DNA of 64,000 nt from Octopus sinensis (taxonomy: Eukaryota): assembly GCF_006345805.1 (NCBI RefSeq), contig NC_043010.1:24862001-24926000 (forward strand), read 5' to 3'. The translations under genes and the position numbers were made by a program. Shown piece after piece: positions 1 to 64,000 of this stretch; within the stretch, counting starts at the first letter, position 1; each line of letters starts with the position of its first letter. The notes under the pieces were generated by a model. The model saw only the letters and a list, made by a program, of their open reading frames with translations, did no database searches and was not told where the DNA came from.

Positions 1-180
1 TGTGTGTGTGAGTGTGTGTATACGTATATATATATATATATATACATACGTATATATATATACATATATCTACATACATATATACAGCTACATACATATA
101 TATATATACATATATATATATACATGGATACAGCTATAAACATCTATATACATATATATATACATCTATACACATATATC

Positions 181-233
<53 letters not shown>

Positions 234-245
234 TCACTCATACGC

Positions 246-322
<77 letters not shown>

Positions 323-522
323 TATATAGATACATACACACACAGAAATCGGGGAGAGAGGAAAATAAAATTTCTACGAGATTATTTACTTGCATATATG
401 AATATATATGTGTGTGTGTGTGTGTGTGCGTGAGAGAGAGAGAGAGAGAATAAATATATATACGAATAAATATTTATATATATATGAATATATGCGTGCG
501 TGTGTGTGTGTGTGTGTGTGTG

Positions 523-550
<28 letters not shown>
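1..550. repeat. Compound (TA)n/(TG)n/(GA)n microsatellite (representative of dozens in the window)
   Basis: Direct reading of the sequence. Confidence 0.98.
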
Positions 551-555
<5 letters not shown>

Positions 556-1018
556 ACCAGGTAATGGGAAAGTAGCGCCCAGTTTCTGGGAAGTCATACC
601 TTCCTTTGTTGTTTTGCAAGTTATTACTGTCAGTTTTTGAAAGTTACTAAATCTGGATCGTGTATCATATTGTTAATACTCGTTGATGTCACAATCCGAC
701 CTCTTGCACCGAGAAGAATTGTATTCCAGAAGGGAAATGGGTACAACAGTAAACTAGAAGGCTGAAATAAAGTGCAATGAAAGGAAATCAAGTATATGTA
801 AACAGGATGATAGGTTACACAGCAGGGGAATGAATGGATGGTGGGTGTGTCTCAATCCAGTGCTATCAATTGATCAGTTGCAGGTAAAAAAGACGAACGC
901 ACTTAGCCTTGGAAATTCAGGTACGCAAGATGGTGAAACCGCTCATTAGATTCTTCATTGTTGCTTGGCAGGTTATTATTGACAGTTTTTGGAAGTCACG
1001 AAATTCACATCAAGTTGA

Positions 1019-2039
1019 CCCATGAATTCGCTTTCAATAAATCAATGCATGGCAGTTGTGAAACATTACTACAACTACAATGGAAGACAATCCTTGAACG
1101 CACGCCGTCTGGCGGAGGATTTTGATATTAACTCGTCCCATGGAAAAAACATGCATTAGATTATCAAGAAATTTGAAACTACAGGGTCGGCAGCCACTGT
1201 AAAATAAAACGTCTGGTCATTCATAAACGGCTACGAATGAATCTAAGGCTGAAGGAACTCCACAAAAGTCAACTCACCATTTATCTGCAGAGATGGGAGT
1301 GAGCCAGCCAAGTGTTATGTGTATGCTTCACAAAATGGAAACCTTACATTCCACACTTACTGCATGCTGTTCAGGATGAAGATGATGACCACCGTCTTCA
1401 ATTTTGCGTAGAGTTCCTGGCTAAACTTGTTAGAGACGCATCAATGTTTAACAGTATCTTGTGCTCAGATGAGGCTTGTTTAAAATTCAATGACACCACA
1501 GGCACAACTGTATCTATTAGGCTGAGGGGAACTCAAAAGTGACGGTTGATAAGGAAGTGAACTTACCTGGTGTGACAGTTTGGGCAGCCACACCTTCATT
1601 GGGAATAATTGGTCCTTCTTTATGTGAGAGAGTTTTCAATGGGGTCAGGTAATTGGATATGTTTCAAACCTTCTTTTGGCTCAGGATACAAGATCAAAAC
1701 TGTTATTTCCAGCAAGATGGAGCCTCCACCTCATAATGCACAACATGCACGTCAGTGGCTTGAGAAAAACTTTCCTGGAAAGTGAATCGGATGCTGCAAT
1801 CCGACTGAGTGGCCGGCACGCTCCCCAGACCTCACACCGGCATATTTCTTTTGGAGGGCGACCCTTAACGACCTTATTTATCGTGAAAAACCTTGTACTA
1901 TTCAGGAATTGAAATTTAAAATTACTGAAAAGTTTGAGGAAATTTATAATAAAATCTTCAAATGCGTGTGCCATACTGTGCCTGCTCAGTTGCACTTGTA
2001 CATTGATCACGAAGGAACACGCTTTGAACATTGTAAGTA
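1019..2039 (+). mobile_element. Degenerate Tc1/mariner-superfamily transposase (DUF4817-type N-terminus, DD41D-like spacing)
   Basis: Fragments IIKKFETTGS, KWKPYIPHLL, ILCSDEA, QQDG(A)PPH, EWPARSPDLTP and GTRFEH, with stops and frameshifts. About 41 residues separate the QQD aspartate from the (decayed) third catalytic position. TIRs not identified. Confidence 0.8.
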
Positions 2040-2912
2040 AAAAGCCTGAATAAATGAATTTGAGAACAATTTGTTTTTTATTTATTTGATTTATTTATTT
2101 TCTACTTTTTTTACACACTAATAAAAAAAAACAATAAACTGGTAAATGTAAAACAAGAATTAGGAGTCAAAAGTATTTCCCAATTGGGAAGTCACACATA
2201 TACCAGAGCCACTATATTTTCACACTTGCGCACATCTATACTCATACATACACCACACTAGCACACACACACACACACGCACACACACATACACACACGC
2301 ACACTACTCCTACTTATACCTGCTTCTAGGTATCTGTACACCTTCTTCCTTTCTTAACTCGTACCCCAATAGAACAACGTTCCCACATAATTTCTAGTCC
2401 TTTGCCTTCCACTTGTGTCCCATTTTCACTAGACAGTTCTCTTTTTTTACTCAGATTTACGTCCGAAACGTTAAAACGCCCCCGTACACCACTTCAGTCA
2501 ATTATAATACTTGATTGTAATTATTCCATTGACCCAAGAAGAAGGTGGTAGTAGTGGGGCTGCTGCTGTTGGTGCGGTAGTGGTGTAGAAGTGATGGTGG
2601 TGTTTCTCCCCTTCCCGACTACACTGCACCACACTCGTTAACCGATATTTCATGCCCACATAATTAGAATCTAATTTTTTATGCAGTCATTTTTTTTACT
2701 CTTATTATGGTACAACTTTTCATGAACTGTAACAAATATATCTCCCATTCATTCTCTCTCTTTCTCTCTTTCTCTCTCTCTCTCTCTCTCCTTCTCTCTC
2801 TTTCTCTTTCTTTCTCTTTGTATGTGTGTACATAATATGTTTTAGTCATTTTCATCGTGCTGTCTCTCATTCTCTTTTTTTAATCATATCTGCCATTCAC
2901 TCACTCTCTGTC

Positions 2913-2986
<74 letters not shown>

Positions 2987-2988
<2 letters not shown>

Positions 2989-5900
2989 CTTTCTTTTATT
3001 AGCCACACAGGGCTGAATACAGAGGGGACAAATACAAATGCAGAGCTTTTCTTTTCGAGGGTGGAAAAAAAAGAAAATAAATGTAAGATTGCGATCAAAA
3101 GGGATCGAGAGGAGGAAAAAAAGGAAAAAAAAGGAAATCGTGTATCACAGAAATAATGATATAAACATTGATATAACAAGATTTGGTTCATCCGTGGGAA
3201 GAAAAGCCTACAGAAAAGACCACGGGAACCCCAGTCAGGGAGGAAATAACCACATGAGATCAAAATGCTCTCTTTCTTTCTTTTTTACGATCTACAGGAT
3301 CATGCTCACAATGGTTTCATTACTAGCACGCACCATCTTTGCAACATTCACCCATCTTTTTTTTAATCTTTCGCGAGACAAAACTTCCCTCTCCATTCTC
3401 ACCTTCCTTTTCAAGTGGTACTTGAAAAAGTTGATGAGCAATTGGCCAGAGAGGTAAGTGTTTGTCTCTAATCCTTTCGCTCGAGTCCACCATACACATT
3501 CTTTCACCATGGCCACCAGTACGATGAAAACTGCCTTGCCTTCCCGGTTGAGGGAAGGGGGCGGAGCAATTCTCACGATAGACTCGGCCGATAGGCGGAT
3601 TCGTCCCACACGTGACAGCAGCCGTTCGGCATAAGCCCACAGGTTTGAAATGGTTGGACATTGCACGGGTGCGTGCAGAACGGTTTCGTCGCTCTGACCG
3701 CATCTCGGGCAAGTCGGTCCAGTGTGTCTGGAACCGTGTCTGTAGAGCTTATCCCGAACAGGTAATGCTTCTCGATAGCACTGCCAGGCCAGGGATCTTT
3801 GGTGATTGTTCATAGGTTCCGGCCCGATAGTTGTCCTGAACAGTCGGGTCAGGTGTTCCTCGTCGACGCCCAGACTCTGCCCGAGTTCGTCGTCGCACCT
3901 CCCCTCCACTAATCCTCTATAGAATGCCTTTGTTGTGATGGAGTCGCACAAGTTCGATCCCGGACGGCAGAGTTGCTTGAGAGCAACGCGACACTCGCGG
4001 TGCCATTCGCCTAGCCTCGGTCTCTGCTTGATCCATAACTGTAGTTCGTCCAAGGAGACGAGCTGCGGGAAAGCGCGCCGCACAAAAGGCGACCACACCT
4101 GTTCACTGTTGTCTATGAAGCGCCGGAGATGTCGCAGTCTCAGCGCATGTCTGCGCATCATCAACCACGGCATGCCCAGCCCTCCATTTAGCGGGTGTTG
4201 ACAGCAAATGGATCGCCTAACCATCGGAACGTTTCCCTTCCACAAGAAGCGGAAGAGTATACGTTCCAGTCTGGTGATGGTCAGACGATACTCGATGACG
4301 GATGCGATGTACGCGTTCGCCACCTCCGCCCGACCTTTTAGGGATAGCTTTCTCTCAGCCCATTTCTGGGTGAGAGTAGCCACCCTAGTCGTTATCTCGC
4401 CCCAGTTCTTCTCCATTTGGAGGTCCGGACCGAACCAGAACCCGAGCAATTTAACCGGTCCGTCCGTCCAGCGTCCCACGATGGAGACGCTGTTGGACGG
4501 CATGGGCTTGCTTCTCCAGGTGCCGAGCCGCAAGCCCACTGACATTTCCCGGTTAATTTTTGCTCCCGTTACCGCTTCGTATTCTTTTAGTGTCTCGCCG
4601 ACCAGCTCAATGTGCTCGTAGCTCGACACTATGACGGTGACGTCATCCGCGTATGCAGACACGCTCCTCCCGCATCCCAGCTCTCGTGGGATGCCCCTCA
4701 GCGTCGCCAGTTTCCGTAGTAGTGGCTCAAGAGTCAGTACATACAGCAGCGATGAGAGGGGGCATCCCTGACGAACCGAACGCATGATGTTAAAAGGTCT
4801 GGATAGATGACCATTTACGCGAACTACTGAGCGGATGCCGCTGTATAAGGCAGCGATCCAACCGCGGAAAACTGGACCGAAACCAGCCGCTTTAAGGACA
4901 GCCTCCAAGTAGTGATGGTCTACCCTATCGAAGGCTTTTGATTGATCCAAATTGATCAGCGCCCCACAGATGCCAGGATTCTTAACTACCCTGTCTATGA
5001 TGTAGCGCATCAGATGGAGGTTGTCATGAATACTTCTACCCGGCACGGCGCATGTTTGCGCCTTGTCGATTAGTTTCTTGATGACAAGCGCCAACCTCTC
5101 GGCTAACACCTTCGCCAAAATTTTCAAATCTGCGTTGAGCAGAGTGATGGGCCTGAAATTATCTATGACGTCCCCCTTGTTTGGGTCTTTCTTAATCAGT
5201 TCCACTGCTCCTCGCTTTACAAAAGCAGGAATACTCCCATTTTGCTGCCAGTTGCAGTAGACAGCTGCCAAGACGCCTCCAAACAAGTCTGGCATATGAA
5301 AATAAAGTTCGTAGGGCAGACCATCCAAGCCTGGTGACTTGTCTCTCGCGCAGCCTACCATCGCATCCTGTACGTCCGCAGCTGTGATAGGCCTTTCACA
5401 AGACTCCACCTCTCTTGCTGAGAGTCGTGGCAAGGCATGCAGGTAGGCACTAAAGTCCACTCTGCGTTCTGACTCACCACTTGTCCCAAACAGTTGGGTG
5501 AAGTGTTGTTGAAAAGCCCCACACATCCTTTTAGGCTCGAGCAATTCGCGCGATGGTGGCTCTGTTGCCTCGTTGCGTCTCCACCACTCGGGCCTCTTGG
5601 GCGGCTCCAACTCCTTCGTTCCTCAGAGCACGCATCCTGGCTCTGACAACGCATCCCTCGTGTTTGGCGTTGAGGTGTTGGTTGAGGGCCAATCTCGCCG
5701 CCAGCACGTTGGACGCGATGCCAGTTCTAAGTGCCTCTTCTAAAACCTTAACTAATTCTCCCTCTATTCTATTTCGGTCTAATGCTAGGGCTCTACTGTA
5801 TCTGACTGATTCTGCTTTAATTGCTTTTTTTAGGGCATACCACCATCTGTTGTTGATGATGGTACCCGTCAAAGCTCTCTTAACTAATGTGCTGATCCGG

Positions 5901-8900
5901 TCCCTGTAAACCTGTCGTGCTGTAAAAGACGCGTTCAGTTTCCAGTAACCAGGACCCTGCCTATGTGTCAAGTGTACAAGTCACAAACTTGTGATCTGTG
6001 TAACTGACTATATGAAATTGTGGACAACCTACACTATTTTTATCTATTGTCCTACAGAATACTCTATCTAAGTATGATCTGGACGACCCGATGCGGTTAC
6101 TCCATGTCCACATTGGCACATTCGGGTGGTCCAGTCGGTACCTGTCAGACAGTTGGAAACGTCTGAGCAGGTCTTTGAGGCATTTGCATCCCCTTCTATT
6201 GCTATCTCTGCCCACGTAGTCTAGATGCGTGTCCAGGGTGGCATTCCAATCCCCCACTAAAAGTAAAGGACGAGACGTTCCCATGAAAGACTCTAGACGT
6301 CGAAAGAAATCTGGTCGGCCTGTTAAGGACGGAGCATAAACTGCTATCAGTCGAAAAGCACACTCATTGCTGCCATCGACATCCAAAACGACCAGCCTAC
6401 CCTCCGGGTCTAGGAAATTTGCTCTTACTTTGAGATCCAGACTCTTCCGGATAAGCACCGCGGTGCCACCTCCGCCCATTCTCGGTAGACACGGAGAAAA
6501 ATAAATGTTGAAATGTGTACCGAAAATGTGCTGGAGTGCCCGCAAGCTGTGGAGTCTGGTCTCACTGATGGCTATGATATTCAGATTTAGTGACTTGATG
6601 TCATTTAACAGGTAGCCTTGTTTTCAAGGCGACCCCAAACCACGTACATTTATACTGCCTATTCTGAGCATGTTCCGATAAAATTGTGTTTTACACACGA
6701 AAAGAAAGTGCAAAAAAGGAAAGAGAGGGAGAAAAGGTTACTTGTTGTTCGAAAGTCCTTTGTCTTTCACCTCACGGTCTTCTTCTATGAGGCTTTTGTA
6801 CAGTTTTTTCGATGAATACTTTTGAAATCTCCCTACTGCATCAGGGTAAAGAGATTTCAGGGTGCTGTATGTGTTCTGTGTTACGTGTATTGTTTTAATG
6901 TGTTGTGGTGGTGTTATGCGTGGGTGGTTACTTGTTTTTATGTCGTTTTCAGTTATGTTGGTGTTTGACCTAATGTGTTCCATTAGGTCGTGGTTGTTTG
7001 TGTTTATGGCTGTCAACATTGTTGGGGGGTTTGATGATGGTGTGTTTGTGTTGATGTGTTTGTTTTCTGTAGATGTTTTTGTTTCGGGAGTGGTGTATCT
7101 TCCTGCTTTGTTTGTTATTTTTTCTTTTCTTTTTTTCCCCCTTTTTCTTCTCCCCCCTGTGGCTATTTGCCAATCTTCCGTGCCTTCTTCGTCTAATGAC
7201 AAATCAGACGAATCAGAGCTTGGAAGAGGGAAAATATTGGGGTCTATTGTAGACTGTGTTGATTTTGTTGTTGGTGTTGGTTGGTGAGCGTTTGGTTGTG
7301 GTGTATGCGGTTTTGGAGGTGGGGGTGTGGGTATTTTGTGTTTGAGTGATTGTAGGTATTGTTGTGTTGTTTGGGGTCTCAATTTTGTGGGGATTTGGAG
7401 TTGTAATTGTTTCTTCATTTTCGCTGAGTGTCTTTTTGGCAGATGTCCTTGGTTTGGGAGTTGGTTTATTCTTGGTTGTTGTTGTTGGTGATGTTGCTTC
7501 TGTTCTTGGTGCTGCAGTTGGTGTGGTTGTTTGGTTGGTGAGGTTTGTTCCTGCAAAACGTGGTGTGGGTAGTAAACCTGGTTTATTTGGGGTTTTTTCC
7601 GGCTGCTGTTGTTGTTGCTGTTGTTTTCTTGCGGCAGATTTGCAGTCTTTTTTTAGGTGTTGCTCACTGCCGCATATGTAGCAACGTGGTCTTCTGCCAT
7701 CGACGACCACATACAACTTGTGGTCGTCTGATACACATATCTGGGTGGGTATTTTTTTTATGTCTTCTTGATTTATATGTAGAAGAAATTCTACTTTTTT
7801 TCCCACCCAGTTTTTGTGCTCCGTGACCGTGGTTTCTAAAATAGTAAAATTTGTCATTTTTACACATAAGGCCTTTACAAGCCATAGATTATTAGCTATT
7901 TTGGGGACATTGTTTAAAGTGATCTTAGTCCCCGATAGCTTGGTGTAAGTTGGAGTTCATCTGAATGAAGAGTTAGCGTTGAGAAACGTCTAGCTAACTC
8001 TTCGGTGTGGAAAACCACTTTTATGTGGGCGAACTTGTTCCACCAGGTCACATAGTCTTTGTAGTTCCAGATGGGTTTCAAGCATTTTTCTATTTTGCTT
8101 GTGTTAGCCTTCTCTGGGCTTTTTGTTTTCTTATTAATTATTTTATAAATAATTGTTCTTTTTTTTTCATCTTCCAATATTTCTTCTGGTATGTTTACCT
8201 TCACTATACCATCTAATTCTGTTATTGTAATGTTTGTGTCTTGTATTTGTTGAGCAGTAAAATATACTGTTGTTTTTTTTTCTTTAATCGCCTCAGCGAA
8301 ATTTGTTGTTGTTTTGTTATTGTTGTTGCTGGTGGTGATGTTGTTGGCTGCAGTTTGTAGAATTGGTGTGTTTGGTTCGATTGTGCAAGTAGGAAGGGGG
8401 GTGGAAAATTATTTTCATAATTTATCCCTGTATTCGAGCAGCTTTTGTCAATTTGTTTGGTGGTTACAGTTTTTTGTTTATTCACTTCAGTTCTTGTTGT
8501 TGGAGTAAAACAGGTCTGAACGGAATTGTTGTTGTTGTTGTTGTTTTTGTTGTTGGTGGTGGTGTCAGTGGCAGAAGAGACAGCCGAGGCAGCAGATGTC
8601 GAAATGGTGGCGCAATTTTTATTTTTGTTGTCATTGTTATTGTTGTTGCTGTTGGTAGTTGAGGTAGTGGATGAGGTGGCGGCGGTGGTGGTGGTGGTGG
8701 TGAAGGCGGTGGTGGTGAAGGCGGTGGTGGTGAAGGCGGTGGTGGTGAAGGCGGTGGTGGTAACAGTAGAAGTCTCTATGTTGTTCTTGCTAGTGGCGGT
8801 GTTGGTGACAGGGCTGTTACTACACGTAGTAGTAGCGTTCATTGCAAATTCATTGATAATTTTACTTTGCGCGCAAAATTCTTTTTTTTCTCCTAGCGTT

Positions 8901-9150
8901 TCCAGTCTAGGAGAAAGCTGGTCGATAAAGGAACGCGACCATCGTTCTAGACATTTTGAAAATGTCTAGAAAAAAATTACAAAAATTAAATGGGGTTGAA
9001 ACTGCCCCTAGGGGAGAATTCCTCCCTTGGAAAGGCACTCAAACGAAAGTTGGCTGCCTTACACAACTTATTTACAAAAATGTACACAAAAATTGGGCTA
9101 TAAATAGTCAAAATAAACAATTACCTTCGGAGTCGAAGAGACAGCACGTC
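2987..9150 (-). mobile_element. Near full-length Tx1-clade (L1 group) non-LTR retrotransposon, frameshifted
   Basis: ORF1 pieces 8204-6738 with CCHC knuckle CYICGSEQHLKKDC. APE endonuclease ~6605-5961 (ISETRL, LVGDWN, SYLDR, YTDH). RT 5610-3292 (FRPITLLNADLKI, DQSKAFDRV, QGCPLS, YADD, CPRC..H..QC). Both ends abut (GATA)n. Confidence 0.93.
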
Positions 9151-9159
9151 CATAGACAG

Positions 9160-9246
<87 letters not shown>

Positions 9247-9311
9247 GAGAGAGAGGAGAGAGAGAGATACATATATATGTGTGTGTGTGTGTGTGTGTGT
9301 ATGTGTGTGTG

Positions 9312-9357
<46 letters not shown>

Positions 9358-9374
9358 TGTACGTGTGTGTGTGT

Positions 9375-9770
9375 GTGTATACGTGGCACTCCGTTGGTTA
9401 CGATGATGAGGTTTCTAGTTGATCCGATCAACGGGACAGCCTGCTCGTGAAATTAACATATAAGTGGCTGAGCACTCCACAGACACGTGTACCTTTAACG
9501 TAGTTCTCGGAGAGATTCAGCGTGACACAGAGTGTGACAAGGCTGGCCGCTTTGAAATACAGGTACAACAGAAACTGGAAGTAAGAGTGAGAGAAAGCTG
9601 TGATGAAAGAGTACAGCAGGGTTCGCCACCCTAACTCCAATCCCGCCGGAGCCTCGTGGAGCTTTAGTTATTTTCGCTCAATAAACACTCACAATGCCCG
9701 ATCTGGGAATCGAAACCGCGATCCTACGACTGCGCGTCCGTTGCCATAACCACTGGGTCATCGCGCCTCC
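9375..9770 (-). mobile_element. tRNA-derived SINE (family C)
   Basis: Head GGAGGCGCGATGACCCAGTGGTTATGGC...GGTTTCGATTCCC with A/B boxes. A related head lies at ~62880-62955 and related pieces at ~29150-29355 and ~59760-59940. Confidence 0.8.
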
Positions 9771-9799
9771 TACATATATTTATTTATATATATATATAT

Positions 9800-11530
9800 C
9801 AAAATAAGCAACAAGAATATCCAGAGGTAATGCAGTACGATCGTTTCATGCAACTCCATTTAATTGAACAATGCAATCATTACATCAATTTAAAATAATG
9901 CAGAGCAATCTTCAGCTGCACAAAGATATAGAATTTAATTAAATTAGAACATATGGACACATTAGTATAATTATACCTAAAATCTCCAAGAAGTTAAGGA
10001 GATAGACAAAGAACATGTTGTCTCAATCCAGTTTAGAAGTTACTGAATTTTCCAAGAAGATATACATTGTTATAGATTCTGCCTGTCACTGATTTTTGTT
10101 TTTATGGGGTCAGTTTTAATTCATAGACTAGTTTATCAAATCCCTTGTACCTCTAAGGCTGATAGAACAGAGGGTAGAATCAGGCTGAGGGAGCAAACAT
10201 CATAGTTTGTATTGTCATAAAAATCAAGATTTATTAGAAGCAATATCATGAGGTTTGGTAAAGGAAAACTTAAAACGAGATGTTAGCTGATAATTAAGTG
10301 GTCACCCACCAGCAGACTATTGATAATGAAACAGGGAAAGTCTTATCATGAGGTACTATAGTTAAATATTTTAAACAATGCTGCTATATTGTATACAGTT
10401 AAAGTTTAGGGTTTTTCAAAGGATTATTAAGAAGAAGAATTATAACAAAAGGATAGAAATTTATGAATACTTTTGAGTATATATCAAACTTTTACCACAA
10501 TAGAGGGAGGAAAAGAAATTATATAGAAATAGTTTAATATTTCTACATATTGCATACTTAAATAATAATTCATCAGATGGTACCTGTGAATATTGATTAA
10601 TTGGTATATACTGGTATTAATAAAGCAGTATTGAGGTAAAGGAACATGCTAGTTATATATTAATAAAATTATAATCTAAGCAGTATTTTTTATAAGTAGT
10701 GAATATACCGGTATAGGTTTATATAAGCTAAGTATGAAGTTATAGAGATACAAAAATTAGATTAATTTTATAAATAAATAAATGCTAATTATAAACTAAT
10801 AAAGAAATAAAATAATCAAGTAGGGCAGAACACTATGGAAAAGGAAATAAAATAGCGTAATTACTAATACTATGGTTAAGTATATGTGGCTTATTAACAC
10901 AAATAGAGAAGCTTTTTAGAAAAAGTATAATAATTCAAAATATATTAGATTAAAAATTATATATTTGCTTATTTTGATAATATCAATAAAAGACTGATGT
11001 CTGGTGTCTGCTAAAGGAATATTTAAGTTATGGAACAATCATATGTTACACTAAACTTTTCTTCTTTTTTTTTGAAACTAAGGGTTATATTATACTTTGA
11101 AGAAATTATTGTTACTCCCTACATGATATTTATAGTTTCTTAGTGGTATGTGTTTAGATGGGTTATTTATATAAAGGCCCTTATAAATACTAAGATCAGG
11201 AGGGTAGAGCCATTTAAGAAAGAGAAAAATCAAATAATTTCTAAAGATCATTTCAAACAATATTGTCTTATGGTATAAAGTTAAAATTTTGGGTAATCAA
11301 GAAGATTATTAAGAATGAAATTTTAACAAAATGATAAAACTTCTTTGAATATTTTGAGTATATACCAAATTTTTACCACAATAGAGGGAGGAAAAGAAAA
11401 TTGCAAAGAAATAGTTTAATATTTGTTTACTTATTACTTACCTAAATATTAACTTATTATATGGTTTCTATGAAGATTGATCAATTGGATTTAACTGGTA
11501 TTTAATAAGGAAGCAACTGAGCAACAATAT
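9800..11530 (+). mobile_element. Highly decayed Penelope-like element remnants (tandem partial copies)
   Basis: RT-thumb-like IPKISKKLRR..KEHVVSIQFRS (~9980-10050). GIY-YIG C-terminal-like IVLWxKVKILG.xEDY (~11260-11310). Direct repeat of the ...TTTTACCACAATAGAGGGAGGAAAAGAAA... block at ~10390-10545 and ~11270-11425. Confidence 0.6.
9830..9921 (-). ncRNA. Candidate type I hammerhead ribozyme
   Basis: Minus strand reads TGCAG-CTGAAGA-[61-nt imperfect hairpin]-GAAAC-GATC-GTA-CTGCA. Stem I is a perfect 5 bp, and stem III is the palindrome ACGATCGT. Confidence 0.7.
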
Positions 11531-11533
11531 ATA

Positions 11534-11571
<38 letters not shown>

Positions 11572-11581
11572 CAGACAGAGG

Positions 11582-11652
<71 letters not shown>

Positions 11653-11740
11653 TCGTGTTTCTATATCTTTCTCTCCCTCTCACTTTCTCACTTCTTTCCT
11701 CTCTCTCTCTATATATATATGTATATATATATATATATAG

Positions 11741-11796
<56 letters not shown>

Positions 11797-11856
11797 TGTA
11801 TGTATGTATGTATGTATGTATGTATGCGTGTGGGGAGTGTAGCTTGGTATTATGTA

Positions 11857-11901
<45 letters not shown>

Positions 11902-12099
11902 AGTAGGTGAATGAATTATCCTATGTTTATCGTCAGCATGGAAAATTCGTTTAACCGAAACCTGGGTAGCAAATTCACGTCAGAAAACACGGTTGAAGCG
12001 ACCTGTCAAGGGTAGAAACTCCGGGTTCATGTGTAGAAATTTGTGTGTTGTATATGAATAAATGAAAGAATGGAGTCGAACGAAGATGTTAACAAAATT

Positions 12100-12193
12100 C
12101 CTTTACACTCGACACATGTTTCGAAGACAGCATATTTTCATTCCGAAGGAATAAAGGGTGCATTATGCAATCTTCTCATCAGGAAAGAAAAGG
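12100..12193 (-). ncRNA. Type I hammerhead ribozyme with intact catalytic core
   Basis: CCTTTTCTTTC-CTGATGA-GAAGA...TCTTC-GAAAC-ATGT-GTC-GAGTGTAAAGG. Full core, perfect 5-bp base of stem II, GUC site. One U-U mismatch in proximal stem I. Confidence 0.85.
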
Positions 12194-12972
12194 AGCCTCT
12201 CTCAACAACAAGACAAACAAAAATTTCGACCACAGCGATAATAAGTGTTTTTTTTTAATCCGTTATAAGCATTGACGTCAAAAATGGATAGTTTGCTGTA
12301 TGTATGGAAATGTGTTGGTGTGTGCTTGTGTTAATGAGTGCGTATGTTTGTGTGTGTGTGAATGTGTGTGTGTGTATAACTGCATTTGTGTCTGTGTGTG
12401 TGATTGTGTATGTGAGAGAGAGAGAGACGTCAAAGATAGGTAGTAGTAAGGGAAGATATAAAGGAGTAATAGGTAGGTAAGGGGAAATGTACGTTGATTG
12501 AAAGAATGCTCGGAGGCTTAGGAAAGAATTTCTCTATAGCAGTGGTGTGGACGTGAAGCTAATTGTTAAAACCACAGTGACTATCGTTATCATTTATATG
12601 AGTAGAAAGTGTGTTACTGCCAATGTTTACATTTGTACGATTTTTCTATGAGTGTGTTTACTAGGGGAACCTTAGCGAAAAGAATATGGAAGAGCTCAGA
12701 GTCACAAATGTTACAAAGTCTCCTGCCCTTATCAAAAGGAAAAGATACAGACAATATGAACCAATCCAACTTGAAAGTTATATTGTTGTCAAAGACCCAC
12801 ACATTTCCATACATACAGCAAACATACTGTCCACTACCTATTTTTACTTCCTCCTACTATCCATTTTTGACGTCAATGCTTATAACGGATTTTTTTAAAA
12901 ACACTCATTATCGCTGTGGTTACCATGTAGGCAATCATCGAAATTTTTGTTTGTCTTGTTGTTGAGTGAGCT

Positions 12973-13066
12973 CCTTTTCTTTCCTGGTGAGAAGATTGCA
13001 TAATGCACCCTTTATTCCTTCGGAATGAAAATATGCTGTCTTCGAAACATGTGTCGAGAGTAAAGG
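12973..13066 (+). ncRNA. Type I hammerhead ribozyme, core variant CTGGTGA
   Basis: Inverted twin of 12100-12193. Stem I pairs better (CTTTC/GAGAG), but core A6 is changed to G at 12987. Confidence 0.75.
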
Positions 13067-13110
13067 AATTTTGTTAACATCGTTCGACTCCATTCTTTCA
13101 TTTATTCATA

Positions 13111-13161
<51 letters not shown>

Positions 13162-13532
13162 AGTAATAATAATCCTTGGATGGAATTTATAAATATTTTA
13201 ATGCATCACTACGTGAATTTTCCACAAATCACATGTTTCTTATGATCATGGTCCGTATTCCTGGTATGATTACATTACAGTCCGTAGTATCCAGGGACAT
13301 CGGACGGATCATGTACACGTATTTGTTTCTTCAGGCGATATGACGGATGTTTAATTGGAGGGTTGTTATCAGTTTGACCATTGAAAGGGTTGAGTGGTGT
13401 ATACCCGCATACCCTAATCAACCCTTTCATTGGTCTAATTGATAAATAATCCTCTAATTAAACATCTGTTATATCGCCTGAAGAAATTATTGCGACAACA
13501 TGATTTATCCGATGTCCATGAATAGATAAACA

Positions 13533-13782
13533 TTCTATTTGTTTCAGTCATTTGACTGCGGTCACGCTGGAGCACCGCCTTTAGTCGAGCAAATCGACCC
13601 CAGGACTTAGTCTTTGTAAGCCTAGTACTTATTCTATCGGTCTCTCTTGCCGAACCGCTAAGTGACGATGACGTAAACACACCAGCATCGGTTGTCATGT
13701 GATGTTGGGAAGGGGACAAATACAGACACACAAACACATCCATACACATACACACACACACACTCATATATATATATATATA

Positions 13783-13825
<43 letters not shown>

Positions 13826-13976
13826 ACAGGCTTCTTTCAGTTTCCGTCTACCAAATCCCCTCACAAGTCTTTGGTCAGCCCGAGACTAAAGTAGAAGACA
13901 CTTATCCAAGGTGTCACGCAGTGGGACTGAACCCGGAACCATGTGGTTGGTAAGCAAGCTACTTACCACACTGCCA
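13533..13976 (-). mobile_element. tRNA-derived SINE (family A)
   Basis: Head (G)GCxGTGTGGTAAGTAGCTTGCTTACCAACCACATGGTTCCGGGTTCAGTCCC and tail ...CAGTCAAATGACTGAAAC. Other copies at ~14878-15240(-), 24900-25070(+), 26627-27016(-), 33222-33592(+), 57882-59180(-, split), 61050-61200(+), 61345-61550(-) and 62110-62290(-). Confidence 0.9.
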
Positions 13977-14021
13977 TGTACACTATTTGTATTAAATGTA
14001 TTTAATACTTTTTTGTATTCC

Positions 14022-14089
<68 letters not shown>

Positions 14090-14092
<3 letters not shown>

Positions 14093-14720
14093 GGTGGTTG
14101 TCTACTCCTTATGCAGTTTTTGACCATCTCCTGTACCTACACTTGAGAACTATCATGGCATCTGATGTAGCTTTTTAAACCAGACAATGTTCTGAAAAGA
14201 CACCCAAATAGATTGCATATCCGATTTGAACCACCAACAGCTGAAGATAAGTTCTGATCTTCGTGGATCTTAAAATTTTTTTTGATGCTTCCGTTATATT
14301 TCCTAACCTGGCATACATTTCATTGAAAGGTGTGCACAGACATATAGGCAAAATAGATGGTAGCGGTTCGATTTCCATGGGTTTGCAAATGAGATTTGAG
14401 CCCAACAAAAGAAAAGCATGGTCTGTCACAAACTGTGCACACAAAAAGGTCATTGTGATACTCCTTCTCGATCGTTACATTCTTCTTTAAATCTCTCTTG
14501 AGTCTTGCATGCGTTATCTTGGCCTCTTCAAACGCTTTCACTCTACTCCACGCTTTTATTCGCCATCAAGCTCGATCCGAAGCAAAGATTTCTATGATCC
14601 ATTCCGAGTGACTTCATAGTAGTCATTATGCCGTCCTTAAACCTTTTTTTTAGGTTTACGCCGATAGCGTTTCCCCTCTGCAAGTTCACCATAAAACAGC
14701 TGCTTGGGCATGCATTCATC
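14090..14720 (-). mobile_element. RTE-type LINE 3' remnant
   Basis: RGNAIGVNLKKRFKD and a C-terminal finger CTVCDRPCFSFVGLKSHLQTH. Confidence 0.7.
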
Positions 14721-14740
14721 CGCCATTCGAACAATATCAC

Positions 14741-14823
<83 letters not shown>

Positions 14824-15366
14824 TTATATCAATATATATACATATATATATAAATATATATACATACATATAAATATACTCTTTTACTTGTTTCAGTCAT
14901 GTGACTGTGGCTATGCTGGAGCACCGCCTTTAGTCGATGAAATCGACCCAAGGACTTATTCTTTGTAAGCCTAGTACTTATTTTATCGGGCTTTTTTTTG
15001 CCGAACCGCTAGGTTACGGGAACATAAACACACCAGCATCGGTTGTCAAGCGATGTTGGGGGGGGGACAAACACAGACAAACACGCACACACAAACATAT
15101 ATACATATATATACGACGGGCTTCTTTCAGTTTCCGTCTACTAAATCCCCTCACAAGGCTTTGGTTAGCCCGAGGCTATAGTAGAAGACACTTACCCAAG
15201 GTGCCACGCAGCGGGACTGTACCCGAACCATGTGGTTCGTACGACTATCGTGGGTGTAAAGTTCCAAAACCCCCGCAATAGGTAAAAATCCGCGAAGTAG
15301 AAACAGTACCGTACAGAATAACTTTTTTATTATTTTTATAATCGGTATATATATATATTATTATTA

Positions 15367-15408
<42 letters not shown>

Positions 15409-15571
15409 TTTTATTATTATTATTATTATTATCATTATTATTATCATTATTATAAACGCAAAACCACAGAGGAATCGACATGAGCTTAAATAATAAACCA
15501 CGGTAGGTGAACCGCGATATGGCGAGGGATTACTGAATATATAGTTATACAGGGAAACAGATTGTACAAAA

Positions 15572-15656
<85 letters not shown>

Positions 15657-16192
15657 CGTGTGTGTGTGTGTGCATACGTGTGTTTGTATCATCCACTTCT
15701 CTCCATTTCTGTTTGTTTATACCTTTCCTTCTACCCACCTCAAGTTTCTGTTTATAGAATTTCCGTGTTTTGTTTGTTTGGAGGTGGTTACTATGGGGGT
15801 GGTTGCGTCACAATTTTGCTCTTCATGCGTTTCTTTCCTTCTTTCACACATTTTTATTTTATTCCATTTATTTTTCATTCAAAATTTATGAGTAATTTGA
15901 AAGAAAACTTTGTTTTTGCCTTTGTTATTTTTTATTAATAATGAATTAATTTTGACTATTTTTTTAATGGAATCTTTACCAAACAAATCCTAAATTTATT
16001 TTTGGTAATTATGAAATTGTAAATTATAAAAGCATAATCTATTACACAATATAACCATTTATTTTGTTTCCTTTTTTTTTGTAAATGCATTTAAACGTGG
16101 GTTTTGGGGAAGTTTACGATAATTTTTCATTTTTATTTATTTTCTTATTTTTTACACTTCATAATTTATTTAGATTTCGGATTTTCGCCAGA

Positions 16193-16321
16193 ATGAATAG
16201 AGGCTTTTTAATTTTTAAATATCTTCGCTATTTATCTTCTCTTTTAATATTGGTATCAAACACTGGATTAATTTCCAAAGCTGAGGAAAGAATGGTAACA
16301 CATATAGGTAATCTTTGCGAG
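16193..16321 (+). CDS. Putative coding exon 1 (signal peptide) of secreted AA15-LPMO-like / Cys-rich / mucin protein
   Basis: ATG at 16193 directly follows a pyrimidine-rich ...TTTTCGCCAG. Translates MNRGFLIFKYLRYLSSLLILVSNTGLISKA-EERMVTHIGNLCE (basic n-region, hydrophobic core, S-K-A cleavage-like site). Ends at a consensus donor GAG|GTGAGT in phase 0, compatible with the exon at 25106. Linkage to the downstream exons is inferred from phase only. Confidence 0.55.
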
Positions 16322-18772
16322 GTGAGTGATCCCTTCATTCTCTTTGTTTGTATCGTTTTATATCGTTGACGTCATGTCTAGAGATGTAGGTTCGCGTCCC
16401 AAGAGCAGTTTTCGCCTTTTTCTACTCCAAAAGGGTTTTTTTTTTAAACCCAATATTTACATGCTATTATTCATACCTTTATTCGTTTGTTGTTACGTTC
16501 TGAGTTCAAATTCCACCGAGATCGACTTTGCCTTTCATCCTTTCGGGGTCGATTAAATAAGTACCAGTTACGCACTGGGGTCGATGTAATTGACTTAATC
16601 CCTTCCCCCAAAATTTGAGGCCTTCTGCTTCCAGTAGAAAGGATTATTTATACCGTTATATCAAAGCAGCGAACTGGTAGAATCGTTAGCACGCTGGACG
16701 ACAAAAATACTCAGTAGCATTTACGTTCTGAGATCAAATTCCGGCGAGGAATTTCTTTTCGGGATCGAGAAATTAAGTACGTTAAACACTGGAGCCGGAA
16801 TAATGGGCTCTCTTCCTTCCCACAATGTTCAGGCCTTTTGTTCAAAATTGAAAGGATTTATAAATTTATGTGCTTCGAGATCCACTGTTCAAAAAAAAAT
16901 CAGTAAATTTTTTGTTGTCTTTCTGATGGTATAACACCACTACCACTACCCCTCTCTTCAACCAACCCCACCAGGTCTTTAGGTGCCTTCCTCTGAACAT
17001 CACCACCACCACATCCTGAAACGCTTTTGTTTTTGGTTTTTACTCCATCCCCTTCGTTACCCTAATCCTTTTAATGGAGCATAAAAATTCAGATCAGACT
17101 ACAACCAGCATCACTCATGATTGCTTTCCCTGTCCACGATATTGGAGTTCGAGATGTTCAGATTGGGAACCACCCGCCTTGTCTCATCCTTTTATAAGGG
17201 CTCAAAGGACCTGTGAAGAATCTTTACAAGGATTTAGGCAGCGGAAATACTGAAGTGTGAACCTAGTGTCACCTTGTGATTACAGTTTGAAAAGCCCATA
17301 ATTCCGGAACTACTCCAACTAGGAAGCGGAAATTTCAAATACACTATTTCTGCATTGCATTGAGTCAGCACACCAAGTATGGTAAAAACTTGAGTAGGCA
17401 TTATGAACCCCCATCACCACTAGAATTTGCAAGATTTGCATCAAAAGTGGTGATTAATTTCTTAAGTTGGGGGTGACATATTTTTCAAATAAAGCAAAAT
17501 AAATATTATGTTGTGACTGGGTATCCAAAAACGAAACAAAATAAATATTAGTTTCCTGATTTTTATAAAGTTATTCATTGAATTATAATATAGGTTATTC
17601 ATTGAATTATAATATAGGTTATTAAAAAAGTCATAATCCTAGTGAAGATAATCCTCTTTCAGCTTTCTCTTGATTAATTTATGAAAAACAAAACAAGAAA
17701 ATCTGGAATAAATTTTTTTAATACGTGAAGCGAAAATACAATTGATGTAATTGTACCAGAGCTACAAGAGTGGAATTTTAGAGTAAGAGACTAGTCGATT
17801 GCATCGATCTCACTGCTTGGCTGGTACTTATTTTATCGATTCCGAAAAGAGGAAAAGCGAGGTCAATCTCGGCGGAATTTGAACTCAGAACGAAATGCCA
17901 CGAAGCAATTTTTTTCAGCGTGCTATCGATTCTGCTAGCTTGCCGACTTTACAGTTAAAAGTAATGTTTAATTTAATTACAATAATCTTTTCTACTCTAG
18001 GCACAAGGCTCGAAATTTTGGGGGAGGGGCCAGTCGAGTAGACCCCAGTACGCAATTGGTGCTTAATTATCAACCCCGAAAGGATGAAAGGTAAAGTCGA
18101 CCTTAATGGGATTTGAACTCAGAACGTAAAGACAGACGAAACACCGCTAAGCATTTCGCCCGGCGTGCTAACGATTCTGCCAGGTCCCCGCCCAACATTT
18201 ACAACTGAAATTGAAATACTGCTTTCAATTTTATTCTGAGTTCAAATCCCGCCGATATCGATTTTATTTTTTTCATTTTATCTTTATTTGGTTGGGGGGA
18301 AGAAACAGCAGGCATAGCCTTTGCAGGGTTTTGAACCTTTTTTCACTTTTTTTTTTTTAATGTGCACCCATGCTAAAAGACGTGTATAGAGAAGAAATTC
18401 CAAATGTTTCGATGTTCTGGGAAAAAACAACTGAGCTCTGGGGATGTTGAGTGCAACAAGGTGGGGTGAGAAAAGGAGAGAAGGACGTGTGGGAAATGTC
18501 TAAGTGGAAGTTGTATGAACACAACCAAATATGAGGAGCAGAAGGCATTATTCTGGCTGTAAGAGTCGTTAGACGGGAATGTTTTACGGTATTTCTTCCG
18601 GTTATTTCTATTCTGAGTTCAAATTCTGCTGAGATCAAATTGGCCGTTCATTCTTCCTGAATCGATAAAATAAAGAGCCAGTCATTTACTGGGGTCTAAA
18701 ATATTGCTGGCATTGTGCCAACATCTGAAACTATCATTGGCTTGCACCTTCCCTCACCTTTAGTAGAAAAAG

Positions 18773-18824
<52 letters not shown>

Positions 18825-19071
18825 TCAGGTGGCGAGCTGGCAGAAACGTTAGCGGTATTTCATCCGTCTTTACGTTCTGAGTTCATATTCCGCCAAGGTC
18901 GACTTTGTCTTTCATCTTCTCGGGGTCGATGAAAAGAGTACCAGTCAAGCATTGGGGTCGATGTAATCCACTAGTGTCCTTCCCCACAAATGTTTCAAAG
19001 CCTTGTGTCTAGGGTAGAAGTTATTATTATTATTATTATTATTATTATATTATTATTATTATTATTATTAT

Positions 19072-22000
19072 TCAGTAGTTTTATTTTTATAGCGTGCTTT
19101 CACTTCACTACCGAGCGCAGCTCTGTGTGCCTTGGGTATGTGCTGTGATTTGTTGTGATGCTCTGATGGTTATTGTATGGAAAGTGTTCTGCGTAGGATG
19201 TGTGCAGTGCCTAGTAGTGCAATTTTCTGTATGTTATATGTGTTTGTAAGTCCTGGTGTTTTTGTTATGTATTTGTCTGAATATTTTTTTATCATGCCTA
19301 ATGCACCTACTATGATAGGAATTGTTTGTTTTCAGGTTCCACATTCTAGTTACCTCTATTTCCAGGTCTTTGTATTTTGAGAGTTTCTCCATTTCTTTTA
19401 GAGACACGTTGTCATCTGCCGGTATTGATACATCAATTAGAAAGCATTTTTTTTCTTCATGATCTCTGACAACTATATCTGGTCTGTTGGCCTTAATTTC
19501 TCTATCTGTGTGTATCGGCATTTCCCAGAGTGTGGTTGCTTTCTCGTTTTCTGTGACCTTTTCTGGTGTGTGCCTATACCATCTTTTTTCTGTTGTTATT
19601 CCATAATGTTGGCATAGCTTCCAATGTATGTAGGTTCCAACTCTGTCATGTCTGTGAATATATTCCTTCTTAGCCAGGACTGGGCAGCTAGAGATAATAT
19701 GATTTATTGTTTCTTGTCCATCTCCACATATTCTGCAGTTACTTGTAATATTTCTTTTCATTACATGTTTTTGGTAATTTCTGGTGGGGAGGCTTTGGTC
19801 TTGTGCTGCAATTAAAAATCCCTCTGTTTCTGCTTTGAGTCCTGAGCTTCTCAACCATTGCTGGGATTTTTCTTTGTCTATTTCTTTTGCGTTTAGTTTA
19901 GTGCAGTATTTACCATGAAGGGGCTTTTCTTGCCATCGTTTTATCATGGCTCGTTGCTGTTCTATTTTTAGTTTGGATTTCATTTGTTTTATAGCTTTTG
20001 TTGTTTCTTCATCATCTTCTTTGTGTTTATTAGGTGGTATGATTTCTTGTTTGTATTTGTCAGCTTCCTTAAATACTGAGAACAGTTTTTTGTTTTGCTC
20101 GTGTTTTGCTGCTATCTGGATCAGTTTTCCTTCCTTCTGAAGTAGGTATTTTTGCAGTCCTATGGTGGTTATTTTATAGTAGTTTTCCAGCTGTATAAGG
20201 CCTCTACCACCTTCTATACGTTGTATATATAGTCTTTCTATGTCAGATTTTGGGTGATGCATCCTAGATCCTGTCATTATTTTTTTGTTTTCCTATCTAT
20301 TTTGGACAGTTCATTTCGTGTCCAGTTAAGGATATTGTAGCTGTAACTTATAACTGGGACAGCTAAAGTGTTGATACCTATTATCTTGTTTTTAGCATTG
20401 AGCTCTGTGTTTAGTATTGATCTAACTCGTCTATAATATTCTTTTTTTATTTTCTCTTTCATTTGTGTGTGTTGTGTCTTATCTAGTTCATGGATTCCTA
20501 AGTATTTGTAAGTTTGGCTTTGGTCTAATTCTTTTATTTCATTGGTTTTATCTAGTTTTCTTAACTAGTTTTCCTCTTTTCATGGTTACTTTGGCGCATT
20601 TTTCTAATCCAAATTTCATATCTATTTCTTTGGTAAATCCATGAACTGTCTTTAATAGTGTTTCCAGCTGTTTGTCATTTGCAGCGTATAGTTTTAGATC
20701 ATCCATATATAAAAGGTGGCTGATCGTTTTGCCGTAACATTTATATCCGCATCCAGTTCTATTTAGCATATCAGATAGAGGTGACAGTGCCAAGCAGAAA
20801 AGGAGTGGAGAGAGCGTGTCTCCCTGGAATATTCCTCTTCTAATGGGGATGTCTTTGGTTTTCATGAGTCCCTCTTTTGTTTGGAGGTGTAGGACTGTTT
20901 GCCATTTATTCATAGAGTGCTCTATGAATTTTATGATTGTTGGTGCTACTTTGTTAATGGCTAGTGTTTCGAGGATCCATGTGTGGGGGATGCTATCAAA
21001 CGCCTTTTTGTAGTCAATCCAGGCCATACTGAGGCCTTTCTTCTTTCTGTGGCTGTCTTCAGTTACGGCTTTATTAATCATTAGTTGATCTTTACAGCCA
21101 TATGAGCCTTTGCGGCATCCTTTCTGCTCTTCTGGGAACAGTTTGTTTTCGTCCAGGTGCTTGTTCAGCCTTTGCGATATCACTGCAGTAAATGCCTTGA
21201 ACATAGTACGGAGGCAGGTTATTGGTCTGTAGTTTTCTGGTTTTGTTGTTTCATTTGATTTGGGAATAAGATGGTTTTCCCCTTCGTGAGCCATTCAGGC
21301 ATTGTCTTGGCTCTGCTAGTATGCTGTTAAAGTTTTCAGCCAGCTTTTTGTGCATTCTGTTAGATATTTCAACCAGAAGTTGGGGATCTTGTCATGCCCA
21401 GGTGCCTTCCAGTTGCTTAGTTTTTGCAGTGCCTGGGTGACCTCTTCAGTTGTTATGGGGGTCCAAAGTTGTTCAGATGCCGAGTTTGTTATTTTGATAC
21501 TCCTTTTTTTTGGTTGTTCGTTCGCCGACCATATTTCTCTGCAGAATTCTTCCAATTCTTCTGCCGTTGGTGCTGCAGTGACTTCTATTTTATTTTTGCC
21601 CAGTTCTTGGTAGAACTTTTTGGGGTCGGAGTTGAACTTTTTGTTCTGTTCAAAGAAGCGTTGGCGTTTCTCGTACCGGCGGATCCTTTGAGCTTTGGCA
21701 AGGATATCTTGCTTCAGCTTTTCTTTTATCTCCGGCAAATCTTTTTCTGTGATGTTATATTTGCGGAGCATTTTTGTTCTCTTTTTGTTGCTCAGTAGCG
21801 TTGCTTGTTTGCTGATTTCATTAAGAATCGACAGGTCTTTTCTAATTTTTAAAATTTGTTTTGGATGTTATTTATCCACAGGGTTTGTTTGGGTGGTGGT
21901 ACTCCTGTTTGGGCGGGTTTGGGTGAGTATCCAGCTTCTTTGTGGCTGCAGTGGCTGCTGCGTATATCAAGTCATTTAGTTCAGTGATATCACTTTTTTT

Positions 22001-22224
22001 TGTTTCAGTGGCTAGTTCAGTGACGGCTAGGTTTATGTTGTTTATAATTGGTGTTGTTATTGCGTTTATTTTTATTCTTGGGAGGTATGGTCGGTGGTCC
22101 ATTTTGGGCTCTGTGGTTTTAAGTTCTTTGATTATTTTATTTTTTATATTATCATAATCATTAGGCTCCCCTTCGTTGTTTACATCGTGTTTGTTGGGAA
22201 TGTTGCGTTTGTCTTCGTGTTTTT
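19072..22224 (-). mobile_element. R4/Dong-clade RLE LINE, 5'-truncated, frameshifted
   Basis: RT (YRPITCL, DYKKAFDS, QGDTLSP, YMDD), CCHC finger CRICG..ETINHIISSC, RHD..G..IHW, RLE RPDIVV...DVSIP...K..KY. Flanked by (TAA)n at both ends. Confidence 0.93.
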
Positions 22225-22285
22225 TTTATTATTATTATTATTATAATTATTATTATTATCATCATCATCATCATCATCATTTTTA

Positions 22286-22346
<61 letters not shown>

Positions 22347-22347
22347 G

Positions 22348-22792
22348 AAGGCAGTGAGCTGGCAGAATCGTTAGCACGCCGGATAAAATGTTTAGTGGTA
22401 TTTCGCCCGTCGCTACGTTCTGAATTCAAATTCCGCCGAGGTCGACTTAGTCTTTCATCATTTCGGGGTCGATGAAATAAGTACCAGTTTAACACTGGGG
22501 TCAATGTAATGGACACATCCCGTCCGGCAAAATGGCTGTCCTTGTGGAAAAAATTGAAACCATTATTATTTTTAAGAAGGCTGCGAGCTGGCGGAAACGT
22601 TAGCACGCCGGGCGAAATGCTTACCGGTATTTCGCCCGCCTTTACGTTCTGAGTTCAAATTCCGCCGCGGTCGACTCTACCTTTCATCCTTTCGGGGTTA
22701 ATAGATTAAGTACCAGTTGAATACTAAGGCCGATGTAATCGATTAGTCCCCCTCCCCACAATGTTCAGGCGTTGTTGCCAATAGTAGAAAGG

Positions 22793-22797
<5 letters not shown>
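22348..22797 (+). mobile_element. Two tandem tRNA-derived SINEs (family B)
   Basis: GGCAGTGAGCTGGCAGAATCGTTAGC...GAGTTCAAATTCCGCCGAGGTCGAC...GGGGTCGATGTAAT. Further copies at ~16490-16860, 17755-18190, 18825-19020, 32260-33170, 46310-46485 and 56280-56345. Confidence 0.9.
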
Positions 22798-22841
<44 letters not shown>

Positions 22842-22999
22842 TATTATTATTGTTATTATTATCATCATTTTTATTATTATTCATGATGCGCACGAATGTT
22901 TTCTATTTGGAATGAATATCCTTGATACCGGATCACAATCAGTTTCCTTAGATATCGAGGACCTTTGCTTCAATCCTTGCAGATTTCTGAATTAATGCA

Positions 23000-23700
23000 A
23001 CTCTCGTAGTAACTCCAGTCTCAATGAGGGAACTGTTAAGTCTGTTCGTGAAAGTACTCCAGGGTACCTACAACAACTGGGATTACTTTTGTAGAAACCC
23101 TCCTCAGTATTCATATTCCCGTAACCAAGTCCTAGTATTCTCGTATTTTCACCTCTTCTTTGACTGCTACATTCATGTCCGTTTTTATAGCCACATCTAT
23201 GATGATGCACAACCCTTATATTCGTGATCAGTTTGCATATTAAAATCCCATAAAACCTTATTCTAGTTATCCTCGATTACGCTTTCTTTTTGATGTTTGT
23301 ACCGTATTCTTCCCATTTTAAATCCTCTTTACCGTAACATGCCCCAGTATTGTGCCTTGTCTACACAGTCATGTCTGCGTCTATATTTCTTCTATGCCAA
23401 AGGATACAGGAAATTGTCATAGGCATAACGGATTCTTCTTTCTCATTATATACTCTGCACCTTGCACTTTTCACAGATTTTTGCCTTAATTAATTGTCGG
23501 CAATGACTGGTTTTGAGTAGCCATTATGGGTCCATCCCTTTTCTTTCTTAAGGTCTCTATTCTTCGGCTATAATCAAATATCGTCTGCTGCCATGTCCTA
23601 CGTTTGTCCGAGATGCTGAATGCGTAGTTCTTTTCACCAGATGCTTCACTCCTGTTTTCTTCTTGTTGCCATCTCCACAGTTTCTTTAATCATTCTTTTA
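23000..23700 (-). mobile_element. Degenerate RLE LINE remnant
   Basis: The minus strand gives RRHDCVDKAQYW, KVLWDFNMQTDH and CIIIDVAI-like motifs. Confidence 0.6.
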
Positions 23701-24447
23701 TTCATCAAATCATCCAAACATGTAGATTTTTGAAAATCTAAGGTTATCATGAATTCTTTGAAGTTTCGAAAATTGTACTTTCACAACTTACAGGTAAGTT
23801 AGCCACGGTGAGATTTGAACTCTGCACATAAAGAGCTGAAACAAATACTGCAAGGCATCCACCGATGTTTTAACGATTCTAACAATCCAGCGCTTCAAAT
23901 TTAACTCTTTTGGGTCCGTGAGTACAATTCAGCAGGTGTGATTTCGTTTGACAATATCTCAGGGTGAAGCAAAAGCGGGTAGCTACTTGGTTTTGTATTT
24001 ACGGCTTACGAATTGGCTGAAATATCGCCATTTTCATTTTGCTTTATTTTTGCTTCACCCTGAGGTATAATCAAACGAAATCGCGCCTGCTAAATTGTAC
24101 TCACGGATCCAAAAGGTTAAATCTAAAACGCTGGGTTGTTACAATGGTTGAAGCATCGGTGAATATCTTGCTGTATTTGTTCCAGCTCTTTATGTGCATA
24201 GTTCAAATCTCACCGTGGCTACCTTACCTGTAAGTCGTGAAAGTACAATTTACAGAATTTCAAAGAATTTTCTAGATTCATGATAACCTTTGATTTTCAA
24301 AAATCTACATGTTTGGATGATTTGATAAATAAAAGAATGATTAAAGAAGCTTCGGAGATGGCAACAAGAAAAGAAGAAAATAGGAGCGAGAAAGAACTAC
24401 ACATTCAGCATCTCAGACAAACGAAGGACGTCGCAGCAGACGATGTT
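23581..24447. repeat. ~870-bp imperfect palindrome centred on a TTAA-bounded MITE
   Basis: Arms 23581-~23977 and ~24048-24447 are reverse complements. The inner TTAACTCTTTTGG...CCAAAAGGTTAA unit spans ~23900-24121. Confidence 0.92.
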
Positions 24448-24451
24448 TGGC

Positions 24452-25509
24452 GCCCATGGGCGCCAACAAAAAATTCCATAAAAAGATTTATAAAAGTACT
24501 TTGTGATTTTGATGTGACTGGTTAAACAACGATAAAGCAATATGCGCCACTGTAACTTCATTTATTTTCGATTTTCTGGCTTTTATTTTGTTTTGTTTCG
24601 TTTTTGTTTGGTTATAGCTACCTTAAGAAAGTAGCTACCCGCCTGCTTCTGTATCTTCCAGACGTTTAATCAAATAAAATCGCGCCCGCTAAATCGTATT
24701 CACATGTTGAAAGGGTTAAGTATTAACCTTTTCAACATTCTGTAATCAGAATACTTATTTATTGTCTTTCTTTTCAACTAATCATACTTCATCGTGTAGC
24801 TTCGTGGTTTCGATGTTATGATAGTATATTTTTTAAAAGACATTGTTGGGTAGGTGTGAGAGGCCGGATCTGGCTGGTTTGAACATAAAACTGACAACTA
24901 GTATCGGTATGTTTTTGATCCCCATAACTTAGCAGTTCGGCAAAAGACAACGATGGAATAAGAGTACTAAGCTTTAAAGAAATAAGCAGCGGGGCGCGAT
25001 CCGTTCGACTGAAACCGGTGCTCCAGCATGGCTGCAGTCAAATGACTGAAACCCGCTAAAGACAAGAGGTTATTTCAGAACGATTTTATTTTGCTTCTGT
25101 TTCAGGTGTTCTCCACTCAAACTATTATTACACGTAATGTGACAGTTGTATATTCGGTGACTTCAAGAACACTCACATCGTCCTTCCCAGTAAAAGATAT
25201 TTATCGCTCGACTTTGAAACTTTATGTATGTCCAAGAAAAGACAACCGGACACGAGCAACGCATGCGTGCTTCTTTCAAAATCCACTAAAAGACACAGAA
25301 CTTACCTCAACCAGATCGTTTTTAGTAGCAATTTCAAAATTACCAGTAAGACTGCATTGTACTCACTGCGTACTCCAATGGATTCTGAAGAGAGGTAAGT
25401 AATGTGTTCCGATTTACATCTTATTGCGTGTCCGTTGAACATTGAAAAGATATATGGGAGAGAGAGAAAGTGAGAGAGAAAGTGAGAGAGAAAGAGAGAG
25501 AGAGAGAGA

Positions 25510-25566
<57 letters not shown>

Positions 25567-25930
25567 TATCATATATTCATTATATATATGCAAATGTTTT
25601 TAACAAAAAAGTTTTACTACCTAGAATGTCTACACAAGCAGACTCGCATACACATAGGCAGACCCCCCCCACACACACACACACATATATATACCTACGC
25701 TTACACTCACTCGCCCAAACGTGATCTTATCAAGTCTATAGAGGCGCCCGGTTTAGGACTATATGAGGTTGCCCATGGGCGCCAACAAAAAATTCCATAA
25801 AGAGATTTATAAAAGTACTTTGTGATTTTGATGTGACTGGTTAAACAACGATAAAGCAATATGCGCCACTGTAACTTCATTTATTTTCGATTTTCTGGCT
25901 TTTATTTTGTTTTGTTTCGTTTTTGTTTGA
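24452..25930 (+). repeat. ~155-bp near-identical direct repeat pair (24452-24610 and 25772-25930)
   Basis: GCCCATGGGCGCCAACAAAAAATTCC...TTTTGTTTCGTTTTTGTTTG occurs twice with very few differences. Confidence 0.92.
25106..25394 (+). CDS. Internal coding exon: core of AA15-type LPMO-like (chitin-binding type-4 fold) domain
   Basis: Acceptor TTGCTTCTGTTTCAG| (phase 0) and donor AGAG|GTAAGT (phase 1). Open frame VFSTQTIITRNVT...DIYRSTLKLYVCPRKD...ATHACFFQNPLKD...KLPVRLHCTHCVLQWILKR. This matches the AA15 motifs xFxLCP, TQxCxxxxxL and LPxxLxCxxCVLQW as I recall them. Confidence 0.8.
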
Positions 25931-27049
25931 TTTTTTTTACATTTGCCCATAACCTTCTCGTATATAACATGCATTTAAAAGTATCAATTAGAACAAATCG
26001 TGACACAAAAAATTATTGAAAAGCTACTACAACTCAACAGTCCACAACATTAAATTGGGGAAAATAAATTCGAAAACAACCGAGATAGGAAACAATACGA
26101 CTAAGGGGACAATAGGACTAAGGGGGCAAAACAATGCTTTGCTTTAATTGCAGCATATTTTTATGAGTATACTTCGCCAAACAGACTGAGAAATCGTTAA
26201 AAACTTTCGAAAATCTCAGTTTGTACATCAGTGACCGTAACACATACATATATACATACGCACACATATACATACATGCATGCATGCATACATACATGCA
26301 TACTTACATACATAAATACATACATACATACATGTGTAAGCGCACGCACACTGACTCACACATATGCGCACAAACAAAAAGAGCGCAGCTTGAATAACGG
26401 ACAAAGTCAACAATTGAAAAGGTTACAAGACGCAACGAAACTTTTAGAAAAATAAATAAGTAAATGAATGGAAATTTTACCGGCGTGTGTGTTAAGTTAT
26501 AAGGTACTAAAAGAGAATGACTCTCCGCAGACACAAGAGAATGACCGTTATGTTTTCCTGTAAATGTAATTATTTCCATTTTTCTTTCTATCTCTACATA
26601 CCTTTCTACTCTTTCTTACTATTTACTCTTTTATTTGTTTCAGTCATTTGACTGTGGCCATACTGGAGCAACGCCTTTAGTCGGGCAAATCGACCCCAGG
26701 ACTTATTCTTTGTAAGCCTTGTACTTATTCTATCGGTGTATTTTGCCGAACCGCTAAGTTACGGGGACGTAAACACACCAGCATCGGGTGTCAAGCGATG
26801 TTGGGGGACAAACACAGACACACAAACACATACACATACATGTATATACATATATAGGATAGGCTTCTTTCAGTTTCCGTCTACCAAATCCACTCACAAG
26901 GCTTTGGTCGGGCCGAGGCTGTAGTAGAAGACACTTTTCCAAGGTGCCACGCAATAGGACTGAACCCGGAACCATGTGGTTTGTAAGCAAGCTACTTACC
27001 ACACAGCCACTCCTACTATTATATTTTTACACTTAGCTCTTCTTTATTT

Positions 27050-27863
27050 ATTTCTTTATTGCCCACAAAGGTGGGGCTAAACATAGAGAGGACAAACAAG
27101 AACAGAGGGATTAATTCGATAAAATTGGCCCGAGTGCGCAACTGGTACTTATTTAACCGACCACGAAAGGATGAAAGGCAAAGTCGACCTCGGCAGAATT
27201 TGAACTCAGAACGTAAAGATAGACGCAATACCTATTTCTTTACTACTCACAAGGGGCTAAACACAGAGGGGACAAACAAGGACGGACAAACGGATTAAGT
27301 CGATTACATCGACCCCAGTGCGTAACTGGTACTTATTTAATCGACCCCGAAAGGATGAAAGGCAAAGTCGACCTCGGCAGAATTTGAACTCACAACGTAA
27401 CGGCAGACGCAATACCGCTAAGCATTTCGTAAAGATAGACGCAATACCTATTTCTTTATTGCCCACAAGGGGCTAAACATAGAGGGAACAAACAAGGACA
27501 GACAAAGGGATTAAGTCGATTGCATCGACCCCAGTGCGTAACTGGTACTTAATTTATCGACCCCGAAAGGATAAAAGGCAAAGTCGACCTCGGCGGAATT
27601 TGAATTCAGAGCGCAGCGGCAGACGCAATACCTATTTCTTTATTACCCACAAGGGGCTAAACATAGAGGGGACAAACAAGGACAGACATAGGTATTAAGT
27701 CGATTACATCGACCCCAGTGCGTAACTGGTACTTATTTAATCGACCCCGAAAGGATGAAAGGCAAAGTCGACCTCGGCGGAATTTGAACTCACAACGTAA
27801 CGGCAGACGCAATACCGCTAAGCATTTCGCCCGGCGTGCTAACGTTTCTGCCAGCTCACTGCC
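27050..27863 (-). repeat. Tandem array of four SINE-B units bearing a Tx1-type 3' tail
   Basis: Units at ~27050-27232, 27233-27448, 27449-27632 and 27633-27863. Only the last has the full tRNA head. Confidence 0.9.
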
Positions 27864-28283
27864 CTTTAGCTTTTCTTTGTTGCTTTCTTTGTCTTCCGTT
27901 TTCACTTTATAATTATTTCTATCTTTTTCCCCTATTTACCTACCTTTCTTTCAATGCTCGCATTCACTTATCTTTACTATTGTTAGCTCTTTCTACTTTT
28001 CTTTCTTCTTCGTATCTGTTTATCTCTAACTTTTATTTTATTCCACTTTCCGTTTCGCCATTGAAAGACGTTCTATGTACACAAATATCTTTGTGTAATT
28101 GCTTATTTGTTCTGTTACTGTCCTTGCTTGTTTGTCCCTTTTGATATATATCTCGTATTGTTTTATTCATAACTTGTCCTTATTTACCGTTCGGTCAATA
28201 GATCTCATTTTTTCTTGTCATCCTACTTGAATGTTTTTCTATTCGTGTTCATCTATCTTTCCTGCTCATTTATACCCCAACAG

Positions 28284-28390
28284 TTTCTATTACTGACACC
28301 GCCAAATTAAACACTATTGTTGGACGGTGCCGAAATTGTGATGATATTTGGTCAACAATTGATGAGATTATGAGCATTTCTGAGTCGAAT
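28284..28390 (+). other. Candidate additional or stranded exon with GRCRNCDDIW motif
   Basis: Acceptor CCCCAACAG| (phase 1) after a long pyrimidine-rich region. Open frame xSITDTAKLNTIVGRCRNCDDIWSTIDEIMSISESN, with possible donor AAT|GTGTGT (phase 0). Resembles the AA15 motif GKCGxCGDxW. Confidence 0.4.
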
Positions 28391-29049
28391 GTGTGTGTAT
28401 TTTCCTGTTTTATCCGGTGTTCCTTTGTCATCCTAAGGTGCCACGCCACACTTTCGTTATAAATATTTCGTGTTATTAAAACAAGTACAATCTATACATT
28501 AGTTCAGTTATAAATATATTTATGTGAAATTATGAAATTATTTGTTGTTACTGTCATCACTTCCGTCATTTACTTTCATTGTTTTAAACACATGTTAACC
28601 CAATTTCATAATCAAGAAAGGTAAAATTTTAGAATTCCGCAAATGTTTGCACTATTAAAAAGACAGCCCTTGTTGTCATATCTTCCGCTGATATAGAATA
28701 TGTGTGGGGTGTATGAGAGTGCTTTTGTATGTGTGATAATATAAGAGCTGTAAAATATATTAAGATATATTTCACACGGAATCTCCGATAGAGGACTCAA
28801 TGTGTTAGGAATAGTGGAAAGATAACAAAAACAAAAAGACAACAAAAGTACAAGGGACGTTCACGTTAATATTATTAGGTTGGTGCACAACGAAGAATGA
28901 AAAGATCAACAATTGTGACGTTTCGGACTTGGCTCTTCTTCGGATGCAAAAAGGCCAGGAGAAACAGGGAAAATAGAGGAAAGGGAAACGAGATAAAAAT
29001 AGTGGACCTGGAAAGAAATGCACGTGGGTTAGGTACATACAAGCGCTTG

Positions 29050-29117
<68 letters not shown>

Positions 29118-29454
29118 ATATATACACGAGGAAAGAGGGGGAATAATGATCCCTCCCGAGCCATATAGGTCCGGTTTCCGTGGTGTATATGCATCTTCCT
29201 GGACGGGACGCTGGTCCATCGCATGGTTACTCATTTTTGCCAGCTGAATGGACTGAAGCAAGGTGAAATGAAGTGTTTTTCTCAAGGACAGGAATCGAAA
29301 CTACAATCTTACGATCATGAGTGCAAATCCTCTAATCAATAAGCCACTCGTCTCTACATACACAAACGCATGCTCGCACGCGCGCACACACATACATACA
29401 TATATGTTTATATAGATAGATGGATAGACAGAGAGACAGACAGACAGACTGACC

Positions 29455-29590
<136 letters not shown>

Positions 29591-29749
29591 CACGCGCAAA
29601 TATCGAACACTGAGTGCAAGTGGTCAACACTGCATTCATAGATGAATATTGTCCTGCATGTAGGAGACAAAGTCCAATGTTACCGGATGCAGGCTTGATG
29701 ATCGTTGAAATTAATTAGCACCGAAAACACTGCACCCGACATAGACACA

Positions 29750-31390
29750 CAAATCAGAGAATTACACCACAATCGCTCATACAAATATCTAGGAATGGCA
29801 GAAACAGCTAAAATACAACACACAGAAATGAAAGGGAAAATTAGGAGAGGGTATTACAAAAGAGTTAGACTAATATTAAACACTGAATTAATGCTAAAAA
29901 TAAGATAAGAGGAATAAACACGCTAGACTTACTAGTCATAAATTACAGCTTCAACATAATGAATTGGGAAGATCAGTGAATTGAGAAATATCATTGAAGC
30001 TTGGGAAAGTCATTATGCCGGTAATAATAAACACGCACCGGTTCGGTCCTTTATTGTCATGGTTCAGTATTGCTTGTGTTGTTATTTCTTTTGCGTATTT
30101 TTGTTTGTTTGTTTGTTTTTTGTCAAATAACTATTTCATCGCATTGTTGCAGTCTCTTCAGTGACACGTCTCTCTACTTTCATTTCCAAAAGAAAAAAAA
30201 GAAATAACACGAACATTACTAAACAATAGCAACAAAGGACCGAGTCAGTGCGATAGTTTATTATTACCAGCATAATGCCCATTTCAAGCTTCAATAGTAT
30301 TTCTTTCATCACACGAATTCACATCAAGAATCTTGCAAGCCAAATGTAAATACGAACTATGAATTGGGAAACTTAGAAAAACCAGAAAAACAACTAACAG
30401 CGTGCCGAAGTCACCACCCCAAAGCAGGCGCAGACAGAATATATCTACCCCGCTCAGAAGGAGGCCTTGACCTGATACAAATAAAGATCTATTATAAAAT
30501 AATGACAGATGCACTATAAAAAAGTACTTCGAAACAAAAATGGAAGACTACTACATGTAATAAAGCAACAAGAGAAAAAGAAAACGATTTTCTCTATACA
30601 AAAGGAGGCGGCAAAATACAAAACAGAAGTAAAGTACACTGACACACTGACCTCAAACGACAACGTAGGAGAAATAGTCAAAGAGGCAAAAAACATGAAA
30701 ACGGAATTACAAAATACACTAAGGAAGAAATGACCAACACCCTGTAAGGTTTAACAGAGAAGAATTAAGCCTAAGTAAAAGCTGAAACGAAAGGACTAGT
30801 TCTCGCTGCACAAGACTAAAACAAAATAATGAAAACAGGCCCGAACACCAAATGCAGAATGTGCAACCAGCACAGTGAGACAGTTGAGCACTTCATCTCT
30901 GGTTGCTCAGTCCTTACCAAATCTGAATATACATACAGACAGGACCGAGTAAGCAATTACCCCCACTGGACAATATGCCATCATTACATTAAAACTGATA
31001 TTAGGTGGTACAAACATGTCCCAAACAAGGTACAAGACAATGACCAGGCCACAATCATCTGGGAGATGCCTGTTCAGACCAACAAAGAAAGAAAAGTTAA
31101 TCACCCAGACATAATAGTCAAGGATTGGGAAAAAAAACACCCACTTATTGGTAGACATTGCAGTCCCATCTGATCAAAATATTGTCCAAAAAGAAGTGGA
31201 GAAATTGTCCAATGTGGGGCATGATGGTGAAAACAATACCCATAGTAAATGGAGCATTGAGCATGATAAAAACATATGAACAAAAGCGCAGAAGCTATAG
31301 CTGAGCCATCAACACCACACACTATCCAAAGAATAGTCCTGCTAGGAACAACCCACTTCCTACGCAAGGCACTATCAATTCAATAATACA
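29750..31390 (+). mobile_element. Old degenerate RLE (R4/NeSL-like) LINE, interrupted by a foldback element
   Basis: SYKYLG, YYKRVRLILNTEL, HHPKAGADRIYLPRSEGG, KCRMCNQHSETVEHFISGC, WEMPVQT..HPDIIV, IVLLGTTHFLRKALS. Confidence 0.75.
29970..30325. mobile_element. Foldback/MITE with ~115-bp imperfect TIRs inserted in an RLE LINE
   Basis: Arm ~29985-30092 (GAAATATCATTGAAGCTTG...GTTATTTCTTTT) is the reverse complement of ~30197-30305. Confidence 0.8.
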
Positions 31391-31660
31391 ACCTAAACAA
31401 AATAATCCACATGCACAAAACACTCTATACAGTAAATATCCAATGAAATAAACTACCATCAGCAAGTCGAGTACTCAACGCATTACACAATACAAACACT
31501 AATACGATAAATTCCTCAAAAGAAAAAGAAACTGACGCAATACGATACCGGTAAGAGCTTGCACACTCCCAAACACAAAAAACACAATGCTGCGCACACC
31601 CCAGCAACAAGGATGTGCAGCAGGTGATGCAGTAGAAATTTGTCTAAAACTACCAAACGT

Positions 31661-31704
<44 letters not shown>

Positions 31705-31711
<7 letters not shown>

Positions 31712-32247
31712 GCCCTGATGCAGTACCAGGCAGCGGCTCTCATTGCTTCTGATCTTAACTGACTGGAAGTGTTATCATGTACATTGTTTTGTCTTGGTAT
31801 AAAAGATGGGCTACAGCAAATATTCTGCTCAATACCACAGATTTGCTTGTCAGTTGTTTGACCGTAACCAGTTGAGCATGTCCCTTGGTGGCTGACGATA
31901 TGTGCATCTCTGATCACGAGCAGAAGTAGTGTTGAGAGGGATTCTTTGGGGTTTGAATGATTCACCTCTGGAAACATGGGTGTTTCATTCAACATCCTTA
32001 AACAACCCTTAATCAGGGACCGTTTGAGTGGGATGGGTTACCCAACCAGAAGAAAATTCTAACTGGGTCCAACCTGCAAGGTCATGCGCTATTTATCTTG
32101 TTATGAGATCACCATGTTGCGCACATATGGTTGTGATGCATGTGCCTGGTGTACCCTTATCAGACGGGTAGTCATGATGGGTATACTGGGCTTCGTATAT
32201 TTTACCCCAGTGTCACTTTGATGGCATGCACTGCTCTCTCACTCAAT
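31705..32247 (+). mobile_element. ~540-bp LINE 3'-UTR-like repeat, copy 1
   Basis: Closely matches 33620-34142. Both copies start TAAATGCCCTGATGCAGTACC, end CTCTCACTC+(AAT)n, and sit inside (TAA)n. Confidence 0.75.
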
Positions 32248-32468
32248 AATAATAATAATAATAATAATCCTTTACTACAAAAGGCACAAAGCCTGAAATT
32301 CGGAGGAAAGGAACTAGTTGATTATACTGACCCCAGTGTTTCACTTACCAAACCCGAAAGGATGGAAGGCAAAGTCGAACTCGGCGGAATTAGAGCTCAG
32401 AACTTAAGGGCAGACGAAATGCCGCATAGCATTTTGCTCGGCGTGCTAACGATTCTGCCACTCGCTGC

Positions 32469-32516
<48 letters not shown>

Positions 32517-32740
32517 AGTAATAATAATCCTTTCTACTATAGGCACAAGGTCTGAAATTTCGGGGAAGGTGTAGTCGTTTACATCGACCCCAGTGTTCAT
32601 CAGGTACTTAACTTATCGACCTTGAAATGATGAAAGGCAATGTTGACCTCGGTAGAATTTGAACTCAGAACGAAAAGACGGGCGAAATACCACTAAGAAT
32701 TTTGTCGGGCGTGTTAACGACTCTTCCAGCTCGCGGGCTA

Positions 32741-32774
<34 letters not shown>

Positions 32775-33166
32775 TAATAATAATATAATAATAATAAAAA
32801 TAATAATAATAATCTCGAAAACAGTGTTATTAGGGACAGCTAGGATACTTAGGAGGGTTCTTGGCATCTAAGGTTACTTGTTGTAGACCGATGTTAGGAT
32901 TTTTTTTTCTTTTCCAACTGTCTAATTTGTTGAGTATAAATGAAAATAGTAATAATAATGATTTCAAATGTTAGCATAAGGCCAGCAAATTCGAGGTGGA
33001 GATAGATTACATCAACCCCAGTACTCAACTGGTACCTATTTAATCGACCCCGGAAGGGTGAAAGGCAAAATTGACCTCGGTGTTATTTGAACTCAGAACA
33101 TAAAGATGGGCGAACTACAGCAAAATATTTTGCCCGGCGTGCTAACGATTCTGCAAGCTCACCGCT

Positions 33167-33210
<44 letters not shown>

Positions 33211-33619
33211 TATAATAATAGGCGTAGGAGTGGCTGTGTGGTAATTAGCTTGCTTACCAACCACATGGTTTCAGGTTCAGTCCCACCGCGTGGCACCTTG
33301 GGCAAGTGTCCTCTACTATAGCCTCGGGCCGACCAAAGACTTGTGAGTGGATTTGGTAGACGGAAACTGAAAGAAGTCCGTCGTATATATGTATATGTGT
33401 TTATATGTTTCTGTGTCTGTGTTTGTCCCCCAACATCGCTTGACAACCGATGCTGGTGAGTTTACGTCCCCGTAACTTAGCGGTTCGGCAAAAGAGACCG
33501 ATAACATAAGTACTGGGGTCGATTTGCTCGACTAAAGGTGGCGCTCCAGCATGGCCACAGTCAAATGACTAAAACAAGTAAAAGAGTAAAAGAGAGAGTA
33601 AATAATAATAATAATAATA

Positions 33620-34142
33620 ATAAATGCCCTGATGCAGTACCAGGCAGTGGCTCTCATGGCTTCTGATCTTAACAGATTGGAAGTGTTATCATGTACATTG
33701 TTTTGTCTTGGTATAAAAGATGGGCTACAGCAAATATTCTGCTCAATACCACAGATTTGCTTGTCAGTTGTTTGACCGTAACCAGTTGAGCATGTCCCTT
33801 AGTGGCTGACGATATGTGCATCTCTGATCACGAGCAGAAGTAGTAGGGGAGCATCATAGCCATGTGTTGAGAGGGATTCTTTGGGGTTTGAATAATTCAC
33901 CTCTGGAAACATGGGTGGTTCTTTCAACATCCTTAAACAACCCTTATTCAGGGACCGTTTGAGCGTGATGGTTACTCGACCAGAAGAAAATTCTAACTGG
34001 GCCCCACCTGCAAGGTCATGTGCTGTTTATCTTGATATGAGATCACCATGTCGCGCACATATGGTTGTCATGATGGGTATATTGGACTTCGTATATTTTA
34101 CTCCAGCGTCACTTTGATGGCATGAACTGCTCTCTCACTCAA
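33620..34142 (+). mobile_element. ~520-bp LINE 3'-UTR-like repeat, copy 2
   Basis: Paralog of 31705-32247. Confidence 0.75.
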
Positions 34143-34168
34143 TAATAATAATAATAATAATAATAATG

Positions 34169-34223
<55 letters not shown>

Positions 34224-34384
34224 TAATAATAATAACAATAATAATAATAATAATAATGAAAATAATAATAATAATAATGATAATAATATTAATAATAATA
34301 ATAATAATAATAATAACAACAACAACAATAATAATAATAATAATAATTATAATAATAATAATGATGATAATAATAATAGGAATG

Positions 34385-34674
34385 ATAAAAAAAAGGTACT
34401 AAAACCTATTTGAAAATGATTCCAGGCTTACCATCCCTACAGGAAGTGCAAAAAATCGTATTAACTGGAACGGCTCATGTACTGAGAAGAGCATTATCGC
34501 TGTGAAATCAACATCCATCCATGAATTTATTTATTTATTAATTTTTGAATACATATTTTATCTGTGAATTTGCGTGTGTAAGCTGCGAATGCATACAATG
34601 AGCTTCTCTGCCCTAGGTGTATGGAAAACACTCGGCGAGAAACGGAAGAAGATTTGAAGAAAGAAGGAAAAAAC

Positions 34675-34675
<1 letters not shown>
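34385..34675 (+). mobile_element. RLE LINE extreme 3' fragment
   Basis: YLKMIPGLPSLQEVQKIVLTGTAHVLRRALSL* plus 3' UTR, between (TAA)n tracts. A similar KTVLLGTARILRRVLGI* fragment lies at ~32815-32870. Confidence 0.7.
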
Positions 34676-34723
<48 letters not shown>

Positions 34724-34736
34724 TAATAATAATAAG

Positions 34737-37619
34737 AAGAAGAAGAAAGAACACCGGGGACGGAAGAGAGAACACCGGGGACGTTTAAGAGAAGAGAGAA
34801 CACCGGGGACGTTTAAGATGTAAGAAGGAAAATACAGAGCTCCGAAATCTATCCACAAACATCGAAAACAAGGACATCCTATGGAGCCAAAGATTTACTA
34901 ACAAAGAATTGGACTGTATCCGAGTAAGTAATACTAATTGAAATTTATTACTATTTTCGAAACGAAATGATGTATTTTGACTCGATATTATCTCCACCTC
35001 TAACACAACACATGTAAACATGCGTGGAACATCACGATCATCCCCAACCTCAAACACCATGTACAAAGGAACTACGAAGAAATTAAATGCCACCGATACT
35101 ATTCAACCCAAGAATAACAATCGAGCGGTACGTACATTAAACTTACAACAAAAAATGTACGAAAAACTACACGTGCGAAATAATGTGACAACAGAAATAA
35201 ACGGACCGGTACGCTACGAAAATGACGACCGTCAAAATAATGGGCCGGACGTTGTATCTCATGTCCCGCAAATAAAACCCAAAAGACGTAAATGGACACG
35301 TGAGGAATACATTTCTATCTTACACGCATACTTCCCAGCAATGCTCTACCCAAAAAATGAAAATACAACAACACATACATATAAAATATGGAAGGAAAAT
35401 AATAGAGATATAGACTTGGATACAGCAATGAACCCTAATAAATTAGCTAACGTACGAAGATACATTCTCAAAGCCAAAAAAATATCAGAAATAGAAATAG
35501 AACATTTAAAAGAAAAAATACACCAGGAAAATGTAGATAGAAGCCACACAACAATGCCCAATAATATAAACACTGAAACTGTAAAACACGAAGACAAACG
35601 CAACATTCCCAACAAACACGATGTAAACAACGAAGGGGAGCTTAATGATTATGATAATATAAAAAATAAAATAATCAAAGAACTGAAAACCACAGAGCCC
35701 AAAATGGACCACCGACCATACCTCCCAAGAATAAAAATAAACGGAATAACAACACCAATTATAAACAGCATAAACCTAGCCGTCACTGAACTAGCCACTG
35801 AAACAAAAAAAAGTGATATCACTGAACTAAATGACTTGATATACGCAGCAGCCACTGCAGCCACAAAAGAAGCTGGATACTCACCCAAACCCGCCCAAAC
35901 AGAGTACCACACCACCCAAACAAACCCTGTGGATAAATAACATCCAAAACAAAATTTAAAAAAATAGAAAAGACCTGTCGATTCTTAATGAAATCAGCAA
36001 ACAAGCAACGCTACTGAGCAACAAAAAGAGAACAAAAATGCTCCGCAAATATAACATCACAGAAAAAGATTTGCCGGAGATAAAAGAAAAGCTGAAGCAA
36101 GATATCCTTGCCAAAGCTCAAAGGATCCGCCGGTACGAGAAACGCCAACGCTTCTTTGAACAGAACAAAAAGTTCAACTCCAACCCCAAAAAGTTCTACC
36201 AAGAACTGGGCAAAAATAAAATAGAAGTCACTGCAGCACCAACGGCAGAAGAACTGGAAGAATTCTGCAGAGAAATATGGTCGGCGAACGAACAGCCAAA
36301 AACAAGGAGTATCAAAATAACAAACTCGGCATCTGAACAACTTTGGACCCCCATAACAACTGAAGAGGTCACCCAGGCACTGCAAAAACTAAGCAACTGG
36401 AAGGCACCTGGGCATGACAAGATCCCCAACTTCTGGTTGAAATATCTAACAGGAATGCACAAAAAGCTGGCTGAAAACTTTAACAGCATACAAGCAGAGC
36501 CAGAGACAATGCCTGAATGGCTCACGAAGGGGAAAACCATCTTAATTCCCAAATCAAATGAAACAGCAAGACCAGAAAACTACAGACCAATAACCTGCCT
36601 CCCTACTATGTTCAAAGCATTTACTGCAGTGATATCGCAAAGGCTGAACAAGCACCTGGACGAAAACAAACTGTTCCCAGAAGAGCAGAAAGGATGCCGC
36701 AAAGGCTCATATGGCTGTAAAGATCAACTAATGATTAATAAAGCCGTAACTGAAGACATCCACAGAAAGAAGAAAGGCCTCAGTTTGGCCTGGATTGACT
36801 ACAAAAAGGCGTTTGATAGCATCCCCCACACATGGATCCTCGAAACACTAGCCATTAACAAAGTAGCACCAACAATCATAAAATTCATAGAGCACTCTAT
36901 GAATAAATGGCAAACAGTCCTACACCTCCAAACAAAAGAGGGACTCATGAAAACCAAAGACATCCCCATTAGAAGAGGAATATTCTAGGGAGTCACGCTC
37001 TCCCCACTCCTTTTCTGCTTGGCACTGTCACCTCTATCTGATATGCTAAATAGAACTGGTCACATACATTGGAAGCTATGCCAACATTATGGAATAACAA
37101 CAGAAAAAAGATGGTATAGGCACACACCAGAAAAGGTCACAGAAAACGAGAAAGCAACCATGGTCTGGGATATGCCGATACACACAGATAGAGAAATTAA
37201 GGCCAACAGACCAGATATAGTTGTCAGAGATCATGAAGAAAAAAAATGCTTTCTAATTGATGTATCAATACCAGCTGATGACAACGTGTCTCTAAAAGAA
37301 ATGGAGAAACTCTCAAAATACAAAGACCTGGAAATAGAGGTAACTAGAATGTGGAATCTGAAAACAGAAACAATTCCTATCATAGTAGGTGCATTAGGCA
37401 TGATAAAAAAATATTCAGACAAATACATAACAAAAACACCAGGACTTACAAACACATATAACATACAGAAAATTGCACTACTAGGCACTGCACACATCCT
37501 ACGCAGAACACTTTCCATACAATAACCATCAGAGCATCACAACAAATCACAGCACATACCCAAGGCACACAGAACTGCGCTCGGTAGTGAAGTGAAAGCA
37601 CGCTATAAAAATAAAACTA

Positions 37620-37624
<5 letters not shown>
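34737..37624 (+). mobile_element. R4/Dong-clade RLE LINE with intact 5' end but internal deletion
   Basis: Closely matches the 19072-22224 copy. At ~37058 it jumps from SDMLNRTG to HIHWKLCQHY, losing YMDD, the thumb and the zinc finger. Premature TAG at 36986. The 5' end carries three GAACACCGGGGACG repeats. Flanked by (TAA)n. Confidence 0.92.
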
Positions 37625-37692
<68 letters not shown>

Positions 37693-37717
37693 TAATAATA
37701 TTAATAATAATAATAAT

Positions 37718-39147
37718 AAATACTGGACTAAACTAAACGCAAAATAAATAGACAAAGAAAAATCCCAGCAATGGTTGAGAAGCTCAGGACTCAAAGCAGA
37801 AACAGAGGGATTTTTAATTGCAGCACAAGACCAAAGCCTCCCCACCAGAAATTACCAAAAACATGTAATGAAAAGAAATATAACAAGTAACTGCAGAATA
37901 TGTGGAGAAGGACAAGAAACAATAAATCAAATTATCTCTAGCTGCCCAGTCCTGGCTAAGAAGGAATATATTCACAGACATGACAGAGTTGGAACCTACA
38001 TACACTGGAAGCTATGCCAACATTATGGAATAACAGAAAAAAGATGGTATAGGCACACACCAGAAAAAGTCACAGAAAACGAGAAAGCAACCATACTCTG
38101 GGATATGCCGATACACACAGATAGAGAAATTAGGGCCAACAGACCAGATATAGTTGTCAGAGATCATGAAGAAAAAAATGCTTTCTAATTGATGTATCAA
38201 TACCGGCAGATGACAACATGTCTCTAAAAGAAATGGAGAAACTCTCAAAATACAAAGACCTGGAAATAGAGGTAACCAGAATGTGGAATCTAAAAACAGA
38301 AACAATTCCTATCATAGTAGGTGCATTAGGCATGATAAAAAAAATATTCAGACAAATACATAACAATGTTTTTGATTCTACGGTCATTCGGAATGCTCAC
38401 AGCAGCCATATTCCTACCACTCTATGTCACGCTGGTGAGACCCATATTGGAGTATGGGATTCAAGCCTCTTCTCCTTATCTCCTCAAAGACATACAGCAT
38501 CTCGAAAGAGTCCAGAGGCTGGCTACCCGCATGGTTCATGGTCTCAAAAATTTGTCCTACGAAGAAAGGCTGAGGACGCTCGACCTTTATTCTCTTGAAA
38601 AACGCCGCCGCCGTGGTGATCTCATTCTCGCCCACAACATCATAAGCGGGAAGTGTAACCTCTCGAAGGAGCTGTTCTTCACTCCTGCTCCAGAGCGTCG
38701 GCTGCGGGGTCATTCCAAAAAGCTCTACCTGCGACGATTTCATCTAAATCGAAGGAGAGGAGCTTTCTCCGTCCGGGTTGCGGATCCGTGGAACAAGCTG
38801 CCAGACGAGATGGTGAAGATGCCGACGACCGCTTTGTTCAAAGCCTCCCTGGACCTCAAGTGGCCTGAACTCTTTACATGAACACCACCCTGTACTTAAC
38901 TCCATGTCCCCCTACATGGCCTTGCTATTTGCTTTTGAGCCAAATTAACTAACTAACTAAAAACACCAGGACTTACAAACACATATAACATACAGAAAAT
39001 TGCACTACTAGGCATTGCACACATCCTACGCAGAACACTTCCCATACAATAACCATCAGAGTATCACAACAAATCACAGCACATACCTAAGGCACACAGA
39101 GCTGCGCTCGGTGGTGAAGTGAAAGCACGCTATAAAAATAAAACTAA

Positions 39148-39150
<3 letters not shown>
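37718..39150 (+). mobile_element. 5'-truncated R4/Dong copy interrupted by a CR1 fragment
   Basis: Zinc finger/RLE region 37718-38365. It resumes at ~38958 (AAAAACACCAGG) exactly where it broke off. (TAA)n tail at 39150. Confidence 0.9.
38366..38957 (+). mobile_element. CR1-clade LINE 3' fragment with (CTAA)n tail
   Basis: Uninterrupted frame LYVTLVRPILEY...LERVQRLATRMV...LSYEERLRTLDLYSLEKRRRRGDLI...FSVRV...WNKLP, followed by a 3' UTR ending TTAACTAACTAACT. Confidence 0.9.
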
Positions 39151-39209
<59 letters not shown>

Positions 39210-39211
<2 letters not shown>

Positions 39212-41525
39212 TTTATTATTTATTATTTATTGGCCACAAGGGCTAACAAAAATCAATTAAAACATAAAGGGACAAAACACAAGACGAAAGTTGAGCTAAC
39301 TGCCACTGAAACACTGCACACATCTGCTTCGGTTCGGAAACCTCGCGCCCGTTCTGGTCCACCAAAGACCGAATGGTCACTTTGTTACCACGCTTCGCCT
39401 CCACCACGCGGGCCCATCGAGCGGCCTTAGTGCTCTTGCACCCCCCCCCACCTACCGCTTAGCTCTGACAACGCAGCCTTCGTGTTTGGTGTCAAAGTGT
39501 TGGTCGAGGGCCAACCTAGCCGCCAACACGTCGGTTGCGATGCCTGTCTCAAGAGCCTCGTCTAGTTTTCTAACAAAATCCCGCTCTGTTTTCCTACGTT
39601 CTACAGCTAGAACCTTACTAAACCTAATTGACTCTGCTCTAATTGCTCTCTTGAGAGCAAACCACCAGTTGTTGTTGATGATTGTCCCCGTGAGCGCCCG
39701 TTTAACTAATAAACTAATCCGGTCACTGTAGGCTTTGCACGCCGTTATCGACGCGTTCAGCTTTCTAGTAGCCGGGACCCTGTCTATGTAGCCTATCTAA
39801 GTCGACCGTACAGATCACGAATTTGTGGTCAGTGTAGTCGACTAGGTGGAATTGCGGACACCCTATGCTGTCCTTATCCGCTGGCCTACAGAAGACTCTA
39901 TCTAAGTACGATCTAGACGACCCGATGCGATTAGTCCAAGTCCACATTGGCACATTCGGGTTGTCTAGTCGAAACCTGTCGGACAGCTGAAAGCGCCTGA
40001 GCAAGTTGGCGAGGCTCTTGCACCTCCTACCTATTAGATGCTCCCGTGCCCACCCGAACGAAACGTTCGTCTAAGACAGCGTTCCAATCCCCAACTAGCA
40101 CTAGAGTGCGTGACGTTCCCAAGACAACTTCAAGACGCTTGAAATAATCGGACTGCCCTGCTCCTGTCGGAGCGTAGGCAGCCAGCAGTCTGAAAGCACC
40201 GCCGTCACTACCGTCTACGTCGAGGACCATCAACTTACCTTCTGCAACCAGGAAGACTGTCCTTATTTTCAAATCCAGACCCTTCCGAAACAAAACCGCA
40301 GTACCACCACCGCTCGCTCCCGGCCGACACGGAGATAGAAATATCTCGTATCCGCCGAAAAGGGCCGCGAGTTCCTGCGGGTCGGAGAGCTTGGTTTCAC
40401 TAATGGCTGCTACATCCACTCTATGAGACCTCAGGTCGTTTAACAGGCGACCCTGTTTCCAAGGTGACCCGAGGCCTCTCACATTTATGCTACCGATTCT
40501 GAGTTTTTCCATGTTTTAAAAGATTAAGGAGAAAAAGGCTCTACTTACTGTTGTTGTTTGGTGGGGTGGCTTCCTTGTGCTTTTGCACGGGTGTTTCCAC
40601 CAGGTTTTGTAGAGTTTTTTGGGAGAAATTTCTCCCTAGCGACCCAACATCGTTTGGGAATTTCTCCTTGATTTTATTATAATTGTCTTGTGTGATTTTA
40701 AATGTAAGCATGTGTGTTGGTGGTGTGTTGTGTGTGGGTATAATAAAATCTGACATTTTTGTGTCTGTGATGTTTTTCAGGTATGTTACTAACTGTTCAT
40801 TGTTCGTGTTTACTGCTGTAACGGTGTTGGTGGTGTCTGTGTGTGTTGGTGTGTGTAGCAGTACTTGTGGAGAAGGTGTTGTTAATTGTTGTTGTTGTGA
40901 GTGCATGTTGTTGCTGTTGATGTTGGGAAGCTCAAATTGTTCGCGCAAATTGTTCGCACAACCTCTGTACTCGTAGAATAGTGGCAGTGTCCTCTATGTC
41001 ATAGAGGACAGCTGCCACTAGCCAAGATATACTTAGCTCGGGCGGCACCTGATCAATTTTAATATGTCACTCGTCGACCAAGGTATGTCGGTACGAGCGA
41101 CAAATTTTCAGTCTGCATGGGCGAAATGGCATGCTTTGTTGCTTCTCCTTCGGTAGGGAAACGAACCTCCACTGTTCCGAAACACTTCCCTCTGGTGACA
41201 TAGCTCTTTTGGCCCCATATGGGCTTTAGAGCTATTTCAAGTTGTTGTGGTGTTGCATGGGTGTGGTGTACAAAGAAGGGAACAGCCAACTGTTCTCTTC
41301 AACGACATGTTTTTCAATATGTAAGTGCATGTATTTTCAAAATGTCAATATTTCAAACTGCAATTTTACCCCTAATTGGGTAAAATTCTACCTAACCAAC
41401 TAGCTCCGCAAGGAGTTAGTCAGCTTGGCCACACAAATATCGAAATATAATTACTTTTAAACAAATTTTCAACAAAAATGGTGTAAAATTACGCAGCTTC
41501 TGGAGACACGTCCGTCCGCTTTGAA
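39210..41525 (-). mobile_element. Internally deleted Tx1-clade LINE (5' end, partial ORF1, APE, 3' tail; RT missing)
   Basis: APE 40512-39765 (MEKLRIGSINVRGL...ISETKL...VGDWN...SYLDR). ORF2 breaks near 39290 and joins a 3' tail ...TTAGCCCTTGTGGCCAATAAA similar to that of the 2987 element. The 5' end shares GGACGTG(C)TGTCTC with the 9150 end. (TAA)n on both sides. Confidence 0.85.
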
Positions 41526-41632
41526 AACCAATAATAATAATAATAATAATAATGATAATAATAATATCAACAGCAACAAAAATAATGATGATGTTAATTT
41601 GTATTTTTATTTTCCTTTTTTTTTTACTGTAG

Positions 41633-44600
41633 CGGAGTTTTCACCGAATGCCATAGAAAAAGAGTACGTCGGTTGCATCGACCTGACAACGACGAAAATG
41701 GTTGATGAGCCCTTAAGTGAGACAACAGACTCCAATAAAAGTAATAATGTGTCAGCTATGCAGGAGCCCTTACCCTACTATTTTCCATATTATAACCATT
41801 TTGGATGCTACGGTATCTACAGCTATGTACCCGGAATTAACTATTGGTGCGCAATCAATTGTCTATACGGTTATTGCCCTTATTCGCACTGCGCCTGCAA
41901 TATACCCTGCAGTGTCAAAACAGATTATATGATAGTGCCAGGCATGTTAGAATGGTGTTACCTGAACTGTCACATGGGACACTGCCCTCCAACGCATTGC
42001 CGATGCTTAGATGAAAACCAGAGTACCCCTTCAGACAACTCGAATCCATCGAATCCACCACCACAAACGGAAGAGCCAACAACACCACCACCACCGACAA
42101 CTCCACAACCACCGACAACACCACCACCACCGACAACGCCCGAGCCACAAACAACAGCCGGCCAGACGGGAACAGGTGCTGCTCCGTTAGATTGTAGTGT
42201 GAAACCTGACTTTATAGCAATACCTGGTATGGTAGATTGGTGTGTTCTGAATTGTGGCTTGGGATTCTGTCCGGAGACGCACTGTGCATGTAAGCAGGAC
42301 ACGGTAGACACAACACTTACGCCGCCAACAACACCCACAACGCCGACAACACCCACAACGCCAACAACACCCATAACACCAACAACACCCACAACGCCAA
42401 CAACGCCCACGACGCTAACAACAACAACTCCAACAACAACACCAACAACAGCTCCAACAACAACACCAACAACAACACCAACAACAACACCAACATCCAC
42501 GCCAACAACAACGCCCACAACCACACAAACAACAACACCAACAACAACTCCAACAACAACGCCCACAACCACACCAACAACAACACCAACAAACACACAA
42601 ACAACCACACCAACAACCACACCAACAACAACACCAACAACAACTCCAACAACAACACCAACAACAACTCCAACAACAACACCCACAACCACACCAACAA
42701 CCACACCAACAACCACACCAACAACCACGCCAACAACCACGCCAACAACAACGCCCACAACCACACCAACAACAACACCAACAGCAACTCCAACAACAAC
42801 CCCCACAACCACACCAACAACAACACCAACAACAACACCAACAACCACGCCAACAACAACGCCCACAACCACACCAACAACAACACCAACAACTCCAACA
42901 ACAACGCCAACAACCACACCAACAACAACACCAACAACCACGCCAACAACAACACCAACAACCACGCCAACAACAACACCAACAACCACGCCAACAACAA
43001 CGCCCACAACCACGCCAACAACAACACCAACAACAACTCCAACAACAACGCCCACAACCACACCAACAACCACACCAACAACCACACCAACAACAACACC
43101 AACAACCACGCCAACAACAACACCAACAACCACGCCAACAACAACGCCCACAACCACACCAACAACAACTCCAACAACAACGCCCACAACCACACCAACA
43201 ACCACACTAACAACCACGCCAACAACCACGCCAACAACAACGCCCACAACCACACCAACAACAACACCAACAACCACGCCAACAACCACGCCAACAACAA
43301 CGCCCACAACCACACCAACAACAACACCAACAACAACTCCAACAACAACGCCCACAACCACACCAACAACCACACCAACAACCACGCCAACAACCACGCC
43401 AACAACAACGCCCACAACCACACCAACAACAACACCAACAACAACTCCAACAACCACACCAACAACCACGCCAACAACAACGCCCACAACCACACCAACA
43501 ACAACACCAACAACAACTCCAACAACAACGCCCACAACCACACCAACAACCACGCCAACAACAACACCAACAACCACGCCAACAACAACGCCCACAACCA
43601 CACCAACAACAACACCAACAACAACTCCAACAACAACGCCCACAACCACACCAACAACAACACCAACCACACCAACAACAACTCCAACAACAACAACTAC
43701 ACCAACAACCACGCCAACAACAACGCCCACACCCACACCAACAACCACACCAACAACCACACCAACAACCACACCAACAACAACACCAACAACAACTCCA
43801 ACAACAACACCAACAACCACACCAACAACCACGCCAACAACAACACCAACAACAACACCAACAACCACACCAACAACCACACCAACAACCACACCAACAA
43901 CAACACCAACAACAACTCCAACAACAACGCCCACAACAACGCTCACAACCACACCAACAACAACACCAACAACCACGCCCACAACCACACCAACAACCAC
44001 GCCAACAACAACGCCCACAACCACACCAACAACAACACCAACAACAACACCAACAACCACACCAACAACCACACCAACAACAACACCAACAACCACACCA
44101 ACAACCACGCCAACAACAACACCAACACCCACGCCAACAACAACGCCCACAACCACACCAACAACAACACCAACAACAACACCAACAACCACGCCAACAA
44201 CCACACCAACAACCACGCCAACAACAACGCCCACAACAACGCCCACAACCACACCAACAACAACACCAACAACCACGCCCACAACCACACCAACAACCCC
44301 GCCAACAACAACGCCCACAACCACACCAACAAAAACACCAACAACAACACCAACAACAACGCCCACAACCACGCCAACAACCACGCTAACAACCACGCCA
44401 ACAACAACGCCCACAACAACGCCCACAACAACGCCCATAACCACACCAACAACAACACCAACAACAACTCCAACAACAACACCAACAACAACTCCAACAA
44501 CAACACCAACAACCACGCCAACAACAACACCAACAACCACGCCAACAACAACGCCCACAACCACACCAACAACAACACCAACAACAACACCAACAACAAC

Positions 44601-46017
44601 TCCAACAACAACGCCCACAACCACACCAACAACCACACCAACAACCACGCCAACAACCACGCCAACAACAACGCCCACAACAACGCCCACAACCACACCA
44701 ACAACAACACCAACAACAACACCAACAACCACGCCAACAACCACGCTAACAACCACGCCAACAACAACGCCCACAACCACACCAACAACAACACCAACAA
44801 CAACACCAACAACAACTCCAACAACAACGCCCACAACCACACCAACAACAACACCAACAGCAACACCAACAACCACACCAACAACAACGCCCACAACCAC
44901 ACCAACAACAACACCAACAACCACACCAACAACCACACCAACAACAACACCAACAACCACACCAACAACCACGCCAACAACAACACCAACAACCACGCCA
45001 ACAACAACGCCCACAACCACACCAACAACCACACCAACAACAACTCCAACAACAACGCCCACAACCACACCAACAACAACACCAACCACACCAACAACAA
45101 CTCCAACAACAACAACTACACCAACAACCACGCCAACAACAACGCCCACAACCACACCAACAACCACACCAACAACCACCACCAACAACAACCACACCAA
45201 CAACAACACCAAAAACAACTCCAACAACAACACAACAACCACACCAACAACACGCCAACAACAACACCAACAACAACACCAACAACCACACCAACAACCA
45301 CACCAACAACAACAACCAACAACAACTCCAACAACAACACCAACAACCACACCAACAACAACACCAACAACAACTCCAACAACAACACCAACAACCACAC
45401 CAACAACCACGCGAACAACAACACCAACAACAACACCAACAACCACACCAACAACCACACCAACAACAACACCAACAACAACTCCAACAACAACACCAAC
45501 AACCACACCAACAACAACGCCCACAACCACACCAACAACAACGCCCACAACCACACCAACAACCACATCAACAACCACATCAACAACCACACCAACAACA
45601 ACACCAACAACAACACCAACAACCACACCAACAACCACACCAACAACCACAACAACAACAACACCAACAACAACACCAACAACAACTCCAACAACAACAC
45701 TAACAACCACACCAACAACAACGCCCACAACCACACCAACAACAACACTAACAACCACACCAACAACAACGCCCACAACCACACCAACAACAACACCAAC
45801 AACAACTCCAACAACCACACCAACAACAACACCAACAACCACAACACCAAACATCAACGCAGACATTACAACTCCTTCGCCTTTTAAACACCGACCTTAT
45901 CACAAGCAGCGACAATTTCGCAAGCGTCGGCAAGAACGATGCTTTTGCAGAAACCCTCACCTTCGTGTCCATCGTTACTCTTCTGTTGGCAAATGGCGTC
46001 GTCTTCGCTTTGTTTAG
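41633..46017 (+). CDS. Terminal coding exon: last LPMO-like strand (EYVGCIDL), 3 Cys-rich modules, ~1170-aa PTTT mucin repeat, basic tail
   Basis: Acceptor TTTTTTTTTTACTGTAG| at 41632 in phase 1 (G|CG = Ala) matches the 25394 donor. The frame stays open for 4385 nt to TAG at 46015-46017. Variation in the repeat is mostly synonymous (ACA/ACC/ACG/ACT, CCA/CCC). The ORF-track start at 41521 is an artefact of an (AAT)n tract. Confidence 0.85.
41806..42291 (+). repeat. Three 6-cysteine modules C-x8-PG(M/I)xxWCxxNCxxGxCPxxHCxC
   Basis: Copies at 41806-41898 (CYGIYSYVPGINYWCAINCLYGYCPYSHCAC), 41908-42006 (CSVKTDYMIVPGMLEWCYLNCHMGHCPPTHCRC) and 42193-42291 (CSVKPDFIAIPGMVDWCVLNCGLGFCPETHCAC). Confidence 0.9.
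42319..45846 (+). repeat. Coding minisatellite, 12-bp unit (CCA ACA ACA/ACC ACA/ACG) encoding (PTTT)n
   Basis: About 3.5 kb of tandem 12-mers, with recurring higher-order blocks marked by synonymous variants. Confidence 0.97.
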
Positions 46018-46610
46018 CTTGAACTTTTTCGTTGTTTGTCACATCGATTTCCCTCTTCGACCTATTCATCCTTTCGAATGTCTCCTCATATTACACTTTT
46101 CAATCTTTTTTGGGTTTTTTGCACCGCATTATTCTCTTTTTTTAATTGTCTTTCAATCCATTTTTGCAAGCAAATAACATTACAAAATATCTCTTCCTGC
46201 CAACTTATGTGTGTTTATTGTGTTTATTGTCATCATAGTAATATATATATATATATATATACATTGGTCAGTAATATACTATTGGTCAGTAATATTTCAG
46301 GATGATTTAAGGCAACAAACTACCAGAATCGTTAGCGACACTTCGTCCGTCTTTATGTTCTGAGTTCAAATTCTGCTGAGGTGGACTTTTCCTTTCATCT
46401 TTTCGAAGTCAATATAATAAGTACCAGCCTAACATTGTATTGATATAATCGACTTATCTTCTCCACTGAATTTGCTGACTTGTGCCTCAAATTTGAAATC
46501 GAAATGACTCAGAGGGAAATAACTGAGAATGTTTATGAAATTTGGGCAACTATTGCACACCCCCACTCACTTTTATTTGCCGCCATTATCGTTTTGTCGA
46601 TATATATATA

Positions 46611-47165
46611 TATTGGGTTGAGGAATAATCATTGCGCGGTTTTTTGTTTTTTTTTATTCAAATCTATTGAGTGAATGTCGTTCACCACAGTTTTTCATCA
46701 CAATCCATTGCTCCGCCAATTTTCTGTTCGTTTGACGTGGACTGTCGTGAAGAAGTTGATTCAATGTCTCTTCATTGAGCTCATTTGTTCGACCAGTGTG
46801 TGATCTGTCATTGAGGTCAAAATTCCCATTTTTGAAACGCGAAAACCAACGGCGGGCGGTATTTTGAGGCATTGATCCCTCTTCATATACAGCACAAATC
46901 TCACGAGCAGCTTCGACGGGCTTGACACCTCGATTAAATGCAAAAAGCAAAATGGTGTCGAAAATGCTCAGTTTTGTCCACTTGACATTCCATTTTAATG
47001 ATCTGAAAGTACACAAAAATCAATAAAATTAGAATATCAGAACACACTATTTTGTAGAGCAAAAAATTCTCTTTTAAATAACATAAAACATTTTGCGTTT
47101 TATTTCTGTGTGCATTTTTAAATTTGAAAAAAAAAACGCTCTTGAATTATTTCCACAACCCAATA
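46611..47165 (-). mobile_element. Internally deleted mariner element
   Basis: Imperfect TIRs TATTGGGTTG(A/T)GGAA... at both ends, TA-flanked. The minus-strand ORF encodes a Mos1-like HTH (AAREICAVY...TARRWFSRFKNGNFDLND...GR). Confidence 0.88.
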
Positions 47166-47852
47166 CAATCTTTTTTCGTAAAGCAATTCGCTGAAAGGAG
47201 ACGCTGTTGAGTAGAATAGCCTCGCTCTGGTTTTTGCCCTCCTTCTGAGAATGTCAGCTGAAACAGAAAGCAAGAAAAAACTTTATTACATTTCAATTTA
47301 TGCATTTAATTAAAAAGAAAACGACTCTCCTCAGACACAACTTTGTTTGTTTTGAAGAAAATTTCATTTTGAAAAAAACAAAAGCTTCTTTCATTTCTCT
47401 TGCTTGCATAGAGTAAAAATTCTAACCCTATTACGCACACACAAATACACACATGCACACACACACACGTATACACACGTTCTCACGCACGCACACACAC
47501 ACTCACGCACACATTCTCACACAAGCACATACACACATACATTCATACGCACACACACTCACACCCACACACATACACACATCGACACACACACACATGC
47601 ACACATTCACATGCACGCACACTTACACATGTACACATTCTCACGCACGCACACACACATACACACACTCATACACACGCGCGTACGCGCACACACACAC
47701 ATTTATATATATATATGTGTGTGTTTGTGTGTGTGTGTGTGTGTGTTTTTGTCCCTGGGCAACCGATGCCAATGTGTTTATGTCCCCGTAATTTAGCGGT
47801 TCGGCAGATTTTTTTTTATTTCATTCCTTTACACTTCTTTCTATTTATGTAA

Positions 47853-47888
47853 CTTTCTGAAGAAGAGTTGAAGCTCGAAATGTTAAAG
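47853..47888 (+). ncRNA. Minimal Penelope-type hammerhead-like motif
   Basis: CTTT-CTGAAGA-A-GAGT-TGAA-GCTC-GAAAT-GTT-AAAG. Stems I and II close, with an extra A after A9 and C15.2 changed to U. Confidence 0.55.
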
Positions 47889-49208
47889 ATATTCCCACTT
47901 TCTGGGTCTCTCATCCAGGATTAAACTATCAATACTTAGTCTTCTGTTCTATGTCATATATGTATATATTGTGTAACATACGGATTCATAGAATACTGTG
48001 CCAGTCACAAAAAGCTGCCCTGAGGGACTCGGTTAACAGACAGCATAGTAATCCAATACAGAGAAATACGATATAGAGTATACATGCAGCTGGAATCCAG
48101 GAGATCCGATCGATGAGATCATTAAATGAGGTGTATATAAACCACAAAAGTCAGGAAGTTTGAAAGATCGATGTCTGAATTTAGACACCGTGAGAAGACG
48201 GCAGTCTCACAGCCTTCATCATGTGATAATGCATAATAAATTATGTTTAGATGTTTACATACAGACATGTAAACGTAATTTATTATGCACTGGAATTATT
48301 ATAAAACCAGACTACCCGTGACCCGTTGGGTCGCAGGGAAAGTCTGAGTTTCCCAGCAACGGAGTTTTGTTTAATGTTTTTTTTTTTCTTTTCCCGCGTA
48401 AGCTGCACTTTTCCCCAGAAAATGAAAAACTTGGCTGCTATTTCTTGCACGCCCTGCTACCATGTAACAGGTTTTGGGGTCCTTTATCGCAAATAGCCGT
48501 TACGTGGTAGCAAAGCGTGTTAGAAATAGCAGCCAAATCTTTGGAAGTGAGATACGTTGAATACACTCGAAAAAAGAATATGGCAAAAAATAATTTCAAG
48601 CCGAGATTACGAACGGGTTTTTTCGAAATATTTATGCCACAAAACAATATTTTGTAATGTTATTCACTTGAAAATGATTAAAATATGGTATGTTTAAAGA
48701 AAGCTAAAATACAAATACTTACTCTACAAACAACTTACATTTTTGAAATCACATTCACTTAAAAACATTTCTAAATTATTATTTACCGTAAAAAAAAAAC
48801 GAACTGTATTTTTCCGTTGTCAAATCAGTCTCATCGAAAGTTAAGAGTTACTTTCCTTCAAGATTAAATTAATTTTTAGACTTTTACCATTATGCACCGT
48901 TTAGGGTATATACCTTGAAAACCCATAATATCTTCACAACCACTTATCCGATTTACGCAAAATTTGTTTCATTCCGTACGTATTTGCATTTCAGGGGAGA
49001 CTTCAGTCATAGTATTTTCCCATTATGCGCCTATTTGGCTGGGTAACATTGCAAGCAAGAAAGATTCAGTCTGACTTTTAATGTATTATACATGAAGAAA
49101 GAAAACGGCTGCTAAACAACCCTCATCCTAAGGATGTCAACTGATTAGATATAATCACTCTCATATACATACACACACAAACACACACACACACACATAT
49201 ACATATAT

Positions 49209-49286
<78 letters not shown>

Positions 49287-49311
49287 ATGTATATATATAT
49301 AATATATATAT

Positions 49312-49369
<58 letters not shown>

Positions 49370-49821
49370 TATATATAGAACAAAACGCAATAGAGAACAT
49401 TAAAACATTCGGACATATAGACGATACAAAGGCGGACAAGAGAAACAACAATTAGAAGGACAGGCAAAAAAAAGACGAGTTATTCATGGCTTTCTTTCCT
49501 CAGTCAAGTTCCAGAAGTCACGACCATTTCGGGCAGTTACACTTGAGATGGTTCGATCAGGTTGCCTCTAAAAAAGACTAAGCTAAGAGCATTAGACCTC
49601 TTTGTGAGAAAGCTAGCGAATGTATACGGCAAAAAAGATAAAAAAAAAAAAGAAGACGGAGAACATGGTACACAATTACGAATACAAACAACAAGAAATA
49701 ACAACAGGTGTCTTTCGACTGCGAAGGAAATCAAATTCTGCTGGCGTGTATGAAATGAAATCCTAAGAAACATAGGAAATGGACATAAGAGGTGTTGGCG
49801 GTCGATACATATATATATTTA

Positions 49822-49891
<70 letters not shown>

Positions 49892-50755
49892 GGGAGTATT
49901 ACTCCAAACTTTCAGGGAAAAATTCAATTTATTATTAAATCAAATTTCACAATATAAATATACAATATACAAATTAGAGAAAAACCACTATTATGCAATT
50001 CAAACAATGATAGACATAAACCAAATCATAAAGAAAAAATGAAATTTTTTTTTAAAACATATAATTAGATCACAAAAAGTACAAAAATGATAAACAATAT
50101 ATAAGTAAAAAGCTACGTACGTTTCATGGCTATAATTTAAATTCGAATTACATTTAAATTTAAATTTAATCGAAAAACACATATATATATTTGTATGTAT
50201 ATGTATGTTCGACAAATAGGGCATGATCAAAGATAAAAAAAAAAAAGAAGACGGAGAACATGGTACACAATTACGTAGATTCTTAAAAATATGTAGCAGG
50301 TGTCGATATGCTTGACTAAACTCTTTAAGTTTGTGCCCCGGCATGTCTGCAATCCGAATGACTCTAAGAAGAAACAAGGATGAATAAACAAAAAAGAAAC
50401 GGGGAGTATAGTATTACATTTAAGTATATTAGTTTAATATTAATTGATATTTTGGTCAACTATATAATTGAGTAAAATAATAAATCTATAGATACTACAT
50501 ATATATTAATAATATAGTTAGTCTATCTAATAGGTGTGTATATATTTGAACCATTTCCTATTTTTAATTCTAATATTTATAGCTTGTACTAACATTATGC
50601 ATATTACTTAACATTAAGGCTTTTAATATTAATTACTTAATGAGTATAAGATTTTATTTAGATGTTTATTAAATAAATTAATTAATTAATAATTTAATTT
50701 AATGTATATAGATTAAATTATAGTATTTAGTTTTCACTTAATGTATATTTTGTAT

Positions 50756-50798
<43 letters not shown>

Positions 50799-50853
50799 TT
50801 ATGTATAATATATATATATATACATTATATATATTATATATATATATATATAT

Positions 50854-50885
<32 letters not shown>

Positions 50886-51260
50886 ATATATATTAGTGGA
50901 ACTAAAACACAATAAAGGACAATAAACCATTCGGACAGACAGACGATACAAAAGCGGACAAGAAAAGCAGTAATTAGAAGGACAGGGGGTGGGGAAAGGA
51001 CAGGTCATTCGCGACCTTCTTTCTTCAGTGAAGTTACTAGATGTCCTTACAGTTTCGAGCAGTTACACTTGAGACTGTTCAATCTGGTTGCCCCCCAAAA
51101 AAGTCTAAGCTAAGAGCATTATATTTTTTGTAAGAAAGTTAACGAATGTGTACGGCAACAAAAGACGGAGAACATGGTGTCTTTAGACAGGTGTCTTTCG
51201 AACGAGGACGAATCAAATTGAGCTGGCGTGTATAAAGTGAAAGCCTAGACAGTTGTGCTC
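49370..51260. repeat. Two related ~380-bp dispersed repeat copies (49370-49760, 50890-51260) plus a partial third (~50220-50290)
   Basis: Shared ATTCGGACA.A.GACGATACAAA.GCGGACAAG, GCAGTTACACTTGAGA and AAGACGGAGAACATGGT. Family unassigned, possibly Penelope-like termini. Confidence 0.65.
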
Positions 51261-51289
<29 letters not shown>

Positions 51290-51291
<2 letters not shown>

Positions 51292-51311
51292 CTATTATAT
51301 AAAATCCGTTA

Positions 51312-51351
<40 letters not shown>

Positions 51352-51805
51352 TTCTAAGATCTCGGGCATCGTCCATCCGATTGCGCTCAAATTTGATATG
51401 TAGATACCGACGGTATCAGGGCGTGTATAAGTCTTGAAAAATTACAAAAATCGATTCCAGGTGAGAATGCGATCGATAAAGCTGTGGGGACGTGCATTTG
51501 TACGCGCAAGTATATCAGTTGTTGCGATCGATACTACGCGTACGTGAGAAAAATGCACGTGCAGTTTGCGCCAAAAAAGCCGGCTGGCTTGAAATAATGC
51601 CACAAAATGCAGTATATTTAAGAGACCAAAAAAGTAAGAAGCAAGAGATATTTTCTTCAAACTTGGCATGAAGGAAGGAAAGACTATTAGGTTTCTCAAG
51701 AAGTTTTTTTTTTTTTTTGCTTTAACTTCGTTTAACAAAACCAAAGTATTGTTTGAAATAAAGGCATGCTTAATTATTTTTAAATGAAAAACACTGATTG
51801 CTTTT
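51290..51805 (+). mobile_element. Possible non-autonomous Helitron-like 5' fragment
   Basis: Begins TCTATTATATAAAATCCG, then (TG)n, then CCGATTGCGCTCAAATTTG, an arrangement typical of Helitron/HINE-type repeats. No 3' hairpin-CTRR end seen. Confidence 0.4.
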
Positions 51806-51809
51806 TAAT

Positions 51810-52075
51810 CAGCAGATATGATTCAGCACCGTCCATTGGCATATTTCGGTCATATTATGCGGAGAAAATCCTTGGAGAAGGACATCATGCTCGGAATGGT
51901 CAGTGGCAAGAGAGGAAGAGGCCGACCAAGAACCCGCTGGCTTGACACCATCAAGAGGGATACCGGAATGGACATAGCCAATCTGAAAGACGCGGCGGCC
52001 CAGGATAGAACTGACTGGAGGACACTGATCCAACGAGTGACCGAGAGTCGACTTCGACTGAGCGGATAGGTAGAT
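51810..52075 (+). mobile_element. RTE (BovB-like) LINE 3' fragment
   Basis: LAYFGHIMRRKSLEKDIMLG.V.GKRGRGRPRTRWLD...AQDR..WR. Confidence 0.85.
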
Positions 52076-52218
52076 AGATGTATATACACGACGGGCTTCT
52101 TTCAGTTTCCGTCTAACAAATCCACTCAAAGCTTTGGTTGGCCCGAGTCTATAGTAGAAGATACTTGCCTAATGTGTAACGTAGTGTAACTAAACTCGGT
52201 ATATATATATATATATAT

Positions 52219-52282
<64 letters not shown>

Positions 52283-52336
52283 TAGAGAGATAGATAGATA
52301 GATAGATAGATAGATGGATGGATGGATGGATGGATG

Positions 52337-52395
<59 letters not shown>

Positions 52396-52397
<2 letters not shown>

Positions 52398-55093
52398 GTT
52401 TCTTTATTGGCCACACAGGACTGCACACAGATGGGACAAGTTACAAGGTAGAGCTTTTCTTTTGGGAGAGAAAAAAAAGGTGGCGTAGGTTTTCGATCAA
52501 AAGGGATCGTAAAAGGGAAAAAAGAACAAAAAAAAAGAAAAAAAGGAAAAAAAGGGAAAAGGAAAAAAGGAAAAGAAAAAAAGAAAAAAGGGAAAAAAAG
52601 AAAAGAAAAAATGAAAAGAGAAGAAAAAAGAGGAAAAAGGGGAGAGGGAAAAAAACGATCAATAGGGATCGTGTATCACAGTGTCGTGATGTATGGTGTA
52701 AAGGGGAAAGCAAGTAAGGTTTATCCGTGGGAAGAAAAGCCTACGAAAAAGACCACGGTAACCTTGGTCAATATTGTTATATGTTACCACATTTGTTTGC
52801 AAGTGGGTAACCCTCTGTTTTCAATTTCTGGGTTCATAGGATTATGCTCAAGGTGGCTTCGTCATTCATACGTGCCATCCTTGCTACATTCACCCATCTT
52901 TTTTTTAAAACGTTCGCTAGACAAAACTTGCCTCTCTACTCTCACTTTCCGTTTCAAATGGTACTTGAAGAAGTTGATGAGAGGTTGACCAGAGAGGAAA
53001 GTGTTTGTCTCCAATCCTTTCAGACGCGTCCACCAGATACATTCTTTCCTCATAGCCACAAGGATGATGAAAATAGCTCTTCCTTCCCGTTTGAAGGAAG
53101 GAGGCGTGACAATATTGACGATAGACTCGGCTGATAAACCGACTCGTCCCACACGTGACAGCAGTTGTTCGACATAAGCCCACAGGTCGGAAATTGTTGG
53201 ACACTGCACGAGTGCGTGCAGAACGGTTTCGTCGCTCTGACCGTATCTCGGGCAGGTCGGCCCCGTGTTTCTCGAGCCGTGTCTGTAGAGCTTATCCCGA
53301 ACGGGTAGCGCTTCTCGGTAGCACTGCCAGGCCAGGGATCTCTGGAAGTTGTCCATGGGCCCTGACCCGAAAGTCGTCCCGAACAGGCGGGTCAGGTATT
53401 CCTCGTCGACGTCCAGGTTCGTCCCGAGCTCGACGTCGTACCTCCCCTCCACTAATCCCCTATAGAATGCTTTGGTTGTGATGGAGCCACTCAAGGTTGA
53501 CCCAGGACGGCAGAGTTGCTTGAGAGCAACGCGACACTCGCGGTGCCATTCGCCAGCGACCACACCTGTTCATCGTCGTCTACGAAGAGCCTGAGATGTT
53601 GCAGTCCCAGCGCGTGTCTGCGCATCATCAACCACGGCATCCTCCTTTTAACGGGTGTTGACAGCAAATGGATCGCCTGACCATCGGGGCGCATCCTTTC
53701 CACAAGAAGCGAAAGAGAATGCGTTCTAGTTTGGTGATGGTAGGGTCGGGACAAGGCACGACGGTCAGGCGGTAGTAGATGACAGACGCGATGTACGTGT
53801 TCGCCACCTCCGCCCGACCTTTTAGGGACAGTTTCCTCTCGGCCCATTGCCGGGCGAGAGTGACCACCCTACTCGTTATCTCGTTCCAGTTCTTCTCCAT
53901 TTGGACGTCCGGACCGAACCAGACCCCGAGCAACTCGACCGGACGTCGGTCCAGCGTCCCACAACGGAGGCGCTGGTGGACGGCATCGGCTTGCTTCTCC
54001 AGGTGCCTAGTCGCAAGCCCACTGACTTTTCCCGGTTGATTTTTGCTCCTGTCACCGCTTCGTAGTTTTTCAGTGTCTCGCTGACCTGCTCGATGTGCTC
54101 GTGGCTAGACAATATGACGGTGACGTCGTCCGCGTATGCAGACACGCTCGTTCCGCATCCCAGTTCTCACTGGATGCCCCTCAGAGTGGCCAGCTTCCAC
54201 AATAGTGGCTCGAGAGTCAATACGTATAGAAGCGACGAGAGGGGGCATCCCTGACGAACCGAACGTGCGATGTCGAAAGGTCTCGATAGATGTCCATTTA
54301 CGCGAATTACCGAACGGATGCCTCTGTACAAAGCGGCTATCCAACCGCGGAAGACGGGACCGAAGCCAGCCGCTCTGAGGACTGTCTCCAGGTATCGATG
54401 GTCTACCCTATCGAAAGCTTTCGATTGATCTAAATTGATCAGCGCCCCACCCATGCCAGGTTCGTTAACTACCCTGTCTATGATGTAGCGCATCAGGTGG
54501 AGGTTGTCATGGATGGTCCGGCCCGGCACGGCGCACGTTTGCGCCTTGTCGACCAGTTTCTCGATGACAAGCGCCAACCTCTTGGCTAACACCTTGGCCA
54601 AAATTTTCAAGTCTGCATTAAGCAGAGTGATGGGCCTAAAGTTATCTATTACATTTCCCTTGTTTAGATCTTTCTTCTGCAGTGTTACGGCTCCTCGGCT
54701 CACAAAACCAGGAATGCTCCCGTTTTGCTGCCAGTTGCCGTACGCCGCTGCCAAGACGTCTCCAAACAAGTCTGGCATACAACTGTAAAGCTCGTAGGGT
54801 AGACCATCCAACCGGCGATTTGTCCCTCGAGCATTCTGCCATCGCGTCCTGCACGTCCGCCGCCGTGATGGCACCTTCGCAGCACCCTGCCTCTCTTGTC
54901 GAGAGTCGTGGTAGGCTGTGTAGGTAGGCACTGAAGTCCACCCTACGTTCTTGCCCGCCACTCGTCCCGAACAGTCGGGCAAAATGCTGTTGAAAGGCCT
55001 CACACATTTTACTTGGCTCGATCAATTCTCGCCCCTGTTCATCTACCACAGACCGAATGGTGGCTTTGTTGCTCTGTTGCGCCTCTGCCACCC
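52396..55093 (-). mobile_element. 5'-truncated Tx1-clade LINE (RT + 3' UTR), frameshifted
   Basis: RT ORFs 55003-54167, 54145-53876, 53933-53628 and 53563-52862 are homologous to the 3292-5610 RT. Both ends abut (GATA)n. Confidence 0.93.
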
Positions 55094-55094
55094 G

Positions 55095-55225
<131 letters not shown>

Positions 55226-55244
55226 AACATACATACATACATAC

Positions 55245-55570
55245 AGACAGACCTGATATAATGATTTGCAATAGAGAAGAGAAACTGTGCACGGTTGTGG
55301 AAATTAGCTGCTCAACGGATGTTAACATAAAGCTGAAGATCGGTGAAAAAGAGAACACCTATGCTGAACTATTGAGAAATCAGCAGTTACCCTATCCAGG
55401 TTACAAGTTCAGGTTTATACCTGTAATTATTGGGGCGCTGGGATATGCAACACACTGCCTAAATACCAATCTTGAGAAATTAGGCTTCCAAAACCAGAAA
55501 GGAGAAAGCTAATTCAATCCATCACTGTAACTGTAAAAATCTATAAAACTTTCCAGAAGTCTAGCATTTA
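55245..55570 (+). mobile_element. RLE-domain LINE 3' fragment (different family)
   Basis: [21 protein letters not shown]...K.GEKENTY...FIPVIIGALG, immediately after (GATA)n. Confidence 0.75.
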
Positions 55571-55962
55571 AATACGAGCATGTCTACATATGGAACTATG
55601 CATGAGAATACATACACAAGGTAACACATACAAATCTACACTTATATATATACAAAAACATCCTGTTGTTGCTGTTGAAATTCCAATAGAAAGCGGCTCT
55701 TTCTCTATTGGCAAGAAATTTTGAAATAAAACTGGACAATGACATACATTTGTGTGTGTGTGTGTGGTGTGTGTGTGTGTGTGTTTATTTCGTGTTATTT
55801 CGTGTATTTCGTGTGTGTGTATTTTGTGTATTTCGGACTCAAGTGAAGAGAACCACCCCAAATCCTTGTTATGATATCCGATGTTGGCACTGACTTGGTT
55901 CTACAGGACATAAGAGTCGTATAATGTGTAACAATAAAATCAAATCAAATAATGTTATTTTG

Positions 55963-56140
55963 AATGCATTTGGTTACGTACGTTTCTGATCACTGCATAA
56001 TAGATAAAAAGGAAATTCATCTCTAACGCAAGACATTTCAAAATATTTTGAAACATTTTCTGTGGACGATCTTGCGTAAGAAATGAATTTCCATTTTTAT
56101 CTATTGCGTAATGATTTGAAACGTACGTATTAAATGCATT
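55963..56140. mobile_element. MITE-like hairpin with ~70-bp arms
   Basis: AATGCATT..TACGTACGTTTC...ACGCAAGA versus TCTTGCGT...GAAACGTACGTA..AATGCATT. Confidence 0.75.
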
Positions 56141-56393
56141 AAAAATATCATTACCTGGTTTGACTTCAATATGATAAATATTGCTGACATCATAAGAATT
56201 TATAAACGAGCTTTTTAACAACAGTCATGCCTGCACCTATATAAAAGGCAAAGTTTAAATCGGTGCCATTTAAACTTCGAATGTAAAGAGTCAGAACAAC
56301 AACGGCAAAGCTTTTTTCCGGCGCTTTAACGATTCTGCCACTCTATCCCCTGCGTGGAAATCGAACATTGATGATGATGATGATGATGATGAT

Positions 56394-56435
<42 letters not shown>

Positions 56436-57047
56436 CAGATAGATAGATAGATAAATAGATAGATAGATATGTATTTGTAGACTGTTAGTATATATATATA
56501 CATATACACACACACACATACACGCAAAACCGTGTGTCCATGAACCACAATAGCGAAGCTCACTACGGACCTTCACAACAAAAAAAATTTGCATGACAAA
56601 ACAACGTTGCATACCATTTTGAGCGATACCTAGAAAATTCCATTCTCCCTTAAAAGGGTCAATAGAATGAAGGTCAACGTAGGGTCATCTACAATAATGT
56701 ACAACCCGAGAAAATTTCAGATAAATCACACAAAATTCTAATCCCTGTTTTTCCCCTTTTTGCGCTTCCCACACAATCGTACAATATCATTTGACATGTG
56801 TACAATATTTTCCTGCAAAGCCGGTTTTCGGCGTCACAGGACCAGTGTCACCCGACCAGTAACACATGAGCAGAACATTTTTTTTATTTTTACATACGTG
56901 TATATGCGTGTGTGCATATACATATGTATGTGTGTGTGCGCGCGCGCGTGTGTGCGCGCGTGTGTGTGTGTGTGTATAGATTGTTTGAAGTGATTTACTG
57001 AGTTTATATATATAAATATTTATTGTTTATATATGAGAAAAAGAAAA

Positions 57048-57716
57048 CGGAGAAATTGAGATATAGAAATCGGTTTATAAGAACATCCTCAATTCCAAAC
57101 AAAAGCAAACTCTTAGCACCTACAATTGTTTCCATGCCCAATATGAGAAATTAAATTAAATTAAAGAAGTGATATTAAATTCTCAAACGCAGGATAATGT
57201 TAATAATGTAGCCTGAATGCTAATAATATAGCCGGCCGCCAACACTTTTTTCTGCAAAATAAGGGTAGCTTATCCTGTTCAGGCTATATTATTAGCATTA
57301 TCCTGCATTTGAGAATTTAAAATCACTTCTTTAACTTTCAAAGACATCTCAATGCTTCTAAAGCAAACTTCGTTTATTTGTTTACTTTCATCGTAATTTG
57401 AATTTAAATTAAATTAATTTAAAGTTTCATATTGAATATAGCTAATTGGATATTTCGTAAAGGAAAGAATTTGATAGAAAGGAGCTACATTCCTACGCGG
57501 TGGTAGATCCTTAATAGACTCAGATATGTGCGTTTTTGCATCAAATTCTTACCCTGACGAAATGTCCAATTACCTATATTCAATATGAAACTTTAATTTT
57601 ATTTAATTTCTCAAATTGAATTAATTGGGCATGGAAACAATTGTAGGTTCTAAGAATTTGCATTTGTTTGGAATTAAATATGTTCTAATAAATTTGCCTG
57701 TATCTCAGTTTCTCCG
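57048..57716. repeat. Nested inverted-repeat complex
   Basis: Outer arms 57048-57166 and 57590-57716 enclose two TTAA-bounded hairpins, 57160-57335 and 57419-57597. Confidence 0.85.
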
Positions 57717-58052
57717 GGGTTTTTTTCATGCAAATACAATATTATACCCATATCTCATCAATACGAAGCCAACATCTTTGGTTTTTTCCTGATACACTGG
57801 ATAAAACCAAGGAATTTGGATGCAGATATCCCTTTAAGAAGGTTTTAGATCCTTCATTTAATTACACATATTCTTCTGTTCTTTTACTTGTTTCAGTCAT
57901 TTGACTGTGGCCATGCTGGAGCACCGCCTTTAGTCGAGCAAATCGACCCCAGAACTTATTCTTTGTAAACCTAGTACTTATTCTTCGGTTTCGTTTGCCG
58001 AGCCGCTAAGTTACGCACCAGCATCGGTTGTCAAGCGATGTTGGGGGGACCA

Positions 58053-58720
58053 AACACAAACACACCGTCAACCCTCCTCCATAAGGCCACCCACCCAACA
58101 CATTCCGACCCAACCTTCCCTATTCTTCCCATCCCACCCCATCCTATCCCTTACATCCTCTCCCACATACCCCACCTCTACCCCCACCTTCTGCCTACAC
58201 ACATACCCCACCTCTACCGCCACCCTCTGCCTACACTCATACCCCAGATCTACCCTAACACTCCGCCTAACCCACACCCCACCTATGCTTTCCCCACTCC
58301 CACCTCTCAACACCATCACACCATACCACACAACACATCACATCACAACACAACACCACGCACACACTAGCACTGACCAATTCCTATCCCCACAATTTCA
58401 CACCTACACATACACACACGCACACGTCAAGATCGCCAGCCCTCTTTCAAACGCACATACGTACTCTCTCACACACGCGCTCACCTTCGTATTGGGATCA
58501 CTACTACTTTGTTATCTCCCCTACTTCTTAGCTCTCCTGTGTGACCCTTCTGTCCGCATTCCCCATGATAGATCGGTAACCACTACACACATTTTTTTCT
58601 CTCCTTGTTTCTTTCTGTGTTCCTTTCTGTAGAAGAGCGTAGGCTCGAAACATTAAATATTTTTCAATTCCCAGCGTTAAACTAATACATCTGTTTGTTT
58701 TCTACACCACTGTCTTCGTC
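58053..58720 (+). mobile_element. Penelope-like 3' terminal fragment with decayed hammerhead
   Basis: Ends CCTTT-CTGTAGA-A-GAGC-GTAG-GCTC-GAAACATTAAA (58622-58657), a mutated relative of the 47853 motif. It appears nested within a SINE whose halves lie at 57882-58052 and 59018-59180. Confidence 0.55.
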
Positions 58721-58725
58721 TTTTA

Positions 58726-58781
<56 letters not shown>

Positions 58782-58785
<4 letters not shown>

Positions 58786-58889
58786 GAGGGCATTATTACA
58801 CATAATGCCGCACGCTAGGAGGGACTCTTAAAGTCAAAACTACCAAAACTCCTAGCGTGCGGCATTTATGTGTAATAATGCCCTCTATA
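58782..58889. mobile_element. Young TA-flanked MITE with ~40-bp near-perfect TIRs
   Basis: TATAGAGGGCATTATTACACATAATGCCGCACGCTAGGAG / CTCCTAGCGTGCGGCATTTATGTGTAATAATGCCCTCTATA, differing by one indel. Confidence 0.85.
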
Positions 58890-59198
58890 TAATATAAATA
58901 AATATATTCAAGTGGAAAAAAATTACTGATTTTTTCTCTTATGAGGTTTTTCACGCTAACTACTTGATAATTTCTTATGAAGATTTTATCCTATTTTTAA
59001 ATTATATATATATACATATATACGACGGGCTTCTTTCAGTTTCCGTCTACCAACTCCACTCACAAGGCTTTGGTCGGCCCGAGGCTATAATAGAAGATGC
59101 TTGCCCAAGGTGCCACGCAGTGGGACTGAACCCGGAACCATGTGGTTGGTAAGCAAGTGACTTACCACACAGCCACTCCTATGGCTAAACTGTGAGAC

Positions 59199-59312
59199 GC
59201 TTACAGCACCTCGGTTTCCCAAGTGGTCACCCATCTAAGTACTAACCAGGCTCGACGTTGCTTAACTTCGGTGATCGGATGAGAACCGGTGCTTTCAACG
59301 TGATGTGGCCGT
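59199..59312 (-). pseudogene. 5S rRNA-derived copy (near full length)
   Basis: Minus strand reads ACGGCCACATCACGTTGAAAGCACCGGTTCTCATCCGATCACCGAAGTTAAGCAACGTCGAGCCTGGTTAGTACTTAGATGGGTGACCACTTGGGAAACCGAGGTGCTGTAAGC. Box A and box C are recognisable. The first ~4 nt appear lost, the copy is solitary, and there is no T4 terminator directly downstream. Confidence 0.9.
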
Positions 59313-59406
59313 GATATATATTGTCAGTAGTTTATATATCCGAAGAAAACAACACCCTCTAAAGCATTAGAGCATTCATATATTCCTTAAGAAGTTAAAA
59401 GTTATT

Positions 59407-59551
59407 GCCGGACAGAGAGTGACCATTGGTTTCGCACCTGTAAAGCGCTTGACAGTATTGGTGACTCGCCAGATTCAGTTGTAGAGAGGTTATGCACCTT
59501 CGGCCATTATCGCTTTATAGGTGCGAAACCAATGAGCACTCTATGACCGGC
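59407..59551. mobile_element. MITE-like hairpin with ~41-bp arms
   Basis: GCCGGACAGAGAGTGACCATTGGTTTCGCACCTGTAAAGCG / CGCTTTATAGGTGCGAAACCAATGAGCACTCTATGACCGGC. Confidence 0.75.
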
Positions 59552-59961
59552 CATATCTAAGTTCCTAAAACATATACATACATATATATGTGCATGTATG
59601 TATGTATGTATGTATATGTATGTATGTATGTATGTATTTATGTATAATGTAGGTATTTATTTATACGCATAAATATATTTGAATGTGTGTGTGTGGGTGG
59701 GTGTGTGTGTGCGTGTGTGTGTGTGTGTGAGTGTGTGTGTGTGTTTGTGTGTGTGTGTGGACCAGGCGATACGTTGTGTTCTTGAGCAAAACACTCCATT
59801 TCACGTTGCTTCAGTCCACTGAGCTAGCAAAAATGAGTCAATCTTGCGACGGACCGCCGTTCCGTCCAGGGTAGGGTATATACACGCCATGGAAACTGGG
59901 AAACAGGCCCTCATGTGCCTGGCCTGGCTCGAGAAGTAATCATAAAATATATATATCTAAA

Positions 59962-60422
59962 TACAGTAAACCCTTGACTATCGCGGATATTACGTTCCAA
60001 AACCTCCCATGATAGGTGAAAATCCGCGAAGTAGATACAGTACTGTATTTTATAATTATTATTTTTTTATAATTTGTATATATTTATTTTATCATAAATG
60101 CAAAACAACACCACACACTCGCCTCCCGAGTTTCGTTTTCCATACAGTATGCGCGATTCTTACGGTACACTACGTATTTTCTGTTAATATATTCTAATTA
60201 ATGTGTTATACAGTGCAGTACTGTATCTTTATTTATTAATTCATAGGCGTGAAAATGCTTATTTTACCACAGGAATAATTAAAATCCCCAAAAATATAAA
60301 TACCTTACGGCCGCAGAAACCCGTGATATACTGAGGGGTCCGAGATATAAATTTATATATATTAGCCAGAAAAGTCAGCGATGTACTGAAGACGCGATTG
60401 GTAAACCGCGATATGGCGAGTG

Positions 60423-60430
<8 letters not shown>
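59962..60430. mobile_element. pogo/Tigger-like non-autonomous element
   Basis: TIR CAGTA...TATCGCGG / CCGCGATA...TACTG. A second truncated copy lies at ~15241-15538. Confidence 0.75.
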
Positions 60431-60504
<74 letters not shown>

Positions 60505-61213
60505 TGTGTGTGTGTTACTCTCATGTTTAACATAACTATATCTTTTGATTTCCCATACATCTTTACATGAATAATTCACATCCAAATTTCACACGAATCA
60601 TATACATATGTATGTATGTATGTTCTGAAGCTGTGACTAAGCAACAACAAAACCAACGACAGGTATAGCTGTGACACTAAAGATCATTATAATATTTTCT
60701 TTATGATCCCAACACGAGACAAAAAGAAGAAAACCACAAGAGTAGACCATATAATACAATATAATAGACTACAATAATATGCAATAAAAAGGAAAACAAT
60801 ACACCAAGATATTTTTAAAAAATAGAATATAAAAGATTACCATAAAATATGGGTGGAAAACTACGGTGGGGCATATACATAAATCTGTGTGTATATAGGG
60901 GTCGGTAGATATAAATTTATATATATATAATATATATATATATATTTATATTTATATATATATATATATGTGTGTGTGTGTGGTGTGTGTGTGTGTGTGT
61001 GGTGTGTGTGTGTGTGTGTGTGCGTGTGTATGTATGTTTGTATGTATATGTATCGAGTGGCTGTGTGGTAAGTAACTTGCTTACCAACCACATGGTTCCG
61101 GGTTCAGTCTCACTGCGTGGCACCTTGGGCAAGTGTGTCTTCTACTATAGTCTCGAGCCGACCAAAGCCTTGTGAGTGGATTTGGTAGATGGAAACAAAG
61201 AAGCACATCATAT

Positions 61214-61264
<51 letters not shown>

Positions 61265-61284
61265 CGAGTGGCTGTGTGAGTAAG

Positions 61285-61319
<35 letters not shown>

Positions 61320-61544
61320 TATATTATATATATATATATATATATATTCTTTTTACTTATTTCAGTCATTTGACTGTCCCATGCTGAGCACCCCTTTAGT
61401 CGAGCAAATCAACCCCGGGGGCTTATTCTTTGTAAGCCTAGTACTTATTGTATCGGTCCTTTGCCGAACCGATAGTTTACGGGACTACGTAACACAACCA
61501 GCATCGGCTGTCAAGCGATTGTGGGGACAAACACACACAACCAA

Positions 61545-61575
<31 letters not shown>

Positions 61576-61617
61576 TACTATATATATATAATATATATAT
61601 ACATATATATATAATAT

Positions 61618-61700
<83 letters not shown>

Positions 61701-62317
61701 GGTGTGTGTGTGTGTGTGTGTGTGGTGTGTGTGTGTGTGTGGTGTGTAAATGTAATATGTGACAATTATTCGGCAGCCAGATAAAACTCTGGATTTCGGA
61801 TGCCGAGTAGAAATCCACACTACCATCTCTTTCAGCTATCCGACCATCGGAAAAACGGTATGAAAAAAATTTTTCATAGCGTTTTTCCGAAACCCAGAGT
61901 TTTATCTTGGCTACCGAATAATTGTCATATATTACATTTACAGATAAATTCCTCTATTTACATAATATTGAGGTCTTTTTCTTTCTTCTTCTGTTATCTT
62001 ACCGATTTTTACCAATACATATATATATATATATAATATATATATAATATAATATATATATATATATATGTATGTGTGTATGTATGTATGTTGTATGTAT
62101 GTATGTATGTATGTATGTATGTATGTATGCATATATACGAGGGACGTCTTTCATTTTCCGTCTACCAAATCCATTCACGAGGTTTTGGTCGGCCCGAAAC
62201 TATAGTAGAAGACACTTGCCCAGGTGTCATGCCGTGGAACTGAACCCGGAACAATGTGGTTGGTTAGCAAGCTACTTACCACACATCAACTCCTGTGCCT
62301 ATACCCACTCCTGTATA

Positions 62318-62361
<44 letters not shown>

Positions 62362-62365
62362 AGAT

Positions 62366-62411
<46 letters not shown>

Positions 62412-62455
62412 TATTATATATAATATATATATACACATACATTGATAGAAACAGA

Positions 62456-62491
<36 letters not shown>

Positions 62492-63317
62492 ACACACATA
62501 TATATATATATATATATCTTTGCCTTTTATTTTTACTTGTTTCAGTTATTGGACCGTGGCCATACTGGAGCATCACCTTAATGGGTATTGTGGAGACGAA
62601 GCAGAGTGGTAGATAAAAAGGTATACCGCTAGTTTTTTAAGTGTTATAATTTAGAATCATTTATTAAATGTTATATCACCATTCTCTTACTTTCTTTTGA
62701 ATGATTATAAACTATGATTTGTAGATAACCCTATTGTTCTATGAATATTATAATTCACAACAAATATTAGGTATTGAGCCAGTAATTCCTTGGATAATAC
62801 CATCCCTTAATGAGGATAATTTAACCTCTAATTGAATATACATATATACATAAACACACGTTCATAAACACACGCACCACCCGGTCTGAGATTCAAACCC
62901 GCGATCCCGCCACCGCGAGTCCGCTGCTCTAACCATTAGGCCATGTTCCTCCACGGGACAACTAATCAGTTCCTTTAATAAGCTTCTCATGCCTTGGTTT
63001 TGCTTTCCACTTTTTTAAAATTATACCTTCCGACCCGGAGGCAAGCAACGGATCCCCGGTTCTCTCCTTACTGGACAGTGACTACCACAGCTCCAGCCGC
63101 TGTGTAAACTTGTATCCTAGTAGCTTATCAGTTGGAGCACTCAGACCGCATACCTATAAGAGGTGTATCCTCTATATATATATATATATATAATATATAT
63201 ATATTATATATATATAGATATATATATATATATATATATTATATATAGATATATATATATATATAATACATACATACATACTACATAAATACATACATAC
63301 ATACATACATACATACA

Positions 63318-63349
<32 letters not shown>

Positions 63350-63786
63350 CAAATAAGCTGATAATTCATTTCTATATATAGATGCACACACGCAAACACA
63401 TACGTACGTACATACCAACACGCATTTGCACACACACACACGTATGTACACTGAGACATACGAGAGCACTTCTTATTCAGGACCTGTAACCGGAAGGATT
63501 CATGGCAGTATACGCATGATTAAACATTTGAGTTCCGTGATTCGGCCTCAAAACCCCCAATGAGTATTTTAAGAGAGACGATATCCTAGTGGAGAATTTT
63601 TACAATAAATCGCACCGTGTTTTTCATTGTTTTATTTGTTGTTGCGTTTGTGGTGCAGGCGGCGGTGGCGGCTGTTGTTTTTGTTGTTGTTGATGATGAT
63701 GTTTATGATGATGATAATGCTGTTGTTATCACTTTAGATAATGTCAGAGAACTATTTTTACTTCTTTCTAAGCAACGTTAAACGCA

Positions 63787-63818
<32 letters not shown>

Positions 63819-64000
63819 AATACAAGCCCCATATTCTAAGCATGGCGTATAACAACGAGGATTGTGTTTTTAAGAGGTGTGAGTCGTTCAGAGGAAGAGC
63901 GTCAAAGGTAGATACAACCTGTAGAACACTCCCACAAACATTCACACACACACACACAGTCACAAACATTTACGTCACACATGTACTTACATAAATCTAT

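What the first reader, a model, noticed from the sequence alone, without database searches (positions are those of the whole stretch)
25106..25394. The LPMO-like domain appears to have lost its copper histidine brace (pseudo-enzyme)
Aligning on the CP motif, AA15 'N-H-x-G-x-F-x-F-x-L-C-P' corresponds here to 'I-Y-R-S-T-L-K-L-Y-V-C-P'. The second brace His is therefore Tyr (TAT, one change from CAT). The predicted mature N-terminus is EERMVTH rather than the invariant His1 (HGRL/M). In the last strand the axial aromatic position is Tyr (EKEYVGC), but the usual second-sphere Glu position is Lys. The structural cysteines and LQW are kept. Inference: a non-catalytic chitin-binding scaffold co-opted from an LPMO.
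Basis: inference. Interest (0 to 1): 0.75.

Follow-up and report, generated by a model that had tools for sequence, protein, structure and literature searches.

The report
Copper-less mini-LPMO domain on octopus mucin
The flagged exon belongs to an Octopus sinensis gene for a giant secreted mucin whose first domain is a shrunken relic of an AA15 chitin-oxidising copper enzyme that has lost its copper site, and this loss is old and shared by a whole family of neighbouring genes.

Summary
Window 25106-25394 is exon 2 of a three-exon, 1600-codon gene on the + strand (16193-16321, 25106-25394, 41633-46017). The window is Octopus sinensis chromosome CM016872.1.

The first ~125 mature residues are homologous to AA15 LPMOs:
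- The family profile matches a mollusc AA15 profile (hhalign 98.2%, E 6e-14).
- Its only significant PDB match is TdAA15A 5MSZ (E 2.6e-10).
- The last intron has the same position and phase as in a canonical snail AA15 gene.

The second brace histidine is Tyr76 (TAT, 25202-25204). His1 is not substituted. The whole N-terminal segment that carries it is deleted, as are two loops and 4 of the 10 conserved cysteines. The domain therefore cannot be a copper LPMO.

The loss is ancient, not a recent CAT>TAT change. Two flanking O. sinensis paralogs and three Argonauta hians homologs have S/D/K/T/F at that position. Brace-less AA15 relatives also occur in bivalves and a nemertean.

After the domain come three 6-Cys repeats of the insect LPMO15-1 type, which also occur on mollusc AA15 and GH18 enzymes. 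Then comes a ~1180-residue Pro/Thr mucin.

Best reading: a chitin-associated secreted mucin with a non-catalytic LPMO relic. Chitin binding by the relic itself is not supported. It is a new variant of a known kind, of moderate interest.

The parts
16193..16321 (+). Exon 1: start codon, signal peptide (16193-16282) and 13 mature residues, EERMVTHIGNLCE. Ends in phase 0 at GAG|gtgagt.
   Evidence: Paralogs P0003, P0004, P0006 and P0008 have the same short exon 1 ending ...C(E/Q/N/G).
25106..25394 (+). Exon 2: core of the reduced AA15-like beta-sandwich (residues 44-139). Starts in phase 0 and ends in phase 1.
25202..25204 (+). TAT codon for Tyr76, at the position of the second brace histidine (His91 of TdAA15A).
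25358..25381 (+). CTHCVLQW, the CxxCVLQW motif that is invariant in AA15.
41633..46017 (+). Exon 3 (phase 1 acceptor ctgtag|; stop codon at 46015-46017). Encodes the last AA15 strand, three 6-Cys repeats, the mucin domain and a basic tail.
   Evidence: The intron position and phase match those of the canonical snail AA15 gene.
41635..41685 (+). EFSPNAIEKEYVGCIDL, the last beta-strand of the AA15 fold. Tyr151 is at the axial aromatic position and Lys149 is at the second-sphere Glu position.
41806..41898 (+). 6-Cys repeat 1 (C-X13-C-X3-C-X4-C-X4-C-X-C).
41908..42006 (+). 6-Cys repeat 2 (C-X15-C-X3-C-X4-C-X4-C-X-C).
42193..42291 (+). 6-Cys repeat 3, after a Pro/Thr linker (42055-42156).
42301..45846 (+). 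Mucin domain: about 1180 residues of PTTT repeats (68% Thr, 23% Pro over the last 1245 residues, which also include the basic tail).
45847..46014 (+). Basic C-terminal tail rich in Arg, Lys and Cys.
   Evidence: The neighbouring mucin gene in L002 has a similar tail.

Best explanation
The flagged exon is the middle exon of an intact three-exon Octopus sinensis gene. The gene encodes a 1600-residue secreted, mucin-type glycoprotein.

Domain order:
- a signal peptide;
- a ~125-residue relic of an AA15 LPMO;
- three small 6-Cys repeats;
- about 1180 residues of PTTT repeats;
- a basic tail.

The relic keeps only the central beta-sandwich: the LCP...ECL pair, CxxCVLQW and the final Y-x-G-C-x-D strand. 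It has lost the following:
- the N-terminal segment with His1;
- the second brace His, which is now Tyr76;
- the second-sphere Glu, which is now Lys149;
- two loops;
- four of the ten conserved cysteines.

It therefore cannot chelate copper in a histidine brace and is not an oxidase. This is shown at sequence level; metal binding itself was not assayed.

The gene descends from a canonical AA15 gene with 6-Cys repeats (the LPMO15-1 architecture). It arose by internal deletions and the loss of one intron. It now belongs to a tandem cluster of brace-less paralogs that is conserved between Octopus and Argonauta (shown).

Inferred function: the 6-Cys repeats accompany real AA15 and GH18 chitin enzymes in other molluscs, so they probably tether the protein to chitin. 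The Pro/Thr domain would then form a hydrated O-glycan brush. The relic would serve as a stable, N-glycosylated cap or binding module and not as a catalyst. That would make the protein a functional analogue of the insect peritrophic-matrix mucins.
For: Gene model:
- Both splice junctions are canonical and in frame, and the model gives a 1600-codon ORF with a single terminal stop.
- No AA15-like ORF lies in either intron.
- Paralogs P0003 and P0004 have the same three-exon layout, with a 97-aa exon 2.

Homology to AA15:
- phmmer of the spliced domain against the PDB finds only 5MSZ (E 0.001).
- The family profile against the PDB finds 5MSZ at E 2.6e-10, with the next hit at 0.028.
- hhalign against a mollusc AA15 profile gives 98.2% probability and E 6e-14.
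- The phase-1 intron five codons after the Trp of CVLQW is identical in the Biomphalaria AA15 gene.

Loss of the brace:
- Alignment columns 1-~42 are absent.
- Tyr sits opposite His88/His91, and Lys opposite the invariant E179.
- Pfam LPMO_10 does not match the domain, although it matches the canonical relatives.

Folded and not decaying:
- The AlphaFold2 model has pLDDT 84.9 and pTM 0.79.
- Only 3.4% of comparable frames in the window are stop-free.

Family:
- The window is 100% identical to CM016872.1.
- It lies between LOC118765915 and LOC115219204, both brace-less homologs on the same strand.
- Argonauta has P0004, P0006 and an unannotated third copy that is 38% identical.

6-Cys repeats:
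- Among the relatives found, the same module is attached to PF03067 LPMOs and GH18 chitinases.
- Its cysteine spacing matches the insect LPMO15-1 repeats described in PMC9156745.
Against: - No expression data, so the splicing is inferred from sequence and from paralogs.
- No close ortholog (O. vulgaris, O. bimaculoides) could be retrieved, so dN/dS was not measured. Family members are only 21-40% identical, which means fast evolution.
- Structure searches gave only generic Ig/FnIII-like matches. The best by query-normalised TM-score in the PDB list was an AA10 LPMO (0.51), and nothing reached E <= 0.001.
- Chitin binding by the 6-Cys repeats rests on co-occurrence with chitin enzymes. It has not been tested. 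The repeat has no Pfam family and no PDB relative.
- The Pro/Thr repeat contains a short frame-slip segment (45178-45315). This could be an assembly error or real.
Confidence: 0.75

Rival explanations
1. The LPMO-like domain itself is the chitin-binding unit, a CBM33-style binder without catalysis.
For: LPMOs were first described as non-catalytic chitin-binding proteins (PMC9156745, introduction). The aromatic at the axial position is kept. Phe142 may occupy the place of the surface Tyr166 in the phmmer alignment, but that stretch is weakly aligned.
Against: The N-terminal ~45-65 residues are deleted. In AA15 they carry His1 and the surface Tyr24 (PMC9156745). The GNSWG...GCxGCG loop and the beta8-beta9 protrusion are also shortened. 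Surface positions are not conserved among paralogs. Dedicated 6-Cys repeats follow the domain directly.
Confidence: 0.2
2. This copy is a decaying pseudogene or an exon relic, and the open frame is fortuitous.
For: No protein with 50% or more identity was found in the 1.84-billion-protein library. Three word-index searches also found nothing. The family evolves fast, and the mucin repeat contains a frame-slip segment.
Against: Three exons with canonical splice sites give a 1600-codon ORF with no internal stop. Stop-free frames of this length are rare in the window (3.4%). All six cysteines, the CVLQW motif and an N-x-S/T sequon are conserved in paralogs and in Argonauta. The predicted fold is confident.
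Confidence: 0.06
3. It is still a copper enzyme. A histidine is exposed by alternative processing (for example cleavage before His37 in MVT|HIGN), or is supplied by an unseen exon, and it pairs with another His such as His96, His127 or His130.
For: His37 lies near the predicted N-terminus, and several histidines exist in the domain.
Against: None of these histidines is conserved in paralogs. No processing motif precedes His37. No AA15 N-terminal coding sequence exists anywhere in the window. Every relative with the same truncation also lacks the second His.
Confidence: 0.03
4. The resemblance to AA15 is convergent or due to chance, and the domain is just a generic Ig-like sandwich.
For: Foldseek finds only generic beta-sandwiches at non-significant E-values. 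Pfam does not recognise the domain.
Against: The profile-profile E-value is 6e-14. The only significant PDB sequence hit is AA15. The intron position and phase are the same as in a real AA15 gene. The downstream 6-Cys repeats are the same as in real AA15 proteins. A homolog in L006 is intermediate and keeps the CxVCxGD motif.
Confidence: 0.02

Closest known systems
AA15 LPMOs, especially the insect group I LPMO15-1 architecture (AA15 domain plus two 6-Cys repeats) and TdAA15A (PDB 5MSZ)
   Same: - Homologous beta-sandwich core: LCP...ECL, LP..xCxxCVLQW and the final aromatic-x-G-C-x-D strand.
- Signal peptide.
- 6-Cys repeats downstream with matching spacing.
- The last intron is conserved in position and phase with a snail AA15 gene.
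(PMC9156745; PMC5823890.)
   Different: - No His1, because the N-terminal segment is deleted.
- His91 equivalent is Tyr.
- Second-sphere Glu is Lys.
- 6 of 10 cysteines kept.
- About 125 residues against about 190.
- Below the Pfam LPMO_10 threshold.
- Fused to a ~1180-residue mucin domain.
LsAA9B, the fungal AA9 member that lacks the histidine brace (Frandsen et al. 2019, as cited in PMC10354095)
   Same: An LPMO-family protein with no copper coordination site, kept as an intact secreted protein of unknown function.
   Different: It belongs to a different LPMO family and kingdom. As far as I know it keeps the full-length fold, whereas here large parts of the fold are deleted and the relic is one module of a giant mucin.
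Brace-less AA15-like proteins of bivalves and cephalopods found here: Mytilus, Ylistrum, Sinanodonta, Potamilus and Mactra (SN[LF]LG or SGRTLG in place of TANHxG); O. sinensis LOC118766367; Argonauta GAB1605737
   Same: AA15-derived, second brace His replaced, N-terminal His absent, and 6-Cys repeats at the C-terminus.
   Different: These keep most or all of the AA15 fold (LPMO_10 hit for P0063) and have a long non-mucin linker. They are a separate lineage on another O. sinensis sequence record.
Insect peritrophic-matrix mucins (invertebrate intestinal mucin, peritrophins). From general knowledge, not tested here.
   Same: Secreted proteins that combine small cysteine-knotted chitin-binding modules with long Pro/Thr/Ser O-glycosylated domains.
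   Different: Insects use CBM14 (peritrophin-A) modules. Here the modules are the LPMO15-type 6-Cys repeats, which PMC9156745 states are unrelated to CBM14, and an LPMO relic is also present.

Membership tests
AA15 lytic polysaccharide monooxygenase (catalytic) | Histidine as the first residue of the mature protein (His1 of the brace) | tested here: not met
   The predicted mature N-terminus is EERMVTH. Alignment columns 1-~42 of canonical AA15 are absent. No exon encoding them exists in the window.
AA15 lytic polysaccharide monooxygenase (catalytic) | Second brace histidine (His91 of TdAA15A, in the T-A-N-H-x-G motif) | tested here: not met
   Tyr76 (TAT, 25202-25204) aligns with it in three independent alignments.
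AA15 lytic polysaccharide monooxygenase (catalytic) | Axial Tyr/Phe and second-sphere Glu in the last strand (Q-E-x-F/Y-x-x-C) | tested here: inconclusive
   The aromatic is kept (Tyr151), but the Glu position is Lys149.
AA15 lytic polysaccharide monooxygenase (catalytic) | Sequence homology to the family and Pfam PF03067 above the gathering score | tested here: inconclusive
   Homology is clear (hhalign 98.2%, E 6e-14; PDB profile hit 5MSZ at 2.6e-10). Pfam LPMO_10 gives no hit even at E <= 10.
AA15 lytic polysaccharide monooxygenase (catalytic) | Ten conserved cysteines forming five disulfides (PMC5823890) | tested here: not met
   Six cysteines are present in the domain (C42, C85, C98, C128, C131, C154). 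The CGG/CGxCGD and GCxGCG cysteines are only partly kept.
AA15 lytic polysaccharide monooxygenase (catalytic) | Copper binding and oxidative cleavage of chitin or cellulose | not testable with these tools
   Needs recombinant protein, with EPR or ITC and product analysis.
LPMO15-1-type 6-Cys repeat (C-X15-C-X3-C-X6-9-C-X4-C-X1-C, PMC9156745) | Six cysteines with that spacing, in tandem, C-terminal to an AA15 domain | tested here: met
   Three repeats have spacings of C-X13/15-C-X3-C-X4-C-X4-C-X1-C. The third gap is 4 residues, not 6-9. 78 aligned modules have invariant C, WC, C, C, C and C. The model is confident (pLDDT 86.6).
LPMO15-1-type 6-Cys repeat | Binds chitin | not testable with these tools
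   The only evidence is co-occurrence with PF03067 and GH18 domains. There is no Pfam family and no PDB relative.
Secreted mucin | Signal peptide plus a long Pro/Thr/Ser-rich tandem-repeat domain | tested here: met
   The N-terminus has a charged start, a hydrophobic core and SKA at -3..-1. It is followed later by 1182 residues of PTTT repeats; the last 1245 residues, which also include the basic tail, are 68% Thr and 23% Pro. O-glycosylation itself was not tested.

The most novel reading that the evidence does not exclude
Lophotrochozoans have repeatedly turned AA15 copper oxidases into non-catalytic modules. Octopods in particular have built a tandem family of chitin-anchored gel mucins from an LPMO15-1-type gene. 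In these proteins the miniaturised AA15 sandwich has acquired a new ligand-binding role, and the still uncharacterised 6-Cys repeat is a widespread animal chitin-binding module with a fold that has no solved relative.
Probability: 0.3. Interest if true: 0.65.

Novelty: new variant of a known kind. Interest (0 to 1): 0.5.

Why it matters
LPMO families are defined by the copper histidine brace. The founding AA15 paper describes the brace as conserved across the family (PMC5823890). The brace-less precedent I could trace is fungal AA9 (LsAA9B).

This locus shows an animal AA15 lineage that discarded the copper site and a third of the fold yet stayed intact. It also duplicated in tandem and was joined to a giant mucin.

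It gives three useful things:
- a natural minimal LPMO sandwich for structural work;
- a warning that hits found through the CVLQW motif or labelled 'chitin-binding type-4' in mollusc genomes (several brace-less relatives found here carry that UniRef name) are not all oxidases;
- a pointer to the 6-Cys repeat, which has no Pfam family or structure yet sits on AA15, GH18 and mucin proteins, as a candidate new carbohydrate-binding module.

It also suggests candidate matrix proteins for cephalopod chitinous tissues.

Tried and rejected
- Three word-index protein searches returned nothing: exon 2 alone, the 322-aa spliced model and the family alignment. Known relatives were missed as well, so these are tool-sensitivity failures and not evidence of absence.
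- Pfam on the exon and on the spliced domain gave only a sub-threshold zinc-ribbon artefact.
- I looked for missing AA15 exons in both introns by motif scan, by tblastn with 13 AA15 relatives and by a six-frame HMM scan. None was found.
- A weak AA15-like stretch on the minus strand at 1702-1800 (E 0.009-0.96) looks like chance once translated.
- Foldseek of the domain model against the PDB and viral libraries gave only generic beta-sandwiches below significance. LPMOs appear low in both lists: an AA10 at rank 48, and a fusolin-like protein at rank 18.
- Foldseek of the 6-Cys repeat found nothing.
The look-up of P0037 found no record.
- dN/dS was not attempted. The only available homologs are 21-40% identical, so synonymous sites are saturated.
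- I considered whole-exon loss as the origin of the truncation and rejected it. Comparison with the snail gene shows that the first and last introns are retained. The losses are therefore deletions inside exons plus the loss of the middle intron.

Full report
**What is at the coordinates**

Window 25106-25394 is a clean internal exon on the + strand. It is bounded by the acceptor ttctgtttcag| and the donor AGAG|gtaagt. It translates to VFSTQTIITRNVTVVYSVTSRTLTSSFPVKDIYRSTLKLYVCPRKDNRTRATHACFFQNPLKDTELTSTRSFLVAISKLPVRLHCTHCVLQWILKR.

- EERMVTH is at 16283-16303.
- EKEYVGC is at 41656-41676.

**Gene model**

- Exon 1 (16193-16321) starts at an ATG. It encodes MNRGFLIFKYLRYLSSLLILVSNTGLISKA followed by EERMVTHIGNLCE, and it ends in phase 0 at GAG|gtgagt.
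- Exon 2 starts in phase 0 and ends in phase 1.
- Exon 3 starts after ctgtag| at 41633 in phase 1 and runs to a stop at 46017.
- Joined, the three exons give 4803 nt and 1600 codons with a single terminal stop.
- The rest of the window holds LINE-type reverse-transcriptase and endonuclease ORFs and microsatellites.
- Only 3.4% of 288-nt frames elsewhere on the + strand are stop-free.

**Source**

Window 54746-64000 is 100% identical to the start of a locus fetched from Octopus sinensis chromosome CM016872.1 (GCA_006345805.1). The window is therefore positions 24,862,001-24,926,000 of that record.

**Is the domain really LPMO-derived?**

Pfam does not recognise it. Several other lines of evidence support the homology:
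- phmmer of the spliced domain against all PDB sequences returns a single hit, TdAA15A (5MSZ), at E 0.001.
- An exhaustive HMMER search of 1.84 billion representative proteins found 88 relatives.
- Five of those relatives share the same reduced N-terminal domain. They are O. sinensis XP_029645183.1 (P0003) and XP_036364626.1 (P0008), Argonauta hians GAB1603672.1 (P0004) and GAB1603675.1 (P0006), and a differently truncated nemertean protein (P0011).
- A profile built from the window domain, the four octopod proteins (P0003, P0004, P0006, P0008) and the unannotated Argonauta exon matches a profile of six canonical mollusc AA15 domains with 98.2% probability and E 6e-14. Three of those six were scanned and pass Pfam LPMO_10.
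- The same profile hits only 5MSZ in the PDB at E 2.6e-10, with the next hit at 0.028.
- A mollusc AA15 HMM run on the six-frame translation of the whole window picks out only this exon (E 2.5e-8).

Gene structure agrees. In the canonical Biomphalaria AA15 gene (P0015), the last intron is a phase-1 intron in the fifth codon after the Trp of CVLQW. The octopus gene has its last intron in exactly the same place and phase. In both genes the last exon carries the final AA15 strand followed by the 6-Cys repeats.

The first intron is phase 0 in both genes. The snail's middle intron, inside the H-K-G codons, is absent in the octopod genes.

**The copper site**

All alignments place Tyr76 (TAT, 25202-25204) opposite the second brace histidine. 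This residue is His91 in TdAA15A and H88 in the mollusc set.

His1 is not substituted. The octopod domains lack AA15 alignment columns 1-~42 (HGRL...CGG) altogether. They also lack most of the CGxCGD...EGGxY loop, part of the beta8-beta9 protrusion and the GNSWG...GCxGCG loop.

No exon encoding these parts exists in the introns or anywhere else in the window.

In the last strand, counting back from the conserved Cys:
- The window has Tyr where canonical proteins have the axial Phe/Tyr.
- It has Lys where Glu179 is invariant in the canonical set.
- The roles of these residues are as described for TdAA15A (His1, His91, Ala89, Tyr184; PMC5823890, PMC9156745) and for the conserved second-sphere Gln/Glu (PMC10472438).

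Six of the ten conserved cysteines remain.

AlphaFold2 with the 13-sequence alignment predicts a confident seven-strand sandwich (pLDDT 84.9, pTM 0.79). Foldseek, however, returns only generic Ig/FnIII-like sandwiches, with nothing at E <= 0.001. In the PDB list an AA10 LPMO has the best query-normalised TM-score (0.51). An entomopoxvirus chitin-binding type-4 protein appears in the viral list. The structural evidence is therefore compatible with an LPMO origin but not discriminating.

**The loss is old and family-wide**

The window gene lies between two same-strand paralogs:
- LOC118765915 lies about 40 kb upstream.
- LOC115219204 lies about 19 kb downstream.
- A further PTTT-mucin gene ends just upstream of the first of these.

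Argonauta has P0004 and P0006 about 60 kb apart. It also has an unannotated copy at L003:4632-4931, with a 6-Cys exon at about 5813-6229. That copy is the best match to the window exon, at 38% identity.

At the brace-2 position the residues are:

| Sequence | Residue |
|---|---|
| Window gene | Y |
| P0003 | S |
| P0008 | D (with a His one residue later) |
| P0004 | K |
| P0006 | T |
| Unannotated Argonauta copy | F |

The tyrosine is thus one state of an unconstrained position. It is not a fresh His>Tyr change.

The following are conserved across the family:
- the cysteines and the CVLQW motif;
- the L-P before the Cys pair;
- an N-[VIA]-[ST] sequon at the first strand.

A contig of unknown origin (L006, ENA ERZ21867824) carries an intermediate form. 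It still has CCVCPGD (compare KCGVCGD) but has Ser at the brace-2 position.

Independent brace-less AA15 relatives exist elsewhere:
- in bivalves (Mytilus, Ylistrum, Sinanodonta and Mactra with SN[LF]LG; Potamilus with SGRTLG);
- in a second O. sinensis gene (LOC118766367);
- in Argonauta;
- in the nemertean Lineus.

**The rest of the protein**

After the relic come three modules of the form C-X13/15-W-C-X3-C-X4-C-X4-C-X-C (41806-41898, 41908-42006, 42193-42291). They are followed by 1182 residues of PTTT repeats and a basic tail.

The same module occurs 216 times in the 96 protein sequences held at that point. It is attached to PF03067 LPMOs with intact HGRL and TANHxG motifs and to GH18 chitinases.

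Its spacing matches the two 6-Cys repeats (C-X15-C-X3-C-X6-9-C-X4-C-X1-C) that define insect group I LPMO15-1. [quoted passage not shown]

The module has no Pfam family. Its confident model (pLDDT 86.6) has no PDB neighbour.

**Interpretation**

- Shown: this is an intact gene for a secreted mucin-type protein, and its N-terminal domain is a copper-less, truncated descendant of AA15. It belongs to a tandem family shared by Octopus and Argonauta.
- Inferred: the ancestor was an LPMO15-1-type gene (AA15 plus 6-Cys repeats). The relic arose by deletions within exons and the loss of one intron.
- Inferred: the 6-Cys repeats tether the mucin to chitin, and the relic acts as a structural or binding cap.
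The deletions remove the segment that carries the surface Tyr24 of TdAA15A, and the position of Tyr166 falls in a weakly aligned, non-conserved stretch (PMC9156745).
- The pseudogene, hidden-exon and chance-similarity alternatives are each contradicted by several independent results, listed under the rivals.

**Comparison with what is known**

A brace-less LPMO-family protein has a precedent in fungal AA9 (LsAA9B; PMC10354095, citing Frandsen 2019). I found no description of brace-less AA15 proteins in five full-text searches, and PMC5823890 describes the brace as conserved across the family. The library is incomplete, so this absence is only suggestive.

I therefore rate the finding as a new variant of a known kind and of moderate interest.

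**Limits**

- There are no expression data and no close orthologs, so selection was not measured.
- The signal-peptide cleavage site is my own reading.
- No metal or chitin binding was tested.

Noticed in passing
window 24452-24624 and 25771-25943: A 173-nt direct repeat (96% identical, 1319 nt apart) brackets exon 2. No other copy was found in the window or in the seven fetched loci, so it looks like a local duplication and not a dispersed element. It could promote loss or duplication of the exon by unequal recombination.
   Followed up: partly
window 45178-45315: Inside the PTTT mucin repeat, the reading frame slips through the other two frames (TTNNNHTNNNTKNN..., then RQQQHQQQHQQPHQQ...) and returns to PTTT without a stop. 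This is either real indel variation in the repeat or long-read assembly error.
   Followed up: no
L002 21621-22055 (O. sinensis LOC118765915, XP_036364626.1): The RefSeq model of the upstream paralog appears to read through the exon-2 donor into the intron (tail ...GKYSQMRSLFLFLFYCLRLSEGG...). It has no 6-Cys exon, so it is probably truncated or mis-annotated.
   Followed up: partly
L003 4632-4931 and about 5813-6229 (Argonauta hians BAAFZT010000032.1): An unannotated family member upstream of GAB1603675.1. It has an LPMO-relic exon with proper AG/GT boundaries, followed by an exon with three 6-Cys repeats. It is the closest relative of the window exon (38% identity).
   Followed up: partly
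L002 586-2988: Another PTTT-repeat mucin gene (annotated product 1242 aa) ends about 7 kb upstream of LOC118765915. It has a similar Arg/Cys-rich tail, which suggests that the cluster has at least four members. Its 5' part lies outside the fetched locus.
   Followed up: no
L006 about 5478-5918 and 10001-11644 (ENA ERZ21867824 ctg105878l): A contig filed under a metagenome-type accession is clearly from an animal. It carries an intermediate AA15 relic that keeps CCVCPGD, followed by a gene part with five 6-Cys repeats (P0002). The organism was not identified.
   Followed up: no
window 3292-7857, 19234-21771, 35020-38881, 40027-40948, 52862-55358: Several LINE-type retrotransposon ORFs (reverse transcriptase, endonuclease), some in near-identical copies, fill the introns and flanks of the gene. 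Copies of the same elements (about 93-96% identical) lie in the neighbouring locus L001.
   Followed up: no
window 1702-1800 (minus strand): A short stretch, LTCMLCIMRWRLHLAGNN, weakly resembles the AA15 CxxCVLQW...GN region (tblastn E 0.009; HMM E about 1). The surrounding ORF shows nothing else AA15-like, so it is probably chance.
   Followed up: partly
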